The position numbers were made by a program, and so were the translations under genes. The notes below the pieces were generated by a model. It saw only the letters and a list, made by a program, of their open reading frames with translations. It was not told the origin of the DNA and made no database searches. Source: Alphaproteobacteria bacterium (GTDB lineage Bacteria; Pseudomonadota; Alphaproteobacteria; Micavibrionales; Micavibrionaceae). Taken from it: a DNA stretch of 49,993 bases. Of the stretch, positions 1 through 49,993 are shown one piece after another (positions within the stretch are counted from its first letter, which is position 1; every line of letters begins with the position of its first letter). Location of the stretch: positions 1 to 49,993 of the forward strand of contig JBDHTS010000001.1 of assembly GCA_039808845.1 (NCBI GenBank), in the 5' to 3' direction.

Positions 1-1184
1 TCCAGATAGCCTTTTCCGGCCATTTCCTTTTCCAGGATGTCAAGCTGGCGGTTATCGAGGAACAGCCGGAGATCGCCCACTTCGGTGAAGTCGATCAGCG
101 TCGTCAGGAAAGTGGCTGACGCGATTTCGCCGGAACGTCCGTGCTCGGCCAGCCAGGCGAGGGCGATGGAGAGCAGGGTGCCGCCGATGCAGTATCCCGC
201 CACGTTGCAGGCGCGCTGGCCCGTGCCTTCGCGGATTTTCTCCAGCGCTTCGAGCAAGCCTTCCTTCAGGTAATCCTCGAACTGCACGTCCGCAAGATCG
301 CGTCCCGGATTCACCCATGAAATCATGAAAACCGTATGGCCCTGGCCGACAAGCCATTTGACGAGCGAGTTTTCGGGGCGTAAGTCGAGGATATAATATT
401 TGTTGATCCATGGCGGCACGATCAACAGCGGCGTCTCGAAAACTTTTTCGGTCGTAGGTTCGTATTGAATCAGCTGCATCAGCCGGTTCTGCCATATGAC
501 CTTGCCCGGCGTGACGGCGAGGTTGCGCCCGACCTCGAACGCGCTGTAATCCGTCGTGCTGATTTTCAGCATACCCCGGCCGCGTTCCATGTCCTCGATC
601 AGATGCTCCAGGCCGCGGATCAGGTTTTCGCCCTTGCTTTCGATGGTTTCCTTCAGGACTTCCGGATTGGTCAGCAGGAAGTTGCTGGGCGAGATCGCGT
701 CGATGAATTGCCGCGTATAGAAATCGATCTTCCGCCGCGTCTCCGCGTCCATCCCCGGGGCTGCATCGACCAGTTTCCCGATCCATTGGCCGGTCATCAG
801 ATAAGACTGTTTCACGAAATCGAAAAACGCGCTTTCCTGCCAGGCCGGGGATTTGAAGCGGCGGTCGGCGGGATCCGGCTGGTAAAGGGTTTTTCCCGGT
901 TCCCCCAGGAACTTCATTGCGCTTTCCCGGCACAGGGTCAGCCAGTCGGACCACAGCTGAGTCTGCAGATCGGCGTATTTCTGCGGGTCCGACCACAGGC
1001 CGTTGATAAACCGGATATAGGCCGGGCTGATGTTCAGCGGATCGAGCGGGTGGTCGCGCGCTTCAGCTTCCTGCCGTTGCAGGAAGGCGCTGATGGCCGG
1101 CTGGGCACGCTGCATGACATCCATCATGATGCGCCCGAACACGATGGGATCGGTGAAGGGATTTTCGCTATCCGGCTGTTTCAT
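1..1184 (-). CDS. phaC: Class I polyhydroxyalkanoate synthase, N-terminal ~394 codons (3' end lies beyond the window start)
   Basis: Absent from the ORF track because it is open at the window edge. My reverse-complement translation from CAT 1182-1184 reads MKQPDSENPFTDPIVF...PLLIVPPWINKYYILDL...WVNPGRDLADVQFEDYL...NVAGYCIGGTLLSIALAW, which includes the G-x-C-x-G lipase box of PHA synthases. Listed ORFs 52..996(-) and 465..1316(+) are shadow frames of this gene. Confidence 0.88.
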   Translation of the reverse strand, partial: MKQPDSENPFTDPIVFGRIMMDVMQRAQPAISAFLQRQEAEARDHPLDPLNISPAYIRFINGLWSDPQKYADLQTQLWSDWLTLCRESAMKFLGEPGKTLYQPDPADRRFKSPAWQESAFFDFVKQSYLMTGQWIGKLVDAAPGMDAETRRKIDFYTRQFIDAISPSNFLLTNPEVLKETIESKGENLIRGLEHLIEDMERGRGMLKISTTDYSAFEVGRNLAVTPGKVIWQNRLMQLIQYEPTTEKVFETPLLIVPPWINKYYILDLRPENSLVKWLVGQGHTVFMISWVNPGRDLADVQFEDYLKEGLLEALEKIREGTGQRACNVAGYCIGGTLLSIALAWLAEHGRSGEIASATFLTTLIDFTEVGDLRLFLDNRQLDILEKEMAGKGYL

Positions 1185-1337
1185 GGTGCTGTTCACGGAT
1201 ATCCCGCGAGAAGGAAGGCTTCGGACAGAATACGGAACCCGCCCCGGAAACGCAAGGTTTTGAACAGGCTTGAAACTTCCGGATATTTAGGCCACCATGG
1301 CCGCAGTTATGATTAATGCCTGCCCCGGAGGCTGTGC

Positions 1338-2177
1338 TTGACCCTTCTTTCCCGTCTCTCCCGTCTGATGCTGATAGCGGTTTTGCTCACGGTTCTCGGC
1401 GGTTGTGAGTATCTGGGGCTTGACGAACGTGAGTCGCCGCAGGTGGAGCAAGTCCCGGTTTCCGTCGAACCCTTGCCGTCAACCAGCAGCCTGGTTGCTG
1501 CCGATTCCATGGCGGCAACGGTACCTGTGCCCGCGCAGGATTATGCGACCCTGACCCGGCAGCAGACCGATGGCAGCGTACAATTGTTCAGCCTTGAGGA
1601 TGAAGCTGCGCCGGCGTCTTCGGGTTATGCCCTTGGCGCTGTCGAGTCGTCTTCGGCCTACGCGTCTACAGCACAGCCCCAGGGCGTTCCGTTCAGGGGC
1701 GACCCCAACGTGACGGTGTTCCCGATGGGATCCGAAGGCAGCGTGCCGGGTGTCGCGCCTGCGCCATCCGATTCTATCGTGGCGATGGGCGGCGGCAGTT
1801 TCCCCATGCTGACTTCCGCGCCGGAAGGCCCCAGCGCCGGGCGGATTTATTTTCGCCATGGTTCCTCCAGGCTAGGCGACCTTGATCGCGCGTTTCTGGC
1901 GAAAGTGGCGGATTCGGCAGGAAACAGCCGCCTCGTCATTCTTGAGGGCCATGCCAGCCCCCGGACAGGCATTGATGATGTCAAGGAAAGCCATATCGCC
2001 AACCTGAAAATGTCCATGAAGCGCGTGCTGGCCATCGCCCAGGAACTGATCCGGCGCGGCGTCCCGGCGGAGAATATCCGTACCAGCGCGATGGGCGACA
2101 TCAAGCCGGCCGCACAGGTTGATCCCTCGAAGGATAACGAATCCCAGCAACGCCGCGTGGAAATCTATACCCAGTGA
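1338..2177 (+). CDS. OmpA-family lipoprotein (OmpA/MotB-like C-terminal domain)
   Basis: 279-aa ORF. The N-terminus MTLLSRLSRLMLIAVLLTVLGGC is a lipobox signal peptide. The C-terminus (LVILEGHASPRTG...NLKMSMKRVLAIAQELIRRGVPAENIRTSAMGD...SQQRRVEIY) is OmpA-like. The stop overlaps the hom start (GTGA). Confidence 0.8.
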   Translation: MTLLSRLSRLMLIAVLLTVLGGCEYLGLDERESPQVEQVPVSVEPLPSTSSLVAADSMAATVPVPAQDYATLTRQQTDGSVQLFSLEDEAAPASSGYALGAVESSSAYASTAQPQGVPFRGDPNVTVFPMGSEGSVPGVAPAPSDSIVAMGGGSFPMLTSAPEGPSAGRIYFRHGSSRLGDLDRAFLAKVADSAGNSRLVILEGHASPRTGIDDVKESHIANLKMSMKRVLAIAQELIRRGVPAENIRTSAMGDIKPAAQVDPSKDNESQQRRVEIYTQ

Positions 2178-3469
2178 GCACCGCGCCTCTCCGCATCGGG
2201 ATCGTCGGGCTTGGCACCGTGGGAACGGGGGTCGTCAAGATCCTTGAAAACCATGGCGGCCTGATCGCGGCCCGCACGGGGCGGAGGATCGAGATCGGCG
2301 CCGTCTCCGCGCGCGATAAAACCAAGGCGCGCGGCGTGGATCTGACCCGTTACCGCTGGGCCGATGACCCGCTTTCGCTGGTTCAGGACCAGAAAATCGA
2401 CGCCGTCGTCGAACTGGCGGGCGGCGCGGACGGTATCGCCGGGCAACTGGTCCGCGCCTGCCTGAAAGCGGGCAAGCCGGTTGTGACCGCCAATAAGGCC
2501 TTGCTGGCCCGCCACGGTTTTGAACTGGCGCAACTGGCGGAAACGCAGAAGGCGCCGCTGTTATACGAGGCGGCGGTCGCGGGCGGCATCCCGATCATCA
2601 AGGCGCTGCGCGAGGGGCTGGCGGCGAACGACATAAGGGCGCTTTACGGCATCCTGAACGGCACCTGCAATTATATCCTGACCGAGATGCGCGAGACGGG
2701 GAAGGATTTCGGCGTTGTGCTGAAGGCGGCGCAGACGCTGGGCTATGCAGAGGCGGACCCGTCCTTCGACATCGACGGCATCGACGCCGCGCACAAGCTG
2801 TGCCTGCTCAGCGCGCTGGCCTTCGGGCATCGTCCCGATTTCGAGCATCTGCCGGTTACCGGCATTCGGCACGTTTCGGCGAAGGACATCGCCTTCGCGG
2901 GCGAACTGGGATACCGGATCAAGCTGCTGGGCATCGCGCGGCGCGTCGATGGGCGCATCATGCAGCGTGTGGAACCGTGCCTGGTGCCCGCCGACAAGGA
3001 AATCGCGGGCGTCGAGGGCGTGTTCAACGCCGTGTTCGCGGAAACCGATTTCGCGGATGACAGCCTGTTCATCGGGCGCGGCGCGGGCGAGGGGCCGGCG
3101 GCCTCCGCCGTCGTGTCCGACCTCGTCGATCTGGCGCGGGGCCATAACCTGCCCGTGTTCGGCCTTCCGGCGGCGCAGCTGGCCGTGCCGGAATGGATCG
3201 ACGACGGCGCGGTGGTCAGCGAGTATTACGCGCGCATGGTGGTGCTGGACAAGCCGGGCGTGCTGGCCGACATATCCGCCATCCTGCGCGATCATTCGAT
3301 TTCAGTGGAATCCCTGCTGCAGCGCGGGCGCGATCCCGGCAAACCGGTCTCTATCGTGATGACGACCCATCCGGCACGCCACGCGGACATGATGGGCGCG
3401 GCGCAGGCGCTGGCCTCCCTCAAATCCCTGTCGCAGAAGCCCTGCGTCCTGCGCATCGAGACGTTTTAA
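2174..3469 (+). CDS. hom: Homoserine dehydrogenase
   Basis: 431 aa. It has an N-terminal Rossmann motif (RIGIVGLGTVGTGV), a catalytic core (NGTCNYILTEM, AQTLGYAEADPSFDIDGIDAAHKL) and a C-terminal ACT-like segment. Confidence 0.95.
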   Translation: MSTAPLRIGIVGLGTVGTGVVKILENHGGLIAARTGRRIEIGAVSARDKTKARGVDLTRYRWADDPLSLVQDQKIDAVVELAGGADGIAGQLVRACLKAGKPVVTANKALLARHGFELAQLAETQKAPLLYEAAVAGGIPIIKALREGLAANDIRALYGILNGTCNYILTEMRETGKDFGVVLKAAQTLGYAEADPSFDIDGIDAAHKLCLLSALAFGHRPDFEHLPVTGIRHVSAKDIAFAGELGYRIKLLGIARRVDGRIMQRVEPCLVPADKEIAGVEGVFNAVFAETDFADDSLFIGRGAGEGPAASAVVSDLVDLARGHNLPVFGLPAAQLAVPEWIDDGAVVSEYYARMVVLDKPGVLADISAILRDHSISVESLLQRGRDPGKPVSIVMTTHPARHADMMGAAQALASLKSLSQKPCVLRIETF

Positions 3470-3512
3470 TCCCTGTCGTCAGAACGGCGGGAATCATCTA
3501 TAATTCCCTATC

Positions 3513-5360
3513 ATGAGTCTTTCTGCCAATACTTCTTCATCCTCCGGGATTCAGGTCGACCGTTCGTTTCTCGATGCGCGCTGGGTGTTCGCCAGGGCGG
3601 AGATGGACCGGGTCGAGCCTCTTATGCGGCGGCACGGTCTGCCGGAAATCGTGGCGCGGCTGCTCTGTGCGCGCAATGTGCCGGACGAGGCGATCGAAAG
3701 CTTTATCGACCCGAAGCTATCGCGGGACTTTCCCGATCCGCTGACCCTTGCCGGAATGAAGGAGGCAGCGGAATATCTTGCTTCCGCTATCCGGAACAAG
3801 CGCACCATCGCTGTATTCGGGGATTTCGACGTGGACGGCGCGACGGCGACGGCGGTGCTCGTCCGCTTCCTGCGCCATTGCGGGATCGACGCGCCGTTTT
3901 ATATCCCCGACCGCATGGCGGAGGGCTATGGCCCCAATGTGAACGCCCTGCGGACGTTGAAAGAGCGCGGCGCGGAAATCGTCATCATGGCCGATTGCGG
4001 GATTACCGCCTTCGACGTGATAGCGCAAGGCCGGGTGCTGGGGCTCGACATCGTCGTTCTGGACCATCACGAGGCGGAGGAAACGCTGCCACCCGCCAAC
4101 CATATCATCAACCCGAAGCGGAAGGACGACGCCTCCGGCCTGACCATGCTGGCCGCCTGCGGCGTCGCCTTCATGATGTGTGTGGCCGTCAATACCTGCC
4201 TGAAACGCGACGGGTTTTTCGCGGAACGTCCGCCCGCGCCGCTGAAGGACTGGCTGGACATCATCGCGCTGGGCACGGTGTGCGACATGGTGCCGCTGAC
4301 AAACGTCAACCGCCTGTTCGTCCGCACCGGCTTCGCCCTGATGGCGCGAAAGAACAATCCGGGCCTCCGGTCGCTGTGCGAGGTGGCGCGGGTCACGGGC
4401 GACCCGAATGCGTATCATGCCGGGTTCGTTATCGGACCGCGCATCAACGCGGGCAGCCGGGTTCATCAGGCGGATCTCGGCGCGCGGCTTCTCTGCACGG
4501 ACGACGCGGAGGAGGCGCGGAACATCGCTTTCACGCTGGAGGACTGCAACGCCCACCGCCGGGAATTGCAGCAGGAGATGATGGCCCAAGCGGTTGCGCT
4601 GGTGGAGGCGCAGGGCCTGCATGAACAGCCGGTCATAGTCATTGGTGACGAGCGCTGGCATCCCGGTCTTTCCGGCCTGGTGGCCGGGCGGCTCAAGGAA
4701 AAATACAACAAGCCCGCCATCGTGATCGCCTATACGCCGGGGCCGAACGGCCTGCTGGAAGGGCGCGGGTCGGGGCGCTCCGTTCCCGGCGTCAATCTCG
4801 GCGCGATCTTCATCGAGGCGCGGAATGGCGGCCTGCTGCTGAAAGGCGGCGGGCACGCTATGGCGGCGGGGTTCACGCTGGACCCTGCGCAATTGTCCGC
4901 CTTCGCCCTGTTCGTGCGCGAACAGGCGGCGCGGCAGATGGACGGCATGGCCGCCGCGACCGAAACCGGCATCGACGGCCTGCTGACCGTGCGCGGCGCG
5001 GGGGTGGCGCTCGCCAAAATCCTGCACGGCCAGATCGGGCCGTTCGGGGCGGGGCATCCGGAGCCGGTTTTCGCCTTCATCCATGTGCGCGTGGCAGAGG
5101 CGCGGGTGGTGGGCAGCCACCATGTCAGCTGTATGCTCAGCGACTGGGAAGGTGGCGGGCGGCTGAAAGCCGTGGCTTTCCACGCCGCCGAAACGCCGCT
5201 GGGCCGCGCCCTTTTAAAACAAGGCCATACCGCCCCCCTGCACGTGGCGGGCAGCCTGAAACTCGATACCTGGAACGGCCAGGAACGGGTGGAACTGCAC
5301 ATCGCGGACGCCGCCCCGGCCCTGGCGGCCATGGAGGGCGTTATGGGCCTGGTGTGCTGA
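3513..5360 (+). CDS. recJ: Single-stranded-DNA-specific exonuclease RecJ
   Basis: 615 aa. DHH-family motifs are present: AVFGDFDVDGATA, VVLDHHE and the DHHA1 motif GGGHAMAAG. Confidence 0.95.
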   Translation: MSLSANTSSSSGIQVDRSFLDARWVFARAEMDRVEPLMRRHGLPEIVARLLCARNVPDEAIESFIDPKLSRDFPDPLTLAGMKEAAEYLASAIRNKRTIAVFGDFDVDGATATAVLVRFLRHCGIDAPFYIPDRMAEGYGPNVNALRTLKERGAEIVIMADCGITAFDVIAQGRVLGLDIVVLDHHEAEETLPPANHIINPKRKDDASGLTMLAACGVAFMMCVAVNTCLKRDGFFAERPPAPLKDWLDIIALGTVCDMVPLTNVNRLFVRTGFALMARKNNPGLRSLCEVARVTGDPNAYHAGFVIGPRINAGSRVHQADLGARLLCTDDAEEARNIAFTLEDCNAHRRELQQEMMAQAVALVEAQGLHEQPVIVIGDERWHPGLSGLVAGRLKEKYNKPAIVIAYTPGPNGLLEGRGSGRSVPGVNLGAIFIEARNGGLLLKGGGHAMAAGFTLDPAQLSAFALFVREQAARQMDGMAAATETGIDGLLTVRGAGVALAKILHGQIGPFGAGHPEPVFAFIHVRVAEARVVGSHHVSCMLSDWEGGGRLKAVAFHAAETPLGRALLKQGHTAPLHVAGSLKLDTWNGQERVELHIADAAPALAAMEGVMGLVC

Positions 5361-5422
5361 GGAAAAATCAAGCTTGCAATCCCGCCCCCAAACCCATTAT
5401 ATATCACCGTCTTGAAGCAAAG

Positions 5423-5498
5423 GTCCCCTTCGTCTAGAGGCCTAGGACACCTCCCTTTCACGGAGGCGACACGGGTTCGAATCCCGTAGGGGACGCCA
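5423..5498 (+). tRNA. tRNA-Glu (anticodon TTC), CCA encoded
   Basis: Acceptor stem GTCCCCT/AGGGGAC, anticodon arm CCTCC-CTTTCAC-GGAGG, T arm GGGTTCGAATCCC; 76 nt. Confidence 0.95.
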
Positions 5499-5535
5499 AT
5501 TTGTAATGTTTTTTTAAGCTAAGTATTCATAAGCT

Positions 5536-6159
5536 TTAAAGTTTTACAATTTGATCTGATATTTCATTTATATCGTCTGCGCCGTTTGGAAAATGCAGCG
5601 CCAGAAGATCGCCGCAGGCTTTCGCAGATTCGACCAATGCATCCCCTGCGGGGCGGGTACGGAGATCATCGCTTAAACGAGCCGCAAGATCGGTCCATGT
5701 CTGATCCGGCACTTTTTCATCGATGCCCCGGTCGACGACGATCTCGATGCGTTGCTCGCGGAAAGATACGGCAATCATGATGCCGTTGCGCTCTTTCGTG
5801 CGATCAAGACCGTTGGCGCAGAAGTGCCGGATCGCTAGCGCGCGCAGGGCTTTTTGCCGCCAGATGTCCGGAACGAACCAAAGAATCAGGCCAGTCGTTT
5901 CCAGCAGAATGAGAACGGAAAGAAACGTGGCGACGACCAGGGTCGCCGTTACGCCCGGACCGTGCCATGGAAAAAGCAGAGGGAATAAAGACAGGGAAGC
6001 GAGGGCCGCGGTCCCGGCTGCGATCAAGGCAGCGATAGTGTAAGGGCTTGCCTGCCGCGCCACGGCGACGATGATCTCACCGGACGTGCGCCGTTCCGCC
6101 GCGCGTATGGCTTCGGTTATCCGGTTCTGTTCGTCCTGTGTCAAAACCATCTCTACCAT
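5536..6159 (-). CDS. TPM-domain membrane protein (TLP18.3/Psb32/MOLO-1 phosphatase-like family)
   Basis: 207 aa. The N-terminal segment (LTQDEQNRITEAIRAAERRTSGEIIVAVA) and later GIMIAVSFREQRIEIVVDRGI are typical TPM signatures, and two transmembrane helices lie between them. It is the last gene of the lemA operon and overlaps the upstream gene. Confidence 0.75.
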   Translation of the reverse strand: MVEMVLTQDEQNRITEAIRAAERRTSGEIIVAVARQASPYTIAALIAAGTAALASLSLFPLLFPWHGPGVTATLVVATFLSVLILLETTGLILWFVPDIWRQKALRALAIRHFCANGLDRTKERNGIMIAVSFREQRIEIVVDRGIDEKVPDQTWTDLAARLSDDLRTRPAGDALVESAKACGDLLALHFPNGADDINEISDQIVKL

Positions 6160-6884
6160 CGGCCCGACGCGCCCCCGCCGCCAAAACCGCCGCCGCTGCC
6201 GCGAAAGCCGCCGCCGCCGAAGCCGCCGCGGCGGGAAGAGCGGCCCAAAGTCGAGCCGAGAATGATCGGCCCCATGACGGAGCCGCTCCGCCGCGAGCGA
6301 ACTATCATGAAATAAAACAGGATCAGCAGCACAATCACGGGCCAGGGCAGAGGATCGTCCTGATCTTCGTTCGGGGGCAGTTGTGCCGCCAGCTGTTCGC
6401 TCGTCGTGCCGCCCAGAACGGACAGCGCGGCTTGCGTGCCCTCCACAATCCCTTTATTGAAATCGCCCGCGCGGAAAGCGGGCAGCATGACGCGGTTGAT
6501 GATCAGGGCGCTGGCCGCGTCGGTCAGGCGGTCTTCGAGACCGTAGCCGATCTCCAGCCGCGTCTGACGGTCGTTGGGCGCGACGATCAAAAGCGCGCCG
6601 TTGTCCCTGCCCTTCTGCCCGATGCCCCAATGCCGGCCAAGCTGATACCCGAAGTCCTCGATAGGCATCCCTTGAAGATCCGGCACGGTGACGACAACGA
6701 ACTGCTCGCCCGTCATCTGTTCATGCCGTTGCAGCGTGTCGTTCAAAAGCGCGCGATTTTCAAGCGTCAGCAACGCCGCGTCGTCGACCACGCGGCCGCT
6801 GAGGGCAGGAAAAGCAGGCTCCGCCCGCGCCGCCATCGGCCACAGGAGCAGGGCTAGCAGAAGGATAAGAAGCCTCTGCCGCAT
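6153..6884 (-). CDS. TPM-domain protein, YgcG-like, with signal peptide, TM helix and Gly-rich tail
   Basis: I prefer the start at M18 of the listed ORF (CAT 6882-6884), giving MRQRLLILLLALLLWPMAARA. Supporting motifs are GRVVDDAALL, EQFVVVTVPDLQG, NGALLIVAPNDRQTRLEIGYGLE and the tail GGFGGGGFRGSGGGFGGGGASGRW. Confidence 0.8.
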   Translation of the reverse strand: MRQRLLILLLALLLWPMAARAEPAFPALSGRVVDDAALLTLENRALLNDTLQRHEQMTGEQFVVVTVPDLQGMPIEDFGYQLGRHWGIGQKGRDNGALLIVAPNDRQTRLEIGYGLEDRLTDAASALIINRVMLPAFRAGDFNKGIVEGTQAALSVLGGTTSEQLAAQLPPNEDQDDPLPWPVIVLLILFYFMIVRSRRSGSVMGPIILGSTLGRSSRRGGFGGGGFRGSGGGFGGGGASGRW

Positions 6885-6885
6885 G

Positions 6886-7506
6886 TCAGTTGAACTTGAC
6901 GGCGGGCGCGTTCTCCGCGCCTTCCGGCGCTGCAAAGGTCTGTTTCGGTTTCGCGCCGTAGATCTTCGCCCAGATCAGGCCGGGAAATGTGCGCACTTGC
7001 GTATTATACGTCTGCACGGCGGCTATATAATCGCGCCGGGCCACGGCGATGCGGTTCTCCGTGCCTTCAAGCTGCGACTGCAGAGCAATGAAATTGTCGT
7101 TGGCTTTCAGGTTCGGGTACTGCTCCGCGACGACCATCAGGCGCGCCAGCGCGCCGCCCAGTTGCGATTGCGACTGTTCAAAATTCTTCACGGCTTCGGG
7201 ATCGCTGAGCATCTGGGGCGACAAGGTGACGCTGGTGGCCTTGGCGCGCGCTTCGATCACGTCTTTCAGAGTCTGGTTCTCGTGTTTCGCATAGCCTTTG
7301 ACCGTTTCAACCAGGTTGGGCACCAGGTCGGCGCGTCGCTTGTACTGGTTTTCTACCTGCGCCCAGGCCGCGTTAACCTGTTCGTCCAGCGTCGGGATTG
7401 TGTTCACGCCGCAACCGGACAGAAACAGAGACGAGATCAGAAGCGCCGTCAGAACAAAAAAGCGTTCAAAAACGACGAAGGGACGGGAAGGGGAACGGAC
7501 CGGCAT
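6886..7506 (-). CDS. lemA: LemA family protein
   Basis: 206 aa with an N-terminal anchor/lipobox (LFLSGCG). The core NAAWAQVENQYKRRADLVPNLVETVKGYAKHE...NFIALQSQLEGTENRIAVARRDYIAAVQTYN is the LemA signature. Confidence 0.9.
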   Translation of the reverse strand: MPVRSPSRPFVVFERFFVLTALLISSLFLSGCGVNTIPTLDEQVNAAWAQVENQYKRRADLVPNLVETVKGYAKHENQTLKDVIEARAKATSVTLSPQMLSDPEAVKNFEQSQSQLGGALARLMVVAEQYPNLKANDNFIALQSQLEGTENRIAVARRDYIAAVQTYNTQVRTFPGLIWAKIYGAKPKQTFAAPEGAENAPAVKFN

Positions 7507-7810
7507 GACTTATCCTTTGCTTATAATTCAATCATGTTAACGCTTTGCATTCTATTTTTGATCCGTTCCGCTAAAAGGCAACCGTCTAAATTCGTTTCTT
7601 TACAAGAAGGCGCGCTTTGTCTTATGGTGCGGTGCAAGAAAACGATTTGGTTTGAGCGTATGGATTGGTCGGCTTCACGGCTTCGACATCTCCCACAACC
7701 TTTTCCGGGGTTAGCCGATACGTTTTTTAAAAAGAAGAAGGCTTTTTTATTTTGGTACAGGGCGGGAATTTTCCCGCCTTTTTTATTGCCTTTTTCATGG
7801 TCCAAGGCGT

Positions 7811-7842
7811 TTTCAAACCACCACAAATTTCAAACCACCACA
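7811..7842 (+). repeat. Perfect 15-nt direct repeat tttcaaaccaccaca x2 (period 17 nt), just upstream of the RBS of ORF 7856
   Basis: Copies at 7811-7825 and 7828-7842, followed by gaaaggaaatcttATG. This is a candidate regulator binding site. Confidence 0.6.
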
Positions 7843-7855
7843 GAAAGGAAATCTT

Positions 7856-8155
7856 ATGAGCAATGATATTTATACTCACCAGCCACTCCCAACCCCGTTG
7901 CGAGAGAGATGGTGGAACGCCTCGCTGGAGGGCTATCAGAGGCAGCATGTTGGTGCCACGGCTGCCGAATTAACGGGGCTTCAAACGGCTTTGCATGAGG
8001 TTTTCACTAAATTGGAAAAAGAAGTGCGGACAGGGCGTCTTACTCTTCCCGGTGCCTCGAATTTTGTTATGCGTCATTCGACATCTCCACAATACGGTGA
8101 GGCTGTCCGTTCCGGCTTTATGATCGCTCAAGGGCCGGTGATACAGCGGAGATAA
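7856..8155 (+). CDS. Hypothetical 99-aa protein
   Basis: An SD-like aaagga lies upstream. The stop is 3 nt before the next ORF, whose own SD (ggag) lies inside this ORF's 3' end. I recognise no motif. Confidence 0.5.
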   Translation: MSNDIYTHQPLPTPLRERWWNASLEGYQRQHVGATAAELTGLQTALHEVFTKLEKEVRTGRLTLPGASNFVMRHSTSPQYGEAVRSGFMIAQGPVIQRR

Positions 8156-8158
8156 AAG

Positions 8159-9484
8159 ATGAAAGTAGGGTATCTGAACGCCGATATCGTCATCATCTCC
8201 GACGCGCATCTGGGGAAGGATTCCGCCAGCGCGGCGGCGCTGCTGGAATTTCTGCAGCAGGTCAAATGCAAGCGCCTGATCATCGCGGGCGACTTCATCG
8301 ATTTCTGGGAACTTGGAAAACGCAAGCACTGGCGGATGCCGGAAATGCATATCCGCATTCTCGATCAGATCAACAAGATGGTCGCCGAGGGCGTGGAGGC
8401 CATCTATACGCCGGGGAATCATGAGCCGGAGCTGCATCAGTCCCGTATTCTGGGCTGGGAATATTTCGGCATCAGGTTCATGCAGGCGTATAATTTCGTT
8501 CTGGCCGGAAAACGCGGGCGCGTTTCCCACGGCCATGAGTTCGATCAGCCGCTTACCGAGCGCGCGGGCGAACTGGCGCACAGTCTTGGGCTCAATCTCC
8601 ATATGATCGGAGTCTATGATTTCGCGCTGCGCCAGATGGTCAATGCGCAACGCCGATCGTTCTGGGGGCTTGGCAGGAAACGTTCGCTTTCAGAACGGCT
8701 TGCCACCATGACGCCGAAGCAGCTGGAAAAGGCGCTGGGCAATACCGACAAATGCATCATGGAGGAAGGCCACCGGGACGGAATCGGCATTCGCGGTTGC
8801 GGGCACAGCCATCAGCCGCGGGACGTCCGGGTCAATGGAACGCAGTATATCAATGCGGGAGACTGGGTGCAGAACCGGTCTGCCGCGATCATTGATTCCC
8901 AGGGGAATGGACGCATGGTAGACTGGGTCTATGAGCGAGAGGCGTTCGGCCTGACGGCGTTTCCTTCGGAGCACGATTCCAATCCTGCCCAAGCATACCG
9001 GGCCGTTTCCCTGAAGCAGCTGCGGATGATCCAGCGCCTGAGCCCGGGATGGAAGCGTCGTGAGACCTTGAAAGAGATTGCCAGATTAGAGCAGCGCGTC
9101 GAGAAAAAGGGCGAGCTGGCGGCCTTATGCAATCGACTGGGCGCTTATGCCGAAAACCTGATCCGCGAGGACCGGACGATGGATAAGGATCGGCATGGTG
9201 TGCGCCGTGTTCTGGATACGCTCCTTTGCGAATTCGAGGAAGCGATCGGACGGATCGAGCCAGACAACCAAGATCTGAAGAAAGTCAGGCTGGATAAAGC
9301 CTGGAAATGGCCGGTCGAAAGGCTGGCCTTCGTCTTCATCAGCGCCGCCAGAAAACTTGAGCGGGAGGCGCAAAAGGCTGAAACGAATCTGGCCGTGGAA
9401 CGCAAGAAGCTGCGTCCCTGGCATGACAGATCGGAGGCGAAGCCCGTGCCTGTGACCGCAGCGCCCTTATTGACGGTGGCCTGA
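8159..9484 (+). CDS. LpxH/YbbF-like calcineurin-type metallophosphoesterase with a ~190-aa charged C-terminal extension
   Basis: The metallophosphoesterase motifs occur in order: IISDAHLG, IAGDFIDFWE, TPGNHE, SHGHEFD, GCGHSHQP. At 441 aa it is far longer than a typical ~240-aa LpxH, and the C-terminal part is Arg/Glu/Lys-rich and helical-looking. Confidence 0.8.
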   Translation: MKVGYLNADIVIISDAHLGKDSASAAALLEFLQQVKCKRLIIAGDFIDFWELGKRKHWRMPEMHIRILDQINKMVAEGVEAIYTPGNHEPELHQSRILGWEYFGIRFMQAYNFVLAGKRGRVSHGHEFDQPLTERAGELAHSLGLNLHMIGVYDFALRQMVNAQRRSFWGLGRKRSLSERLATMTPKQLEKALGNTDKCIMEEGHRDGIGIRGCGHSHQPRDVRVNGTQYINAGDWVQNRSAAIIDSQGNGRMVDWVYEREAFGLTAFPSEHDSNPAQAYRAVSLKQLRMIQRLSPGWKRRETLKEIARLEQRVEKKGELAALCNRLGAYAENLIREDRTMDKDRHGVRRVLDTLLCEFEEAIGRIEPDNQDLKKVRLDKAWKWPVERLAFVFISAARKLEREAQKAETNLAVERKKLRPWHDRSEAKPVPVTAAPLLTVA

Positions 9485-9576
9485 AGGCCGTTTTTTATTG
9501 TTCGGCTTTGCAAGGCGCAGCGGTCTGTTCTAGAATGATTTTATAAAGACATAATTCAAAGGATTTGAGGGATGGG

Positions 9577-9927
9577 ATGAATTACGTAATCAGCAGGGTT
9601 TTGAAGTGGCTGTTCAGCATGACGCTGATCATGATCGGCATCCGTTTCCTGATGATGGCGAGTGACAACAACGACGTGCGGCCCATCATCATCTGCATTT
9701 TCAGTTTTGGCGCGGTCTACGTCATGTACCGGACGCGGTCCGAGGTGCCGAAGATGATCGGGCTGCTGACGGCCATCGTTTTCGTCGGGGCGATGCTGGC
9801 GGCGCGGTATCTTTACATCGACCTGCCGGTGTTCAATTACGGTTTTTATTTCGCCTGGTGGGCCTGGATCATGGCGCTGGGGCTTCCCGTCATGCTGCTG
9901 GGGTTCAGCCGGTTCGGCGGCGGGTAA
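9577..9927 (+). CDS. Small integral membrane protein (about 4 predicted TM helices)
   Basis: I prefer the ATG at 9577 (MNYVIS...), preceded by gaggga. The sequence is strongly hydrophobic. Confidence 0.6.
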   Translation: MNYVISRVLKWLFSMTLIMIGIRFLMMASDNNDVRPIIICIFSFGAVYVMYRTRSEVPKMIGLLTAIVFVGAMLAARYLYIDLPVFNYGFYFAWWAWIMALGLPVMLLGFSRFGGG

Positions 9928-9940
9928 TGTTTGCATGCAA

Positions 9941-10047
9941 GCCCCTCCCTGAGGGAGGGGTTGGGGAGGGCGCGCACTCCGGGGCCTTTTAAGTTATATA
10001 CGGTTCGTGAACCCCCACCCCGGCCCTCCTCCTGAGGGGGAGGGGGT
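9941..10047 (-). repeat. REP-like ~105-nt palindromic intergenic element, copy 1 (inverted relative to copies 2 and 3)
   Basis: gcccctccctgagggaggggttggggaggg...acccccaccccggccctcctcctgagggggaggggg. Its reverse complement aligns with 19526-19629 and 35718-35825. Confidence 0.8.
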
Positions 10048-10053
10048 ATTGTA

Positions 10054-12195
10054 TTACGGGGTGACGGTGCGCAGATAGGCGACTAGGGCGCTTTGCGCTT
10101 CGTTGATCTTCTGCTGGGTTTCTTTCATCTCTGCATTGAGCTGGTCCAGACGGTCTTCCTGGGCATTCAGCTGTTTCAGATAACGCTTGCCGAGATCGTT
10201 TCCAGGTGAGACGGTCTGCAGGTTCTGACGCAGACGCTCCTGATCCATCACGATCTGCTGCTGTTCGGTCTGCAGCTGTTCCATGCGGACTTGCGCGTCG
10301 TAAACCACGGCGCGGAGGCTGCGGATTTTTTCCAGCGCCTTGCGGAGGTCGGCAGGGATGTCCTTTCCGGCGGCGGCGAGGCGGGCATCAAGATCGCCGG
10401 GAGAAATGGCGTTCAGGGCGATCACTTCCACGTCATCACGGCGCAGGGTCAGCTTGACGGTTTTCGCCTGACCTGCGGGGACGGCGACGCGGACGCGGTA
10501 ATGAGTCTGGGTTTTTTCGGGTTCGGAATCCGTGCCTTCCGGTTTCTGCAGCTCCCACCCTTCACGGCGGGGCAGTTCGAGGACGACGGTGCGGTCTTCA
10601 TCATCCGGCGCCTTGATCGTATAAGTGGTTGTGTTCAGCGTCAGGATTTTCTGGTTCAGCATGCCGCCCGCGATGGTGATGACGCCCAGCCGGCGGTCCT
10701 CCTGCTCCTGCCTGTCGATCTTCGTTTTCGAGTCGAGGGCGAAGCTGATGAAACGGGTCTCGCCCTTCGGCACCATCGGCATTTCCGCGTCGCCGACATG
10801 CAGAAGACCGCCCGCCGTTCCATCGAACAATGTCAGGATACCGGGCGGCAGGCCGCTGCCGGTTTCATTGGCAAGCGATACGGCGGCCAGCGGATGCTCT
10901 CCATTGGTTTCAGGCTGATAAACGTAAAGCTTTTCGGCGGCCAGTTCCTGGCTGATAAAAGGAAGCATCAAGGTGTTTCCGGCAGTCAGGGTAACCGGCT
11001 GCGCGAAAGTGAAGACAAGCTGGCTGGCGGTTTCCTCAGCCGCCGCCGCAGTCACGGTCGCCATGCCGGCACCGCCATAGGCCTCCGGTGGCGGCACTTC
11101 GGCGGCAACCGCGACATCGCCTGCATAGTCCGCACTGGCCATTGCCGGAGCGGCTGCAGCCCGTTCTTCCATCATCATGGCTTTTTGCCGGGCAGGAGCC
11201 ATGTTGTTCAGTACGGCGCCCATTTTTTGCGGCATGGCGCCGTCTGTGCCTTCAGCCTTCTTATCTTCAGCGAATGTCCCTGTATCCACGCGCGGAAGGA
11301 TGCGGTTCATCACCTTGACGGGCAGTTCGGGCCGGGGGACGTAATAGCTTTGATACAGCGCCTGCTGATAGGTGACGGGTGAACCTGACATCAGCGTTAC
11401 GCTGACATCCTTCCAGTCCTGGCCTGTCGTGTTCTCAAGCACCGCCCAGCCCTGCAGTCTTGCCTTGCCGCCGTCCGGGCCCGGAAGGACGAGGCGATAA
11501 CTGCTTTTCCACAACGGCGCTTCCTGGATATAGGCGAGGCCGACGGGACGTTCGCCTTCGCCGACCAGGCTGATGGCCAGAGAGCGCTGGTCCTTGATGC
11601 GGTTGGAGAACATCGCGCCGAGAGCGCGGTCAAGCTGGGCCTGGACGGTCTTGTCCGTGAACTGCAGCCGGTCGAGCGATTCCAGAAGCGCCGTCCGGAT
11701 GCCGTCCGGCGTCAGGATGCTGACGCGGTGGCGGGTAATCGTGCCATGTTCAGTCTGTTCAGTCTCAGCAGTGACACTCATCAGCTTGCCCGCAATAACG
11801 CCCTTGCCTGTATTGACGACAACATCCGCACCCTGCAGAGCGTTGAGCAGGCTGACGGGGGACGACAGATCCTGCTGGGAAAAAGGGAGATCGCGGAAAG
11901 CCTGGGACAATGGTTCCCGTCCCGGCAGCGAGATGCCGCCAAGCTTGCCTTGCCCATCCGTCACGACGAGGCTTTTTAAAATGTCGTCGACGCGATCAAG
12001 GCGGACGGGCAAATCGATGGTCTGGTTGCCCGTGACCGTTCCCTGATGTTCATACAATGCGAGGCCGCTGGTGGTGATGACAACGCGCTTCAGGGGAAGT
12101 TCGGCGGCTTGCGCCGTGATAGAGAGCAAAAGTATTATGCATGACAGGACGGCGGCAAGGCGCGGCATACGGCATCTCCTTTTGATCCGCATCAT
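10054..12195 (-). CDS. Secreted DUF4139-like protein (mucoidy-inhibitor MuiA-like family) with C-terminal coiled coil
   Basis: 713 aa with a signal peptide (MPRLAAVLSCIILLLSITAQA; alternative start 12168). The N-terminal segment VVITTSGLALYEHQGTV...VDDILKSLVV and the central part look like DUF4140/DUF4139 from memory. The start overlaps the mprF stop (ATGA). Confidence 0.7.
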   Translation of the reverse strand: MMRIKRRCRMPRLAAVLSCIILLLSITAQAAELPLKRVVITTSGLALYEHQGTVTGNQTIDLPVRLDRVDDILKSLVVTDGQGKLGGISLPGREPLSQAFRDLPFSQQDLSSPVSLLNALQGADVVVNTGKGVIAGKLMSVTAETEQTEHGTITRHRVSILTPDGIRTALLESLDRLQFTDKTVQAQLDRALGAMFSNRIKDQRSLAISLVGEGERPVGLAYIQEAPLWKSSYRLVLPGPDGGKARLQGWAVLENTTGQDWKDVSVTLMSGSPVTYQQALYQSYYVPRPELPVKVMNRILPRVDTGTFAEDKKAEGTDGAMPQKMGAVLNNMAPARQKAMMMEERAAAAPAMASADYAGDVAVAAEVPPPEAYGGAGMATVTAAAAEETASQLVFTFAQPVTLTAGNTLMLPFISQELAAEKLYVYQPETNGEHPLAAVSLANETGSGLPPGILTLFDGTAGGLLHVGDAEMPMVPKGETRFISFALDSKTKIDRQEQEDRRLGVITIAGGMLNQKILTLNTTTYTIKAPDDEDRTVVLELPRREGWELQKPEGTDSEPEKTQTHYRVRVAVPAGQAKTVKLTLRRDDVEVIALNAISPGDLDARLAAAGKDIPADLRKALEKIRSLRAVVYDAQVRMEQLQTEQQQIVMDQERLRQNLQTVSPGNDLGKRYLKQLNAQEDRLDQLNAEMKETQQKINEAQSALVAYLRTVTP

Positions 12196-14786
12196 GATAG
12201 ATCATCCGTCACAGCGGTGGAATCTCTTTTGTTGTCTTTCTTGAAGACGCCCTGCAGGCCTCCGGAAATCACCGAAGCGATATTCATCAGCACCATCGGG
12301 ATACGGAGGCCAGATGGCGCGGCCAGATAGCGCGGATGCCATTCGGGATCGAACTTGGCTTTATAGGCGTGCAGGCCTTCGAAATTATAAAACTCTTCTC
12401 CATGTTCGAAGATAACGTTGCCGATCTTGTGCCAGAGCGGGGCGAGCGGATGCTTTTCAAGACCGGAAAGCGGCGCCATGCCCAGGCTGAACCATGCATA
12501 GCCCTCGGCCTGCCCCCATAAGATCAGCTCGACGAACAGGAATTCCATCATGTTCGGCGGCGCCTCAGGCGCATAGCGCATCAGGTCAATGGCAAGACCG
12601 GCGCGGTTGTCCAGATCCCAGAAGTTAGCGAAGGCCAAGACCGCGCCTTCATGCTCCACCACCGCGATGCGTGTGCGGTGGAGATAGGATTCATCGAAAA
12701 AGCCCAGCGAGAAACGCTTCTCCCGAATGTTCTTCTGCGCCAGCCATGCGTCGGAAATTTCCCGCAGCCGGGGCAGGCGGGATTCAAGCTCCTGCGGATC
12801 GAGGAAACGCATGGTGTAACCCTGCTTGAGGAATCTGTTGCGGCCCTTGCGCTGGTTCTCGCGCTTGCCCCCGACAAGGGAGAAGGAAGCCAGCGGCACG
12901 CGCGCTTCCTCCCCGATCTTGACCATGACCATGCCGAGATCGAGATACAGGGGCAGATGACGGTCGGAAACCTGGTAGAACACGGCCTGCGCGCCGTGCC
13001 GATCGGCGGTTTCCCGGAACTTCCAGGCAAGAGTGTCGAATGTTTCCGGATTGCCGACGGGGTCGCCCATGGCGATCCAGTAAGCCGGGGTCATCGCGTA
13101 CATGATGAAGGACGACCCGTCGTCGCTCCAGATCAGGTTCTTGTCGCCCAGCAGGACCAGGAAGCCGTCCGTCGTATTCATGCCGCGCGCGATGGAACGG
13201 GCACGGTCAAGCTCTTCCGGCGTTGGCGGCAGAATGCCGCGGCGCTTCATGCCGGACATAAACCGGTACAGGCCGTAGCCCGCCACGACGGCGAAGGTCA
13301 GCAGAAGCGCGCGGAGGAAGCGGGGGGCGTCGCCTTTGTAGGAAAACTGCCACCAAAGGCTGTTGGCGTATTCGACATGATGATAGGCGAAGAATCCGAC
13401 CCAGCAGCTGACGATCAGGACGGAGGCGATCATCGCGGCCCATCCGCGGTTCATCGGTATGGTCAAAATCGATCCATGGCCATCGAAGTGCCGCTTTGAC
13501 GGAAGCAGGATGAGGATCATGAACAGAAGGATGATGTCCTCCTTCCAGTCGAGATCGCGCAAAAGCGCGGCAGCGGCGCCGATGGTCAGGACCGTCAGAC
13601 TCGCCGCCCAGGCGGGACGGATGCGCAGGCGGACGGCGCGGGCCATCAGCAGCAGCACAACCCCGGCCAGGCTGGCGGTCAGGTGCGCGAATTCGATCCC
13701 GATGAGAGGGAGATAACGGCCAAGAATCTCGATATGCTCTGGCCGCGCGGGCGTAACGCCGGAGATGAGAAGCAGGGCGCCGCAGAAGAACAGCAGGATA
13801 GAAAAGATGGCCGGAAGGCTTTGATCGAGGGCGGAAGACAGAAGCGGGCTGCCGCGCACCAGCCGTTCGCCATGATGGCGCAGTTCATAAAAGAACATGC
13901 CCAGGGCCGCCAGCGCCAGGGGCAGGAAATAGTAGACGATGCGGTACATGACGAGGGCGCTGAGGATGTCGGCGGAAGAGAATTCCGGGCCGGCCAGCCA
14001 GATGAACGCGCCCTCGAAGACGCCCAATCCGCCCGGCACCTGGCTGATGAGGCCGGCGAGCAGGGCGAGGACATAGATCGCCAGGAACCCTGCAAAGGGC
14101 ATCGGGGAATCGACGCTCAGAAAGATATAGAGAATGACGGCGGACAGGATCATTTCCGCCACGCCGATGCCGGTCTGCATCAGGGCGATGGAGGGTGTCG
14201 GCATCCGGAATTCATAGCTTTTGATACGGAGCGGCCCGCGCATCAGCAGGACAGCGGACCAGTAGATGCCCAGGCCGGCGGCGCTCAGCAGCGTCGCGCC
14301 ATGGACGAGCGTCGGGGCGTTCTGGCCCTGCTTCATCGCATCGGGCATGAAAAGGCTTAAACCCGCCTCCAGGGTAAATGCGGCGATGACGAAAGTGAGC
14401 GCCGAGAAAACGGCGATCTTCAGGATGTCCCAGCCCGGAACGCCCGCGGCGTTATAAAAGCGGTAGCGCACGGACGTCCCGGTGACCAGAGCGTGGCCGG
14501 TATTGTTGCTGATGGCGTAGCCGATCAGCGAGGCGATCAGGATGCGGCGGTACGGCACCTTGTGGCCCGCATATTTGACGCCCAGCCAGTCATACCCCGA
14601 CAACATGGTATAATTGAGGACGGTCAGAACGCAGGCGATGAGGACAAGGCCGGGCGGCATGTCGCGCATGCTATCGACAATCTCGCGCAGAGGATGGGCC
14701 GTGACCTGCCTGTGCACGATCCAGGCGGCGACAAGGAACAGGACGTAGGGAAGAACAAGACCGATCCGGTGAAGGAATTTCAGCAT
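12192..14786 (-). CDS. mprF: Bifunctional lysyl-phosphatidylglycerol flippase/synthase MprF (LpiA-like)
   Basis: 864 aa. A long polytopic N-terminal part (LSGYDWLGVKYAGHKVPYRRILIASLIGYAISNNTGHALVTGTSVRYRFY) is followed by a C-terminal DUF2156-type aminoacyl-PG synthase domain (FSLGFFDE...FANFW...NMMEFLFVELILWG...YNFEGLHAYKAKFDP). Confidence 0.9.
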   Translation of the reverse strand: MLKFLHRIGLVLPYVLFLVAAWIVHRQVTAHPLREIVDSMRDMPPGLVLIACVLTVLNYTMLSGYDWLGVKYAGHKVPYRRILIASLIGYAISNNTGHALVTGTSVRYRFYNAAGVPGWDILKIAVFSALTFVIAAFTLEAGLSLFMPDAMKQGQNAPTLVHGATLLSAAGLGIYWSAVLLMRGPLRIKSYEFRMPTPSIALMQTGIGVAEMILSAVILYIFLSVDSPMPFAGFLAIYVLALLAGLISQVPGGLGVFEGAFIWLAGPEFSSADILSALVMYRIVYYFLPLALAALGMFFYELRHHGERLVRGSPLLSSALDQSLPAIFSILLFFCGALLLISGVTPARPEHIEILGRYLPLIGIEFAHLTASLAGVVLLLMARAVRLRIRPAWAASLTVLTIGAAAALLRDLDWKEDIILLFMILILLPSKRHFDGHGSILTIPMNRGWAAMIASVLIVSCWVGFFAYHHVEYANSLWWQFSYKGDAPRFLRALLLTFAVVAGYGLYRFMSGMKRRGILPPTPEELDRARSIARGMNTTDGFLVLLGDKNLIWSDDGSSFIMYAMTPAYWIAMGDPVGNPETFDTLAWKFRETADRHGAQAVFYQVSDRHLPLYLDLGMVMVKIGEEARVPLASFSLVGGKRENQRKGRNRFLKQGYTMRFLDPQELESRLPRLREISDAWLAQKNIREKRFSLGFFDESYLHRTRIAVVEHEGAVLAFANFWDLDNRAGLAIDLMRYAPEAPPNMMEFLFVELILWGQAEGYAWFSLGMAPLSGLEKHPLAPLWHKIGNVIFEHGEEFYNFEGLHAYKAKFDPEWHPRYLAAPSGLRIPMVLMNIASVISGGLQGVFKKDNKRDSTAVTDDLS

Positions 14787-14795
14787 GGATAAACT

Positions 14796-15827
14796 CTAGG
14801 CCGGCCAGTCCAGAACGACTTTTCCGCACTGGCCGGACAACATGATGTCGAAACCTTCCTGGAAACGGTCGACCGGAAGGCGGTGGGTGATGACCGGGCG
14901 GATGTCGAGGCCGCTCTGAACCATCGCCGTCATTTTATACCATGTCTCGAACATTTCGCGACCGTAAATTCCCTTCAGCACCAGGCCCTTGAAGATAACC
15001 TGATTCCAGTCTATGGCCATGGGGCCCGGCGGAATGCCCAGCAGCGCGATCCTGCCGCCGTGGTTCATGGCGGCCAGCATATCCCTGAATGCGCTTTCGA
15101 CGCCGGACATTTCGAGGCCGACGTCGAATCCTTCCTTCATGCCGAGTTCGTGCATCACATCGGGCAGTTTCTGCTTCGCAACATTGACGACGCGCGTCGC
15201 GCCCATCTTCCTTGCCAGATCGAGGCGATATTCGTTCATATCGGTGACGACGACGTTGCGGGCGCCAGCATGCCTGCAGATGGCGGCGGCCATCACCCCG
15301 ATCGGTCCGGCGCCCGTAATCAGAACGTCCTCGCCGACCAGGTCGAAGGACAGAGCGGTGTGGACGGCGTTACCATACGGATCAAAAATGGCGGCAAGAT
15401 CGTCGTCGACATCGTCGGGAATGGGAAAGACGTTGACGGCGGGCAGGGACAGATATTCGGCAAAACTGCCCTGACGGTTGACGCCAACACCCAGCGTGTT
15501 CCGGCACAAATGCCGTTTTCCCGCGCGGCAGTTCCGGCAGTAACCACAGACGATATGACCCTCGCCCGACACTCTTTGACCCTTTTTCAGGTGTGTCACC
15601 TCCGAGCCAACACCCTCAATCACGCCGAAATATTCATGGCCGGTGATCATGGGGACGGGGATTGTTTTTTTCGCCCAGTCATCCCATTTATAGATGTGGA
15701 CGTCAGTGCCGCAGATCGCGCTTTTGCGGATTTTGATCAGAACGTCGTTCGGACCGATTTCCGGAGCCGGAGCATCGTCGATCATCCAGATTCCAGGTTC
15801 TGATTTGAGTTTGGCGAGGGCTTTCAT
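14796..15827 (-). CDS. tdh: L-threonine 3-dehydrogenase
   Basis: 343 aa zinc-dependent alcohol-dehydrogenase fold: [42 protein letters not shown]. Confidence 0.95.
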
Positions 15828-16001
15828 GGGGGTCCCTGGGGGTTATAACGCGGAGACCCGGAGGCCCGGAGAATAGAATTTACTCCGGGTCTCCGCGTAA
15901 AAATGCGATCCTCATATTACACCTTCAGTTCGTTTCACGATGAAATTTTTTCGATATGGCATCCTTTTGGTTTTCAACGGTTTTTCTTTCAGTTCGTTTG
16001 G

Positions 16002-16250
16002 TTAACGAAGAATATCGTGGTTGGTGAAAAGGTCCACGGCCAGAAGGCGGAATTCCCGGCTCGCTTTTAAAAGACGTTTCGTCTTTTTCACTTCGGCACG
16101 GCGCAGCCCATGCCTGACGGCGTTTTTGCTGGAGCGTTTCTTTCCGGCTTTCGTCTTCGGACCAGTGGATTTGAGCCAGGGTTTCAGGGCCCGGATGCGT
16201 TCAGCCTGGGCGGCGCGGCGTTCTTCTGTCCATGTCGTGCTCATCGGCAC
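16002..16250 (-). CDS. Small basic hypothetical protein (82 aa)
   Basis: The ORF reads MPMSTTWTEERRAAQAERIRALKPWLKSTGPKTKAGKKRSSKNAVRHG.... It resembles a small conserved hypothetical family I recall from alphaproteobacteria. It lies in the low-GC insert between kbl and tdh. Confidence 0.5.
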   Translation of the reverse strand: MPMSTTWTEERRAAQAERIRALKPWLKSTGPKTKAGKKRSSKNAVRHGLRRAEVKKTKRLLKASREFRLLAVDLFTNHDILR

Positions 16251-16317
16251 CTCCTGCCGTTATTGTAGGAATAAAGTCATATTTGTCAAGAGTTTTAGTG
16301 CTTTTGTGCTTTAAGTT

Positions 16318-16365
16318 TTGGAAATCAGCCGGGAACGAATTATAATTACTGAGCAATATTATTGC
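16318..16365 (+). promoter_or_regulatory. Candidate sigma-70 promoter and palindromic operator upstream of hicB
   Basis: TTGGAA (16318-16323), a 17-nt spacer, then TATAAT (16341-16346). The palindrome gcaat-att-attgc (16353-16365) lies about 20 nt before the hicB ATG. Confidence 0.35.
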
Positions 16366-16385
16366 GCTTTAAACCGGGATAAATC

Positions 16386-16631
16386 ATGCAGAAAAAGATC
16401 GTTTACAGAGTGATGGCGGACTGGGACAGCGAAACGCGCCGCTGGACCGTTACAAGCGACGACATACCGGGGCTGGTGCTTGAAACGAACACAGTCGAGG
16501 AGATCGTCGATTGTCTGCAGGAATTCGCTCCCGAATTGATCGAGCAAAACTGCGACTCGGATGGGCTGGATATTCCGATCGTCCTTCAGGCCAATTATGC
16601 GACAAGGCTTTTAAAATCAGGCCATGCCTGA
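16386..16631 (+). CDS. hicB: HicB-family antitoxin (DUF1902 type)
   Basis: 81 aa: VYRVMADWDSETRRWTVTSDDIPGLVLETNTVEEIVDCLQEFAPELIEQN matches the DUF1902/HicB N-terminal pattern. It overlaps hicA by 8 nt. Confidence 0.75.
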   Translation: MQKKIVYRVMADWDSETRRWTVTSDDIPGLVLETNTVEEIVDCLQEFAPELIEQNCDSDGLDIPIVLQANYATRLLKSGHA

Positions 16632-16824
16632 TGGCCTCCTTTTACAAGGACATTTCCATCTGCTTAAAAACAATAGCTGGATTTTTCACCGGAGCGGAAA
16701 AGGTTCGCATGAAATATGGTTTCATGCAGAAAAGGGTATGAAAATCACAGTGCCTTTCGATTGCGCAAAGAGACATACCGCCAATGCGATCATGAAACAG
16801 GCCGGGATTGAGAAGAAGTTTTAA
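16624..16824 (+). CDS. hicA: HicA-family mRNA interferase toxin
   Basis: 66 aa: LLKNNSWIFHRSGKGSHEIWFH...ITVPFDCAKRHTANAIMKQAGI matches the YcfA/HicA pattern (GSH ... hVP ... G-t-l--IlKQAGl). Confidence 0.75.
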   Translation: MPDGLLLQGHFHLLKNNSWIFHRSGKGSHEIWFHAEKGMKITVPFDCAKRHTANAIMKQAGIEKKF

Positions 16825-16882
16825 AATAGCCCGGTTTTTTAGATAGATTTTGAACTGCCCAACAATCGTACCGGATCTCCGC

Positions 16883-18070
16883 CTACGCGGGGATGATGTC
16901 CCTAACTGTTTTGAAAGCGTTGATGGCTTTATCCAGATGCGCCCTCTCATGCGCCGCCGACATTTGCGTGCGGATGCGGGCCTTGTTTTCAGGGACGACG
17001 GGGTAGGAGAAGCCGACGACGTAGATTCCCTGTTTCAGCATCTTGTCGGCGAAGCGGGCGGCTTTCGCGGCGTCGTAGATCATGACCGGGATGATAGGGT
17101 GTTCGCCGGGCAGGAGGTCGAAACCGGCTTCCGTCATCTTTTCACGGAAATAGAGGCCGTTCTCTTTTACTTTGCGGCGCAGGGCCGCGCCGGTATCGGT
17201 GGCCAGCAGGTCCAGCGTGGCGATAGCCGTGGCGGTGATGACCGGGGCGAGGGTGTTTGAAAACAGGTAGGGGCGCGAGCGCTGGCGCAGCCATTCGATC
17301 ACCGCGGCGTTGCCGGAGGCGTAGCCGCCGGACGCGCCGCCGAGGGCCTTGCCGAGCGTGCCGGTGACGATGTGCACGCGGTTCCGCACGCCGAAATGTT
17401 CCGGCGTGCCCGCGCCGGTCTCGCCGATGAAGCCGACGGCGTGGCTGTCGTCCACCATCACCATCGCGTCGTATCGTTCGGCCAGATCGCAGATGGCAGG
17501 GAGGTTCGCGAAGCTGCCGTCCATCGAGAACACGCCGTCCGTCGCGATCAGGCGAAAGCGCGCGTCCGCCGATTCCTTGAGACAGCATTCCAGATGGTTC
17601 ATATCGTTGTTGGCGTAGCGGAAGCGGCGGGCTTTGCACAGACGAATGCCGTCGATAATGCTGGCGTGGTTGAGGGCGTCGGAAATCACCGCGTCCTGCT
17701 CCCCCAGCAATGTCTCGAACAGGCCGCCATTGGCGTCGAAGCAGGAAGAATAGAGGATCGTGTCTTCCAGACCCAGAAAGGCGCTGATGCGGCTTTCAAG
17801 GGTTTTGTGTATATCCTGCGTGCCGCAGATGAAGCGGACGGAGGCCATGCCGAAACCGTGGCTGTCCAGCGCGGCCTTCGCGGCGGCGATCAGTTCGGGA
17901 CGGTCGGCCAAGCCCAGATAATTGTTGGCGCAGAGATTGATGACATTTTCGCCTGATTTTACAGTGATTTCAGCGTCTTGAGGCGAGGTAATAATGCGTT
18001 CGGGCTTGTATAGTCCGGCCTGGCGGACGGTCTTCAGTTCCTGGCGAAGGTAATCGGTCAGCGTCGTCAT
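16883..18070 (-). CDS. kbl: Glycine C-acetyltransferase (2-amino-3-ketobutyrate CoA ligase)
   Basis: 395 aa: [52 protein letters not shown], and a [17 protein letters not shown]-lysine region. Confidence 0.95.
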
Positions 18071-18186
18071 GGCGGGCTCCCTGAAAGCGGCGTCAGGATA
18101 GCATGGCCGTCCAAAGCCTGAAAATACTTGATGTTTTCCTCGATTCTCCTATAGGGTGCGGGCATGAATATTCGCGCAGACATTCC

Positions 18187-19512
18187 ATGACCTTCGAAGA
18201 ACTGGGCCTCGGGCCCGATATCCTGCGGGCGATCGCCGATTGCGGCTATACAAATCCGACCCCCATTCAGGAAAAAGCCATTCCCGTCGTGCTGATGGCG
18301 CGCGACGTCATCGGGCTTGCGCAGACGGGCACGGGCAAGACGGCAAGCTTCACGCTGCCTATGATCGAGATCCTGGCGGGCGGGCGGGCGCGGGCGCGGA
18401 TGCCGCGCTCCCTGATCCTGTCGCCTACGCGCGAACTGGCGGCGCAGATCGCCGAGAATTTCGACCTGTACGGCAAGTATCATCCATTGTCCAAGGCGCT
18501 GCTGGTCGGCGGCGAGTCCATGGGCGACCAGCAGAAGATCCTGGAGCGCGGCGTCGACGTTTTGATCGCCACGCCGGGGCGGCTGCTGGACCTGTTCGAC
18601 CGGGGCAACATCCTGCTGAACGACATCAAGATCCTGGTGATCGACGAGGCGGACCGGATGCTGGACATGGGGTTCATTCCCGACATCGAAAAGATCGTCA
18701 GCAAGATTCCGCCGATCCGCCAGACGCTTCTGTTCTCCGCCACCATGCCGCCGGAGATCCAGAAGCTGGCCGACAAGTTCCTGAGCAATCCGAAAACCAT
18801 CAAGGTCGAGCCGCCCGCGAAAGCGCCGATCGAGCAATTCCTGGTAAAGGCCGGGTCGAAGGCGAAGCGTCAGGCCCTGCGCCAGATCATCCAGCAGGAA
18901 TCGGTGAAAAACGCGTTTATCTTCTGCAACCGCAAGCGCGAAGTGGGCGAACTGGCCAAATGGCTGAAGGGTAAAGGCCTCAACGCCGCGCCCATGCACG
19001 GCGACATGGTTCAATCCGTCAGGACGCAGACCCTGAAAGATTTCAAGGAAGACCGGATTTCCCTGCTGGTGTGCAGCGATGTGGCGGCGCGCGGGCTGGA
19101 TGTCGACGCCGTCAGCCATGTGTTCAATTACGACATTCCGTTCAGCGCGGAGGATTACGTGCACCGTATCGGCCGCACGGGCCGCGCGGGCATGTCCGGG
19201 CGCGCCTGGTCCATCGCGACGGAAGACGACGCAAAGCTGGTGAAAGCGATCGAGCGGCTGACCGGCAAGGACATACCGGTCGTCAAGCTGGAGCAGGGCG
19301 AGGCTGAATCCGAGTCTCGCGAAGAAAGACTGAGGCGGGAACGCGCCGAGCGCCCGCGAAGAGACGAAACGCGCCGCGAGCGTGGAGACCGGGGTGATTC
19401 CCAGCGTCCTGCCAGGCGCGATCAGGCGCAGCGCCCCCGTCCCCCGCGCGAAGCGCCGGATGACGGACCGAATACATTCGGCGACGACGTCCCGGCGTTT
19501 CTGCGGCGGTAG
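18187..19512 (+). CDS. rhlE: DEAD-box ATP-dependent RNA helicase (RhlE-like) with Arg-rich C-terminal tail
   Basis: I prefer the ATG at 18187 (MTFEELGLGPDIL). Motifs: Q-motif PTPIQ, AQTGTGKT, PTRELA, VIDEADRM, SAT, HRIGRTGRAG. Confidence 0.9.
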   Translation: MTFEELGLGPDILRAIADCGYTNPTPIQEKAIPVVLMARDVIGLAQTGTGKTASFTLPMIEILAGGRARARMPRSLILSPTRELAAQIAENFDLYGKYHPLSKALLVGGESMGDQQKILERGVDVLIATPGRLLDLFDRGNILLNDIKILVIDEADRMLDMGFIPDIEKIVSKIPPIRQTLLFSATMPPEIQKLADKFLSNPKTIKVEPPAKAPIEQFLVKAGSKAKRQALRQIIQQESVKNAFIFCNRKREVGELAKWLKGKGLNAAPMHGDMVQSVRTQTLKDFKEDRISLLVCSDVAARGLDVDAVSHVFNYDIPFSAEDYVHRIGRTGRAGMSGRAWSIATEDDAKLVKAIERLTGKDIPVVKLEQGEAESESREERLRRERAERPRRDETRRERGDRGDSQRPARRDQAQRPRPPREAPDDGPNTFGDDVPAFLRR

Positions 19513-19525
19513 AGGCAGAAATTGA

Positions 19526-19629
19526 CCCCCTCCTCATCACGGGGAGGGCCGGGGCAGGGGGGTACGGACCGATGGTCTTAAAGCCCCTTGGCCTGTACAC
19601 CCTCCCCAACCCCTCCCTTAGGGAGGGGC
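19526..19629 (+). repeat. REP-like ~105-nt palindromic intergenic element, copy 2
   Basis: ccccctcctcatcacggggagggccggggcagggggg...caccctccccaacccctcccttagggaggggc, starting 14 nt after the rhlE stop. Confidence 0.8.
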
Positions 19630-19735
19630 TCTCTTTGGGAGAGAAGAGTTGAAGGAAATATTCATAAAATGGCTTTCGCGCCTTGACGGGGCTGCGTGGA
19701 GATTCCACAATTGCCGCGGGTTCCGGGAGTTTTTA

Positions 19736-21985
19736 ATGCGTTTTGGCAAGACATCCTGTCTTTTGGTGACGACCATTCTGGCGGCGGTGCCCGCGACTGT
19801 CCGGGCACAGGCCCTGACCGTGACGGACGGGCCCGCCCCTTTGAAGCTGACCCAGCTGTCGCGGTCGGACGAGGCGCCGCCGCAACCCATCGGCGGGGAA
19901 CAGCCGGTCGATCTGGTTGCCGAGAATCTGACTCATGATGAAGCCGGGCAAACGATCACTGCCGCAGGGCATGTCACGCTGAAACAGGCGGGGCGCATCC
20001 TGAAGGCGGATCAGGTGATTTATAACCTTGCCACGGATACCGTGACGGCGTCGGGGCATGTGGTGTTCGCGGATAAAGGCGGCGATCTGCATTTCGCGGA
20101 TACGGTCACGCTGAAAAACCAGATGAAGGACGGGTTCGTCGAGGGCGTGCGGTCCTATCTGGCAAAGGGCGGACGCTTTAATGCGGAAACCGGTGAACGC
20201 AAGGATGCGCGTGTCACCACGATGCGCGACACCAGTTTTACCACCTGCGACTGCAAGGCCAGCTATGAGGACCATCCTCCCTGGCGCATCCGCGCCAAGG
20301 AAATCAAGCACGATGAATCGACTCATCGTGTAACATACAAAAACGCGACATTCGATGTATTCGGCGCGCCGGTGCTGTGGACGCCATATTTCTCCCATCC
20401 CGACGGCCAGATCAAACGCAAGAGCGGATTGCTCAGCCCCGTCCTGGGCTATGACAGCCAGCTTGGTGCGAACATTACCCAGCGTTATTACTGGGACATC
20501 GCTCCGGACAAGGACGCCACGCTGGGCGTGATGGCGATGACGGAAGAAGCGCCGCTGGCGCTGGGTGAATACCGGCAGCGTTTCAACAAGGCGGAATTCA
20601 AGCTGAATGGCAGTTTCACATCGTCGTCGCGCACAGACCGCGTCGGAGGGGTAAACGTACGCAAGGATGAAGAGCTGCGCGGCCATCTGTTCGGGCGCGG
20701 GCGATGGGACATCAATGATAAATGGCGTTCCGGATTCAAGGTGCAGACGGCATCGGACGACCAGTATCTGCGTCAGTACGATCTGAGCAGCGAGGACGTT
20801 CTGGAGAACGAAATTTATGCCGAGCGGTTTTCCGGGCGCAATTATGCCGTCGCGCGGGCCATGGCTTTTCAGGATGTGCGGATCGAAGACAAGGCCGACC
20901 AGCCGAATATCCTGCCTGAAGTGGTCGCAAGTTTCCGGGGCGAGCCGAATGCGACGCTGGGCGGACGCTGGGACGCTGACTTTTCAGCATTGGGGCTGAC
21001 GCGGTTCGGAACTGAACAGGATATGAACCGCGCGAGCGGGCGCGTCGGCTGGCAGCGCCGCATGGTCGCCGGCTTCGGCATGGTGACAACGGCGGATGCC
21101 AGTGTGCGGGGGGATGTCTATCAGGTGACGGACCGCGATATCACGAACAGCGATCCCGGACGCGACGGCAACAGCCATGCGGCGCGCTTTCTGCCCCAGG
21201 GGCATGTCGTGACGTCAATGCCGTTCGTCAAGCCGGTCAAAAATATGCAGGCCATCGTTGAGCCGGTGGCCGCGTTGACCGTCTCAGGCAATATCGATAA
21301 TGAAAGCGAGGATGTGCCCAACGAGGACAGCCAGGACGTCCAGATCGATTCAAACTCCCTGTTCCGCGCCAACCGTTTTCCCGGCTATGACCGGATCGAG
21401 GACCGGTCGCACATGGAATACGGTGTGCGGACCGGACTTTACGATAACGGCGGCAGTTACGGCAGCATCTTCCTGGGGCAGAGCTATCGCTTCAACGACG
21501 ACGACAATCCTTTCCCGCGCGGTTCCGGGCTGTCGCGGCAGGCATCCGATTATGTCGGCGAAATCGCCGGAGCGGTGGACAATCGTTACAACCTGAATTA
21601 CCGCTTCCAGCTGGCCAGCGACACGTTTTCGTCCCAGCGGCATGAAGTCGAGGCCAACGCGAACTGGGACCGTCTGCAGCTGGGCGGGCGGTATTTCTAT
21701 GCCAAGGCGCTGGAAGACACCGATATCGAGGAAACGCGCGAGCAGCTGGAAAGCAACGCCACGATCAAGGTGGCGCAGGACTGGAAAATGCGGACCGGCG
21801 CCCTGTACGATTTCGGTGAAAACCAGGGATTGCGCAAGGCGATCCTGGGGGCTGATTATACAGGATGCTGCATGGTGATGTCCCTGACCGCCACGCGAAA
21901 CCTGACGACGGAATCGTCGGGCGACAGCGGCACGGACATCATTTTCAGGATCGGCCTGAAGGGCCTGGGCGACGATGCGATCTGA
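19736..21985 (+). CDS. lptD: LPS-assembly outer-membrane protein LptD (OstA)
   Basis: I prefer the ATG at 19736, giving the signal peptide MRFGKTSCLLVTTILAAVPATVRAQA. It has an OstA N-terminal domain (VDLVAENLTHDEAGQTITAAGHV...ADQVIYN) and a long beta-barrel part ending FRIGLKGLG. Confidence 0.9.
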   Translation: MRFGKTSCLLVTTILAAVPATVRAQALTVTDGPAPLKLTQLSRSDEAPPQPIGGEQPVDLVAENLTHDEAGQTITAAGHVTLKQAGRILKADQVIYNLATDTVTASGHVVFADKGGDLHFADTVTLKNQMKDGFVEGVRSYLAKGGRFNAETGERKDARVTTMRDTSFTTCDCKASYEDHPPWRIRAKEIKHDESTHRVTYKNATFDVFGAPVLWTPYFSHPDGQIKRKSGLLSPVLGYDSQLGANITQRYYWDIAPDKDATLGVMAMTEEAPLALGEYRQRFNKAEFKLNGSFTSSSRTDRVGGVNVRKDEELRGHLFGRGRWDINDKWRSGFKVQTASDDQYLRQYDLSSEDVLENEIYAERFSGRNYAVARAMAFQDVRIEDKADQPNILPEVVASFRGEPNATLGGRWDADFSALGLTRFGTEQDMNRASGRVGWQRRMVAGFGMVTTADASVRGDVYQVTDRDITNSDPGRDGNSHAARFLPQGHVVTSMPFVKPVKNMQAIVEPVAALTVSGNIDNESEDVPNEDSQDVQIDSNSLFRANRFPGYDRIEDRSHMEYGVRTGLYDNGGSYGSIFLGQSYRFNDDDNPFPRGSGLSRQASDYVGEIAGAVDNRYNLNYRFQLASDTFSSQRHEVEANANWDRLQLGGRYFYAKALEDTDIEETREQLESNATIKVAQDWKMRTGALYDFGENQGLRKAILGADYTGCCMVMSLTATRNLTTESSGDSGTDIIFRIGLKGLGDDAI

Positions 21986-22000
21986 AGGGGCACGTTCCTA

Positions 22001-23119
22001 TCACGATCCGTTCTTTTTTTCTTTCAGAGCAGGCGAACCGGAGAGCGTGATCGCTTTCTTGTCTTTTTTGTTCGATGCAGTCAAGACCCGAGACGGGGAT
22101 GCCATTTCGCCTTTCAGACTGAAGATAAAGCTGTTGTAGTTTTTTCCATGCGTGGCCTTACGGACAGTTTCGATGTCTTTATCAGACAGCGCAATATTTT
22201 TAAAAACAGCGGCAGCCGGTCTCGTTTCATTCAGATAGGCGCGGAGCGCGTCCAGAGTGGGCGCGCGGCTGGAGGCATTCACCAGAAAACGGCCATCCCG
22301 GCGCTGGGCCTTCAGAGAAAGAGCGATGTCAGGCGTATGGGTCGCGCGTCCGCGCAAGGCGATTAAATAGGAATCGACCGGTCCGTCGAGGGTCAGCGTG
22401 CCTTCGCGCAGCGAAGCCGGGCCGGAGGAAACGAGGCCGGCGGTCAGCTTGCCCTTGAACGTCGGTCTGTTGTCCGTGCGCGGCGAACCCGAAACGATGT
22501 CAAGCGTGCCCGACGAGCGCGCGATATCCAGCGCGTCGGTGCGGACGCGAAACGCGCCGATTTCACCTTTCGCGAGCCAGCTGCCGTCGCGCTTCCAGTC
22601 GGTGGACCAGCGCGTATCGAAGGTCAGCTGGTTCTGGTTGCCGTAGACGGCGGCATCGATGTGGCGTCCCGCAGTGCTTTCAACCATCTGCATCCTGGAC
22701 TCGATACGGATGGAGCCGGCGTCCGTCATAAGGTCGATGCGCCCGTATTCGAGAATCAGGGTTTTCACCCAGCCCGGAAAGCGGAGGGGCTGGCCGTTCC
22801 AGCCATCGACCGTCAGGCCTTCCGGACCCAGGTCGCCTGTCAGGAGGACATCCTTGAGAACCACGGCATAGGGCGGAAGCGGACTGATGGGGATGCGGAG
22901 GCTGCCGATCGTGCTGAAGCCATCGGGGTCGAGCTTGATGTCAAGGAATTCAGCGCCGGACAGGCCTATTCTGGTTTTACCGATGGAGGATACCTGAAAT
23001 CCCTGCGCCGCCATCATGCGCTTCATCTGATAGACGGACCAGTAGGGCACCGCGAACCATCCAGCCACGGCGATCAGGGCCAGTGCGCAAAAAAACCAGG
23101 GGCGCGACAGGAAGCGCAT
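22001..23119 (-). CDS. N-terminally anchored hypothetical protein (372 aa)
   Basis: A single N-terminal TM helix (PWFFCALALIAVAGWFAVPYW) precedes a Thr/Gly/Asp-rich, beta-looking body. It lies directly downstream of parE (5-nt gap). I am not confident of any family assignment. Confidence 0.6.
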   Translation of the reverse strand: MRFLSRPWFFCALALIAVAGWFAVPYWSVYQMKRMMAAQGFQVSSIGKTRIGLSGAEFLDIKLDPDGFSTIGSLRIPISPLPPYAVVLKDVLLTGDLGPEGLTVDGWNGQPLRFPGWVKTLILEYGRIDLMTDAGSIRIESRMQMVESTAGRHIDAAVYGNQNQLTFDTRWSTDWKRDGSWLAKGEIGAFRVRTDALDIARSSGTLDIVSGSPRTDNRPTFKGKLTAGLVSSGPASLREGTLTLDGPVDSYLIALRGRATHTPDIALSLKAQRRDGRFLVNASSRAPTLDALRAYLNETRPAAAVFKNIALSDKDIETVRKATHGKNYNSFIFSLKGEMASPSRVLTASNKKDKKAITLSGSPALKEKKNGS

Positions 23120-23124
23120 CGGCG

Positions 23125-25152
23125 TCAGACGTCCAGATCCTGGACGAATTCAGCGTTTTGCTGGATGAACTGGAAACGGGCGTCGGCGTTTTTACCCATC
23201 AGCCGCTCGACCAGATCGTCAACGGTTCCGGTTGAAGGTTCGGAAGATGCCTGAGCATCCAGCGCCATCTCGGCGGTCAGGCCCAGGGCGGCCATCGCAT
23301 CGGGGAGCGTGACCCGGAGCAGAACACGCGTATTGGGGTCCATTGTCGTGTCTTTCAGCTGTTTCGCGGGCATTTCACCAAGGCCCTTGAACCGGCTCAC
23401 CTCGACCTTTTTGTTTTTAAAGGTCGTCTGCATTAGTTCGTCTTTATGCTGGTCATCGCGGGCATAGAAGGAGATAGGGCCGGAGGCCAAGCGATAAAGC
23501 GGCGGCTGGGCCAAATAAAGCTGCCCGCGTTCGATGACCCCGCGCATCTGAGTGTAGAAGAATGTGATGAGGAGCGAGGCGATATGCGCGCCGTCGACGT
23601 CGGCATCCGTCATGATGATGATTTTTTCGTAGCGCAGACTGTCCGGATTGAAATTCTTTCCGGCCCCGGCGCCCATTGCCAGGATCAGATCCTGGATTTC
23701 CTGGTTGGCGCGTATCTTGTCGGCGGTGGCGCTGACCACGTTCAGGATCTTGCCGCGCAGAGGCAGGATGGCCTGCGTTTCGCGGTGGCGCGCCTGTTTG
23801 GCTGAGCCGCCCGCGGAGTCACCTTCGACGATGAACAGCTCGGTGCCTTCGGCCTCGGTCCTGCTGCAGTCCGCCAGCTTACCGGGCAGACGCAGTTTGC
23901 GCGTGGCGCTTTTGCGGGCGAGGTTTTTGTCATCCTTGCGGCGGATGCGCTCCTCCGCCTTTTCGATGATGGCTTCGAGCAGGGCCTTGCCGGATACGGT
24001 GTCGCTGGACAGCCAGTGATCAAAATGATCCTTCATTGCCGTCTCGACCCAGCGCGCCGCTTCGGTTGTCGCCAGCTTTTCCTTGGTCTGGCCCTGGAAC
24101 TGCGGATCGCGGATAAAAAGAGACAGCAGGATGGCCGCGCCGCCGACGATATCGTCCGCCGTGATCTGCGCGGCCTTTTTATTGCCCGTCATCTCGCCGA
24201 AGGAACGGAGGGACCGGCCCAGGGCCGTGCGCAAACCCTGTTCATGCGTGCCGCCAAGCGGTGTCGGAATGGTATTGCAATAGGAATGGATAAAGCCTTC
24301 ACCGTCTTCCGGCCAGGCAATGGCGAATTCCACACGTCCGGCATCTTCCGGCAGATTCGCCTCGCCGCTGAAGGCAGAGGCCGTGATCGTTTCCCGGCCA
24401 TGAAGGGAGGCGTTCAGGAAATCCAGAAGGCCGTTGGGAAACTTCAGAACTTCTTTTTCCGGCACTTTCGCGTCAGACGGAAGAATGGACGGATCGCAGG
24501 ACCAATGGATTTCCACGCCGCGGAACAGATAAGCCTTGGACCGCGCCATCTGATACAGCCATGCCGGCTTGAAGCGCGCTTTTGACCCGAAAATCTGCGG
24601 ATCCGGATGAAAACAGACGGTTGTGCCGCGCCGGTTGCTCACCGCTCCAAGTTTTTCCAGTTTTGTCTGGGGCAGACCGCGCGAATAGGATTGGCGGTAA
24701 AGTTTTTTATCCCGCGCCACTTCGACCCACATCCAGTCGGACAAAGCATTGACGACCGAACTGCCGACGCCATGCAGACCGCCGGAGGTCTGATACGCCT
24801 TGCCGCTGAATTTCCCGCCGGAATGGAGTGTCGTCAGAATAACCTCAAGCGCGGACTTTCCGGGATATTTCGGATGGTTGTCAACCGGGATGCCACGTCC
24901 ATTATCGGCAATAGTCACGGAGGCGTCGGCGTTCAGGATCATCTCAATACGGCTGGCATGGCCCGCCACCGCTTCGTCCATCGAATTGTCGAGGATTTCG
25001 CCCACAAGGTGATGCAGGGCGCGCTCGTCAGTGCCCCCGATATACATGCCCGGACGCTTCCTGACAGGCTCCAGACCTTCCAGAACCTCGATATCGGCCG
25101 CGCCGTAACTGGCGGAATCCGCCTTTTTCCGGTTATTGAAGAGATCCGTCAT
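23125..25152 (-). CDS. parE: DNA topoisomerase IV subunit B
   Basis: 675 aa: GLEPVRKRPGMYIGGT, GHKL ATPase motifs (EILDNSMDEA, DNGRGIP, GGLHGVG) and a Toprim domain (ELFIVEGDSAGGSAKQ, IMTDADVDGAHI). The length fits ParE rather than the ~800-aa GyrB. Confidence 0.88.
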   Translation of the reverse strand: MTDLFNNRKKADSASYGAADIEVLEGLEPVRKRPGMYIGGTDERALHHLVGEILDNSMDEAVAGHASRIEMILNADASVTIADNGRGIPVDNHPKYPGKSALEVILTTLHSGGKFSGKAYQTSGGLHGVGSSVVNALSDWMWVEVARDKKLYRQSYSRGLPQTKLEKLGAVSNRRGTTVCFHPDPQIFGSKARFKPAWLYQMARSKAYLFRGVEIHWSCDPSILPSDAKVPEKEVLKFPNGLLDFLNASLHGRETITASAFSGEANLPEDAGRVEFAIAWPEDGEGFIHSYCNTIPTPLGGTHEQGLRTALGRSLRSFGEMTGNKKAAQITADDIVGGAAILLSLFIRDPQFQGQTKEKLATTEAARWVETAMKDHFDHWLSSDTVSGKALLEAIIEKAEERIRRKDDKNLARKSATRKLRLPGKLADCSRTEAEGTELFIVEGDSAGGSAKQARHRETQAILPLRGKILNVVSATADKIRANQEIQDLILAMGAGAGKNFNPDSLRYEKIIIMTDADVDGAHIASLLITFFYTQMRGVIERGQLYLAQPPLYRLASGPISFYARDDQHKDELMQTTFKNKKVEVSRFKGLGEMPAKQLKDTTMDPNTRVLLRVTLPDAMAALGLTAEMALDAQASSEPSTGTVDDLVERLMGKNADARFQFIQQNAEFVQDLDV

Positions 25153-25283
25153 ACTTACGCCAGAATTTTTTATAACAATAAACGTTTATAAGGGCTGTAA
25201 ACCCTTTTGCCTAAAGGCTATCATCCCAAAGCGGCATGAGCCGCACGAGGTTCATTGATTGCATTCCGGGACGTTAAAAGTCA

Positions 25284-25700
25284 ATGCCAGAGAGTAGCCG
25301 AACCCTAGAAGGACTGCCCGATGAACTGCGCGGGCGGATGCCCACCCTTTCCGTGATCGCCATGCCCGCGGACACCAATGCGCACGGGAATATCTTCGGG
25401 GGATGGATGATGTCCAACATGGACCTGGCCGCGGCGCAGCAGGCGATGGAAGTGACGGGGCACGACATCGTGACGCGGGCTGCGACCATTTCGTTCGACC
25501 GGCCGCTGAATGTTGGTGACAAGGCGTGGTTTTATACGGACGTCACGCGGATCGGCACGACCTCCATCACCGTGAAGACGGAAGCCTGGGCCCTGCGCCG
25601 CTCCGTGCATGTGTTCGAAAAAGTGGGCGAGGGAGAATTCGTCTTCGTCGCCATCGACAAGAACAAAAACAAGATCGCCATCGAGCCGGGAAAACCATGA
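25284..25700 (+). CDS. Acyl-CoA thioesterase, hotdog fold (YciA-like)
   Basis: 138 aa: MPADTNAHGNIFGGWMMSNMDLAA...TRAATISFDRPLNVGD...TSITVKTEAW. Confidence 0.85.
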   Translation: MPESSRTLEGLPDELRGRMPTLSVIAMPADTNAHGNIFGGWMMSNMDLAAAQQAMEVTGHDIVTRAATISFDRPLNVGDKAWFYTDVTRIGTTSITVKTEAWALRRSVHVFEKVGEGEFVFVAIDKNKNKIAIEPGKP

Positions 25701-26857
25701 AAGAACGGATGATTCGCAACGCCTGCTGCTATACCGCCTGCCTCCTTGCCGCGATCCTGTGGTGCGGCAAGGGAGCATATGCGCAGGAGAGTCAGATCAA
25801 AGGCTTCAAGGATTTGCCAAGCTATATGAAAGAAGCAAACTTGGCCGAATTTGAAAAGGCGACAGAGCTGATCGAAGAAAAACCGAGGGGCGATCGTTTC
25901 CTGGAATTCGAGGTCCGCATACCGAAAAACTGGAAACGCGTCGGGGAGCGCATCGACGACAGCGACGTCAATAACGGAGGGGATGTCAAATTATCCCGCA
26001 GGATTCTGGGCAGGCTGGTCAAATACTACGGGGCGGGGACTTTTGCCGCTCCCAGCCATTTCGACGTTCAGGCTATCGAGCTGGACCAGCAGATCACCGC
26101 CAAAAACTGGTTTCTCGGCTATCTGCAATCCAACAGCTATACTTTGCAGGGCCTCAAAGTGTTCAACAATCAGAAAGTCGAGGCGCTCTATGTCCTGGTT
26201 GAGGACGCCGTTTCCTATGTCGTGCGCACGACCGCCACCATTAACGGCCCCCGCATGGTCCTGGCGTCCTATTACCTGCCTGAGGAAGCATGGATGAAGG
26301 AGCGGGCGCTTCAGGAATACGTTCTGGGCTCGTTCAGGTTTCTTGAGCCGGAGCAGGTCAAGCTTCAGCCGACAAGGACCTATACATTCCTGGACCTGCT
26401 CAGGTTCGACTATCCGTCATCCTGGAGGCTTCTTGCCCCCGACATCAACAACATCGACAGCATGAACGTCCGCCTGGTCAATTCCAAGGACACAAAGACC
26501 CTTGTCGGAGAGATAAATGCAAGGATCGTTTCGACGGAGCTGGAGACGTCCCTGCCTCAGGAGCTCAACCTGCTCAAGGAGAACATCATGAGCATGGGTC
26601 TTGAAGTGGGGGAACTGCTCGAAACGCCGGCCAATTATAAATTCCAGCCCCAGGTCACATTCGCGCGCGTCGAGGTCTATAACGCCAAGGCGCGCAGCAA
26701 CAATGTGCAGGATCACGAATACTGGCTGGCGGTGATGGCCGAGGACCGATATTACTACATCATCAGCATGCTCACGCCGTCCAGGGACAACGACTTCTAC
26801 AACTGGGCCTCGAACACCGAGGCGTTCCAGCTGATCATCGAGTCGATCCGCCCCTGA
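25697..26857 (+). CDS. Secreted hypothetical protein (386 aa)
   Basis: I prefer the start at 25697 (ATGA overlap with the thioesterase stop), giving the signal peptide MKERMIRNACCYTACLLAAILWCGKGAYAQ. I recognise no motif. Confidence 0.65.
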   Translation: MKERMIRNACCYTACLLAAILWCGKGAYAQESQIKGFKDLPSYMKEANLAEFEKATELIEEKPRGDRFLEFEVRIPKNWKRVGERIDDSDVNNGGDVKLSRRILGRLVKYYGAGTFAAPSHFDVQAIELDQQITAKNWFLGYLQSNSYTLQGLKVFNNQKVEALYVLVEDAVSYVVRTTATINGPRMVLASYYLPEEAWMKERALQEYVLGSFRFLEPEQVKLQPTRTYTFLDLLRFDYPSSWRLLAPDINNIDSMNVRLVNSKDTKTLVGEINARIVSTELETSLPQELNLLKENIMSMGLEVGELLETPANYKFQPQVTFARVEVYNAKARSNNVQDHEYWLAVMAEDRYYYIISMLTPSRDNDFYNWASNTEAFQLIIESIRP

Positions 26858-26870
26858 ACGGCATTTTCCC

Positions 26871-28304
26871 TTACGACGAGTAGTACATATAGAATTCGAT
26901 CGGATGCGGACGGGTTTCGAACATCTCTATCTCTTCCATCTTCAGGTCGAAATAGCCCTCGATCATGTCGGTCGTGAACACGCCGCCCTTCAGCAGGAAT
27001 TCGTGATCCCGGCGCAGGGACTCGACCGCTTCGCGCAGCGAACCGCAGACGGTCGGGACTTTTTCCAGCTCTTCGGGCGGCAGTTCGTAAAGGTTTTTAT
27101 CCATTGCCTCGCCTGGATCGGTCTTGTTCTGGATACCGTCCAGACCGGCCATCAGCATTGCGCTGTAGGCCAGGTAGGGGTTCGCCAGCGGATCGGGGAA
27201 GCGCACTTCGACGCGTTTCGCCTTGGGCGACGATGTGAACGGAATCCGGCAGGAAGCCGAGCGGTTCCGTGACGAATACGCCAGCAGAACGGGTGCTTCG
27301 TAGCCAGGCACCAGGCGCTTGTAGCTGTTGGTCGTCGGGTTCGTGAAGGCGTTCAGGGCGCGCGCGTGCCTGATGATGCCGCCGATATACCACAGGCATT
27401 CCTGGGAAAGGCCGGCATATTTGTCGCCCGCGAAGAGGGGTTTGCCGCCACGCCATAACGACTGGTGCACGTGCATGCCCGAGCCGTTGTCGCCATAGAT
27501 CGGTTTTGGCATGAAGGTCGCGGTCTTGCCATAGGCATGGGCAACGTTCAAAACCACATATTTGTAGAGCTGCATGTTGTCGGCGCAGTTGACGAGGGTG
27601 GAGAACTTGATCCCCAGCTCATGCTGGCTGGCGGCGACTTCATGATGATGTTTCTCGACCGGCACGCCCATCGCGCGCATGACCGTCACCATCTCGCCGC
27701 GCAGGTCGAACCCGCTGTCGACCGGCGTTTCGGGGAAATAACCGCCCTTCACGCGCGGGCGGTGGCCCATGTTGCCGTTTTCGTATTCCTTGCCGCTGTT
27801 GTACGGACCTTCTTCGCTATCGATGCGGACACCGATGTGATGGCTGTCGGAATGGATGCGGATGTCGTCGAAGACGAAGAATTCGGCTTCGGGGCCGAAA
27901 TAGGCCGTATCCGCGATCCCCGTCGTCTGAAGATAGTTTTCCGCCGCCTTGGCGATGGAACGGGGATCCCGGTTGTAAGGCTTGCCGCTGACCGGATCCA
28001 GAATATCGCACATGATTTCGAGCGTGGACTGAACGGCGAACGGATCCATGGCGATGCGCCCGGCGTCGGGCAAAAGCTGCATGTCGGATTCATTGATGGC
28101 CTTCCAGCCGGCGATGGAGGAAGCATCGAACATCAGGCCGTCTTTCAACGTGCCTTCGTCAAGCATGTCCATATGGAAAGTAACATGATGACGCTTGCCG
28201 CGGGGATCGGTAAATTTGCAATTGATATAATCGATTTCCCTGTCCCTGCAGATTTTCAGGACATCGGCGTAAGTCTTGGCTTTCAACAGATTGGAGTCCG
28301 ACAT
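26871..28304 (-). CDS. glnA: Glutamine synthetase type I
   Basis: I prefer the start at CAT 28302-28304 ([10 protein letters not shown]...). Supporting segments: [70 protein letters not shown], and the adenylylation-site region ...[10 protein letters not shown]. Confidence 0.95.
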
Positions 28305-28476
28305 ATATAACCTTCCGGGTTTTGCAGTGCACCTATGTGAAAAGTGCAGATCAGTTATGAAGACAGCGCGAAAATAGCACCGTTTCGGAAACCGGACAAT
28401 ATGACGGCGGAAATTTTTTAATCCCATGAAACCCTTGACCGTCCGCCGATCCGGGGTTTAAAAGAATTTTCCACAT

Positions 28477-28553
28477 GGCGACCGTAGCTCAGCTGGTAGA
28501 GCACTCGGTTGTGGTCCGAGTTGTCGCGGGTTCAAGCCCCGTCGGTCGCCCCA
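28477..28553 (+). tRNA. tRNA-His (anticodon GTG) with G-1, CCA encoded
   Basis: ggcgaccgtagctcagctggtagagcactcggTTGTGGTccgag...ggttcaagccccgtcggtcgccCCA. The extra 5' G pairs with the discriminator C, as is typical of tRNA-His. Confidence 0.92.
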
Positions 28554-28767
28554 CCCTGCTTCGCTAAAGCTTCGCAGGGCGGAGGGGAGGTACACGTTCG
28601 CCCGGAGACGGTTCTGGCCATGATTTTTCTTCGAAAACTATTTTCTTCAGAGTCGCTGGCTTCCAAAGATAGAGTTGTTATAGACGGTGGTTTTGCCGGA
28701 GCGTTTGCGTTTCCGCTAGAACGGACGAAAAAGCCCGGGACTGATTCCAGGAAGCCAAGAGAAAAGC

Positions 28768-29625
28768 ATGTCCCTCCCAAGGGCAATGCAAATGACTATA
28801 CCCTATAACAGTCCCTCGCTTTGGCGGGGCGTTCTGCCATGGCCGCCGCAAGGTGAATTTCATAAATATGACAGAGGGCAGGTTGTTGTCGCTGGCGGCA
28901 CGGTGATGACAGGTGCGGCTCGTCTGGCCGCACAGGCCGCGATGAGGATCGGGGCCGGAATCTGCATTGTCGCGGCTCAGCCTTCCATTCTTCCGATTTA
29001 TCAAGCCAGCCTGATTCATGTCATTTCAAAGGCTGTCAAGGACTTATCTGAAATTATCCACTTAATAAACGATACATACCGTAACATAATTGTGATTGGG
29101 CCTGGAATAGGGCAAAATGACGCTCAGATGCTGCGTCAGCATATTCTAAGTCTTTTAAACACAAAGATTCCTGTGGTTCTGGACGCCGATGCGATTACAG
29201 CGTTCCAAGAGAGTCCTAAAGAGCTGTTTTCGGCGCTTCATAAAGATTGTGTTCTGACGCCGCATGCGGGGGAATTTATCCGTCTTTTTCCCGATATGGG
29301 AAAAGAGGCGCCCCCTCACGAAAAGGCATTGTCGGCGGCCAAGATATGCGGCTGTACCGTTCTTCTGAAAGGCCAGGAAACGGCGATAGCATTTTCCGAA
29401 AAAATCGTGATCAACACGCATGCCACGCCCTGGCTGGCGACGGCGGGAGCGGGGGATGTGCTGGCCGGGATGACCGCAGGGCTGATGGCGCAGGGGATGG
29501 CAGGATTCGATGCCGCCTGCGCCGCAGCATGGCTGCATGGCGAGGCCGGCCTGCGGTTCGGGCCGGGGCTGGTGGCGCCCGACCTTGTCGATATTCTGCC
29601 TGAAATCATGCGGGATTTCGCTTGA
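28768..29625 (+). CDS. nnrD: ADP-dependent NAD(P)H-hydrate dehydratase (YjeF C-terminal type)
   Basis: 285 aa: HKYDRGQVVVAGGTVMTGAARLAAQAAMRIGAG, VLDADA, LTPHAGEF, TAGAGDVLAGMTAGLMAQG. Confidence 0.85.
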   Translation: MSLPRAMQMTIPYNSPSLWRGVLPWPPQGEFHKYDRGQVVVAGGTVMTGAARLAAQAAMRIGAGICIVAAQPSILPIYQASLIHVISKAVKDLSEIIHLINDTYRNIIVIGPGIGQNDAQMLRQHILSLLNTKIPVVLDADAITAFQESPKELFSALHKDCVLTPHAGEFIRLFPDMGKEAPPHEKALSAAKICGCTVLLKGQETAIAFSEKIVINTHATPWLATAGAGDVLAGMTAGLMAQGMAGFDAACAAAWLHGEAGLRFGPGLVAPDLVDILPEIMRDFA

Positions 29626-29666
29626 ACTCCTATCGGTTTTCTGGTTTCTCATAGGGCCGGAACATT

Positions 29667-29751
29667 GCGGATGTGGCGGAACTGGCAGACGCACCAGATT
29701 TAGGTTCTGGCGGGGCAACCCGTGGGGGTTCGAGTCCCTTCATCCGCACCA
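29667..29751 (+). tRNA. tRNA-Leu (anticodon TAG), long variable arm, CCA encoded
   Basis: Acceptor stem gcggatg/catccgc, anticodon arm ccaga-TTTAGGT-tctgg, variable arm gcggggcaacccgtg; 85 nt. Confidence 0.92.
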
Positions 29752-29785
29752 GCCTCCGCCCTGCCGGGCTTCGGCTCGGCAGGCC
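29752..29785 (+). repeat. Conserved tRNA-trailer hairpin with UUCG tetraloop, copy 1
   Basis: gcctccgccctgccgggcTTCGgctcggcaggcc has a 10-bp stem (CCUGCCGGGC/GCUCGGCAGG). A near-identical copy follows tRNA-Val(CAC) at 41073-41105. Confidence 0.7.
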
Positions 29786-29846
29786 ATATATGGGTTCATT
29801 GAACCGTTTTAGACACGATTTTGAAAAGAAAAGAGACGAACAAACG

Positions 29847-31277
29847 ATGCAAGTCAAGGAACTGAAAAGCGAAGGTCTGGTCCGCGAACTGGAAGTGGTG
29901 CTGCCCGCCAATGAGATCGGGCGCCGCGTGGACGAACGCCTTAAAGATTATGCGAAGAGCGCCAGAATGCCCGGTTTCCGCCCCGGCAAGGTGCCCGCTC
30001 AGGTTTTGAAGCAGCGTTATGGCCGCGCCGTTCTGGGCGAGGTTCTGGAGTCCGCCGTGAACGACACGACGCAGAAGGTGCTGCAGGACAAGGGCCTGCG
30101 CCCGGCGATCCAGCCGAAAATCGAAGTGAAGGAATTCGACGAGGGCAAGGATCTGAAATACACGATGGAAGTCGAACTGCTTCCCGAATTCGAGGTCACG
30201 GATCTTAAATCCCTTAAATTGACGAAGCCGGTCGTCAAAGCCGATGCGGCGGCCGTCGGCGAAGCGCTGGAGCGCATCGCCAAGAACAACCGCGACACCA
30301 AAAAGATCGAGACCGGGCGCGCTTCCAAAAAGGGCGATGTCATCCTGATGGATTTTCATGGCCGGACGAAGGCAGACAACAAGCCGCACCCCGGCATGCA
30401 TGCGCACGGCCACAAGCTGGAACTTGGCAGCGGCCAGTTCATTCCCGGCTTCGAGGACCAGCTGACCGGCAGGAAGGCGGGCGAGAAGGTCGAGGTTCAT
30501 GTAACCTTCCCCGAAGTCTACCATTCCGAGGAACTCGCGGGCCAGGATGCGATCTTCGACGTCGATATTCATGAGATCCACGAACCGGCGGACGCCGCGA
30601 TCGACGACGATTTCGCCAAGAAGCTGGGCTTTGACGACCTGACGGCGCTGAAAGGCGCGGTCGAGAAGCAGATGCAGTCGGAATACGACCAGCAGAGCCG
30701 CATGAAACTGAAGCGCAGCCTGCTGGACGCGCTGGACGACGCGCACAGCTTCGCCGTGCCGCAGGGCATGCTGGACCTCGAATTCCAGAACATCCAGCAG
30801 CAGATCCGGCTTGAGCGCCAGAATGAAGTGAAGGACGGCAAGCTGGACCTGACCGATGAGGAGATGGAAGAGCTTCGCGCGATTGCCGAGCGCCGCGTGC
30901 GTCTTGGCCTGGTCCTCTCGGAAATCGGCCGCCAGAACAATATCCAGATCACGGACCAGGAATTGCAGCGCGCGGTGATCGCCGAGGCGCAACGCTATCC
31001 CGGCCAGGAAGCGGTGGTGTTCGATTACTACCGCAAGAACCGCCAGGCGCTCGACGCCCTGCGCGCGCCGGTGTTCGAGGACAAGATGGTCGATTTCATC
31101 AGCCAGCTGGCCACGATCGAGGAAAAGCCGGTCTCTGTTGAAGAACTGACCGCAGAAGAGGATGAAGAATCCTATCTGGAACGGAAGAAGGGCGGCAAAA
31201 AAGGCAAGGCAAAATCCGCCGCAGCCGATGAAGGCAAAAAAGCCTCAGGCGCGAAAAAAGCTTCCAAAAAGGAATAA
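29847..31277 (+). CDS. tig: Trigger factor
   Basis: I prefer the ATG at 29847 (MQVKELKSEGLVRELEVVLP); the listed ORF start at 29673 would overlap tRNA-Leu. Supporting segments are GFRPGKVP, an FKBP-like middle part (GDVILMDFHG...FIPGFEDQL) and a Lys-rich tail. Confidence 0.95.
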   Translation: MQVKELKSEGLVRELEVVLPANEIGRRVDERLKDYAKSARMPGFRPGKVPAQVLKQRYGRAVLGEVLESAVNDTTQKVLQDKGLRPAIQPKIEVKEFDEGKDLKYTMEVELLPEFEVTDLKSLKLTKPVVKADAAAVGEALERIAKNNRDTKKIETGRASKKGDVILMDFHGRTKADNKPHPGMHAHGHKLELGSGQFIPGFEDQLTGRKAGEKVEVHVTFPEVYHSEELAGQDAIFDVDIHEIHEPADAAIDDDFAKKLGFDDLTALKGAVEKQMQSEYDQQSRMKLKRSLLDALDDAHSFAVPQGMLDLEFQNIQQQIRLERQNEVKDGKLDLTDEEMEELRAIAERRVRLGLVLSEIGRQNNIQITDQELQRAVIAEAQRYPGQEAVVFDYYRKNRQALDALRAPVFEDKMVDFISQLATIEEKPVSVEELTAEEDEESYLERKKGGKKGKAKSAAADEGKKASGAKKASKKE

Positions 31278-31394
31278 TCAACCGGCCTTCGGACAAACCG
31301 TCTCTTGGGATGTGGTTTGCCTGGGTCGATGGTAGTGTGCCGGTTTGAAAGATGCGACATGCCCGCGCTCAATCCGTTTTCCTCTTCCTGTGTG

Positions 31395-31504
31395 GCGGGA
31401 GGGGGGAGCCAGAGGGGGGAGGGCTGCCTTGAAAATCGGTAAAGATTCAGAGATTTAAGAAAGCCCTCCCTCCTTAATCATCCCTCCCGAAGACGGGAGG
31501 GATG
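31395..31504. repeat. Cluster of G/C-rich palindromic sequences downstream of tig, a degenerate relative of the REP-like family
   Basis: ggcgggaggggggagccagaggggggagggctgcc ... agccctccctcc, then a perfect 11-bp hairpin catccctcccg-aaga-cgggagggatg (31479-31504). Confidence 0.5.
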
Positions 31505-31561
31505 AGATAAAAAAGATCCGCGAGCATAGATCCGCATTCAAAACGATCCACGACCCAATCG

Positions 31562-32326
31562 GTGCAAAGATTGCTCGCCTGGCAAGATTGGTGTATTTTC
31601 ATATTGATGAAATTGAGGATACCGCAGGATCAGCTGGAATTTTATCCAGCCCCATTATCATGTCGGCAGACATTTAATGGCAGAAGCGACCTGCTTTCAA
31701 ATTTCAACTGCCTGAATTATGCCCTCGATTATTGGGAGCATGCCTGGGCCAGGCCAGACACATTTTCAGCCCGGATTGGCTATGAACGAAGTTTGGCCAG
31801 CACCTATCGCAAAGGCGGTGATCCGGAATGGGCATTGCGCAATCCCCATCGCCGCCATTTGACGATTGACTTCAAGAAGCATGTCACAGAACACTGGAAA
31901 GACGTTATTGATTTCACTGACGATAAAGTTCTGGATCCGTTTTTTCGCGATTGTGCAGGCGCTGGTCTTATCCCTGTAAAGCGGCCGGTCACGGCAGGGG
32001 GATACAGGCTGATCGCGCACATTCAGGACAAGTATTTATTAAAACGCCATGAGGAAACCCTGGGGATGCAGGGTAAAGACGCGCACTGGATCCGGCTCGA
32101 CAGGGATGGATATTGGACCGAGAAGTTCGGGGATGGAGATATACAGGCGTTTAAATCGGGCGCAGGCCAAAATGTCATCCTGCCCCATATAGAACTGGCT
32201 CCGGATCGTGACGATCAAAAGTATATTTTCGTTCAATATTATCTTGCGCCGGTTGATATTCATCACCGGAAACCGTCCGTTCTTCCTTTTGCAAAACGCC
32301 CCATCGTTCTTGAGCTTTGTGACTAG
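31562..32326 (+). CDS. Orphan protein, candidate papain-fold Cys-His hydrolase (254 aa; alternative ATG at 31607)
   Basis: Low-GC ORF with no signal peptide and no clear SD. SNFNCLNYALDYW (Cys50) and GKDAHWIRLDRDGYWTEKFGDG (His175) resemble the papain-like CGSCWAF and HAV...YWxxKNSWG blocks. This rests on motif resemblance only. Confidence 0.5.
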   Translation: MQRLLAWQDWCIFILMKLRIPQDQLEFYPAPLSCRQTFNGRSDLLSNFNCLNYALDYWEHAWARPDTFSARIGYERSLASTYRKGGDPEWALRNPHRRHLTIDFKKHVTEHWKDVIDFTDDKVLDPFFRDCAGAGLIPVKRPVTAGGYRLIAHIQDKYLLKRHEETLGMQGKDAHWIRLDRDGYWTEKFGDGDIQAFKSGAGQNVILPHIELAPDRDDQKYIFVQYYLAPVDIHHRKPSVLPFAKRPIVLELCD

Positions 32327-32334
32327 GACAGACC

Positions 32335-32563
32335 CTTGATGCGTTTCACGCCCGTCTTCGAAGACAAGATGGTTGATTTCATCAGCCAGCTGGCCGTAAT
32401 CGAGAAAAGCCCGTGACGGTCGAGGATCTGGCCGCCGAAGAGGATGAAGAGTCCTATCTGGAACGGAAGAAGGGTGGCAAATCTAAGGAAAAAACCACGA
32501 AATCAAAGAATAAAACCGAAAACCCATCAAAAAAGGCCGATTCCAAAGCTGCTAAAAAATAAA
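32335..32563 (+). pseudogene. Orphan duplicated 3' end of tig (last ~70 codons) carrying a 1-nt frameshift
   Basis: It aligns with tig at 31050-31277 at roughly 85% identity: ...gtcttcgaagacaagatggttgatttcatcagccagctggcc...gaagaggatgaagagtcctatctggaacggaagaagggtggcaaa.... A 1-nt deletion after atcgag creates a TGA. It has its own Lys-rich tail and TAA at 32561-32563. Confidence 0.8.
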
Positions 32564-32635
32564 AATTGACTCCAGCCATGGATTAACATTACCTTAATTT
32601 GAATGACAATATGAAAATTATAAAGAGGAACAGAA

Positions 32636-33226
32636 ATGGTTGCAGAAAAAATTAGAAATGCACTCACCGGCGCGGTTCTGGCTGGAGGAGTGGCGGTAAC
32701 GCCTGTCGTTGATGCCCGTGCTGAGTCTGTGAATCCTACGGGGAATATTTTAAAAGATACGTTGTCTGTAGTTCCTGCCGCTCTTCAAAACGCGGCCGAC
32801 CTCGTATGCGGACCGGGAGGTTATCCCGATCCCAAGGCGGTTGATTTGTTCTTAGGCGAAATAATGTGGGCGCAAAAGGAACAAGGAACGGAGGTCTCAC
32901 AAGAAGCTGGGATCTCAAGGGGCTCCTTATTGAGCGCATTCCCCGCAACTGCTTCGGCGATTGATGGTCTGAGGGCTCGTCTTGACGCGATTGTGGGGGG
33001 AGACCCTCGAATCCAAGCCCTCGAAAATCATGGCTCGCTTGATCCCAAGCGGCCTATGGATAACTGGCTCTTGGTTGATAAGGCCATGCATGCCGTATGC
33101 GACCATAGTGACGAACTCATCGGGGCTGTTCGTGAAACTATAGATGGTCTCGACACGGATAAAATTGGACATGAGCTGGGTCTGAGCAGGCCCACCGCGC
33201 CAAGACCGGCGCCCGGTGTTTCATAA
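32636..33226 (+). CDS. Secreted orphan protein (196 aa)
   Basis: Good SD (agagga) and a signal-peptide-like N-terminus (ALTGAVLAGGVAVTPVVDARA). I recognise no family. Confidence 0.6.
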   Translation: MVAEKIRNALTGAVLAGGVAVTPVVDARAESVNPTGNILKDTLSVVPAALQNAADLVCGPGGYPDPKAVDLFLGEIMWAQKEQGTEVSQEAGISRGSLLSAFPATASAIDGLRARLDAIVGGDPRIQALENHGSLDPKRPMDNWLLVDKAMHAVCDHSDELIGAVRETIDGLDTDKIGHELGLSRPTAPRPAPGVS

Positions 33227-33265
33227 CTGTGAAGTGTACGCGATTTTACAGTTTTTATTTGTGCT

Positions 33266-33355
33266 CTTAAACAAACCGTATCCCTGTGATACGGTTTGTT
33301 CGTCTTTTTATTCTGGTAAACGGAGCGAGAGCGCAGCATGTACGAATGTGGCCCA
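33266..33355 (+). repeat. Orphan duplicate of the clpP upstream hairpin/leader plus the first clpP codons
   Basis: cttaaacaaaccgtatccctgtgatacggtttgttcgtctttttattctggtaaacggagcgagagcgcagcATGTACGAAtgtggccc aligns at about 80% identity with 34971-35063. It reads MYECGP then a stop. Confidence 0.8.
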
Positions 33356-33460
33356 TAGCGGGCCCTTGAATTTCCCTGTCTATTTTCATCTTTTTGGAAA
33401 ATATTGACAAGAAAAGCATGAAAGCTTAATGTTAATTATATGTAAAAACATAGATCATTT

Positions 33461-34858
33461 ATGATTTTGATAACAGATGCTATGAGATATCTCCGTTATC
33501 CAGACGCCGAACTCTCAGGCGAGCCTCCATTATTCTTTTCCACTATTTCATCCCGGCTCGACATTCTGGGCAGGAGGCTTGATCAAGCCGAGGCAGCCAA
33601 TAGGGATTATAAAGAAGAGAACAACTCTTCCATTTCGCCGTCCGATGCAATACGGGCGGATTTTCCCATACTGGATTTTCTTGAGGATGGCGCTTATCCG
33701 GCTGTCGTTATTATAAGCACGGATGATCTTGCCGCATTCCGTGAAAATGTACCGGAGGCTGAACAAGAGGAAAATTTCAAGAGGCACCTTATAAGCAATG
33801 GTTTCAATGAAGCGGAGGCGGACAAAATCGCCAAAAGCGTTTCTGAATATATGAAAAGCATTCAGAGCGACATATCCTCCGTCACTTTGACGTCTTCGGA
33901 TATGTCAAGGCCCATCGTTATTATGAAGGAATTCTCGGATAAAGAAGATCTCGTCTTCAGGGCGACAGGAAAAAGAGGGTGGATCAACCTACCGGGGAAT
34001 ATTGAGGATTATAACAATTTTAGCCTGCTGCATGAACTTGCGCATGCCAAAAGCCCAAGGGAACGCCATGGCGAGCGTTACGCCGATCAAGATGCGGCAA
34101 AAGAATATCTGAAATTATATTTGCAGGGGAAACAGGAGAGCCCCGACGTTCCTTACGCCTTCCGCGCCTTAAGGATTTTGAAGGCGGTGGAAACTCCCTT
34201 GGGGACATTGGATGAACATCTGGTGGCATTTTTGTCCGTTCTTCCGGGCGAAAAGCCTCATGGCATAAACCCCGAAACTTTCTCCAGAGCGATTAACGAT
34301 GCAGACATGAAAATCGCCATGGAAGTCGGAAAAGACCGTATGACCGAAGACGATGCTTATATATCTGCGGTCGACAGGTTGCTGGAAAAGATGAACAGCC
34401 CGAAATTTATCGATAAATACGGATCGCTCAAAGCTGAAGTCATTGAAAAAGTCCGGGAAGCGATGGGCGCTCATGATATGAAGTCTCTAAAGGGATTTAT
34501 TGCGCTTCTTCCTGAAGAACTGCGGAGAAGCTTTCAAGAGAGCATTCCCATGTCGTATGCTCTGGAAGGTTACAGGGCGCTGTCAGAACAACCTGAATTA
34601 AGATATGCCCTTGCGAAGAAATTTCTGGACCAGAGCCGATTTGACGATCCTGCCCAGAGATATTACATTGAAAAATTCCTGGATGCCGCGCAAAGATACG
34701 CTGCCGATTATTATAAAGTTCCAGAGGAAGACCGTAAATCTCAAACGCCCTATGCCGACGGAGAAATATCGCTGGCCGGTTTAAGCGCAGAGTTGTCGGC
34801 GCAGCCGGATCACAGAATGCCAGCCCAACAGGCTCCCGTTCCGGCCTTTCCGCAGTAA
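33461..34858 (+). CDS. Orphan protein with a single HExxH motif, candidate zinc metallopeptidase (465 aa)
   Basis: Low-GC ORF with SLLHELAHAKS at aa 188-198 (HELAH = nt 34031-34045). It has no signal peptide and no obvious SD. A plausible promoter lies upstream: TTGACA 33404-33409, 17 nt, TAATGT 33427-33432. Confidence 0.6.
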   Translation: MILITDAMRYLRYPDAELSGEPPLFFSTISSRLDILGRRLDQAEAANRDYKEENNSSISPSDAIRADFPILDFLEDGAYPAVVIISTDDLAAFRENVPEAEQEENFKRHLISNGFNEAEADKIAKSVSEYMKSIQSDISSVTLTSSDMSRPIVIMKEFSDKEDLVFRATGKRGWINLPGNIEDYNNFSLLHELAHAKSPRERHGERYADQDAAKEYLKLYLQGKQESPDVPYAFRALRILKAVETPLGTLDEHLVAFLSVLPGEKPHGINPETFSRAINDADMKIAMEVGKDRMTEDDAYISAVDRLLEKMNSPKFIDKYGSLKAEVIEKVREAMGAHDMKSLKGFIALLPEELRRSFQESIPMSYALEGYRALSEQPELRYALAKKFLDQSRFDDPAQRYYIEKFLDAAQRYAADYYKVPEEDRKSQTPYADGEISLAGLSAELSAQPDHRMPAQQAPVPAFPQ

Positions 34859-34970
34859 GGCAGTCGAAAATCACCGTATAAAGTCCGGAAAAATCCGGAG
34901 ATGTCCCCGTATGATCCAAGCAAGACTGCCCGACCGGCATAGCGCGCAGAATTTGCTGGCCTGATTACCC

Positions 34971-35045
34971 CTTGAACAAACCGCATCCACGCGATACGGT
35001 TTGTGTGTCTTTGATTCCTGTAAACCGAGCAAGAGCGCAGCCTCC
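34971..35045 (+). promoter_or_regulatory. Native clpP upstream hairpin/leader (counterpart of 33266-33337)
   Basis: cttgaacaaaccgcatccacgcgatacggtttgtgtgtctttgattcctgtaaaccgagcaagagcgcagcctcc immediately precedes the clpP ATG. It contains the aaccg.atc/gatacggtt hairpin. Confidence 0.55.
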
Positions 35046-35699
35046 ATGTACGAACGCGACCCGTTAGAAGTCTATAACAATACCCTGGTTCCGATGGTCA
35101 TCGAGCAGACCAACAGGGGCGAGCGGTCTTATGACATTTATTCGCGGCTGCTGAAGGAGCGCATCATCTTCCTGACGGGCGGGGTCAACGACCATGTGTC
35201 GAGCCTGATCTGCGCACAGTTGCTGTTCCTGGAGTCGGAGAACCCGAAGAAGGATATCGCGTTTTACATCAACTCGCCGGGCGGCGTTGTGACGTCGGCG
35301 CTCGCCATGTACGACACGATGCAATACATCAAGCCCGACGTTTCCACGGTCTGCACGGGGCAGGCGGCTTCCGCCGGGTCGCTGCTGCTGACCGCCGGCG
35401 CGGCCAACAAGCGGTATTCGCTGCCGCATTCCCGGATCATGATCCACCAGCCGCATGGCGGCGCGCAGGGGCAGGCGTCCGATATCGAGATCCAGGCGCG
35501 GGAGATCCTGCGTCTTCGCGCCAAGCTGAACGAGATTTATGTCAAGCATACGGGCCAGAAGCTGAACGCCATCGAGAAAGCCATGGACCGCGACAATTTC
35601 ATGTCCGCCGAGGAAGCCAAGGCATTCGGACTGATCGATCATGTGGTCGAGGCGCGCCCGGATGCGCTGGCGCCGGCGGCTGAGCCTGAGAAGAAGTAG
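35046..35699 (+). CDS. clpP: ATP-dependent Clp protease proteolytic subunit
   Basis: I prefer the ATG at 35046 ([43 protein letters not shown]). The catalytic-Ser context is [11 protein letters not shown] and the His context is MIHQP. Confidence 0.95.
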
Positions 35700-35717
35700 G
35701 TTCTCGCCTGATTTTGA

Positions 35718-35825
35718 CTCCTTTCCCCTTAAGGGGGAGGGCCGGGGCGGGGGTTTCGGACCGTTGTTTTTTGCACTTACAGCCACACTTGTAAACCCTC
35801 CCCAACCCCTCCCTCAGGGAGGGGC
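35718..35825 (+). repeat. REP-like ~105-nt palindromic intergenic element, copy 3
   Basis: ctcctttccccttaagggggagggccggggcgggggt...aaccctccccaacccctccctcagggaggggc, starting 19 nt after the clpP stop. Confidence 0.8.
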
Positions 35826-36097
35826 TTCAGAGCGGCGCGTGCCGCAACAATAAGCGCGTTGGAGAGAAAGCTCTATTCCTGAATTGCTGAGCGGGCATAA
35901 CATCTGGGGAATGTATATTCATAATAAAATTTAATGCTTCGTTCCTGCGTGTAAGTTACAACAGCAGGGGTTGATTTTCGGATGGTTATGGCCCACTTCT
36001 CCTTAAAGAATATGGCCAAAACCGGGCAAGAGTCTGTTAACCTGTTCCGTCGTATGGTGGAATGGGGCCCGAATACCCTGAAGATTGAGAGTGTTCC

Positions 36098-38521
36098 ATG
36101 ATCGGATTGTCTTCCTCAAACCGCGACCTGCCGCTTCCCGTTCTTCCACTTCGGGACATTGTCGTTTTTCCGCATATGATCGTTCCCCTGTTCGTCGGGC
36201 GCGAGCGGTCGGTGCGCGCGCTGGAACAAGTGGTCAATGCAGGCAAGCAGATCCTGCTGGTCACCCAGAAATCGCCGTCGCAGGACGATCCGGCGTCCGG
36301 CGACCTGTATGGCGTCGGCACGCTGGGCACGATCCTGCAGCTCCTGAAACTGCCGGACGGCACGGTCAAGGTTCTGGTCGAGGGGAACCGCCGCGTCAGC
36401 ATCAGGGAATACAGCCCGCGGCAGGAATACCTTGAAGCCGGCTATGAGGATATCAAGGACCTGACCGTCCGCAACGACGATCTGGACGCGCTGGCGCGCA
36501 CGGTGGCGACCCAGTTCGAGCAATACGTCAAGCTGAACAAGAAGATCCCGCCGGAAGTCATCGTCTCCGTCAACCAGATCGAAGAACCCGCGAAACTGTC
36601 CGACACGGTCGCGGCGCATCTGGCGCTGAAAATCGAGGACAAGCAGAAGCTGCTGGAAGCCGCCAACACGGCGGAGCGGCTGGAGCACATCTTCGGCTTC
36701 ATGGAAGGAGAAATCGGCGTCCTGCAGGTCGAGAAGCGCATCCGCAACCGCGTCAAGCGGCAGATGGAGAAGACCCAACGCGAGTATTACCTGAACGAAC
36801 AGATGAAGGCGATCCAGAAGGAACTCGGCGACGGCGAGAACGCGCTCGACGAGATGGAGGAACTCGCCAAGAAGATCGCCGAGACCGGCCTGTCCAAGGA
36901 GGCGAGGGAAAAAGCCGACCATGAACTGAAGAAACTGAAGCAGATGAGCCCGATGTCGGCGGAAGCGACTGTCGTGCGGAATTATCTGGACTGGATCCTG
37001 TCGCTGCCGTGGGCGAAGCGCACGCGCGTCAAAAAGGATATCAAGGCGGCGAAAAAGATTCTCGACCAGGACCATTTCGGACTGGAAAAGGTGAAAGAGC
37101 GCATTCTTGAATACCTGGCCGTGCAGCAGCGGACGAAGAAGATCAAGGGGCCGATCCTGTGCCTCGTCGGCCCGCCCGGCGTCGGCAAGACGTCGCTGGG
37201 ACAGTCCATCGCGAAGGCGACCAACCGCAATTTCGTGCGCATGTCTTTGGGCGGCGTGCGCGACGAAAGCGAGATCCGCGGCCACCGCCGGACCTATATC
37301 GGCGCGCTGCCGGGCAAGGTCATCCAGGGCATGAAGAAGGCCAGTTCCGGCAACCCCTTGTTCCTGTTGGACGAGGTGGACAAGCTGGGGAACGACTGGC
37401 GCGGCGACCCGAGCGCCGCGCTGCTGGAAGTGCTCGATCCCGAACAGAACGGCACGTTCAACGACCACTATCTCGAACTGGACTATGACCTGTCGGACGT
37501 GCTGTTCATCTGCACGGCCAACACGACGGCGACCCTTCCGCGGCCCTTGCTGGATCGTATGGAGATCATCCGCGTGTCAGGCTATACCGAGGACGAGAAG
37601 CTGGAGATCGTGAAACGCCACCTGCTGCGCAAGCAGACGGAGGCGGCGGGCCTGAAAAGAGGCGAGTTCGGCATCAACGACGCCGCCGTGCGCGACCTGA
37701 TCCGTTATTACACCCGCGAGGCGGGCGTGCGGAACCTGGAGCGCGAGATCGCCAACCTCTGCCGCAAGGCGATCAAGGAGATCCTGATGCGGGGCCGCAA
37801 GGAAGTCCGCGTCACGCCGCGCAACCTGGAGAAATACGCAGGCGTCCGCAAGTTCCATTACGGCGCGGCGGAGGAGCAGGACAAGGTCGGCGTCGTCAAC
37901 GGCCTGGCCTATACCGAGTTCGGCGGCGACCTGCTGTCGATCGAGGCGGTGACCATGCCGGGCAAGGACGGCAAGGTCACGACCACGGGCAACCTGAAGG
38001 AAGTGATGAAGGAATCCATCGTGGTCGCCGAAATGCTGATCAAATCGCGCGCGGCGCAGTTCGGGATAAGGCACAGCGAACTGAACAAGACGTCGGTCCA
38101 CGTGCACGTTCCGGAAGGGGCGACGCCCAAGGACGGCCCCTCGGCGGGCGCGGCGATGGTGACGGCGATCGTCTCGGCCCTGACGGGCATCGAGATCCGG
38201 CGCGACGTCGCGATGACGGGCGAGATCAACCTGCGCGGCTATGTCACCGGCATCGGCGGCCTGAAGGAAAAGCTTCTGGCGGCGCTGCGCGGCGGCATCC
38301 GCACCGTGCTGATCCCGAAAGACAACGAGAAGGATCTGGCCGAAATTCCCGACAAGGTGAAGAAGGGGCTGAAGATCATTCCCGTCAACCGCATCGAAGA
38401 GGTTCTGGCCAATGCGCTCACGCGTATTCCCGATCCTGTGCGCATCGAAAAGGATACGGATATCGAGGCGATCCCCACGCAAACGGGCGATGGCGTCGCG
38501 GGCGATGTCATCAGGCACTGA
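36098..38521 (+). CDS. lon: ATP-dependent Lon protease (LonA)
   Basis: 807 aa: N-terminal LPVLPLRDIVVFPHMIVPLFVGRERS, Walker A GPPGVGKTS, Walker B LFLLDEVDK, and the protease Ser context PKDGPSAGAAMVTA. Confidence 0.97.
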   Translation: MIGLSSSNRDLPLPVLPLRDIVVFPHMIVPLFVGRERSVRALEQVVNAGKQILLVTQKSPSQDDPASGDLYGVGTLGTILQLLKLPDGTVKVLVEGNRRVSIREYSPRQEYLEAGYEDIKDLTVRNDDLDALARTVATQFEQYVKLNKKIPPEVIVSVNQIEEPAKLSDTVAAHLALKIEDKQKLLEAANTAERLEHIFGFMEGEIGVLQVEKRIRNRVKRQMEKTQREYYLNEQMKAIQKELGDGENALDEMEELAKKIAETGLSKEAREKADHELKKLKQMSPMSAEATVVRNYLDWILSLPWAKRTRVKKDIKAAKKILDQDHFGLEKVKERILEYLAVQQRTKKIKGPILCLVGPPGVGKTSLGQSIAKATNRNFVRMSLGGVRDESEIRGHRRTYIGALPGKVIQGMKKASSGNPLFLLDEVDKLGNDWRGDPSAALLEVLDPEQNGTFNDHYLELDYDLSDVLFICTANTTATLPRPLLDRMEIIRVSGYTEDEKLEIVKRHLLRKQTEAAGLKRGEFGINDAAVRDLIRYYTREAGVRNLEREIANLCRKAIKEILMRGRKEVRVTPRNLEKYAGVRKFHYGAAEEQDKVGVVNGLAYTEFGGDLLSIEAVTMPGKDGKVTTTGNLKEVMKESIVVAEMLIKSRAAQFGIRHSELNKTSVHVHVPEGATPKDGPSAGAAMVTAIVSALTGIEIRRDVAMTGEINLRGYVTGIGGLKEKLLAALRGGIRTVLIPKDNEKDLAEIPDKVKKGLKIIPVNRIEEVLANALTRIPDPVRIEKDTDIEAIPTQTGDGVAGDVIRH

Positions 38522-38544
38522 TTGGTGAGCACCCTAAACCTTTG

Positions 38545-38576
38545 AACAACCGGGAAAATCCCTTTTCCCGGTTGTT
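38545..38576 (+). terminator. Hairpin terminator downstream of lon
   Basis: Perfect 14-bp stem aacaaccgggaaaa-tccc-ttttcccggttgtt, 24 nt after the lon stop. The trailing U tract is weak. Confidence 0.6.
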
Positions 38577-38790
38577 GTCAATCCTGAAAAACAGCGGAAA
38601 ACTGCGAAAAATCGGCAGTTCGGCGTTGATGCCCCCCTGAAATGGGCGTATCAATGATTCTTCCTGAGCGGCGGAATGCCTTGGTTTTTGCGATGCAACG
38701 CCGCATCCGGCGCCGGTTTTGGCCGCGTTTGACGCACGACTGTCCGGCGAAGTTTCTCAAGCTGTTTTAACCTAACAATGGGGGTTCCCA

Positions 38791-39066
38791 GTGAACAAGC
38801 AAGAACTGATCAACGAAGTCGCCAAGCAGGCCGACCTGCCGAAAATCAAGGCCCAGGCCGCCGTGGAAGCTGTCTTCGACTGCATTAAACTGACCCTGAA
38901 AAAAGGCGGCGAAGTCCGCCTTGTCGGCTTCGGCACCTGGACGGTCGCGAAGCGCGCCAAAACCACCGGCCGCAACCCGCGCACCGGCGAAGCTATTGAC
39001 ATCCCGGCTTCCAAACAGCCGAAGTTCAAAGCCGGCAAAGAACTGAAAGACGCCGTGAACAAGTAA
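38791..39066 (+). CDS. hupB: Nucleoid-associated DNA-binding protein HU
   Basis: 91 aa with a GTG start: MNKQELINEVAKQADLPK...VRLVGFGTWTVAKRAKTTGRNPRTGEAIDIPASKQPKFKAGKELKDAV. Confidence 0.92.
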   Translation: MNKQELINEVAKQADLPKIKAQAAVEAVFDCIKLTLKKGGEVRLVGFGTWTVAKRAKTTGRNPRTGEAIDIPASKQPKFKAGKELKDAVNK

Positions 39067-39090
39067 ACGTTTATTCTGATCGCAAGATCT

Positions 39091-39126
39091 ATTCAGCCAT
39101 GCATCGTTGCATGGCTGAATTTTATT
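39091..39126 (+). terminator. Rho-independent terminator of hupB
   Basis: 13-bp stem attcagccatgca-tcgt-tgcatggctgaat followed by tttatt. The T tract overlaps the stop codon of the convergent pip gene. Confidence 0.75.
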
Positions 39127-40123
39127 CAGGGCTAAAAGCTGATTTCGGGCGTATATGCGGTTTGGGCAACAGCGGGCTGCCTGTGTCTCTGATGCGGTCT
39201 GTCGCTCTTATAAGGGCATCAAGCGTTTCGGGATCCCTGGCATCATGACCGGATCTGAAAAATTCTATCTGTGCGCTGGGCATCGCTTTCTTGAAAGCAT
39301 GGGCTGTTGTAGGAGGACAAATCTGATCAAAGCGCCCTTGGGCACCATACGCCGGAATATGCCGTATTCTTTCGCAATTTTTTAAAACCCTGTCATCAGG
39401 AGTGAAGAGATGGTTGCGAAAATATGCTGCTTCGATCCTCGCCATCGACAATACAACATGGTCTGGCATTGGCTCTTCGGGACGTCCAGTGGAATTGATT
39501 GAAAAGCTTTCGCTTTCGTGATTGGTCCAGGCAATGGCAGCGGGCCTATGAATAGCAGGATCCGGATCCATCAGGCGCTTGTAATAGGACTCAAATAGAT
39601 CGCCTTGCTCTTTCTTTGGTAAAAAATCGACAAAACGTTCCTGTGCTTCGGGAAAAGTTTTACCCATGCCATGAATAAAATGATGAACTTCCTCCCGGCG
39701 CATAGCAAACAGGCCGCGAAGGGTCAGGCTTCTGCAATTTTCCGGATGTTCCTGAGCTGACAGCAGGGCGAGAGTCGATCCCCACGATCCGCCAAAGATG
39801 TGCCAGGATTCTATGCCCAGCTCCTGCCTCAATTGTTCCAGATCTCTTACCAGATCGTCAGGCGTATTTTCCCTGGTTTCCGCATGCGGCGTCGATTTCC
39901 CGCAGCCTCTTTGGTCGGGCAGAATGATGCGAAAAGCGGCAGGATCGAAAAACTGATGATGGTAGGGCGCGCATCCAGAACCCGGGCCACCATGCAGGAA
40001 CAGCATCGGAATGCCTTCAGGATTTCCATGCTCGGCATAATGAATGGTGTGAAGGTCGCTGACGGCCAGTTTGCCCTGATTGAAAGGTTCCGATGCAGGA
40101 TAAAGTGTCCTCAGGCCGCTCAT
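39122..40123 (-). CDS. pip: Prolyl aminopeptidase (proline iminopeptidase)
   Basis: 333 aa alpha/beta hydrolase: LFLHGGPGSG, DQRGCGKSTPH, nucleophile elbow GGSWGSTLAL. G+C is visibly lower than in neighbouring genes. Confidence 0.9.
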   Translation of the reverse strand: MSGLRTLYPASEPFNQGKLAVSDLHTIHYAEHGNPEGIPMLFLHGGPGSGCAPYHHQFFDPAAFRIILPDQRGCGKSTPHAETRENTPDDLVRDLEQLRQELGIESWHIFGGSWGSTLALLSAQEHPENCRSLTLRGLFAMRREEVHHFIHGMGKTFPEAQERFVDFLPKKEQGDLFESYYKRLMDPDPAIHRPAAIAWTNHESESFSINSTGRPEEPMPDHVVLSMARIEAAYFRNHLFTPDDRVLKNCERIRHIPAYGAQGRFDQICPPTTAHAFKKAMPSAQIEFFRSGHDARDPETLDALIRATDRIRDTGSPLLPKPHIRPKSAFSPE

Positions 40124-40213
40124 CGAATTCTCCCTTATAAATTTATTCTATGTAAATTGTTATAATTGGGCTTGTATAAACTGACAAGATTTTTGTATAG
40201 AAGCTTTTCGTGG

Positions 40214-40288
40214 GGGCGTTTAGCTCAGTGGTAGAGCACCTCGTTTACACCGAGGGTGCCGGGAGTTCGACCCTCTCAACGCCCACCA
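40214..40288 (+). tRNA. tRNA-Val (anticodon TAC), CCA encoded
   Basis: Acceptor stem gggcgtt/aacgccc, anticodon arm cctcg-TTTACAC-cgagg; 75 nt. Confidence 0.92.
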
Positions 40289-40307
40289 TCTTTCCCCGGT
40301 CTGTGTA

Positions 40308-40865
40308 TTACATCCCGCCGAGTTTCAGCAGGTTGCCGGGGTTTAAATAATCGAAGATCGTTTTGCTGGATGTCTTGTGAACCGCGCCGCCGGTGACGAT
40401 CGGGGCTTCGAACAGAACGCCGTTCTGGAAGACAAGCGTCACGTTGTAATCGTAACCGTCTTCATCGGTGCGGATGCGGATCAGGGAGGCAAATCCATGC
40501 TCCTTCTCCACCTTTTTGTAATTGAAACGGTAACCGTAGAGCGATTGCAGGAAACGGCTCTGTTCGTCCTGGCCGATCTTGCCGTCACGGAATTCCACCG
40601 AGCTGCTGCCGTACAGGGAGATCAGGATCTCGTTGCGTTCCAGCCTGTCCATGTCTTTTTCCTGACGGCCCAGAACGGTAAAAACATCGGCCTGCGGCAT
40701 ACCGGGGCGCAGGCCGCGCAGGCGGTCCATCAGATCGTCGGGCGTCTTGTATATGGACCTGTTGACGGTCTCGTCGCTGCCGGGCAATGCGATGGCCCCC
40801 GCACACCCTGTCAAAAGGACAAGGCCCGCCGTCAGAATAAGGGCGGTTCGCCGCCAGCCGCTCAT
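40308..40865 (-). CDS. Lipoprotein with a SmpA/OmlA (BamE-like) segment
   Basis: I prefer the start at CAT 40863-40865, giving MSGWRRTALILTAGLVLLTGC (lipobox). GMPQADVFTVLG is BamE-like. Confidence 0.65.
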   Translation of the reverse strand: MSGWRRTALILTAGLVLLTGCAGAIALPGSDETVNRSIYKTPDDLMDRLRGLRPGMPQADVFTVLGRQEKDMDRLERNEILISLYGSSSVEFRDGKIGQDEQSRFLQSLYGYRFNYKKVEKEHGFASLIRIRTDEDGYDYNVTLVFQNGVLFEAPIVTGGAVHKTSSKTIFDYLNPGNLLKLGGM

Positions 40866-40997
40866 GTCGCGCCACACTTTATTATTATGGCAAAAATGGC
40901 TGAAAAACGCCACAAAAGCCGATGCTGCAACGCGGTTTTATAGATTGAACGGGCGGTCAAGTTATGCTTTGATCCGCCACGATCTTCAAACAGGATC

Positions 40998-41072
40998 GGG
41001 CACATAGCTCAGCGGGAGAGCACACCCTTCACACGGGTGGGGTCGCAGGTTCAATCCCTGCTGTGCCCACCA
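40998..41072 (+). tRNA. tRNA-Val (anticodon CAC), CCA encoded
   Basis: Acceptor stem gggcaca/tgtgccc, anticodon arm caccc-TTCACAC-gggtg; 75 nt. Confidence 0.92.
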
Positions 41073-41105
41073 GCCTTCGCCCTGCGGGCTTCGGCTCGGC
41101 AGGCC
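41073..41105 (+). repeat. Conserved tRNA-trailer hairpin with UUCG tetraloop, copy 2
   Basis: gccttcgccctgcgggcTTCGgctcggcaggcc differs from 29752-29785 by one substitution and a 1-nt deletion. It is followed by attttcaaaaa. Confidence 0.7.
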
Positions 41106-41174
41106 ATTTTCAAAAATGAACTTTTCCAATGCTTTCCGCGTAGGCAGGACAGATCCAACCGAAAGGAGTCTGTC

Positions 41175-41423
41175 ATGCCGCAGGGGAGTAAGGCCAAATA
41201 TACGGACAAGCAGAAGCGCAAGGCGGAGCATATCGAGGAAGGGTATGAAAAGCGCGGCGTGTCGACCAAGGAAGCAAAGCGCCGCGCCTGGGCGACCGTG
41301 AACAAGGAAGACCATGGCGGCAAGAAATCGGGATCGGGCCGGGGGCGTAAATCGTCCCATGCATCCAGCCGTAAGGGCGGGAAGAGGTCGCATGCTGGAA
41401 CAGCAAAGTCACGAGCACGGTGA
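41175..41423 (+). CDS. Small basic conserved hypothetical protein (82 aa)
   Basis: Strong SD (aaaggag) 7 nt before the ATG at 41175: MPQGSKAKYTDKQKRKAEHIEEGYEKRGVSTKEAKRRAWATVNKEDHGGKKSGSG.... The listed longer ORF (from 41037) would overlap tRNA-Val. Confidence 0.6.
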   Translation: MPQGSKAKYTDKQKRKAEHIEEGYEKRGVSTKEAKRRAWATVNKEDHGGKKSGSGRGRKSSHASSRKGGKRSHAGTAKSRAR

Positions 41424-41434
41424 ACTTATCTGCT

Positions 41435-41555
41435 TTGTCATCCCGGCGAAAGACGGGACCTATACAATGTTTAAACTTCACTAAAGGCAATAGGTTTGCG
41501 CCAGAAGAAAAAACGTAACCGTTCGCATAGGTCCCGTCTTTCGCCGGGATGACAA
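41435..41555. mobile_element. MITE-like 121-bp element with perfect 29-bp terminal inverted repeats
   Basis: ttgtcatcccggcgaaagacgggacctat (41435-41463) and its exact reverse complement ataggtcccgtctttcgccgggatgacaa (41527-41555) flank a 63-nt AT-rich core. It has no coding capacity. Confidence 0.55.
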
Positions 41556-41641
41556 TTTATAAGGATTGTAATCAGGTGCTGGAAAAGGGATGCGCCTCCG
41601 GTTAAAACGGTCTCTGGATTGTTCTGACCGGAGGCCGTAAC

Positions 41642-42763
41642 GTGATCATCGGATGCCCTAAAGAGATCAAAGCGCAGGAACATCGTGTCGGGCTGGTGCC
41701 GGCATCGGTCCGGGAACTGACGGCCCACGGGCATCAGGTTTTGATCGAGACCGGGGCAGGGGCTGGCATCAATTTCACGGACGACGATTACAAGGCAACG
41801 GGCGCGACGATCGCGGGCAGCGCCGCCGATGTGTTTGCAAAGGCCGACATGATCGTGAAGGTGAAGGAGCCGCAGCCGCAGGAATGCAAGATGCTGCGCG
41901 AAGGGCAAATCCTGTTCACCTATCTTCATCTGGCCGCCGACAGGAAACAGGCGGAAGGCCTGATGGCCTCGCGTTGCGTCGCCATCGCCTATGAGACCGT
42001 CACCGGGCCGGGGGGCAGGGGGTTGCCGCTGCTGGCGCCGATGAGTGAGATCGCGGGACGGCTGTCGGTCGTGGTCGGGTCGAATTACCTGCAGAAACAT
42101 CTGGGCGGCACGGGGCGGCTGATCAGCGGCGTGCCGGGGGTCGCGCCCGCGCGGGTGCTGGTGCTGGGCGGCGGCGTGGCGGGGTTCAATGCGGCGCGGG
42201 TGGCGGTCGGCATGGGGGCGGAAGTCACCATCCTGGAGAAGAACCACGACCGCATGCGTTTCCTCGACGATTATTTCCGGGGGCAGGCGCGAATCATCTA
42301 TTCGAGCATGGATTATATCGAGCGGAACGCGGAACGGCTGGACATCATCGTCGGCGCGGTCCTGATCCCCGGCGCGTCCGCTCCACGGATGGTCAGCCGG
42401 GCGCTGCTGAAGAAAATGGCGCCGGGCACGGTGATGGTGGACATCGCCATCGACCAGGGCGGCTGCTTCGAGACCAGCAGGCCGACCACGCATAACGATC
42501 CCGTTTATACCGTCGACAACGTCGTCCATTACTGCGTCGCCAACATGCCGGGGGCCGTGCCGCTTTCCTCAGCCCTCGCGCTGAACCACGCGGTCCTTCC
42601 CTATACTTTGGAGCTGGCGGACAAGGGGTGGAAGAAAGCGCTGCAGGACAACCCGTCCCTGCGCGAGGGGCTGAACGTCTGCGCGGGTGAGATCACCTAT
42701 TGCAGCGTGGCGGAATCCTTGAGTTTGCCGTTCAACCCCAGCCCGAAAGCCCTGGCCGCCTAA
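41642..42763 (+). CDS. ald: Alanine dehydrogenase
   Basis: 373 aa with a GTG start: [26 protein letters not shown], the NAD motif [14 protein letters not shown] and DIAIDQGG. Confidence 0.95.
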
Positions 42764-42826
42764 ATTTCCAAAACCGGGAAAAAAAGGTTGAAATGGCAGA
42801 TAAGTTTCTATACTGATGGCTGGCTT

Positions 42827-42903
42827 GCGGGCGTAGTTCAGTTGGTTAGAACGCATCCCTGTCACGGATGAGGTCGCGGGTTCAAGTCCCGTCGCTCGCG
42901 CCA
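42827..42903 (+). tRNA. tRNA-Asp (anticodon GTC), CCA encoded
   Basis: Acceptor stem gcgggcg/cgctcgc, anticodon arm catcc-CTGTCAC-ggatg; 77 nt. Confidence 0.92.
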
Positions 42904-42955
42904 TTGGTTAACAAGACGTGGCTTTCGCCTAAAATTGTACGGATTAATGGCCGGA

Positions 42956-42992
42956 CCTGACCTTGCGTATTGCAAGGGTCAGGATCTTTTTT
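42956..42992 (+). terminator. Rho-independent terminator after tRNA-Asp
   Basis: cctgaccttgc-gtat-gcaag(g)gtcagg (one bulged G) followed by atctttttt. Confidence 0.75.
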
Positions 42993-43087
42993 AATACCAA
43001 AACGCCTGATTTCAACACATCCGTATGCGGCACAGGCCTTGCTGAACAGCTCTCCGGTATTTTCATTGCTACCGGAGGGGTTTTGTT

Positions 43088-45505
43088 ATGGCCATTCAAT
43101 CCGCCGCGCTCGATTTCAATCCCGGCGCTGTCAAGCTCGATGCCGATCTTTACCAGGTCGAAGATATTCACGGCATAACGGAAGGGTTGTCCGGCTCCGG
43201 CAACCTGAATTATCTGGTTCTGCAATCCGGGCAGACGGACGAAATTCGCCGCGATGCCGATCCGTTCAACATGCGCGAAGGCAATCTCTGGTTTTCAAAC
43301 GGCGCCGCGGCGCTGACCGAACGGACGCCGCAGAGCATCCATACCGGCGCACAGGGCGGCGATGCGTCCGGCATCCTATCGGACGGGCGTGCAGGCGGCA
43401 TCGGCGTCGATCTTCAGAACGCACGGGCGATTTCGGAACTGTCGCATGGGAATGCCGGATCCCCGCATTCCTATAATTCGGCCGTCGAGCATCAGGAGAA
43501 TGTCCCGAATTTCCGTGGCGGCGGCTCAAATGAACTGAACAGCCTGATCGAGCGTCTGGGGAATGGCACGAACGGGACATCCGGCGCGAACGGCGCGGAC
43601 GGTAAAAGCGCGGGCGCGCAGGATGGCCGGGACGGTCATGACGGTAACGACGGACATGATGGCCGCGACGGACGCAACGGAACTGGCGATCCCGGTCCGG
43701 GACCGGGTCCCGGCGACAACGGCGGGACTGATCCCGGAGACACGGACCTTCATGCCGATGCAGACACGCCTATCGGCAGCGTGACCCTTGACGTCCTGCT
43801 CGATCCGGTCGAACAGCTGGTCGGTGATATCGACATCAATGCGGGCGCACAGGTCAGCCTTGCCCCGCTGGCGCAGGGGCATCTGCCGACCATCGGCGTG
43901 AATGCCGATGCGCTGCTGCTCGGCACGCATCTTGGTATTAATACGACCACCCTGACCAACCCGGTGACGAACAGCGTCAACACGCTGCTGGATACGCTGG
44001 ACCCGATCATCAATCCCGTACTGAATCCGGTCATGAGCCCCTTGCCGCAGCCGCTGACCGACCTGATCAACGGATTTAACGGCGACGGCGATACCGATCT
44101 GGCGATCAATCCGGCCGCAGATCTTCTGGGCCTGCCGATCGCCGTCGGCGGTATCGCGGTGCCGCTGGACCCGGTCGAATCGCTTCTGGGAGACATCGAC
44201 CTGAACCTCAATCCGGCTCTGGGCGTGCTGGGCGGGGGACATCCGGTCGATCTCGGTCTGAATGGCGTTTTCAACGGCCAGGCCTTCGATTTCGACCTGC
44301 CTGGCGCCACAGGTCCACTGGCCGATCTGCTCGCGCCTCTCGACGGGCTCGGCGACCATGGCGCGGCAGAGGCCGTGAACGGACTGATCGACGATCTGGA
44401 CGCGGCGACGGGCCTGGAAGACACGCTTGATGACGCGCTCGATCCGGCGGCTGGTCTCCTGGACGATGTCCAGAGCGGCGCCGCCGGCCTGACCGGTCAT
44501 ATCCTTCAGCCGGTTGTTGATATTGCCGGAAGCATAACCGGCGACGTGGCGCAGTCCGTAACGGACACCGGGGTTATGGATCATCTGGATCATTTTCTGA
44601 CTCCCCTGGCCGACATGGTGGTTGATTTTGCCGATCAGGCGCAGGATCACCTTTCAGGAACCGCGAATGACACGCTGGCGGACCTTCATGACACGGTACA
44701 GGACGTTACGCCATCGGGTTCCGATATCGTCGGCGCCGTCCAGGACGCTGTTGACAGCCTTGTGGAGCACGTTGTGGATGCGTCCGGAGGCGTTACGGAC
44801 CCGCAAAGCATCCTGGCTGGCCTGACGCAACAGGCCGCGGAGCTTCTGACCGGCGATCCGGTGGAGGGGATTCATGGCGGGCTGGACGATGTCGCAGCGG
44901 GCGGCATCGGCAGCATCGGGGATATCCTGACGGGAGGCTCCCCGAACGGGGATACCGATCTGACCTTCCATACCGGAATCGACGCCGCCGGCACGATGGC
45001 GGAGGATCTGGGCGGCGCGGTCACGCTCGACCCGGTCGAGGCCATCGCGGGCGATATCGACATCGACGTGGATCTTGGCGCGAACGCCCTCGGCCATGCA
45101 TCAGCCCTGGGCGCCGATGCGGGCGTCGCGGCGCATGCCGATCCGATGGAAGGGCTGCTCAACGATCTTGCAAACAGCCTCTTGAATGACGGCGGCACGC
45201 AGGGAGGAGCAAACCCTCTTACGCCTTCATTGTCCGCTGTCACCGTAGAGGCCGGCGCGGGCCTTGATGCCATCGCCGGCCTCCCGTCTTCTCCGGGAGG
45301 CGCAATATTGTGGCCGGAAGCCGGAATAGGGGATGGGTTGAGCCAAGCGGCCGTCAATACGGCGACCGGTCTGGGGCAGACTGCCAATAACACCGTGGCG
45401 GCGGCCTTGCCCGATCCGGTCGGTCATGTCTCAGAGGGACTCAGTGCGGTTGTAGACCACAGCCATGCCACGGTTCATCACGCGCTGGGCGGATTGTTCG
45501 GATAA
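43088..45505 (+). CDS. Acidic, Cys-free repeat protein, putative type I secretion passenger (805 aa)
   Basis: SD ggagg lies 8 nt upstream. By my count there are about 93 Asp against 2 Lys, and no Cys. It has a collagen-like G-x-y run (aa ~160-200) and three GDTDL...LDPVExhhGDIDh modules. Exporter genes follow after 30 nt. Confidence 0.7.
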   Translation: MAIQSAALDFNPGAVKLDADLYQVEDIHGITEGLSGSGNLNYLVLQSGQTDEIRRDADPFNMREGNLWFSNGAAALTERTPQSIHTGAQGGDASGILSDGRAGGIGVDLQNARAISELSHGNAGSPHSYNSAVEHQENVPNFRGGGSNELNSLIERLGNGTNGTSGANGADGKSAGAQDGRDGHDGNDGHDGRDGRNGTGDPGPGPGPGDNGGTDPGDTDLHADADTPIGSVTLDVLLDPVEQLVGDIDINAGAQVSLAPLAQGHLPTIGVNADALLLGTHLGINTTTLTNPVTNSVNTLLDTLDPIINPVLNPVMSPLPQPLTDLINGFNGDGDTDLAINPAADLLGLPIAVGGIAVPLDPVESLLGDIDLNLNPALGVLGGGHPVDLGLNGVFNGQAFDFDLPGATGPLADLLAPLDGLGDHGAAEAVNGLIDDLDAATGLEDTLDDALDPAAGLLDDVQSGAAGLTGHILQPVVDIAGSITGDVAQSVTDTGVMDHLDHFLTPLADMVVDFADQAQDHLSGTANDTLADLHDTVQDVTPSGSDIVGAVQDAVDSLVEHVVDASGGVTDPQSILAGLTQQAAELLTGDPVEGIHGGLDDVAAGGIGSIGDILTGGSPNGDTDLTFHTGIDAAGTMAEDLGGAVTLDPVEAIAGDIDIDVDLGANALGHASALGADAGVAAHADPMEGLLNDLANSLLNDGGTQGGANPLTPSLSAVTVEAGAGLDAIAGLPSSPGGAILWPEAGIGDGLSQAAVNTATGLGQTANNTVAAALPDPVGHVSEGLSAVVDHSHATVHHALGGLFG

Positions 45506-45535
45506 GCCGTTAAAAATCAAAAGAGAGGGGCATCG

Positions 45536-47227
45536 ATGACGTTCATAAGAGAGGGGGCCGCGCGGGGCGGCCGGTCCAGCCTGCTGCTGGCGACGATGGC
45601 GATCAGCGTCCTGTCGCTGGCCCTGCCTGTGATGACGCTGCAGGTCTATGACCGCATCCTGCCCAATCCGGGGTCGGGAACGCTGGCCGTCCTGGCGGCG
45701 GGGGTGTGCGTGGCCGTGGCGCTGGAATGCTGCCTGCGGCTGGCGCGCGGATATATCATCAACTGGAACGGCGCGGCGTTCGACCACAGGATGTCGTATG
45801 AAGCCCTGGGCCATCTCCTGCATTCTGATCTGGCCGCGGCCCGCAAAATCAGCCCCGGCGAATACCTGAACCGCCTGTCCTCCATCGGCAGGATGAAGGA
45901 TTTTTTCAGCGGCAGCACCGCCGTGATCCTGTTCGAATTGATTCTCGTTCCTGTCTATTTCGCATTGATCGCCTATATCGCGGGCCCTCTTGTGCTGGTG
46001 CCTGCCGTTGTCCTGGGAGGGTTTTCAGTGCTGGCGTTCGTTTATGGACGGAAGCTGAGGGACAATCTGGAACGCCGCAACCGTGCCGACGACCAGCGTT
46101 ACGATTTCCTTCTGGACGCCCTGACCGGCATGCATACCCTGAAATCGTTCTGCCTGGAGGACGCGTTCACGCGGCGTTACGAGTGGATTGAGAAGCATTC
46201 GGCGCTGATCAACTACGACACGTCGCGCGACGCGGCGGCCAGTTTCAACGCGGCTAACGTCTTCGGGCACCTGATGTCCCTAATGATCATCGGCATCGGC
46301 GTGGAACGCGTGATCCATGGAGAGATGACGTCGGGCGCCCTGATCGCCGCGACTTTGCTGGCCGGGCGGATCATGCAGCCCGTCCAGCGCGCGCTGGGCC
46401 TGTGGGTGCGGTATCAGGATTACAAGCTGTCGAAAGCCAAGGCCGGGGAATTGTTTTCCCTGCCGACCGTAAAACGCGCAAGACGGCCTGAGCCGGCAAA
46501 AAGAGGTCAGATCCGGATCAAGGGCGTGTCATTCCGGCGCGGACCTGAGGATGGCGGGACGTTTGAAAATATCGGGCTGCATCTCAATGCGGGGGAAACC
46601 GTCCGGATCAGCGGCGGCAACGGCACGGCCAAAAGCCATCTGCTGGGCCTGATCGCCGGGCTGTATGCACCGGATTCGGGGGAGGCGCTGGTCGACGGGC
46701 TTGATCCGCTCCGCTATCCAAACGGGACTTTGCGCCGCCATGTCGGCCTTCTGAAGACCAAGGGCGAAGTGTTCCGGGGCACGATCCGCGACAACCTGAC
46801 CAGCTTTGGCAGCATCAGCGAAAAAGAAGCGCGCCGCACGACCCGCCTGCTGGGGATCGAGCGCGAGGTGGCGCGCCTGCCGCGCGGCTTCGATACCATG
46901 ATCGGCGAAAACGAGGGCGGAACCATTTCGCCCGGCTTGCAGCAGCGTATCGCCATCGCACGTGTCCTGGCCTGGGATCCGGGCATCATCCTGTTCGACA
47001 ACGCCGACCGCAACCTGGACCGCAACGGCTATCGCGCCGTGTACAGGCTGCTGGTTCATCTGAAGGGCCACAAGGCGCTGGCCCTGGTGACGGAAGACCC
47101 GAATTTCACCGGCCTGGCCGACAGGCAGCTCTGGCTTGAGCCCGGCGGGCTGCGTCCGATCGTCGCGCCGTCTTCCCGCCCGGTCGCCGCCGGGACCAGA
47201 GCCAGAGCGGCGGAGGTCGAGATATGA
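45536..47227 (+). CDS. Type I secretion ABC exporter subunit (TMD+NBD, no N-terminal accessory domain) with degenerate Walker A/B
   Basis: 563 aa. The TMD begins LPVMTLQVYDRILPN (T1SS PrtD/HlyB-like). NBD motifs are GGNGTAKS, ISPGLQQRIAIARVL, IILFDN and LVTEDP. Confidence 0.8.
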   Translation: MTFIREGAARGGRSSLLLATMAISVLSLALPVMTLQVYDRILPNPGSGTLAVLAAGVCVAVALECCLRLARGYIINWNGAAFDHRMSYEALGHLLHSDLAAARKISPGEYLNRLSSIGRMKDFFSGSTAVILFELILVPVYFALIAYIAGPLVLVPAVVLGGFSVLAFVYGRKLRDNLERRNRADDQRYDFLLDALTGMHTLKSFCLEDAFTRRYEWIEKHSALINYDTSRDAAASFNAANVFGHLMSLMIIGIGVERVIHGEMTSGALIAATLLAGRIMQPVQRALGLWVRYQDYKLSKAKAGELFSLPTVKRARRPEPAKRGQIRIKGVSFRRGPEDGGTFENIGLHLNAGETVRISGGNGTAKSHLLGLIAGLYAPDSGEALVDGLDPLRYPNGTLRRHVGLLKTKGEVFRGTIRDNLTSFGSISEKEARRTTRLLGIEREVARLPRGFDTMIGENEGGTISPGLQQRIAIARVLAWDPGIILFDNADRNLDRNGYRAVYRLLVHLKGHKALALVTEDPNFTGLADRQLWLEPGGLRPIVAPSSRPVAAGTRARAAEVEI

Positions 47228-49437
47228 TTTCCGCATCCGCCAGAAAAAGATTCGGCATGGCCGCCAGGCCGCAGGCGTCGAACGAGCAGCCGGCGGATAC
47301 CGTCAGCCGCCTGCATGAGCGTCTGCGCGAAACGGTCTGGCATGCCGTCCGCGCGGACAACGCCTGGAGCCGCGCCCTGTGCGCGCTGGTCCTAGTCAAG
47401 GCGCCACACATGCGGCAATACGCCGTGGCCGACGCCATGCCGTACGGCGAACAGCTTATCGACAGCGATTATGCCATCGAAGCCATGGCGAACCTTGGCT
47501 ATACGTGCAGCGTCCTGACGATGGAGCCGCGGGATCTCGATCCGCGCCTGCTGCCCGCGCTGTTCATTCCGGCATCGCGCCCCGATCATCCCTGCATCCT
47601 GCTGGACCGGGGCAGGATGTATGACGGGGCGCGCGGCCGTATCGTCAAAATACCGTCCAATGCCGGGCCGGGGCAGGCCATCCTGTTCCGCATGTATGAC
47701 GAGGAGCACGATCCCACCTCCAAATCCGCGCGGGCCAATACGGGCTGGCAGTGGTTCCGGACGTTGTTCAAACGCTTCAAGCCTGCCCTGGTCCGCATTT
47801 TCGCCATGGGCATGGTGCTGAATCTGATGGCGCTTGCGACGCCGTTGTTCATCATGATCGTGTACGACCGCGTGATTTCCACAAGCACGCCGTCCATCCT
47901 GCCCATGCTGGCGGCGGGGGCCGCGGCGTCTATCGGGCTGGAATGGATCCTGCGCGTCCTACGATCGCGCCATCTGTCCTGGCTGGCGACGCGGCTGGAC
48001 AATATCGTGAACAACAAGGTGTTCAGCCATCTGATGCATATGCCGCCCGCCCTGCTGGAAGGAGCGTCGGTGCAGAGCCAGATCGCGCGTCTGAAGACAT
48101 ATGAATCCGTCCGCGATTTCTTTTCCAGTCCCATATTCCTGTCGATGATCGAACTGCCGTTCACGGTGCTGGCGCTCATCTTCGTCGGCGCGGTGGCGGG
48201 GCCGCTGGTGCTGGTGCCGCTTGGTGGCGTCTGCCTCTACCTGCTCCTGTTTTTCCTCGTCTGGAGGAAGGTCCGCGTCTCCCTGAAAATCGCGGCGAAG
48301 GCGGGATCGGTGAAGCAGCGCTATATCCTCGACACGCTGATCAAGCTGGAGGATATCCGCGCGGGCGGGCTGCCCGATATCTGGCAGAAGAAATACCGCG
48401 ACATCAGCGGGCGGGAGGCCGCGGCGCATTTTCATCTGAACTGGCTGGGGCTGGTGGGCGAGACGGCGGCGAACGCCATCACCGTCCTGTCCGCCGTCGC
48501 CATCGTCGGGTTCGGGGCGGAACGTGTGTGGAGCGGGGCGATGAGCACCGGCGCGCTGGTCGCCTCCATGATCCTTGTCTGGCGTGTGCTCAATCCGTTT
48601 TACAGCCTGTGCACGATGGTGCCGCGCATCGACCAGCTGCGGAATTCCATCCGCCAGATCAACCAGCTGATGGATCTGGACACGGAAGAGCAGACGAGCC
48701 GCGCCCTGGCCAGGCCGGGGCCGTTGCAGGGAGGCATCAGCTTCGCCAATGTCGGCATGCGTTACGGCGCGGGCGATCCGGTTTTCGCGGGCCTGAGCTT
48801 CCAGGCGCAGCCGGGGCAGATCGTCGCCATCACGGGCGAGAACGGCGCGGGCAAGTCCACGTTGCTGAAGCTGGCGAAAGGGCTTTACCAGGCGCCTGCC
48901 GGCAGCGTCAGGCTCGACGGGTTCGACGTGCGCCAGCTCGATCCGGTGGCGCTGCGCCGCCGCATTGCCTATATTCCGCAAAACCCAACGTTCTTCCACG
49001 GCACGATCGAGGAAAACCTGCGCTTCGCCAATCCGCTGGCCACGCGCAGGGAAATAGAGATGGCGCTGGCGCAGGCCGACGCGCTCAAGGCCATTCTGGA
49101 TCTTCCGCGCGGGCTGGACACCGTGATCGGGGGCGAAGCGGGGATGCAATTGTCTTCGGATCTCGCGCTGCGCCTGTCTCTGGTGCGGGCCTATCTGCAC
49201 GACGCGCAGATCCTGCTGGTCGACGAATTGCCGAATTCCCTTCTGTCGGAGACGGCCGGGAAATTCCTGATGGAAGGATTGATCCGCAACCGCCGGGACC
49301 GGACGGTGCTGATGGTCACCTATCGCGCCGACATGCTGCGCTTCGCCGACCAGATCGTCTGGCTGCGCCTTGGTGAAGCACCGATGGCGGGCGAGCGGGA
49401 TTTCATGCTGCGCCAACTGAAGCAAGGCAACTGGTAA
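47224..49437 (+). CDS. Type I secretion ABC exporter subunit with N-terminal C39-like domain, canonical Walker A/B and degenerate signature motif
   Basis: 737 aa; ATGA overlap with the upstream ABC gene. The N-terminal ~170 aa contain Cys53 and His122 (RALCALVLV, RPDHPCILLD). The TMD begins ATPLFIMIVYDRVI. NBD motifs are GENGAGKST, IPQNP, LSSDLALRL, ILLVDE and MVTYR. Confidence 0.8.
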   Translation: MISASARKRFGMAARPQASNEQPADTVSRLHERLRETVWHAVRADNAWSRALCALVLVKAPHMRQYAVADAMPYGEQLIDSDYAIEAMANLGYTCSVLTMEPRDLDPRLLPALFIPASRPDHPCILLDRGRMYDGARGRIVKIPSNAGPGQAILFRMYDEEHDPTSKSARANTGWQWFRTLFKRFKPALVRIFAMGMVLNLMALATPLFIMIVYDRVISTSTPSILPMLAAGAAASIGLEWILRVLRSRHLSWLATRLDNIVNNKVFSHLMHMPPALLEGASVQSQIARLKTYESVRDFFSSPIFLSMIELPFTVLALIFVGAVAGPLVLVPLGGVCLYLLLFFLVWRKVRVSLKIAAKAGSVKQRYILDTLIKLEDIRAGGLPDIWQKKYRDISGREAAAHFHLNWLGLVGETAANAITVLSAVAIVGFGAERVWSGAMSTGALVASMILVWRVLNPFYSLCTMVPRIDQLRNSIRQINQLMDLDTEEQTSRALARPGPLQGGISFANVGMRYGAGDPVFAGLSFQAQPGQIVAITGENGAGKSTLLKLAKGLYQAPAGSVRLDGFDVRQLDPVALRRRIAYIPQNPTFFHGTIEENLRFANPLATRREIEMALAQADALKAILDLPRGLDTVIGGEAGMQLSSDLALRLSLVRAYLHDAQILLVDELPNSLLSETAGKFLMEGLIRNRRDRTVLMVTYRADMLRFADQIVWLRLGEAPMAGERDFMLRQLKQGNW

Positions 49438-49465
49438 CATCACCGATTACAAGAGGGGCAAGACC

Positions 49466-49993
49466 ATGATCAAATCCATGACACAAAGCGAGCGGCAGTT
49501 CCGCCACCTGACCCAGTCGGAAAAGCTGGAGGAGTCGGAAGACCCGATCCTCGTCCGCATGACCCTGGCGGCAATCAGCGCCTGCATCGTCGGGTTCGTG
49601 TTGTGGGCGTCCGTCACTAACGTCAACGAAGTGGCGCGGACGCCCGGCGAAATCGTGCCGCAGGGGTTTCAGCAGACCGTCCAGCATCTGGAGGGCGGGA
49701 TCGTCCGTCAGATCCTGGCGCGGGAAGGGCAGGAAGTGCAGAAAGGCCAGATCCTCGCCGTTCTCGATGGAAACGGCGCGCAGCAGGACATGAAGCGCGC
49801 GGCGGCTCATCAGGTGGCGCTTGAACTGCAAAAGGAGCGCCTGCGGGCCTATATCGACGGGCGCCAGCCGGATTTCCGGCGCTTTATCGGACTCGCTGAT
49901 CCGAAAATGATCCAGGACCAGAAAGACGCGTTCGCGGCGATGATGGATGCGCGCGGCAAGGAAAAGGATATTATCCGCGACCAGATCAGTCAG
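49466..49993 (+). CDS. HlyD-family type I secretion membrane-fusion (periplasmic adaptor) protein, N-terminal 176 codons (runs off the window end)
   Basis: Absent from the ORF track because it is open-ended. My translation from the ATG at 49466 reads MIKSMTQSERQFRHL...LVRMTLAAISACIVGFVLWASVTNVNEVARTPGEIVPQGFQQTVQHLEGGIVRQILAREGQEVQKGQILAVLDG..., i.e. a TM anchor plus the lipoyl-like motif typical of HlyD/PrtE. Confidence 0.8.
   Translation, partial: MIKSMTQSERQFRHLTQSEKLEESEDPILVRMTLAAISACIVGFVLWASVTNVNEVARTPGEIVPQGFQQTVQHLEGGIVRQILAREGQEVQKGQILAVLDGNGAQQDMKRAAAHQVALELQKERLRAYIDGRQPDFRRFIGLADPKMIQDQKDAFAAMMDARGKEKDIIRDQISQ

Follow-up and report, generated by a model that had tools for sequence, protein, structure and literature searches.

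The interval between tig and clpP

The window, that is the whole stretch of DNA that was analysed (49,993 nucleotides), comes from a Micavibrio-like predatory bacterium, and the interval between its tig and clpP genes is 3.77 kb long. The two genes and the features found between them are given below with coordinates, strand and the basis of the call.

29847-31277, plus strand: intact tig (trigger factor, 476 aa) with a Lys-rich C-terminal tail; Pfam Trigger_N, FKBP_C and Trigger_C
31294-31319, plus strand: H1, a degenerate third tig terminator hairpin (CAAACCG...TGGTTTG), 17 nt past the tig stop; local alignment
31390-31510, no strand: REP-like G-rich palindromes with GGGAGGG / CCCTCCC arms; motif count and folding
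31607-32326, plus strand: cargo gene 1, ORF254; five remote homologues; GC3 0.51
32327-32563, plus strand: truncated, twice-frameshifted copy of the last ~77 tig codons, with its own Lys-rich tail and TAA; BLASTN and three-frame translation
32636-33226, plus strand: cargo gene 2, ORF196; orphan; GC3 0.48
33266-33358, plus strand: H2 hairpin (33270-33300) with T-run, clpP leader and clpP codons 1-6; BLASTN and three-way alignment with the sister MAG L001
33461-34858, plus strand: cargo gene 3, ORF465; homologues P0002 and P0003; GC3 0.49
34971-35045, plus strand: 3' part of the functional spacer, H3 hairpin (34974-35004) and clpP leader; 89.5% identity to the L001 spacer
35046-35699, plus strand: intact clpP, 217 aa; Pfam CLP_protease, E 6e-85

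The region can be divided into three units. U1 consists of tig, H1, the REP cluster and ORF254, U2 of the tig 3' remnant, ORF196, H2, the leader and clpP codons 1-6, and U3 of ORF465, H3, the leader and clpP. The order of the repeats is thus tig 3' copy, cargo, clpP 5' copy. The cargo differs in composition from the genes around it, with a GC3 of 0.48-0.51 as compared to 0.77-0.85 for tig, clpP and lon. Rfam gave two tRNAs and nothing else at 28000-37000. Neither a recombinase nor a transposase domain was found in the island ORFs or in a further 20 long ORFs of the window (26 long ORFs scanned), which for the recombinase agrees with what the first-pass annotation of this DNA had stated, and no segment of the interval is bracketed by terminal inverted repeats. 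Insertion of a transposon, an IS or a MITE was considered and rejected, as inverted repeats and transposase are lacking and the direct repeats of 93-230 nt are far longer than target-site duplications.

The G-rich palindromes reported earlier between the two copies of the tig end are present. CCCTCCC-N-GGGAGGG occurs 4 times in the window as compared to 0.01 expected, all four clusters have one common architecture, and the REP cluster region has a strong fold (z -5.8). The palindrome family is absent from the related loci examined, including L001 and L081 (sister MAG).

The duplicated gene ends

A second copy of the tig 3' end downstream of the gene had been proposed from the sequence, and pairwise BLASTN places it far beyond chance: positions 31066-31199 and 32349-32481 are identical at 115 of 134 nucleotides (86%) with one 1-nt gap (E 2e-41, or about 2e-38 to 3e-37 against the whole window), which makes this the top-scoring repeat of the 50 kb. 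The identity of about 85% originally estimated for some 230 nt is correct for the central 134 nt, but over the full span, 31050-31277 against 32335-32563, it is only 73%. The homology begins no more than 3 nt from the stop codon of ORF254, at about 32327-32329, and QTLDAFHA at the start of the copy corresponds to QALDALRA in tig. The first 25 nt of the copy are about 50% identical to tig, and no stretch of the repeat is more divergent than the boundary at 32327-32348, with about 50% identity and a 2-nt indel. Exact matches reach only 21-23 nt, and the longest of them are found in the interior of the repeat, none at its edges. Decay could have wiped out a core at this boundary.

The reading frame of the copy is broken twice. 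The 1-nt deletion at 32404 that had been held responsible for a premature TGA (32414-32416) was found as described, but there is also a 2-nt deletion near 32346. Past the premature TGA the third frame is open until a natural-looking TAA at 32560-32562. The tail allele of the copy, TPVFEDKMVDFISQLAVIEEKPVTVEDLAAEE...KSKEKTTKSKNK, differs from that of tig as the first reading had it, the two Lys-rich tails being 57% identical.

The divergence between tig and the copy is 14%. Third codon positions account for 14 of the 19 differences (P 4e-4), and the codons comprise 11 synonymous and 5 non-synonymous changes. This bias, together with the retained tail and stop, is what would be expected if the copy had been part of a working tig during much of its divergence. 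Polarisation assigned 12 substitutions to the copy's own branch, split 4/1/7 by codon position (P 0.07), and 5 synonymous changes to the branch of the resident tig. In the tree the copy pairs with the resident tig (72% bootstrap), inside a clade with L001 (98%). The substitutions are compatible either with a foreign allele or with long decay in situ.

The duplication had been described as one of tig, and its mirror image at clpP and a third hairpin had been missed. Positions 34971-35062, which hold the tig terminator hairpin, the clpP leader and clpP codons 1-6, are repeated at 33266-33354 with 78% identity over 93 nt (BLASTN, E 7e-18). The clpP remnant, 33338-33358, reads MYECGP and closes in TAG. 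H2 is the first-listed terminator-like site of the region and has the longest stem, 13 pairs. H1 and H2 are identical at 21 of 28 positions, a score that 1 of 2000 shuffles equalled, and a scan with the hairpin motif found exactly three copies in the interval and zero in the rest of the window. The mirror-image duplications and the third hairpin imply that the middle segment repeats the spacer in full, starting at tig codon ~400 and ending at clpP codon 6. With a tig tail copy, a clpP head copy and three hairpins, the interval thus contains the locus three times in truncated form, with different cargo each time.

The cargo genes

ORF254 (open reading frame 31562-32326, with ATG 31607 as the likely start, which gives 239 aa) had been called an orphan, which does not hold. 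A word-indexed search gave zero homologues and an exhaustive HMMER search five remote ones (E 5e-22 to 2e-4). The family is small and uncharacterised, with conserved NC..YA Cys and HW.RLD.DG.W His motifs, and the C-terminus of ORF254 stops where its homologues stop. A structure model from the single sequence was useless (pLDDT 33) and a model from six sequences was moderate (pLDDT 70.7). A Foldseek search with the model gave nothing significant against the PDB; the top match was a Josephin-type clippase (E 0.24) and several USP proteases appeared with E > 1. As these matches are insignificant, a papain-like fold is only a hint. ORF254 may be a Cys/His hydrolase.

The sole match of ORF196 among 5.8 billion proteins was itself. 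Its N-terminal segment appears signal-peptide-like when the sequence is inspected. ORF465 belongs to an uncharacterised family with a conserved HExxH motif, with P0002 (58% identity) and P0003 (34%) as homologues. The MAG of L001 also carries the gene of P0002, at a murC-murB site without target-gene duplications at its flanks. The family was found at other sites only (L081, L082), and the cargo homologues elsewhere are likewise low-GC3 insertions between housekeeping genes. The HExxH proteins in the spacers of L031 and L028 were considered as relatives of ORF465 and dismissed, since no relationship was seen.

None of the three proteins had a significant match in Pfam, NCBIfam, PHROG or PADLOC, the IMG/VR scans were empty, and sequence searches of the PDB gave no credible match. 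The cargo genes encode lineage-specific, compositionally foreign proteins and are candidates for predation-related functions.

Related loci and the search for a donor

A comparison of the interval with that of relatives had been suggested, and it gave a sister without the cargo and a variable site, but no second case of the duplications. In the sister MAG L001, whose tig and clpP proteins are 84% and 98% identical to those of the window, the tig-clpP spacer is uninterrupted, 112 nt long and with one hairpin. Unrelated cargo of 0.6-5.3 kb lies in the spacer of 31 of 103 related loci, which implies that strains with differing cargo at this site exist, and the site is variable in about 30% of Micavibrio-like species. 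A duplicated tig 3' or clpP 5' end was found in none of 118 related loci, nor in the 31 with a tig-clpP gap above 600 nt, and homologues of ORF254, ORF196 and ORF465 were absent from the spacer in all 118.

The scan of GTDB genomes with tig gave 80 loci and that of metagenomes with the full tig 36 loci (best 75% identity); a metagenome scan with the repaired peptide of the second tail (copy 2) gave no confirmed match. The closest sequence to the tig copy is the window's own tig (86%), then L001 (82%), and no locus is nearer. Exact-protein look-ups with tig and ORF196 returned no record. The genome, metagenome and protein collections yielded neither a donor nor an intermediate genome, and the sliding identity of tig, clpP and lon to L001 gave no convincing mosaic breakpoint.

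Origin of the interval

The low GC3 of the cargo and the short spacer of the sister agree with the earlier suggestion that the duplicated tail is the scar of DNA acquisition next to tig, and indicate that the added DNA is foreign. The remnants of tig (32327-32563) and clpP (33338-33358) lie between the cargo genes, with the intact tig and clpP outside, which is the arrangement of sequential displacement. With about equal measures of belief and doubt, we take the interval to be a fossil, left at a variable intergenic site where genes were captured serially by homology-facilitated illegitimate recombination (HFIR). Two rounds of HFIR would be the most economical route. Each time, a related Micavibrio-like strain with other spacer cargo would supply linear DNA that pairs by homology on one side, more likely the highly conserved clpP-lon side, and the opposite end would be joined illegitimately, inside or beside the resident locus. 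Each event would retain one intact tig and one intact clpP, because their loss would be selected against, and would strand what is left of the earlier allele, a truncated and now decaying end, between the old cargo and the new. On this view the second tig tail would be a non-functional by-product and not an attachment site. Several points count against serial capture: the searches gave no donor or intermediate genome and no homologue of ORF196, the cargo genes and the duplications are absent from the spacers of all 118 related loci, the junction within 3 nt of the ORF254 stop is tidier than usual for a random illegitimate join, the 4/1/7 pattern also fits neutral decay of a duplicate that arose in the lineage, and the copy pairs with the resident tig. 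Nor is natural competence or another DNA-uptake route documented in this lineage, the M. aeruginosavorus genome paper making no mention of one.

The grouping of the copy with the resident tig in the L001 clade, its 12 own changes, which resemble neutral decay given the 5 synonymous ones on the resident branch, its two frameshifts, and the occurrence of the REP family by tig at four sites in the window and at none of the related loci examined would all fit a duplication or triplication in situ. Here the tig 3' end, the spacer and the clpP 5' end would have been copied by illegitimate or template-switch events, followed by cargo insertion and decay. We consider this rather unlikely, since a tandem duplication predicts a clpP 5' remnant directly joined to a tig 3' remnant, but what is seen is tig copy, ORF196, clpP copy. 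There is cargo at both junctions, triplication and three cargo insertions or replacements exactly at the junctions would be needed, and the source of the cargo would still have to be explained. It is also conceivable that the spacer alleles of co-occurring related strains were strung together in a chimeric metagenomic contig: the close relatives are all MAGs, so the window is probably one too, the spacer varies between strains, and the structure is known from one contig only. Such an artefact is nevertheless very improbable, as the junctions are not at shared k-mers (the 21-23 nt exact runs lie within the repeat), the two frameshifts of the tig copy and the stop after six codons of the clpP copy are unlike functional alleles of other strains, and the flanking genes are intact, with no other anomalous repeats in the 50 kb.

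The first-pass annotation had offered an integrative element with its own tig 3' end or capture by homology-facilitated recombination, and the latter is the better fit. In the former case one small site-specific element would have entered the tig 3' end with a tig tail of its own, leaving 32327-32563 as the displaced native tail (attR), another would have entered the clpP 5' end with its own leader, and both would have lost their recombinases or moved in trans, CIME-like. Such elements classically leave direct repeats of a gene end around compositionally foreign DNA, both targets are still intact, and integrase-bearing islands at tRNA genes occur in Micavibrio genomes (PMC3189940). This origin is nonetheless distinctly unlikely: there is no recombinase among the 26 long ORFs, no identical att core was found at the interval, and the 5' boundary of the repeat, where the core should be identical, is its most divergent part. 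Many of the related loci hold cargo there, yet of all 118 not one has a duplicated end of tig or clpP, the elements would be only ~1.0 and ~1.6 kb, both needing enzyme loss, and the three hairpins and the complete spacer-like middle unit would be left unexplained. The clpP-leader duplication and the third hairpin show that what lies in the middle is the entire tig-clpP spacer, copied in truncated form, and not an att site. That the tig terminator hairpin itself is a recombination site for a trans-acting, hairpin-recognising enzyme, integron-like or HUH-like, is extremely doubtful; if so, cassettes for secreted predation factors of the hydrolase type would accumulate in the tig-clpP spacer of Micavibrio-like predators, with the three hairpin copies as marks of one capture after another.

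If serial capture by HFIR is the right reading, the locus is a clean natural case of gene gain beside essential genes without mobile-element machinery, which has left datable scars, the tail of tig and the head of clpP as dead copies. The locus reveals no new mechanism, and it points to small hotspot islets in predatory bacteria. Annotators should call neither a tig pseudogene nor an integrative element here.

Comparison with known systems

Elements that target and restore gene 3' ends include the islands at tRNA and tmRNA genes and the ICE and CIME at the fda 3' end in streptococci. As in these, a direct repeat of the 3' end brackets foreign DNA and the target gene is intact. Unlike these, the interval has no integrase, no exact core and no recurrence in relatives, and its repeat is part of a whole-spacer copy that includes the 5' end of the downstream gene.

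HFIR has been demonstrated experimentally in Acinetobacter, S. pneumoniae, P. stutzeri and E. coli conjugation (cited in PMC5361080 and PMC3240628). The likeness lies in a one-sided homology anchor beside conserved genes, an illegitimate junction through which foreign DNA is joined on, no need for a recombinase or element ends, and partial duplicates of the anchor-side locus that remain. In our case HFIR is deduced from the final architecture, and one locus holds two remnants that mirror each other, the 3' end of one gene and the 5' end of another.

Sequential displacement with shifted-back 3' ends has been attributed to HFIR in V. cholerae T6SS arrays and Rhs loci (PMC5361080). In the T6SS effector/immunity arrays and at the orphan 3' ends of Rhs/CDI systems, new modules push truncated older ends along and the cargo series is separated by remnants of a conserved gene, as in the interval studied here. 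In our case housekeeping genes, tig and clpP, take the place of a polymorphic toxin as the conserved part, no effector/immunity logic can be recognised in the cargo, and there are three units only, in one genome. The footprint is most likely of this known kind, the scars of repeated capture by recombination, and not a new mobile element.

Gene neighbourhood

The window comes from an alphaproteobacterium of the Micavibrio clade. The trigger factor encoded here shares 84% identity with its counterpart in MAG_MBR_H10.102 (locus L001, sister genome) and 55-70% with those of other Micavibrio-like genomes. Genes in this region follow the order tRNA-His, nnrD-like gene, tRNA-Leu, tig, clpP, lon:

29667-29751, tRNA-Leu
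29847-31277, tig
35046-35699, clpP
36098-38521, lon

Throughout the Micavibrio clade (window 35700-36097 and loci L001-L080) lon comes directly after clpP, with clpX absent between them; a clpP-lon gap of 1.6-2.4 kb, by its size predicted to have room for a clpX gene, was seen only in the outgroup loci L072-L075, labelled Rickettsiaceae, Rickettsiales, Robiginitomaculum and Caulobacterales. The trigger factors of the clade carry a Lys-rich, low-complexity C-terminal extension of ~25-35 aa (window 31200-31277, L001 and other loci), which varies in length and sequence even among close relatives. The last bases of tRNA-Leu(tag) and the sequence downstream, 41 nt (29747-29787), match 41068-41107, at the 3' end of tRNA-Val(cac), with 95% identity; this is probably a common tRNA trailer or terminator.

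Three truncated versions of one locus

The first-pass annotation placed a second tig 3' end at 32335-32563, with ~85% identity over 230 nt. The position is correct, and the pairwise BLASTN check aligned 31066-31199 with 32349-32481 (115/134 identities, 86%, one gap, E 2e-41), the strongest repeat in a self-comparison of the whole window. The claimed identity is reached only in these central 134 nt; it is 73% across the whole span, and the Lys-rich tails, rightly said to differ, share 57%. In translation the copy starts at ~32329, QTLDAFHA as compared to QALDALRA in tig, immediately preceded by the TAG of the upstream ORF. It holds two frameshifts, not one, a 2-nt deletion and the 1-nt deletion already noted, which does give a premature TGA (32414-32416), and its third frame is open to its own Lys-rich tail and a TAA at 32560-32562. 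From translation start, frames and TAA, the copy corresponds to tig codons ~400-476.

The tig-tail duplication has a mirror image, missing from the first-pass annotation. The segment 34971-35062, consisting of the tig terminator hairpin, a T-run, the clpP leader and ATG with five further codons, is repeated at 33266-33354 (BLASTN, 78% over 93 nt, E 7e-18), where the clpP-head copy terminates as MYECGP-stop (33338-33358). A third, degenerate hairpin lies at 31294-31319, 17 nt 3' of the tig stop; it is identical to the second hairpin (H2) at 21/28 positions, a score matched by 1/2000 shuffles. A motif scan of the 50 kb found the hairpin three times, each time in the tig-clpP interval; 16 of 103 relatives have exactly one, and none has more. 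Because of the tig-tail, clpP-head and hairpin copies, the interval is read as three truncated versions of one locus, joined head to tail (H1-H3, hairpins; ORF254, ORF196 and ORF465, cargo genes):

U1: tig, H1, REP cluster, ORF254
U2: tig remnant, ORF196, H2, leader, clpP remnant
U3: ORF465, H3, leader, clpP

In L001 the tig-clpP spacer is 112 nt with one hairpin, 89.5% identical to the functional spacer of the window. The spacer is below 600 nt in 72/103 related loci and holds 0.6-5.3 kb of varied, mostly unrelated ORFs in the other 31, and it is thus a recurrent site of variation. The comparison of relatives that had been proposed found cargo, and among the related loci compared no duplicated tig or clpP end and no DNA or protein like the window's cargo in this spacer. 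Two distant relatives, L068 (~8160-9130) and L070 (~8110-9075), have a second, divergent ClpP-like gene in the gap; its product, ~320 aa, has a long extension at the C-terminus.

Age and origin of the tig copy

Across the 45 codons present in both, 19 sites separate the copy from resident tig; third positions account for 14 of these (P 4e-4), and 11 codon differences are synonymous, 5 non-synonymous. Polarised with L001, 12 changes are specific to the copy (4/1/7 by codon position), 5 to resident tig and 10 to L001, the latter two sets all third-position. The copy is old, its divergence comparable to that between window and L001. In a neighbour-joining tree with 17 outgroups, the phylogenetic placement suggested earlier, it pairs with resident tig (72% bootstrap) within a clade including L001 (98%). 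Tree and substitutions together make it a tig allele of the window's lineage or a very close one. The placement does not separate foreign from native: an allele imported from a close relative and recently inactivated, and an in-lineage duplicate decaying neutrally, fit the data alike.

Cargo genes and palindromes

The ORF between the tig copies, ORF254, was described as a low-GC orphan. Low GC is borne out, as GC3 is 0.48-0.51 in the three cargo genes and 0.77-0.85 in tig, clpP and lon, but five remote homologues were found, with a conserved Cys motif (NC..YA) and a conserved His motif (HW.RLD.DG.W); the two inspected lie amid housekeeping genes. Its start is probably ATG 31607, giving 239 aa. 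Weak Josephin and USP matches are only a hint of a possible papain-like fold, and the model, of moderate confidence, had no significant structural match in the PDB. ORF196 has no homologue among 5.8 billion proteins; on inspection its N-terminus looks signal-peptide-like.

ORF465 has a 34% homologue elsewhere and a 58% homologue in L001's MAG:

L081 (GCA_044221445.1) 10001-11251, ORF465 homologue inserted between murC and murB, dcw cluster

HExxH is invariant in all three proteins. This family thus occupies different housekeeping-gene junctions in sister genomes. The L081 homologue has GC3 0.47, its adjoining genes 0.81-0.82, and no target duplication surrounds it; cargo homologues are likewise low in GC3 against their own neighbours. 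None of the three cargo genes matches phage, defence or recombinase families. Uncharacterised lineage-specific proteins appear plentiful in this genome, and long ORFs without a Pfam match lie at 40308-40913, 41471-42529, 43088-45505, 22001-23119, 18067-19164 and 6688-7866.

The G-rich palindromes reported 3' of tig are indeed there, as one of four intergenic sites of a REP-like family with GGGAGGG / CCCTCCC arms flanking a ~40-nt spacer:

9940-10047
19522-19630
31390-31510
35714-35826

The family is absent in all related loci examined, including the sister MAG's two (L001, L081), and no RAYT-type transposase occurs among the window ORFs scanned.

Formation of the interval

The duplication is confirmed and extended; its interpretation is partly supported. 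The first-pass annotation offered an integrative element or homology-facilitated capture, and the latter is favoured. A site-specific element is poorly supported: as had been stated, no recombinase is present, either in the island or among a further 20 long window ORFs; the repeat boundary has no exact core, no inverted repeats bracket the segments and the pattern is not repeated among the relatives compared. Such an element also leaves unexplained the whole spacer of the middle unit, including a clpP start. Mis-assembly is unlikely, as the junctions are not located at shared sequence, and the remnants' frameshifts and stops are not expected in functional strain alleles. Simple tandem duplication predicts a remnant order opposite to that observed.

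The architecture is what would be expected from serial homology-anchored illegitimate recombination. Incoming DNA, from a relative whose tig-clpP spacer held other cargo, would pair on the conserved side, most plausibly clpP-lon, where the two proteins are 98% and 89% identical to those of L001. The opposite end would join illegitimately and leave behind the truncated end of the earlier allele. No donor or intermediate genome was found. The feature would be one more recombination scar of a known type, and tig-clpP a moderately interesting hotspot holding uncharacterised genes in a predatory bacterium. A published proposal (PMC5361080) explains sequential displacement in V. cholerae T6SS arrays, and Rhs orphan ends, by such recombination, and the interval resembles these in its truncated ends of earlier alleles.

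Follow-up and report, generated by a model that had tools for sequence, protein, structure and literature searches.

The hairpin, promoter and leader that precede clpP occur twice in the window, meaning the whole 49,993-nt stretch of DNA analysed, and we judge it moderately likely that this duplication is a recombination scar left by gene exchange with relatives at a common insertion hotspot. The orphan clpP leader would be the right end of a second allelic tig-clpP spacer (32342-33355) comprising a tig 3' end, ORF196, the hairpin with the clpP promoter, and the leader continuing into the first 17 nt of clpP. This allelic version would either have been imported from a related Micavibrio-like lineage or represent an older resident version. 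The locus is most likely a fairly ordinary example of genome mosaicism.

Duplication of the clpP leader

Self-BLAST of the window aligns 33266-33354 with 34971-35062 (78.5% identity over 93 columns, E about 2e-13), and the Smith-Waterman score of the pair is 85, compared with 15.1 +/- 2.3 (maximum 26) in 500 shuffles; nowhere else in the 50-kb window does the score exceed 29. The duplication described in the initial annotation (33266-33355 and 34971-35063, ~80%) is thus real, with about 78-80% identity, far beyond chance. The match has three parts: the hairpin, with arms AACAAACCGTATC/GATACGGTTTGTT in the upstream copy; the leader, ...GAGCGAGAGCGCAG; and ATGTACGAA plus 8 more bases. In predicted function, the repeated unit is a tig-ending hairpin overlapping an RpoH-like clpP promoter; downstream come the 5'UTR and the first 17 nt of clpP.

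Both copies contain the hairpin, as described, except that the native one (34976-35004, followed by the 5'UTR) carries one C.A mismatch (aaccgCatc). The orphan hairpin is a perfect 13-bp stem (33270-33300, followed by CGTCTTTTTATT; fold -17.2 kcal/mol, z -6.7). The promoter-like boxes read CTTAAA-N15-TGATAC in the orphan unit and CCCTTGAA-N15-CGATAC in the native one. The orphan start encodes MYECGP and then a stop, exactly as noted before (ATG TAC GAA TGT GGC CCA TAG, 33338-33358), and the only sizeable + strand ORF between the leader copies is indeed ORF465 (Table 1).

The native unit differs from that of the closest relative, L003, at 6 of 76 columns (4 non-stem and 2 stem), while the orphan copy shows 16-17 differences from each of these two. 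Between the orphan copy and L003, 0/26 stem positions and 16/50 non-stem positions have changed (Fisher P = 0.0005), a distribution showing that the orphan stem was preserved, evidently by selection, while about 30% of the remainder changed.

Table 1. Features of the tig-clpP spacer and independently assembled contigs spanning parts of it (window positions)
Feature	Position	Strand	Remarks
tig (trigger factor), intact	29847..31277	+	Pfam Trigger_N, FKBP_C, Trigger_C
H0, candidate third, decayed hairpin copy	31286..31322	+	GGACAAACC...GGTTTGCC; 9 nt past tig stop
Degenerate GGGAGGG/CCCTCCC palindromic element	31397..31505	.	Motif-related to a dispersed REP/MITE-like repeat in the genome
ORF254, orphan cargo gene	31562..32326	+	Likelier start ATG at 31607
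CCCTTGA at ORF254-segment/tig-tail-remnant junction	32333..32339	+	Same as first 7 nt of native promoter/hairpin block
tig-tail remnant	32342..32562	+	Begins near codon 405; own stop TAA at 32560-32562
ORF196, orphan cargo gene between the two remnants	32636..33226	+	Signal-peptide-like N-terminus; GC3 0.48
Orphan terminator/clpP-promoter/leader unit (putative roles)	33266..33355	+	Self-BLAST, Smith-Waterman, fold, terminator-like match
CCCTTGAA, left boundary of ORF465 segment	33363..33370	+	Same as first 8 nt of native block
Sigma-70-like boxes TTGACA-N17-TAATGT before ORF465	33404..33432	+	Read from sequence
ORF465, bracketed by the leader copies	33461..34858	+	Small uncharacterised HExxH protein family
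Native tig-terminator/clpP-promoter/leader unit (putative roles)	34969..35045	+	Orthologous to L003 empty-site spacer
clpP, intact	35046..35699	+	Pfam CLP_protease, E 6e-85; 98% aa identity to L003
Logan contig X2 record 9	32134-32659
Logan contig X6 record 10	32270-32420
Logan contig X4 record 26	32273-32462
Logan contig X7 record 17	32321-471
Logan contig X4 record 27	33105-33426
Logan contig X4 record 29	34795-35026		Spans with 4 differences

The structure in independent assemblies

Logan contigs assembled from public runs on activated sludge, wastewater, and bioreactors (at least six runs, three coded studies) span either the ORF254/tail junction or the ORF196/leader/ORF465-upstream region with 0-1 differences and no gaps, which indicates that the structure is not an assembly chimera. 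The window is probably metagenome-derived and its repeats differ at strain-to-species level, as they would if a chimeric contig had joined the tig-clpP versions of two strains, but such an artefact is extremely improbable: the independently assembled contigs reproduce the junctions, including the frameshift in the tail remnant, and both remnants are truncated and give way to unique sequence, not to tig or clpP. The lower-share runs X5-X8 contain the same organism at low depth, and no donor or intermediate form was seen in them.

The tig-tail remnant

The duplication of the tig end that had also been proposed is confirmed (31066-31199 and 32349-32481, 86% identity, E 3e-37). The intact tig encodes a protein 84% identical to that of L003, with a similar C-terminus (...SGAKKASKKE*). 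The remnant contains one frameshift, after 32404, which is also present in the independent contigs. It differs from the live tail at 18/129 nt, distributed over first, second, and third codon positions as 3, 1, and 14; of the codons affected, 11 changed synonymously and 4 non-synonymously. For in-place pseudogene drift, the binomial P of this pattern is about 0.005 or lower. The remnant is 86% identical to the live tail of the window and 83% to that of L003, and the latter two are 87% identical to each other. In addition, it keeps an in-frame Lys-rich C-terminus (…AVIEEKPVTVEDLAAEED…ADSKAAKK*; tig allele end ...AVIEEKPVTVEDLAAEEDEESYLERKKGGKSKEKTTKSKNKTENPSKKADSKAAKK*) unlike the one common to the window and L003. 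The third-position bias and the distinct C-terminus together indicate that the remnant evolved within a working tig of another lineage. As judged from these substitutions, its past as a functional gene is established, and it is accordingly not an in-place duplicate; the codon-position pattern and the C-terminus alike speak against the suggestion that the tail was regenerated on the spot.

The tig-clpP spacer across the clade

The organism is Micavibrio-like. In L003, tig and clpP are separated by just 109 nt, an empty site that includes the hairpin and leader. Measured against this site, the entire 3.7-kb stretch from tig to the native leader is extra, so the spacer does contain an insertion, as originally proposed; the genes flanking it are housekeeping genes in synteny with L003. 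Among the 75 tig-clpP loci surveyed in the clade (window included), 26 have a spacer of >500 nt, filled with unrelated cargo that always lies upstream of the CTTGAA box. The survey thus yields both an empty site in the closest relative and alternative cargo elsewhere, and the junction is a clade-wide hotspot. The description of the spacer as usually short and conserved holds as to the median (213 nt), alongside this recurrent expansion.

Flank copies, at the DNA or the protein level, occur in this window only (1/26 expanded spacers), a pattern that does not bear out the proposal of a flank copied anew with every cassette insertion. Flank copies are also absent from the other window-specific insertion (39122-40123) and from the surroundings of the ORF465 homologues L001 (repeat check) and L002 (by eye). 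A scan for a recombination breakpoint by sliding third-position identity to L003 in tig, clpP, and lon gave no clear signal.

Origin of the remnants

The initial annotation took the two remnants for separate nested scars. Around ORF196, their order, orientation, and spacing are those of the native locus, and because of this colinearity we read them as opposite ends of a single allelic tig-ORF196-clpP spacer. In the mechanism we propose, DNA from relatives would have recombined with tig or clpP as the homologous anchor, with a microhomology-type illegitimate join at the other end, a process termed homology-facilitated illegitimate recombination (HFIR) and also 'sequential displacement'. Each event would bring cargo together with a full functional flank (ORF254 with the tig end, ORF465 with the clpP promoter and start), and the earlier, truncated flank would be displaced inward. 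In a one-step variant, a foreign tail-ORF196-leader fragment would have been captured between ORF254 and ORF465.

Several features of the locus agree with displacement of this kind. A conserved anchor lies beside variable cargo (26/75 loci), the truncated older anchor ends lie inward in the same orientation, and the tail is the remnant of a divergent allele; the live tail and leader are the L003-like copies. The sequence CCCTTGA(A), with which the native block begins, recurs at both ends of the tail-to-leader block, so that exact copies flank 32340-33362 and 33371-34968; the CCCTTGAA at 33363 lies 8 nt beyond the end of the leader homology. This recurrence would fit microhomology joins. A metagenome scan for the donor allele with the remnant-specific 18-mer CAGCTGGCCGTAATCGAG returned 41 matches, all attributable to chance; neither a donor nor an intermediate genome turned up, homologues of ORF196 and ORF254 are lacking, and a search for exact-protein records of ORF465, ClpP, and Tig found none. 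A simple tandem duplication was rejected, since it would put the leader copy before the tail copy, the opposite of the observed order.

In an alternative account, every insertion would have duplicated part of the flank already present, about 215 nt at the end of tig and about 90 nt of clpP leader, after which the redundant copies decayed in place. Direct repeats do bracket ORF254 and ORF465, the 20-30% divergence of the non-coding leader copy could be neutral decay opposite a constrained live copy, and GCGCAG and ATGTACGAA are common to the orphan and native leaders, against L003. Nevertheless, we consider this origin unlikely for the pair of remnants, given that the tail bears the marks of purifying selection (P about 0.005) and has a C-terminus of its own, that the divergence rivals the distance between the window and L003, whose site is yet clean and empty, and that there are no copies in the other expanded spacers or at the L001 paralogue locus checked. 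Moreover, we know of no insertion mechanism that copies 90-215 nt of its target. Considered alone, the leader copy may have arisen by in-place duplication. Its non-stem divergence of about 26-30% exceeds expectation under the exact history of the tail remnant (P about 0.01), and it may therefore have been stranded earlier or derived separately.

The placement of CCCTTGA(A) allows another possibility, in which the palindrome with its CCCTTGAA edge is an attachment site for a recombinase acting in trans; integrase-less segments would have integrated serially, in the manner of IMEX elements at dif or of integron cassettes, one of them imprecisely excised from a relative and carrying tig and clpP ends. 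Copies at 32333, 33363, and 34969 fall exactly on the module boundaries, the 7-mer occurs elsewhere on the + strand about 6 times in 50 kb, and we estimate the chance of placement at both junctions at roughly 1e-5 to 1e-4. The palindrome also has arms of 12-13 bp around a 5-7-bp centre, and the hotspot is clade-wide. However, microhomology joins just as typically show repeats of 7-8 nt. The spacer and its surroundings contain no recombinase, the neighbours being housekeeping genes syntenic with L003. In the expanded spacers of relatives, the box 7-mer recurs at most 1-2 times (in four loci), untied to cargo boundaries. The palindrome is itself typical of short, empty spacers and missing from expanded ones, and its G.U pairs point to an RNA hairpin. 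We therefore regard both the serial integration and the imprecise excision as improbable. Rated slightly lower is a broader proposition, in which the tig-clpP spacer would serve Micavibrio-like bacteria as a dedicated platform for gene capture. A host recombinase would insert integrase-less single-gene segments serially at the CCCTTGAA-edged palindrome, its attachment site, and these segments could include pieces imprecisely excised from relatives; a terminator and a heat-shock-type promoter would thereby be supplied to every newly arrived gene.

The locus was also compared with known mobile elements. Cassette insertion had been suggested, and neither transposase nor integrase nor terminal inverted repeats were found at the spacer segments. 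The 90-nt and 134-nt repeats far exceed the 2-15 bp target duplications of transposons and are only 78-86% identical, although the exact CCCTTGA(A) copies do flank two of the segments. As attL/attR sites they would offer longest identical runs of 23 nt (tail) and 12 nt (leader), with CCCTTGA(A) as a possible core. For an integron cassette array, there is no integrase nearby and no hairpin after ORF254; hairpins follow tig, ORF196, and ORF465, the post-tig match (H0) being only marginal.

A hairpin with putative terminator and promoter roles

The hairpin occurs in compact, 96-123-nt tig-clpP spacers, and in these it must end tig. In an alignment of 13 sequences, 5/14 pairs show compensatory changes and 97.7% of cells are paired, which 0/500 shuffles equal. 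From this covariation, the hairpin is a real, selected RNA-type structure, with the sequence and fold of an intrinsic terminator. The G.U pairs within the arms favour an RNA hairpin over a protein-binding DNA palindrome. Almost all loci with the palindrome have short, empty spacers and expanded spacers lack it, and we rejected the hairpin as a general driver of insertion.

The orphan hairpin and its CGTCTTTTTATT lie about 43 nt past the ORF196 stop, compared with 34 nt past the tig stop in L003. The orphan hairpin and T-run most likely now terminate ORF196. The weakened RpoH-like boxes of the orphan copy may contribute extra transcription into ORF465. H0, just downstream of tig, folds at -20.6 kcal/mol (z -2.0) and is a possible present-day tig terminator. 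Its kinship to the other copies is marginal: its local alignment with the orphan copy (score 24) is matched by 2/1000 shuffles, that with L003 by 9/1000, and that with the native copy by 48/1000. An Rfam scan of 31000-36200 returned nothing relevant.

In most of the 75 relatives, the boxes upstream of clpP, a classical heat-shock gene, follow the pattern CTTGAA-N~15-C(G/T)ATA(G/C). The alphaproteobacterial RpoH (sigma-32) consensus, as quoted in PMC4843759 from Barnett et al. 2012, is CTTGAA-N15-16-CCTATAT. The promoter and terminator roles at tig-clpP are predictions.

The cargo genes

ORF254 has no homologues among 5.8 billion proteins; its GC3 of 0.51 compares with 0.77-0.85 in host genes, and its GC1 > GC2 is coding-like. 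ORF196 has only a self-match in the protein database. Together with ORF465, they have no family match in Pfam, NCBIfam, PHROGs, or PADLOC, and no terminal inverted repeats were found at the segment ends and no transposase or integrase among the three.

ORF465 was said to have a plausible promoter of its own. TTGACA-17-TAATGT boxes are present, but the '-10' matches the consensus at 3/6 positions only, which is why they are missing from the consensus-scan list. The AT-rich 45 nt just before the ORF465 ATG resemble the region upstream of its L001 homologue. ORF465 has two close homologues (58% and 34% identity) and 75 cluster representatives by profile. It was compared with zincin metallopeptidases, whose hallmark is an HExxH motif plus a third zinc ligand in a zincin fold. 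Within the family (42 members), H191 and E192 are invariant, and H195 and E205 are at least 90% conserved. An AlphaFold2 model reached pLDDT 83 and pTM 0.81 (an earlier one from 3 sequences, with pLDDT 55, was too poor for use). Foldseek found no match to it with E <0.3 in PDB or BFVD, and the sequence has no match in Pfam or PDB. Cargo ORFs in the spacers of relatives gave no hits to the family HMM. A by-product of this work is thus a small HExxH family, as yet uncharacterised, for which there is a confident model but no structural relative in these searches, and whose paralogues are wedged between housekeeping genes.

Significance and comparison with known systems

The locus offers a clean, datable view of a compact, normally conserved chaperone-protease operon junction turned gene-acquisition hotspot in a predatory bacterial group. 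It suggests that stranding and reuse extend beyond coding ends to regulatory modules, in this case a terminator, promoter, and start codon. A codon-position test like the one applied to the tig remnant offers a simple discriminator between an imported allele and an in-place duplication. The finding is also of practical use to annotators, since both the MYECGP mini-ORF and the tig tail are pseudogene scars.

Hotspots of horizontal transfer between conserved core genes are a general concept, and the tig-clpP spacer resembles them as a single interval between syntenic core genes whose cargo differs by lineage and which is empty in many genomes. It differs in that most of its cargo consists of single orphan ORFs without mobile-element genes, and this window also retains allelic flank remnants. 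Integrative elements at gene ends (tRNA/tmRNA islands) and IMEX at dif are likewise bracketed by gene-end direct repeats, leave the target intact, and can form arrays. Here, in contrast, an integrase and a long identical core are both lacking, the repeats reach only 78-86% identity, and the segments are single genes of 1-1.6 kb. With RpoH promoters, the clpP boxes share a resemblance to the published consensus and a position upstream of a heat-shock gene, but the -10 is a partial match, the spacing is off by about 1 nt, and in the subclade both boxes lie inside the arms of the tig terminator hairpin.

A further parallel is with displacement arrays. Rhs, CDI, and T6SS effector loci contain orphan 3' ends and immunity genes in arrays (PMC5361080), and displacement by HFIR, leaving orphan gene ends, is the model proposed for T6SS/Rhs (Kirchberger et al. 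2017, PMC5361080, where de Vries & Wackernagel 2002 and Prudhomme et al. 2002 are cited for HFIR). The tig-clpP spacer shares with them an anchor gene, non-homologous cargo, truncated same-orientation ends lying inward, divergent alleles, and the lack of a dedicated mobility gene. It differs in that its anchors, tig and clpP, have housekeeping functions and are not toxin genes, both sides of the spacer bear scars, the mechanism is one we infer, and the clpP-side scar is a regulatory module (putative terminator and promoter, 5'UTR, and start codon) instead of a coding 3' end.

Duplicated flanks of the tig-clpP spacer

Self-BLAST of the window pairs the orphan clpP leader (copy 1) with the native copy over 93 columns, 78.5% of them identical (E 2e-13), bearing out the duplication of about 80% identity proposed in the initial annotation. 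The local alignment score is 85, compared to 15.1 +/- 2.3 (maximum 26) in 500 shuffles and at most 29 for the next-best match to the leader unit elsewhere in the 50 kb. The match comprises a hairpin with a 13-bp stem, the leader following it, ATGTACGAA, and 8 further bases; the orphan copy reads MYECGP and then a stop, as had been described, and the reported tig-tail duplication likewise holds. No further direct repeats above 60 nt occur in the window, if a REP-like family and one repeat of 41 nt are set aside. Contigs assembled independently in three coded studies (runs on activated sludge, wastewater, and bioreactors) extend across the junctions, all but one with 0-1 mismatches and no gaps, and their spans include the tig-remnant frameshift; a chimeric contig is thereby excluded, and an assembly artefact is barely conceivable as the source of the duplicated flanks.

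Coordinates of features in the window
Feature	Position	Remark
tig	29847-31277
tig-tail copies	31066-31199 / 32349-32481	86% identity
H0	31286-31322	weak hairpin, 9 nt past tig stop
CCCTTGA(A)	32333-32339	between ORF254 stop and tail remnant
CCCTTGA(A)	33363-33370	8 nt past end of leader homology
CCCTTGA(A)	34969-34976	first 7-8 nt of native block
tig remnant	32342-32562
copy 1	33266-33355
aligned leader copies	33266-33354 / 34971-35062
orphan reading frame	33338-33358	MYECGP, stop
ORF465	33461-34858	HExxH
clpP	35046-35699
clpP-lon spacer	35700-36097	no clpX
junction contigs, 0-1 mismatches	32134-32659, 32273-32462, 32270-32420, 32321-32471, 33105-33426	no gaps
junction contig, 4 mismatches	34795-35026
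41-nt repeat	29747-29787 / 41068-41107	overlaps tRNA genes
REP/MITE-like repeat	9939-10047, 19522-19630, 35714-35830	dispersed, palindromic, intergenic; ~110 nt
REP/MITE-like repeat, degenerate	31397-31505
HU-like gene	38791-39066
333-aa ORF	39122-40123 (- strand)	between HU-like gene and tRNA-Val
tRNA-Val	40214

The REP/MITE-like repeat has the form GGGGAGGG...CCCTCCCC, with copies 74-76% identical, and does not occur in ~55 kb of sequence from the closest relative. The clpP-lon spacer of the window exceeds that of L003, the relative's tig-clpP locus, because it holds one copy. The 333-aa ORF sits in a 1.1-kb stretch that has no L003 counterpart, and no flank duplication surrounds it.

Empty site and hotspot

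A Tig-based scan recovered 80 related loci. The source organism is a Micavibrio-like alphaproteobacterium, and the gene order in this clade is tig-clpP-lon without an intervening clpX (L003-L082); more distantly related alphaproteobacteria (L074-L077) have ~1.6-2.4 kb between clpP and lon, with room for one gene. The survey of the tig-clpP spacer in relatives suggested in the initial annotation found an empty site in L003 and unrelated cargo elsewhere. The L003 spacer, between genes encoding Tig and ClpP 84% and 98% identical to those of the window, is 109 nt long (stop, 34 nt, CCCTTGAACAAACCGTATCCACGCGATACGGTTTGTTTGTCTTTGATTCCTGTAAACCGAGCAAGAGCGCACCTGTC, ATG). The alignment with L003 runs to the tig stop (31277) and resumes from 34966, so the intervening 3.7 kb is all extra in the window. 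The spacer has a median length of 213 nt and exceeds 500 nt in 26 of 75 loci (maximum 5.1 kb), and the ORFs in expanded spacers are for the most part restricted to one lineage and show no relation to the cargo of the window. In two of these loci, both from distant relatives, a further clpP paralogue, divergent at ~35% identity, precedes the main clpP downstream of tig (L070 11478-12449; L072 11454-12419). A CTTGAA box adjoins clpP in every expanded locus, so the cargo always lies upstream of the predicted promoter. This spacer is a hotspot of horizontal transfer, and the duplicated leader is most likely a scar that recombination left there. Copies of a locus's own flanks occur in the window only; BLASTN, and TBLASTN with each locus's Tig tail and ClpP N-terminus, found none at the other loci.

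Cargo genes

The three cargo genes have a GC3 of 0.48-0.51 vs 0.77-0.85 in tig, clpP, lon, and glnA. Both ORF254 and ORF196 are orphan genes without family matches. ORF465 has two close homologues: the first (58% identity) is encoded by the closest relative, where murC and murB enclose it (L001 10001-11251), and the second (34%) lies beside fba on another contig (L002 10001-11251). A more distant paralogue in the closest relative lies beside rpmI (L124 6001-7248), so that all three have housekeeping genes as neighbours. No flank copies occur at L001, where nucleotide similarity to the window is limited to the gene, plus ~45 AT-rich upstream nt alike by eye. A profile search gathered 75 cluster representatives of this unannotated HExxH family of ~420 aa, in which H191 and E192 never vary and H195 and E205 hardly do. 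ORF465 has no sequence match in Pfam or PDB, and a confident AlphaFold2 model of it (pLDDT 83, pTM 0.81) matched no fold in either PDB or BFVD; a putative zincin-like metallopeptidase is a reasonable guess.

The duplicated module and its possible reuse

Upstream of clpP, 75 loci keep CTTGAA, ~15 nt, C(G/T)ATA(G/C)GTTT, and a TGATTCA box. The former resemble the RpoH1 consensus CTTGAA-N15-16-CCTATAT (quoted in PMC4843759), and we infer an RpoH-like promoter. In many of L003-L082 the TGATTCA box follows the RpoH-like -10, at 60-110 nt ahead of clpP; its equivalent is GATTCC in the native leader and TATTCT in the orphan one.

In a compact-spacer subclade (96-123 nt), the arms of a 12-14-bp hairpin contain both boxes. 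Across 13 sequences, 5 of 14 stem pairs show compensatory changes and pairing is 97.7% vs 30-45% with partners slid, values matched by none of 500 shuffles; on the + strand, G.U pairs are common. These observations indicate an RNA hairpin, predicted to end tig transcripts and overlapping the predicted clpP promoter. The duplicated "clpP leader" is thus a terminator/promoter/5'UTR/start module. A weak third hairpin resembling the duplicated one, H0 (alignment P ~0.002-0.05), is a candidate that may be the present tig terminator.

The native leader is the L003 orthologue (6 differences in 76 columns), and copy 1 is 16-17 differences away from each of them. Compared to L003, 0 of 26 stem positions of copy 1 differ and 16 of 50 others do (Fisher P = 0.0005). 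Its stem is perfect (-17.2 kcal/mol, z -6.7), is followed by CGTCTTTTTATT, and lies ~43 nt past the ORF196 stop; the native stem has one mismatch (-12.3 kcal/mol). Copy 1 has evidently been kept as a hairpin by selection, and is most simply the predicted ORF196 terminator.

Origin of the duplicated flanks

Over 43 comparable codons, the tig remnant differs from the live tail at 18 of 129 nt (codon positions [3,1,14]; 11 synonymous and 4 conservative non-synonymous codons). Third positions account for 78% of differences, compared to ~45% expected for in-place pseudogene drift (P = 0.005). Past one frameshift, the remnant keeps an open frame over 27 codons, closed by a stop of its own, and its Lys-rich end, …KSKEKTTKSKNKTENPSKKADSKAAKK, is unlike the …SGAKKxxKKE common to the window and L003. 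Tail identities are 86% (remnant-live), 87% (L003-live), and 83% (remnant-L003). The codon-position pattern, distinct end, and distances imply that the remnant evolved within a working tig of a third, related lineage. The initial annotation's observation thus stands, and its interpretation only in part: the substitution pattern, with the absence of flank copies from other loci, argues against each insertion regenerating a copy of a flank. In-place duplication accompanying cassette insertion is accordingly unlikely, although the leader copy considered alone may have arisen in place. Its non-stem divergence (~26-30%) exceeds expectation from the tail remnant's exact history (P ~0.01), and it may have been stranded earlier than the tail.

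ORF196 lies between the two remnants, whose order, orientation, and spacing are the native ones, so that 32342-33355 looks like one allelic tig-ORF196-clpP spacer. CCCTTGA(A) recurs at the inserted-module boundaries more than chance would allow, other + strand CCCTTGA sites numbering ~6 in 50 kb, mostly in coding sequence; this suggests either microhomology at illegitimate joins or the short core of a site-specific reaction. The latter would need a trans-acting recombinase that integrates segments at a CCCTTGAA/palindrome site, which we consider rather improbable; no transposase, integrase, or terminal inverted repeats were found at the spacer. As target-site duplications, the flank repeats are too long and too diverged.

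We lean slightly toward recombination with relatives that stranded an allelic flank. DNA of related lineages carrying different cargo at this hotspot would recombine here, with conserved tig or clpP as the homologous anchor and an illegitimate join at the opposite end, i.e. homology-facilitated illegitimate recombination, or "sequential displacement". The ORF196 allele could be an older resident version, stranded by one import per side, or a piece of foreign DNA taken up between ORF254 and ORF465. No donor sequence for this allele was found, and no breakpoint is visible in tig or clpP. The window would then add an example to a process of known kind, its twist being that the stranded regulatory module appears to be reused as a predicted terminator. 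Its stranded flanks can be likened to the orphaned gene ends of T6SS and Rhs arrays, for which a "sequential displacement" model has been proposed (PMC5361080).

What the first reader, a model, noticed from the sequence alone, without database searches (positions are those of the whole stretch)
43088..45505. Putative secreted 805-aa acidic protein built from unrecognised GDTDL...LDPVExhhGDIDh modules and a short collagen-like run, with no RTX array
The ORF has a good SD and no Cys. By my count it has about 93 Asp against 2 Lys, the composition expected of a Ca-binding type I secretion passenger. Two ABC exporter genes and an HlyD adaptor follow after 30 nt. However, it lacks the hallmark RTX nonapeptide array; I find only one GGxGxD-like unit (GGIGVDLQN, aa 103-111). 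Two other features stand out instead. (a) There is a run of G-x-y triplets (GTN GTS GAN GAD GKS ... GRD GHD GND GHD GRD GRN) ending in PGPGPGPG, at aa ~160-210 (nt ~43565-43726). (b) There are three copies of a module GDTDL-x(16-21)-LDPVE-x-h-h-GDIDh-[ND], at aa 217-251, 334-373 and 621-660 (nt 43736-43840, 44087-44206, 44948-45067). These are separated by Leu/Asp/Pro-rich low-complexity stretches such as LDTLDPIINPVLNPVMSPLPQPLTDL and DDLDAATGLEDTLDDALDPAAGLLDD. I do not recognise this module as any named repeat family. It could be a new Ca-binding or adhesive repeat.
Basis: partly seen in the sequence, partly recalled or inferred. Interest (0 to 1): 0.8.

Follow-up and report, generated by a model that had tools for sequence, protein, structure and literature searches.

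The report
New non-RTX type I secretion cargo
This gene encodes an extremely acidic, uncharacterised protein that always sits in front of its own export pump in Micavibrio-like bacteria; it matters because it is built from a new repeat and ends in a fixed five-residue tail, not the usual RTX repeats.

Summary

The protein belongs to an unnamed family of about 200-260 clusters at 50% identity. All named members are MAGs labelled Micavibrio, Alphaproteobacteria or similar, and all are annotated as hypothetical. Pfam, NCBIfam, PHROGs, PDB sequence searches and Foldseek recognise nothing except collagen-type G-x-y runs in some members.

The ~49-aa module is real. It scores 39-50 bits against at most 8.3 bits in 1000 shuffles, and there are 323 copies in 82 of 83 homologues.

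In all 24 related loci with downstream DNA, the gene is followed directly by the same two ABC genes. An HlyD-type adaptor follows in 22 loci, and a TolC gene lies upstream in 11. ABC1 has a degenerate ATP site in every orthologue, so the pump is an asymmetric heterodimer. A conserved sigma-54-type promoter precedes the gene.

Best reading: a dedicated, non-RTX type I secretion cargo. Ca2+-driven folding and a fibre or adhesin role are inferred, not shown.

The parts
43028..43043 (+). Sigma-54-type -24/-12 promoter element, CGGCAC-AGGCC-TTGCT (GG-N10-GC), 45 nt before the start codon.
   Evidence: This is the only match to TGGCAC-N5-TTGCW with at most 1 mismatch in the whole window. It lies inside a 20-nt island that is identical to the L001 sequence, within otherwise diverged intergenic DNA. 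Similar elements lie upstream in L004, L007, L008 and L014.
43074..43080 (+). Shine-Dalgarno sequence GGAGGGG.
   Evidence: Read directly from the sequence.
43088..45505 (+). Cargo gene: 805-aa acidic protein of an unnamed family.
43133..43273 (+). N-terminal conserved box, aa 16-62. Family consensus: KLDADxYxAxDxDGVTESLxGSGNLN[YF]LxLQxxQTD..PF.
   Evidence: This is the best-conserved stretch in BLAST and in the alignments, with invariant L17, A19, D26, G36, G38 and Q46.
43565..43714 (+). Collagen-like G-x-[ND] run of 5 + 7 triplets (aa 160-200), followed by the PG repeat to aa 209.
   Evidence: Its position is conserved across the family (median start about aa 176). Pfam Collagen hits 14 of 51 relatives but not the query.
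43733..43861 (+). Module 1, aa 216-258.
   Evidence: HMM score 38.6 bits. AF2 pLDDT is 84-91 for aa 220-320.
44084..44233 (+). Module 2, aa 333-382.
   Evidence: HMM score 50.2 bits.
44945..45094 (+). Module 3, aa 620-669.
   Evidence: HMM score 48.4 bits.
45311..45502 (+). Conserved C-terminal region, the putative secretion signal: WPE (aa 742-744), LPDPVG..EGL (aa 774-785), a His/Gly-rich tail, and terminal GGLFG (aa 801-805, nt 45488-45502).
   Evidence: 160 of 206 family proteins end in GGLFG and 178 have a GLFG-like ending. The W[TPS][ED] and hP[DEN]P[VIL] motifs sit at conserved distances from the end.
45536..47227 (+). ABC1: 563-aa HlyB-family half-transporter with a degenerate nucleotide-binding domain.
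   Evidence: Pfam, NCBIfam and PDB matches. Motif analysis.
47224..49437 (+). ABC2: 737-aa LssB-type half-transporter with canonical Walker A/B motifs and an extra ~170-aa N-terminal domain.
49466..49993 (+). HlyD-type membrane fusion protein, N-terminal 176 aa only (cut by the window end).
   Evidence: Weak Biotin_lipoyl_2 hit in the fragment. The full-length orthologues in L001 and L013 hit HlyD_3.

Best explanation
The ORF encodes the dedicated cargo of its own type I secretion system.

Proposed sequence of events:

1. The gene is transcribed from a sigma-54-type promoter, probably as one unit with the pump genes.
2. The product has no Sec signal or membrane segment and carries about -100 net charge. 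It is likely to stay unfolded in the low-Ca2+ cytoplasm.
3. Its conserved C-terminal ~65 residues, ending in the near-invariant GGLFG-COOH, are recognised by an asymmetric ABC1/ABC2 heterodimer with an HlyD-type adaptor. Only ABC2 has a competent ATP site.
4. The chain leaves C-terminus first through a TolC-type channel.
5. Outside the cell, the ~49-aa Asp-rich modules fold. Their invariant residues are D3, D5, E32, G36, D37 and D39, and folding most likely involves binding Ca2+, which would play the role RTX repeats play elsewhere.
6. The G-x-[ND] run may form a short trimeric collagen-like stalk.
7. The highly conserved N-terminal box emerges last. It probably keeps the protein attached to the cell or to the apparatus, or mediates assembly. 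That would make the product an extracellular fibre or adhesin rather than a freely released toxin.

What is shown: the anatomy, the family, the conserved operon, the pump asymmetry and the promoter element.

What is inferred: secretion itself, the signal function of GGLFG, Ca2+ binding, trimerisation, surface retention and the biological role.
For: Composition and motifs are as described.

Family size: 83-100 hits in the 5.8-billion-sequence set, and 195 clusters at E<=1e-30 (264 at E<=1e-10) among 1.84 billion representatives. All are hypothetical proteins from MAGs.

Operon: cargo-ABC1-ABC2 in all 24 loci with downstream DNA and a ~440-aa HlyD-type gene in 22, often with overlapping stop and start codons. 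A TolC-type OEP lies upstream in 11 loci. Both ABCs are HlyB/LssB/PrtD-type.

Pump asymmetry across 24 orthologue pairs:
- ABC1: Walker A is variable or destroyed, the catalytic Glu is mostly N/D/G, and there is no H-loop His. A conserved PPGLKQ replaces LSGGQ.
- ABC2: Walker A and the Walker B D-E are canonical, and the signature motif is degenerate.

C-terminal GGLFG is present in 160 of 206 proteins, with W[TP]E and hPDPVG..EGLG upstream at fixed distances.

Module: 323 copies, with six positions 98-100% invariant and an alternating h-(D/G) pattern.

Conservation peaks at the two termini and at the module cores.

The sigma-54 element is unique in the window and conserved with L001. NtrC-type activators adjoin 7 related loci.
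Against: - There is no experimental evidence of secretion for any family member, and all carriers are uncultured.
- Ca2+ binding rests only on composition and invariant acidic positions. No known Ca-binding motif or fold was matched.
- The AF2 monomer models are poor overall (mean pLDDT 54), so the fold, any trimer and the role of the N-terminal box are open.
- The G-x-y run is short, Pro-poor and absent (fewer than 4 triplets) from 61 of 205 members, so a collagen triple helix is uncertain.
- No TolC gene lies within the part of the operon seen in the window.
- The sigma-54 element was found upstream in only about 6-7 of 28 loci.
Confidence: 0.72

Rival explanations
1. The protein is exported by the same T1SS but released as a soluble exoprotein, such as a toxin or effector acting on prey or competitors. 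It would not be a cell-attached fibre or adhesin.
For: Many T1SS cargos are released toxins or enzymes (PMC3034196). Micavibrio is proposed to release T1SS proteins at the prey junction (PMC3189940). Nothing tested here shows retention.
Against: There is no enzymatic or pore-forming domain. The maximum 19-aa hydropathy is 1.59, and the predicted helices are acidic rather than hydrophobic. The pattern of conserved termini with a variable, repeat-number-polymorphic middle and a stalk-like G-x-y run of variable length is more typical of structural surface proteins.
Confidence: 0.25
2. It is an S-layer-type lattice protein exported by T1SS, analogous to Caulobacter RsaA. The N-terminal box would anchor it to LPS, and Ca2+ would mediate crystallisation.
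For: The protein is acidic and Cys-free, has a conserved N-terminus, is exported via an adjacent ABC/MFP, and its size is within the 40-200 kDa range. All of these match the description of RTX S-layer proteins (PMC3034196).
Against: There is no sequence or profile similarity to any S-layer family or PDB entry, including RsaA. There are no RTX repeats. Tight regulation, shown by the sigma-54 promoter and the two-component genes in related loci, fits a constitutive abundant coat poorly. Much of the protein is predicted to be disordered or flexible.
Confidence: 0.12
3. It is a phage tail-fibre-like or prophage-derived protein whose adjacency to the pump is incidental.
For: G-x-y runs in some relatives hit PHROG tail-fibre families. 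One weak BFVD hit is to 'phage tail repeat like' at E=0.19.
Against: The PHROG hits cover only the G-x-y stretch, and the query has none. No phage genes are nearby; the neighbours are lon, hupB, ald, tRNAs and clpP. The linkage to the pump is invariant across 24 loci.
Confidence: 0.02
4. It is not exported at all. It would be an intracellular, intrinsically disordered polyanion, and the ABC/MFP genes would export something else.
For: Low AF2 confidence over half of the chain. No direct secretion data exist.
Against: Co-linearity is strict and translational coupling with ABC1 is frequent. The conserved extreme C-terminus is typical of a targeting signal. The acidic, Cys-poor, Lys-poor composition is typical of T1SS cargo. 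No alternative small-peptide gene lies in the operon.
Confidence: 0.04

Closest known systems
RTX-type T1SS substrates (HlyA, proteases, RsaA; Pfam PF00353 HemolysinCabind)
   Same: It is a large, very acidic, Cys-free protein with no N-terminal signal peptide. It is encoded next to HlyB-type ABC and HlyD-type MFP genes, has a conserved uncleaved-looking C-terminal region, and carries Asp/Gly-rich repeats that could fold on Ca2+ binding outside the cell.
   Different: There is no GGxGxDxUx nonapeptide array: one isolated unit, and no PF00353 hit in 51 family members. The repeat here is a ~49-aa module (GDTDL…LDPVExhhGDIDh), scattered or in tandem in 2-7 copies. RTX signals are poorly conserved in sequence, whereas this family ends in a near-invariant GGLFG.
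MARTX four-component T1SS (RtxB, RtxD, RtxE, TolC) of Vibrio
   Same: Two distinct ABC proteins plus one MFP are dedicated to one cargo, which is an atypical T1SS (PMC3034196).
   Different: The gene order differs: cargo-ABC1-ABC2-MFP on one strand here, against divergent rtxHCA/rtxBDE operons. There are no rtxC or rtxH genes and no MARTX repeats. One ABC here is clearly catalytically degenerate. No homology between the cargos was detected.
Heterodimeric ABC exporters with one degenerate ATP site (TmrAB, TM287/288, BmrCD)
   Same: ABC1 lacks the catalytic Glu, the H-loop His and often Walker A. The partner ABC2 has a degenerate signature motif. Together they would give one consensus site and one degenerate site (PMC7756269 and PMC8277102 for the concept).
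   Different: Both subunits here are HlyB/LssB-family T1SS transporters coupled to an MFP. ABC2 carries an extra N-terminal domain. The ABC1 signature is a conserved non-canonical PPGLKQ.
Bacterial and phage collagen-like proteins (BclA, Scl1/2, phage tail-fibre collagen motifs; Pfam PF01391)
   Same: A G-x-y run lies at a fixed position after a conserved N-terminal segment and varies in length between relatives (0-17 triplets). PF01391 hits 14 of 51 relatives.
   Different: The run in the query is short (5 + 7 triplets, interrupted), has no Pro, and has N/D/S in the Y position. The query itself does not reach any Pfam Collagen score. There is no C1q-like or other known trimerisation domain.
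LapA-type T1SS adhesins with an N-terminal retention module
   Same: The cargo is exported C-terminus first, and its conserved N-terminus could stay in or at the TolC channel and hold the protein on the cell surface. The ABC partner has an extra N-terminal, C39-like-position domain.
   Different: No LapG/LapD genes are among the conserved neighbours. There are no BIg or RTX domains. The N-terminal box is only ~45 aa and is not predicted to be a globular plug. No sequence similarity was found.

Membership tests
RTX proteins (PF00353) | Tandem array of GGxGxDxUx nonapeptide repeats | tested here: not met
   Regex finds one GGxGxD, at aa 103. No HemolysinCabind hit at E<=0.01 in the query or at E<=0.1 in 51 relatives.
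RTX proteins (PF00353) | Genetic linkage to a T1SS ABC transporter and MFP | tested here: met
Type I secretion substrates (functional class) | Encoded with a dedicated HlyB-type ABC, HlyD-type MFP and TolC-type OMP | tested here: met
   ABC1/ABC2 match TIGR03375, TIGR01846 and TIGR01842, with HlyB as best or near-best PDB hit. MFP. OEP upstream in 11 related loci. No OMP gene is seen in the window itself.
Type I secretion substrates (functional class) | No N-terminal Sec/Tat signal, and targeting information in the C-terminal ~60 residues | tested here: inconclusive
   There is no hydrophobic N-terminus or TM segment. The C-terminal ~65 aa are conserved, with terminal GGLFG in 160 of 206 proteins. 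Function as a signal has not been demonstrated.
Type I secretion substrates (functional class) | Experimentally shown ABC/MFP-dependent export | not testable with these tools
   All carriers are MAGs, and no literature on the family was found.
Collagen-like proteins (PF01391) | Uninterrupted G-x-y repeats recognised by the Collagen model | tested here: inconclusive
   The query has 5 + 7 triplets and no Pfam hit. 14 of 51 relatives hit PF01391, best E 2.5e-8. The Y position is N 38%, D 33%, S 15%, P 5%.
Collagen-like proteins (PF01391) | Formation of a trimeric triple helix | not testable with these tools
   Only monomer AF2 was available, and the region is modelled with pLDDT below 50.
Peptidase-C39 bacteriocin exporters (PCAT) and double-glycine leader cargos | Catalytic Cys/His in the N-terminal domain of the ABC | tested here: not met
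   There is no invariant Cys or His in an alignment of 17 ABC2 N-terminal domains. PF03412 hits 1 of 17 at E=0.06. A PDB profile search found nothing.
LapA-type retained adhesins | LapG protease and LapD regulator in the locus, and an N-terminal retention module | tested here: not met
   The conserved neighbours are OEP, NtrC-type regulator, HK, REC-Hpt, REC-HATPase_c_2 and hybrid HK. There is no LapG/LapD.
MARTX-type two-ABC T1SS | Two different ABC proteins plus one MFP required for one cargo | tested here: inconclusive
   Two ABC genes are present in all 24 loci, with one MFP gene in 22. Requirement for both has not been tested. No MARTX-specific genes or repeats were seen.
Heterodimeric ABC exporters with a degenerate site | One NBD lacks the catalytic residues and the partner's signature motif is degenerate | tested here: met
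   ABC1: Walker A is variable or destroyed, the residue after the Walker B Asp is N/D/G in 19 of 24, and there is no H-loop His. ABC2: Walker A and D-E are conserved, and the signature is degenerate and variable.

The most novel reading that the evidence does not exclude
This may be a lineage-specific secretion module of Micavibrio-like (probably predatory) alphaproteobacteria, with three linked features.

1. A sigma-54 and two-component-controlled T1SS with an asymmetric heterodimeric ABC reads a sequence-defined signal, the invariant C-terminal GGLFG.
2. It exports a trimeric, collagen-stalked fibre built from a previously undescribed Ca2+-binding ~49-aa fold.
3. The fibre is held on the cell by its conserved N-terminal box and is used for contact with prey.
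Probability: 0.2. Interest if true: 0.8.

Novelty: new variant of a known kind. Interest (0 to 1): 0.6.

Why it matters
T1SS signals are notoriously undefined at the sequence level. Almost all large cargos studied so far depend on RTX repeats for Ca2+-ratcheted export.

This family has three unusual properties together:
- a near-invariant terminal pentapeptide;
- a different acidic repeat in place of RTX;
- a pump with only one competent ATP site.

It is therefore a natural system for asking how a T1SS recognises its cargo, and whether Ca2+-driven folding can be achieved by a non-RTX fold.

The family appears confined to Micavibrio-like genomes and is wired to sigma-54 and two-component regulators. 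That makes it a candidate cell-surface or prey-contact factor in a group whose predation mechanism is largely unknown.

It also gives annotators a definable new family. At present every member is labelled a hypothetical protein.

Tried and rejected
- **Domain libraries.** Pfam and NCBIfam on the query found nothing. Pfam on 51 relatives found only Collagen in 14, plus noise such as Baculo_PEP_C at E>=0.001. PHROGs hits were confined to the G-x-y stretch of relatives, with none for the query.
- **PDB profile search.** No hit below E=0.79.
- **Structure prediction.** AF2 of the query with a 51-sequence MSA gave mean pLDDT 54; only aa 220-320 were confident. AF2 of the tandem-module homologue P0020 with 76 sequences also gave mean pLDDT 54 and showed no regular solenoid.
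- **Foldseek.** Against PDB and BFVD, nothing scored below E=0.17. The fold could therefore not be classified, and the beta-roll or beta-helix idea is neither supported nor excluded.
- **N-terminal box search.** A profile search with the box alone, meant to find other architectures, returned only 7 short contig-end fragments.
- **C39 peptidase idea for the ABC2 N-terminal domain.** Rejected: no conserved Cys/His and no Pfam support.
- **HlyD query error.** My first tblastn HlyD query used the wrong frame (49467 instead of 49466), so the HlyDn rows should be ignored. The HlyD assignment rests. The 'up352' minus-strand ORF was likewise a shadow of the ald gene on the plus strand.
- **Literature.** Searches for Micavibrio plus T1SS, GGLFG, and Micavibrionales plus secretion found no description of this family.
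- **Not possible.** I could not test whether the cultured M. aeruginosavorus ARL-13 carries the family. I could not place the window's organism more precisely than a relative of an unclassified alphaproteobacterial MAG (L001).
Full report
**1. The observation**

The ORF 43088-45505 (+) is real and is the dominant reading frame of the region. Its translation has 805 residues with 93 Asp, 23 Glu, 2 Lys, 11 Arg, no Cys and 15.4% Gly, and a calculated pI of 4.05. That is a net charge of about -100. GGAGGGG lies 7 nt before the ATG.

The three GDTDL / LDPVE / GDID sets sit at aa 217/238/246, 334/360/368 and 621/647/655. There is one GGxGxD, at aa 103. G-x-y runs span aa 160-174 and 180-200 and are followed by PGPGPGPG.

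Downstream there is a 30-nt gap and then three genes:
- a 563-aa ABC half-transporter;
- a 737-aa ABC half-transporter that overlaps the first by 4 nt;
- from 49466, the start of an HlyD-type adaptor, cut by the window end.

The features are not chance. A module HMM built only from other proteins' copies scores the three query copies at 38.6, 50.2 and 48.4 bits, against at most 8.3 bits in 1000 shuffles. A 7-triplet G-x-y run occurs in 4 of 5000 shuffles.

**2. The family**

The protein has 83 relatives at E<=1e-3 in the 5.8-billion-sequence set and 100 at E<=1e-10 with a profile. An exhaustive profile search of 1.84 billion representatives gives 195 clusters at E<=1e-30 and 264 at E<=1e-10.

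Every named member is a 'hypothetical protein' from a MAG. The labels are Micavibrio, Alphaproteobacteria, Proteobacteria, Rhodospirillaceae or Pseudobdellovibrionaceae. The last is simply where NCBI files Micavibrio.

No Pfam, NCBIfam or PHROG family, PDB sequence or Foldseek target matches, apart from Pfam Collagen on the G-x-y run of 14 of 51 relatives.

The closest relative is 40% identical. It comes from an unclassified alphaproteobacterial MAG from a bioreactor, and its locus is syntenic with the window (lon, hupB, tRNA-Val x2, ald, tRNA-Asp, cargo, pump).

**3. Anatomy of the cargo**

Conservation along the query has five peaks.

(a) *The N-terminal box, aa 16-62.* Its consensus is KLDADxYxAxDxDGVTESLxGSGNLN[YF]LxLQxxQTD..PF. 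This is the best-conserved part of the family, 50-70% identical even between relatives whose remainder barely aligns.

(b) *The G-x-y run.* Across 205 family proteins it starts at a conserved position (median aa 176) and varies from 0 to 17 triplets. The Y position is N 38%, D 33%, S 15%, P 5%. This is a Pro-poor G-x-[ND] repeat of the kind also seen in phage tail-fibre collagen motifs.

(c, d) *The module cores.* Iterated HMM searches find 323 copies in 82 of 83 proteins, 2-7 per protein, and in tandem with a period of ~56-60 aa in some. The ~49-aa consensus is:

aGDTDLxL(D/G)h(D/G)h(D/G)hh(D/G)…hDhxLDPVExhhGDIDh(D/G)h(D/G)hxhDLL

D3, D5, E32, G36, D37 and D39 are 98-100% invariant. AF2 places beta-hairpins on the alternating h-(D/G) stretches and a short helix on DPVExhh. 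The region of module 1, aa 220-320, reaches pLDDT 84-91.

(e) *The C-terminus.* 160 of 206 proteins end in exactly GGLFG and 178 in a GLFG-like sequence. This is preceded by a Gly/His/Leu-rich tail, an hP[DE]P[VI]G..EGLG motif 30-40 residues from the end, and W[TP]E 54-64 residues from the end.

The protein has no Sec-type N-terminus and no membrane segment.

**4. The neighbourhood**

A scan of 185,579 species genomes returned 28 loci. In all 24 with downstream DNA, the cargo gene is followed directly by an ABC1-type gene of ~565 aa and an ABC2-type gene of ~735 aa. A ~440-aa MFP follows in 22 of them. Stop and start codons often overlap. The MFP is HlyD_3 by Pfam in L001 and L013.

Clustering all ORFs of these loci shows further conserved neighbours:
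- a TolC-type OEP, divergent upstream, in 11 loci;
- an NtrC-type sigma-54 activator with HK and REC-Hpt genes upstream in 7 loci;
- a REC + HATPase_c_2 protein after the MFP in 16 loci;
- a hybrid histidine kinase after that in at least 9 loci.

Both ABCs are HlyB/LssB/PrtD-type. HlyB is the best PDB hit of ABC1 and the best full-length bacterial hit of ABC2.

**5. The pump is asymmetric**

ABC1 is degenerate in the window and in all 23 aligned orthologues:
- Walker A is variable or destroyed (GGNGTAKS in the window; SSDNASSLD and SAAMPAALT elsewhere).
- The residue after the Walker B Asp is N, D or G in 19 of 24.
- The H-loop His is always D/E-D.
- The signature is a conserved, non-canonical PPGLKQ (ISPGLQQ in the window).

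ABC2 keeps GxxGxGK[ST] in 23 of 24 and the D-E pair in all 24. Its signature is degenerate and variable (LSSDL in the window), and its H-loop residue is mostly Tyr.

This is the pattern of heterodimeric ABC exporters with one consensus ATP site and one degenerate site.

ABC2 also carries a conserved ~170-aa N-terminal domain at the position of a C39 or C39-like domain. It has no invariant Cys or His and essentially no Pfam C39 signal, so it is not a leader peptidase. The only described T1SS with two ABC proteins that I could cite is the MARTX RtxB/RtxE system (PMC3034196).

**6. Regulation**

The single match in the whole window to TGGCAC-N5-TTGCW with at most 1 mismatch lies at 43028-43043, on the right strand, 45 nt before the ATG. 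It sits in a 20-nt block identical to L001, within intergenic DNA that otherwise aligns poorly.

Comparable elements precede the gene in L004, L007, L008 and L014, against a background of 7.6% of 500-nt windows. Together with the NtrC-type activators next to 7 loci, this points to sigma-54-dependent, signal-controlled expression.

A strong hairpin with a T-run at about 42953-42992 (-18.9 kcal/mol, z = -3.1) separates the gene from tRNA-Asp.

**7. Mechanism**

Shown here:
- a conserved cargo-pump operon;
- a cargo with T1SS-type composition and no other export signal;
- a conserved C-terminal region;
- a one-active-site heterodimeric pump;
- a sigma-54-type promoter element.

Inferred:
- The C-terminal ~65 residues, including GGLFG, are the secretion signal.
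- The chain is exported unfolded and C-terminus first.
- The Asp-rich modules fold outside the cell by binding Ca2+ and so substitute for RTX repeats.
- The G-x-[ND] run forms a short trimeric stalk.
- The N-terminal box, which emerges last, tethers or assembles the protein, giving a surface fibre or adhesin.

The profile of conserved ends around a variable, repeat-polymorphic middle favours a structural surface protein over a toxin. No enzymatic or hydrophobic pore-forming region exists. Even so, a released effector or an S-layer-type protein cannot be excluded.

I put about 0.85 on 'T1SS cargo' and about 0.4 on 'retained fibre or adhesin'.

**8. Comparison and novelty**

It works like an RTX-type cargo but fails the defining RTX test. 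It resembles MARTX only in having two ABCs. It resembles BclA, Scl and tail-fibre proteins only in the short G-x-y run, and LapA only in the idea of N-terminal retention.

I therefore file it as a new variant of a known kind: a non-RTX T1SS cargo family with a new repeat, a sequence-defined C-terminus and an asymmetric pump.

No paper in the searchable library describes it. The Micavibrio ARL-13 genome paper lists only RTX-type 'hemolysin-related' cargos.

**9. Limits**

- Both AF2 models are poor overall, so the fold is unclassified.
- All carriers are uncultured.
- The predatory lifestyle of the window's organism is assumed from the taxonomic labels of relatives, not shown.
- The window ends inside the MFP gene, so its downstream regulators and TolC are unknown.

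Noticed in passing
window 43028-43043 (+): A sigma-54-type -24/-12 element, CGGCAC-N5-TTGCT, lies 45 nt before the cargo ATG. It is the only such match in the window and sits in a 20-nt block identical to L001. A second, weaker GG-N10-GC (43056-43069) is not conserved in L001.
   Followed up: partly
window 45536-49437 (+); L001-L028: The two ABC genes form an asymmetric pair in all 24 orthologous operons. The ABC1 nucleotide-binding domain is degenerate but keeps a conserved PPGLKQ signature. ABC2 has canonical Walker A/B, a degenerate signature and mostly Tyr in place of the H-loop His.
   Followed up: yes
window 47224-47760 (+): ABC2 has a conserved ~170-aa N-terminal domain (W..CLCALVLALEP.CK.YRLLEALPY…LGYFSR…RL.PCLF). 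No Pfam or PDB match was found and no Cys or His is invariant. It is possibly a very diverged C39-like domain.
   Followed up: partly
L003 8314-9741 (-); L018 5752-9246; L013 9186-12892; L020 17480-21386: Related loci add further genes. A TolC-type OEP lies divergently upstream in 11 loci. An NtrC-type sigma-54 activator with HK and REC-Hpt genes lies upstream in 7. A REC + HATPase_c_2 protein follows the MFP in 16, and a hybrid histidine kinase follows that in at least 9. The window ends before the position where these would lie.
   Followed up: partly
window 42953-42992 (+): A strong hairpin with a T-run lies just after tRNA-Asp (42827-42903): -18.9 kcal/mol, z = -3.1. It is a likely intrinsic terminator that insulates the cargo operon. 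The consensus scanner missed it because of a bulge.
   Followed up: yes
window 43088-45505; family P0001-P0206: Lys is almost absent across the family (median 0.37%; 2 of 805 in the query), while Arg is tolerated. His is enriched just before the terminal GGLFG (for example HSHATVHHALGGLFG). No explanation has been tested. Protease resistance or metal binding are guesses.
   Followed up: no
window 40214-41072: Two tRNA-Val genes (tac and cac) flank a ~700-nt stretch. Its ORFs (for example 40308-40913 on the minus strand, 201 aa) have no Pfam or NCBIfam hit. The same arrangement is seen in L001.
   Followed up: no
window 31562-34858 (+): Three consecutive plus-strand ORFs (254, 196 and 465 aa) lie between trigger factor and clpP and have no Pfam hit. 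clpP (35001-35699) is followed directly by lon (36098-38521), with no clpX between them.
   Followed up: no
window 10054-14786 (-): An MprF-type lysyl-phosphatidylglycerol synthase (864 aa) lies next to a 713-aa protein with only a weak DUF4139 hit. Elsewhere the window holds ordinary chromosomal housekeeping genes (lptD, parE/gyrB-type, glnA, tig, recJ, hom).
   Followed up: no

Follow-up and report, generated by a model that had tools for sequence, protein, structure and literature searches.

The locus raises the question of whether two overlapping ABC transporter genes, each with degenerate ATPase motifs, encode a single secretion engine or two separate ones. In the window (the whole stretch of DNA analysed, 49,993 nucleotides), the gene order is putative cargo, ABC-1, ABC-2 and HlyD-type adaptor, and the same four-gene order was recovered when related loci were seeded from ABC-2 homologues. 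Judging from the sequences, these genes would constitute one T1SS operon, in whose inner-membrane engine ABC-1 and ABC-2 most likely form an obligate heterodimer, and the pair together probably retains just one working ATP site.

Both ORFs and their overlap are present exactly as claimed in the original prediction, the junction reading GAG ATA TGA / ATG ATT TCC. Pfam detects ABC_membrane and ABC_tran in ABC-1 and ABC-2 alike, and the best-scoring NCBIfam family for both is the LssB-type T1SS ABC model (TIGR03375). The transmembrane domain of ABC-1 begins at about residue 17 and the upstream stop codon is just 30 nt away, which makes an N-terminal domain impossible: as predicted, ABC-1 consists of a TMD and an NBD only. 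The part of the adaptor inside the window (176 aa) matches TIGR01843 with E = 5.4e-33, and a complete orthologue reaches 369 bits, above the cut-off of 208.65; in the related loci too, the adaptor gene comes next after ABC-2. The operon yielded no gene for an outer-membrane factor, and the outer-membrane channel would be encoded outside it. The features are listed in the table.

Table. Features of the putative secretion operon (window coordinates)
Feature	Coordinates	Strand	Basis
Putative cargo gene, 805 aa, non-RTX	43088..45505	+	ORF, composition, position
Cargo-family N-terminal module, conserved, KLDADLYQVEDIHGITEGLSGSGNLNYLVLQSGQT	43133..43237	+	seen across database homologues
Cargo C-terminal module, conserved, LPDPVGHVSEGLS...HHALGGLFG-COOH, candidate secretion signal	45407..45502	+	homologue ends, alignment
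ABC-1 half-transporter, TMD + NBD, 563 aa	45536..47227	+	own catalytic motifs degenerate
ABC-1 Walker A, GGNGTAKS, residues 360-367; Lys366 kept, preceding Gly is Ala	46613..46636	+	HlyB, RtxB/E alignments
ABC-1 signature, ISPGL, residues 464-468; family consensus IPPGL	46925..46939	+	HlyB alignment, homologue comparison
ABC-1 Walker B + D-loop, IILFDN-ADRNLD; catalytic Glu is Asn489	46985..47020	+	alignments, homologues
ABC-1 H-loop, VTEDP; switch His is Glu520	47087..47101	+	alignments, homologues
ATGA overlap, ABC-1 stop codon / ABC-2 start codon, translational coupling	47224..47227	+	sequence
ABC-2, C39-like domain + TMD + NBD, 737 aa	47224..49437	+	Walker A, Walker B, Q-loop canonical; signature, D-loop degenerate; switch is Tyr
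C39-like domain, ABC-2 residues ~40-178, predicted non-catalytic	47341..47757	+	AlphaFold2 + Foldseek
ABC-2 Walker A, GENGAGKST, residues 538-546, canonical	48835..48861	+	ABCB1, RtxB/RtxE alignments
ABC-2 signature, LSSDL, residues 643-647, degenerate, family-variable	49150..49164	+	ABCB1 alignment, homologues
ABC-2 Walker B + D-loop, ILLVDE-LPNSLL; D667, Glu668 kept	49210..49245	+	alignments
ABC-2 H-loop, VTYRA; switch His is Tyr700	49315..49329	+	ABCB1 alignment, homologues
HlyD-family periplasmic adaptor gene, start; continues beyond window end	49466..49993	+	TIGR01843 match

Motif positions were checked with HMMER alignments to HlyB and ABCB1 and with a MAFFT alignment that included V. 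vulnificus RtxB/RtxE; these placed every motif of both NBDs where it had been claimed. In ABC-1, the A-loop aromatic residue is Arg and the Q-loop Gln is replaced by Thr408; Asn occupies the catalytic Glu position in 109/120 homologues, and Asp or Glu the switch His position in 113/120. Walker A is the most variable motif of the ABC-1 family (1.63 bits per column over 45 genomes, with the Lys absent in 11 of them), whereas the signature is tightly kept (0.55 bits per column, with Gly in all 45 genomes and Leu in 44 of them) and, like the D-loop and the Walker B Asp, nearly invariant across relatives. The description of this signature as fairly well kept was nevertheless wrong with respect to the consensus: LSGGQ has become ISPGL, in a family whose own consensus is I-P-P-G-L. 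In ABC-2, the Walker A Lys and the Walker B Asp are present in 120/120 homologues and the catalytic Glu in 108/120, Walker A has an entropy of 0.77 bits per column, and the A-loop Tyr is present, as it is in 43/45 genomes. Gln586 of the Q-loop is kept in the window, the corresponding residue being Lys in 15/45 related genomes. The ABC-2 signature reaches 1.71 bits per column, and the D-loop (PNSLL) is also degenerate, a point missing from the original prediction. At the switch position, 103 of 120 homologues have Tyr, 15 have His and 2 have Phe.

As judged by sequence comparison, the degeneracy of the window pair is not due to chance, since the same motif states are seen again in the database homologues (120 + 120) and across 45 genomes at species level. 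Across these Micavibrio-like genomes, Walker A, the Q-loop, the catalytic Glu and the switch His of ABC-1 decay while the signature and the D-loop are kept, and the constraint on ABC-2 is the reverse. In a sister clade (Magnetospirillum, Sneathiella, Rhodothalassium) the gene pair is present too, but neither member has lost its catalytic residues, which indicates that the one-sided decay is derived. The two paralogues also co-occur across genomes: in all 69 genomes with enough downstream sequence, the gene immediately after the ABC-1 homologue is an ABC-2 homologue, and the 4-nt overlap is found at 56/78 related junctions. A neighbour-joining tree resolves two reciprocal paralogue clades with an identical internal split, so that the ABC-1 and ABC-2 clades mirror one another. 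By its dN/dS of about 0.15-0.18 (0.18-0.20 in the NBD and 0.11-0.13 in the TMD), ABC-1 is under purifying selection, which argues that it is not a pseudogene; its ORF is intact in 80/80 loci.

In the machine that we propose, the NBD sandwich would be arranged head-to-tail, with each composite ATP site formed by both subunits. To the working site, ABC-2 would contribute the A-loop Tyr, Walker A, the Q-loop, the Walker B Asp-Glu and the Tyr/His switch residue, and ABC-1 the conserved signature I-[PS]-P-G-L and the D-loop ADRxLD; this would be the only plausible site of ATP hydrolysis. The opposite site would combine the altered Walker A of ABC-1 and its changes from Gln to Thr, Glu to Asn and His to Glu or Asp with the eroded signature and D-loop of ABC-2. 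It is predicted to be catalytically inert, yet it may bind nucleotide in the window because Lys366, Ser367 and Asp488 are retained; some relatives have lost even the Walker A lysine at this site. Synteny, reciprocal conservation, mirrored trees and dN/dS all favour the predicted obligate pair, in which one composite site is usable and the other dead. As to the complementary pattern itself, the reciprocal entropies bear it out, but the notion of one competent site needs qualification, given the Tyr switch, ISPGL and the Q-loop Lys of 15/45 genomes; because of this last substitution, ATP hydrolysis there is an assumption, and with Tyr at the switch and a changed signature the site probably has unusual kinetics. 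The replacement of the switch His by Tyr700 and of LSGGQ by ISPGL at the nominally competent site counts against hydrolysis. Zaitseva and colleagues reportedly found in 2005 that mutation of the HlyB switch His (H662) nearly abolishes ATPase activity.

These deviations could instead mean that neither site of the heterodimer turns over ATP efficiently, and that the mere binding of ATP to one slow site is enough to gate or prime the channel, in a nucleotide-regulated conduit and not a conventional ATP-driven pump. The disappearance of the switch His from the 'good' site (Tyr in 103/120 homologues), the IPPGL-type signature found there and the missing Q-loop Gln (15/45 genomes) all point that way. 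We nonetheless regard such a conduit as unlikely: the conservation of the ABC-2 Walker A Lys, Walker B Asp, catalytic Glu and A-loop Tyr fits selection for catalysis, and the interchange of Tyr and His at the switch within the family suggests that Tyr substitutes functionally.

As its solved structure shows, HlyB/HlyD is a machine of several ABC dimers (7SGR and 8DCK are the closest PDB relatives), with three inside the adaptor ring in PDB 7SGR, and ABC-1 is devoid of the cargo-docking C39-like domain. ABC-1 and ABC-2 homodimers might accordingly co-assemble in one HlyD-type ring, the ABC-2 dimers doing the work and the ABC-1 dimers playing an ATP-independent structural or gating role. This arrangement seems improbable, because an ABC-2 homodimer would join good Walker motifs to its own eroded LSSDL (1.71 bits) and D-loop, an ABC-1 homodimer gives no reason for a near-invariant signature (0.55 bits) and D-loop beside a drifting Walker A, and the reciprocal motif pattern is what a heterodimer leads one to expect. 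Finally, the loss of several catalytic residues and the high variability of Walker A would suit an ABC-1 that is a functionless, decaying duplicate, with secretion run by ABC-2 alone; this reading is strongly disfavoured by the intact ORFs, the low dN/dS, the near-invariant signature, D-loop and Walker B Asp, the conserved 4-nt overlap with ABC-2 and the mirrored trees.

The obligate heterodimer would bear a C39-like domain on ABC-2 only. The AlphaFold2 model of this domain (pLDDT 86.9) has as its top Foldseek matches 3B79, 6MPZ, 5XE9, 7N87 and 3ZUA, all of them C39 or C39-like, and Pfam Peptidase_C39 gives a weak match in 6/25 homologues. The predicted fold was thereby recovered, but not Cys53/His122 as a conserved pair: Cys53 is present in 44/66 sequences and position 122 is variable. 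From sequence and model, the domain is best read as C39-like without catalysis; the lack of a conserved Cys/His pair and the analogy to HlyB suggest that it docks unfolded cargo and does not cleave it.

The putative cargo gene lies directly upstream of ABC-1, likewise in 43 related loci. Its product is acidic (pI about 4.05), with no Cys and 2 Lys, and agrees with the non-RTX passenger originally predicted: it has one GGxGxD match only, and searches against Pfam and NCBIfam gave no match. All its homologues are annotated 'hypothetical protein'. An LPDPxGxxxEGLG...GGLFG pattern is seen in the alignment of the 43 genes upstream of ABC-1 homologues, and 64/72 cargo homologues have the exact GGLFG end; the family is unnamed, acidic and marked by an almost invariant terminal GGLFG. 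The C-terminal LPDPxG..EGLG...GGLFG module would be the likely secretion signal.

Among known systems, the described LssB and LapB are homodimers with canonical NBDs. ABC-2 aligns over the whole TIGR03375 profile, including the N-terminal domain, which ABC-1 is missing; the window pair scores 340.7 and 425.0 bits, far under the curated cut-off of 693.1. 'LapB' is the JGI name of many homologues. With HlyB (3ZUA, 7SGR; 186-191 bits by phmmer) the pair has the TMD and NBD architecture in common, and the HlyB C39-like domain and C39 peptidases belong to the same fold class as the ABC-2 N-terminal domain. HlyB differs, however, in being a homodimer with two canonical sites, two C39-like domains and RTX cargo.

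The Vibrio MARTX system (RtxB/RtxD/RtxE, with TolC) is likewise a T1SS, in which two distinct ABC genes accompany a single HlyD-type adaptor, and, as cited in PMC4316617 and PMC3034196, Boardman & Satchell 2004 found RtxB and RtxE both needed and suggested a heterodimer. The analogy originally drawn holds for gene number but fails for motifs and subfamily. RtxB and RtxE of V. vulnificus pR99 are canonical throughout (Walker A, Q-loop, LSGGQ signature, Walker B Asp-Glu, SALD D-loop, switch His), and both score above the threshold for TIGR01846, the HlyB subfamily model, whereas the window pair matches the LssB model best. Both also appear to have an N-terminal domain, since they match the HlyB profile almost from the N-terminus, whereas in the window pair ABC-2 alone has one. 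The gene order is B-D-E instead of ABC1-ABC2-adaptor, and the exported protein is an RTX-class MARTX toxin.

TM287/288, TmrAB, BmrCD, LmrCD and TAP1/2 (PMC7756269) are likewise adjacent paralogous half-transporters with one consensus and one degenerate site. For type I secretion, no description of complementary decay of paired ABC genes was found in the literature, consistent with the original impression that the pattern looks undescribed; the review of heterodimeric exporters gives no type I secretion example (PMC7756269), although a Chem Rev review does call TmrAB the basis of a T1SS (PMC8277102). In these heterodimeric type IV exporters, as here, one NBD is without the catalytic Glu and the switch His and the partner signature is altered, but drugs or peptides are moved with neither an adaptor nor an outer-membrane channel. 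In the described examples, the Walker A lysine of the degenerate site is retained and ATP is bound there. By contrast, Walker A is here the least constrained motif (Lys lost in 11/45 genomes), the consensus site deviates too (Tyr switch, IPPGL-type signature), and one subunit only bears a C39-like domain. Substitutions of the same kinds occur in the degenerate site of yeast Pdr5 (catalytic Glu to Asn, switch His to Tyr, Walker A Lys lost), a full-length eukaryotic PDR transporter of a different fold class, in which the Tyr lies in the dead site and not, as here, in an otherwise intact one.

Motif positions in the two NBDs were set by HMMER alignments to HlyB and ABCB1 and by a MAFFT alignment that included V. 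vulnificus RtxB and RtxE, and the positions read by eye in the original prediction turned out to be correct. As expected, the aligned motifs of the site combining the ABC-1 Walker motifs with the ABC-2 signature are those of a dead site. The opposite site, predicted to be competent, does retain the Walker motifs of ABC-2 but is not clean, with Tyr in place of the switch His and ISPGL in place of LSGGQ. The decay is complementary: the Walker B Glu and the switch His are gone in one NBD and the signature in its partner, which is the pattern of a degenerate-site exporter.

ATP-site motifs of ABC-1 and ABC-2 in the window
Motif	ABC-1	ABC-2
A-loop aromatic	Arg	Tyr kept
Walker A	GGNGTAKS, Lys366 kept	GENGAGKST
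Q-loop Gln	Thr408	Gln586
Signature	ISPGL	LSSDL
Walker B	FD-N489	D667-E668
D-loop	ADRNLD	PNSLL
Switch His	Glu520	Tyr700

Each of the two proteins has hundreds of homologues (46-79% identity), mainly in Micavibrio and uncultured Alphaproteobacteria, and residues were counted in the top 120 of each. The catalytic Glu position of ABC-1 is occupied by Asn in 109/120 homologues and the switch His position by Asp or Glu in 113; its Walker A varies, just 75 of the proteins having the Lys, and its signature, [IV]-P-P-G-L-[KR]-Q-R, is nearly invariant (Pro and Gly in 120/120). For ABC-2, the Walker A Lys is found in all 120 homologues and the Asp-Glu pair in 108; the switch residue is Tyr (103), His (15) or Phe (2), the Q-loop residue Gln (71), Lys (43) or Arg (6), and the signature follows only a loose pattern (L-[STP]-S-[SN]-L). 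The ABC-1 Walker A Lys is absent from the related loci L005, L007, L012, L019, L021 and L034 (e.g. SDHTPSLAA), which suggests that the dead site of these lineages no longer binds nucleotide. Compared with degenerate sites of the TM287/288, TAP and CFTR type, the loss in several lineages would go further, nucleotide binding being probably gone as well. In an ABC-2 sub-clade (loci L008, L013, L016, L020, L023, L025-L033, L036 and L076), the Q-loop Gln is replaced by Lys (AYVPK..), a further departure from consensus inside the supposedly active site; Walker A and the H-loop of the same proteins read GxNGTGKAT and C[ST]YRE.

The association of the two genes was followed in a genome survey, a profile scan seeded from ABC-1 with one genome per species, which found the family in 92 genomes and from which 80 loci were kept. 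Wherever 2.3 kb or more of downstream sequence was available (69 loci), an ABC-2 homologue lies immediately 3' of ABC-1. The genes overlap by 4 nt at 56 of 78 junctions, and the order unknown protein, ABC-1, ABC-2, adaptor was recovered in two look-ups that started from ABC-2 homologues. In a neighbour-joining tree, the paralogues form two reciprocal clades, each splitting into the same 46- and 20-member sub-clades. Adjacency, overlap and mirrored trees all bear out the co-occurrence of the paralogues across genomes, and adjacent, distinct and co-inherited half-transporter genes are also what encodes the known heterodimeric degenerate-site exporters.

Two other explanations of the motif pattern were weighed, namely that ABC-1 and ABC-2 form separate homodimers and that ABC-1 is a pseudogene. 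Mean column entropies per motif, calculated for the 45 genomes in which the catalytic Glu of ABC-1 is missing, are reciprocal: Walker A has 1.63 bits in ABC-1 and 0.77 bits in ABC-2, and the signature 0.55 and 1.71 bits, respectively. Such reciprocity is predicted by a model in which the signature of ABC-1 works with the Walker site of ABC-2 and the other site can drift freely; separate homodimers are hard to reconcile with it. As for a pseudogene, the loss of catalytic residues in ABC-1 would fit, but motif conservation and dN/dS values argue strongly against it: against loci L002 and L001, dN/dS is 0.15-0.18 for the whole protein, with 0.18-0.20 in the NBD and 0.11-0.13 in the TMD, values that are rough because dS is about 1-1.6. 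ABC-1 is under purifying selection. We infer from these patterns that ABC-1 and ABC-2 heterodimerize and that catalysis would take place at a single site.

The same ABC-1/ABC-2 pair is present in the 20 genomes of a sister clade (including Magnetospirillum, Sneathiella and Rhodothalassium salexigens), in which Walker A, the Q-loop Gln and the Walker B Asp-Glu of both NBDs are canonical and the switch His is mostly kept. Their signatures alone are unusual: LP[GR]GI (LPGGI/LPRGI) and LP[AT][GS]F (LPAGF/LPTSF). Since the same 46/20 split is seen in both paralogue clades, the two genes were already paired before the sub-clades diverged, and degeneration on one side is the derived state. The ABC-1/ABC-2/adaptor arrangement is also found in sister-clade loci L050, L053, L065-L070, L066, L073, L074 and L078, related MAGs included; no GGLFG gene was seen upstream of ABC-1 in the sister-clade loci.

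The ATGA overlap predicted between the two ABC genes was confirmed, and ABC-1 starts 30 nt past the upstream stop codon, with a purine-rich AGAGAGGGG just before the start. In a consensus scan, the + strand showed no terminator-like site between the cargo gene start and the window end, and the one promoter-like match is not above chance expectation. The tRNA-Asp gene followed by a hairpin and T-run upstream indicates that the operon starts as a fresh transcription unit. Its neighbours, recognized by eye, are presumably housekeeping genes (lon, hupB, a proline iminopeptidase-like gene and ald).

Features of the secretion operon and its upstream flank
Feature	Coordinates	Strand	Basis or remark
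tRNA-Asp (GTC)	42827-42903		upstream of cargo ORF
Promoter-like match	42908-42935		consensus scan
GC-rich hairpin + T-run	42945-42995		3' of tRNA-Asp; spotted by eye
Putative cargo ORF, 805 aa	43088-45505	+	ORF call; co-directional with next three ORFs
Cargo N-terminal module, LDAD..Y..D[IL]DG.TE.L.GSGNLNYLVLQS	43133-43237		conserved in cargo family
Cargo C-terminal module, LPDPxGxxxEGLG...GGLFG	45407-45502		conserved in cargo family
ABC-1, 563 aa	45536-47227	+	ORF call; ABC_membrane + ABC_tran (Pfam)
ATGA overlap of ABC-1 and ABC-2	47224-47227		junction GAG ATA TGA / ATG ATT TCC
ABC-2, 737 aa	47224-49437	+	ORF call; ABC_membrane + ABC_tran (Pfam)
HlyD-family adaptor ORF, incomplete at window end	49466-49993	+	TIGR01843, E = 5.4e-33

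An adaptor gene also lies 3' of ABC-2 in related loci, and the full-length orthologue in locus L002 scores 369 bits on TIGR01843 (cut-off 208.65). No gene for a TolC-like outer-membrane factor was found in the operon of the window or of loci L002, L082 and L084; an unlinked TolC serves many T1SS. In a marine relative (loci L082 and L083, 11611-18265), response-regulator and hybrid histidine-kinase genes lie directly 3' of the adaptor gene on the same strand, and this cluster could regulate the secretion operon. One database homologue, P0165 (1220 aa), carries Pfam ABC and AprE/HlyD domains on a single product and is an apparent fusion of ABC-2 with a HlyD-type adaptor, which may be genuine or stem from a frameshift or an assembly error.

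With a TMD and an NBD, ABC-1 and ABC-2 belong to the T1SS exporter class: their top NCBIfam models are the T1SS proteins LssB, HlyB and PrtD, and among PDB matches HlyB is the best for ABC-1 and one of those for ABC-2. TIGR03375 (LssB-type T1SS) is the top family for both, at 340.7 bits for ABC-1 and 425.0 bits for ABC-2, below its curated whole-protein cut-off of 693.1 bits, so that neither qualifies as LssB/LapB. Both genes currently carry generic labels ('peptidase domain-containing ABC transporter', 'LapB').

The original prediction had named RtxB/RtxE and NHLP-type bacteriocin exporters as two-ATPase systems. On TIGR03796/TIGR03797, the models of the NHLP ABC1/ABC2 pair, the scores are 175/171 bits for ABC-1 and 211/169 bits for ABC-2 (equivalog cut-offs 853.3/709.4). 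The RtxB and RtxE copies of V. vulnificus plasmid pR99, aligned directly, are canonical in every NBD motif, whereas the window pair is degenerate; they reach 802 and 1141 bits on TIGR01846, above the HlyB-subfamily cut-off of 725.55, compared to 257 and 293 bits for ABC-1 and ABC-2. In addition, MARTX loci have the gene order B-D-E and an RTX/MARTX cargo; the window has a different order and a cargo with one GGxGxD match. Orthology with either pair is ruled out by the family scores, and RtxB/RtxE being canonical members of the HlyB subfamily, the window system is an independent two-ABC T1SS and not their relative.

The N-terminal domain of ABC-2 had been proposed to be either an active C39 peptidase, with Cys53 and His122 as catalytic pair, or a C39-like domain. 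An AlphaFold2 model of residues 1-189 (pLDDT 86.9) adopts the papain-like C39 fold found in PCATs, the top Foldseek matches all being C39 or C39-like (3B79, LahT 6MPZ, ComA 5XE9 and 3K8U, 7N87, PCAT1, HlyB 3ZUA), with target-normalised TM-scores of 0.50-0.61 for stand-alone domain entries. PDB sequence searches with the single sequence and with a 25-sequence profile of the domain gave nothing meaningful; Pfam Peptidase_C39 matched weakly in 6/25 homologues and not in the window ABC-2 at E <= 0.01. Cys53 is found in 44 of the 66 sequences compared, with L, S, T or M in its place in others, and position 122 varies among T, E, H, P, S and R. No Cys/His pair being conserved, an active peptidase was rejected, and the domain is best read, from alignment and predicted structure, as non-catalytic and C39-like. 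Because ABC-1 lacks a domain of this kind, the asymmetry of the pair extends beyond the NBDs to the overall architecture.

The putative cargo is acidic (pI about 4.05), without Cys and with 2 Lys, Asp and Gly making up 27% of residues, and contains three GDTDL...LDPVExxxGDIDI units. It is not an RTX protein, as it has one GGxGxD match in 805 aa rather than tandem GGxGxDxUx nonapeptides; related cargo genes have 0-2 matches, with the exception of locus L042 (9). It matched nothing in Pfam or NCBIfam, it and all its homologues are annotated 'hypothetical protein', and a literature search on 'GGLFG' found nothing relevant to the family. The exact GGLFG terminus is present in 64 of 72 cargo homologues (P0241-P0312), and the C-terminal LPDPxG...GGLFG module may be the secretion signal. 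A cargo-type gene lies directly 5' of ABC-1 in 43 loci (within L001-L048), nearly all in the degenerate clade and frequently with a 4-nt overlap. The GGLFG-terminated proteins, co-encoded with the exporter, form an unannotated family of putative secreted proteins, apparently specific to the lineage of Micavibrio-like epibiotic predators, and are as such candidate predation factors.

Models of the T1SS are built on engines such as HlyB, PrtD and LapB, homodimers whose two ATP sites are equivalent. Complementary degeneracy is what characterizes heterodimeric type IV ABC exporters, of which several have been described, with no T1SS case among those reviewed (PMC7756269). No T1SS engine that is a degenerate-site heterodimer came up in a full-text literature search, the nearest precedent being a Chem Rev review that calls TmrAB the basis of a Thermus 'T1SS' (PMC8277102). 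The window system is a combination of two known ideas, the T1SS and the degenerate-site heterodimer, with a new cargo family. On the comparative evidence, the obligate asymmetric exporter of the original prediction is largely supported, with three corrections (usable site, C39-like domain, RtxB/RtxE).

Taken as a whole, we consider it possible, with rather less than even confidence, that predatory Micavibrio-like alphaproteobacteria run a dedicated T1SS on one non-canonical ATP site (Tyr switch, IPPGL-type signature), that the second site, lacking the Walker A Lys in several lineages, probably does not bind nucleotide, and that the system exports an unrecognised cargo class (N-terminal LDAD...GSGNLNYLVLQS module, C-terminal GGLFG signal) which may act in prey contact. 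If so, cargoes 500 to about 1,900 residues long would be moved without the need for two hydrolytic sites, by a complex whose asymmetry would allow the role of each site and that of the single cargo-docking C39-like domain to be told apart. The sister clade, with both sites intact, would provide a natural series on why T1SS ABC engines need two sites and, along with canonical RtxB/RtxE, steps for studying the origin of degenerate sites.

The genome paper of M. aeruginosavorus ARL-13 lists GMV0108 (TolC), GMV0110 (hlyB) and GMV0111 (hlyD) after the 2,892-aa GMV0107, skipping GMV0109 and not discussing a second ABC gene (PMC3189940). In strain HCB189 (locus L011), the ABC pair is preceded by a 932-aa GGLFG protein, unlike the GMV0107 locus, and two or more T1SS loci may therefore exist in Micavibrio.
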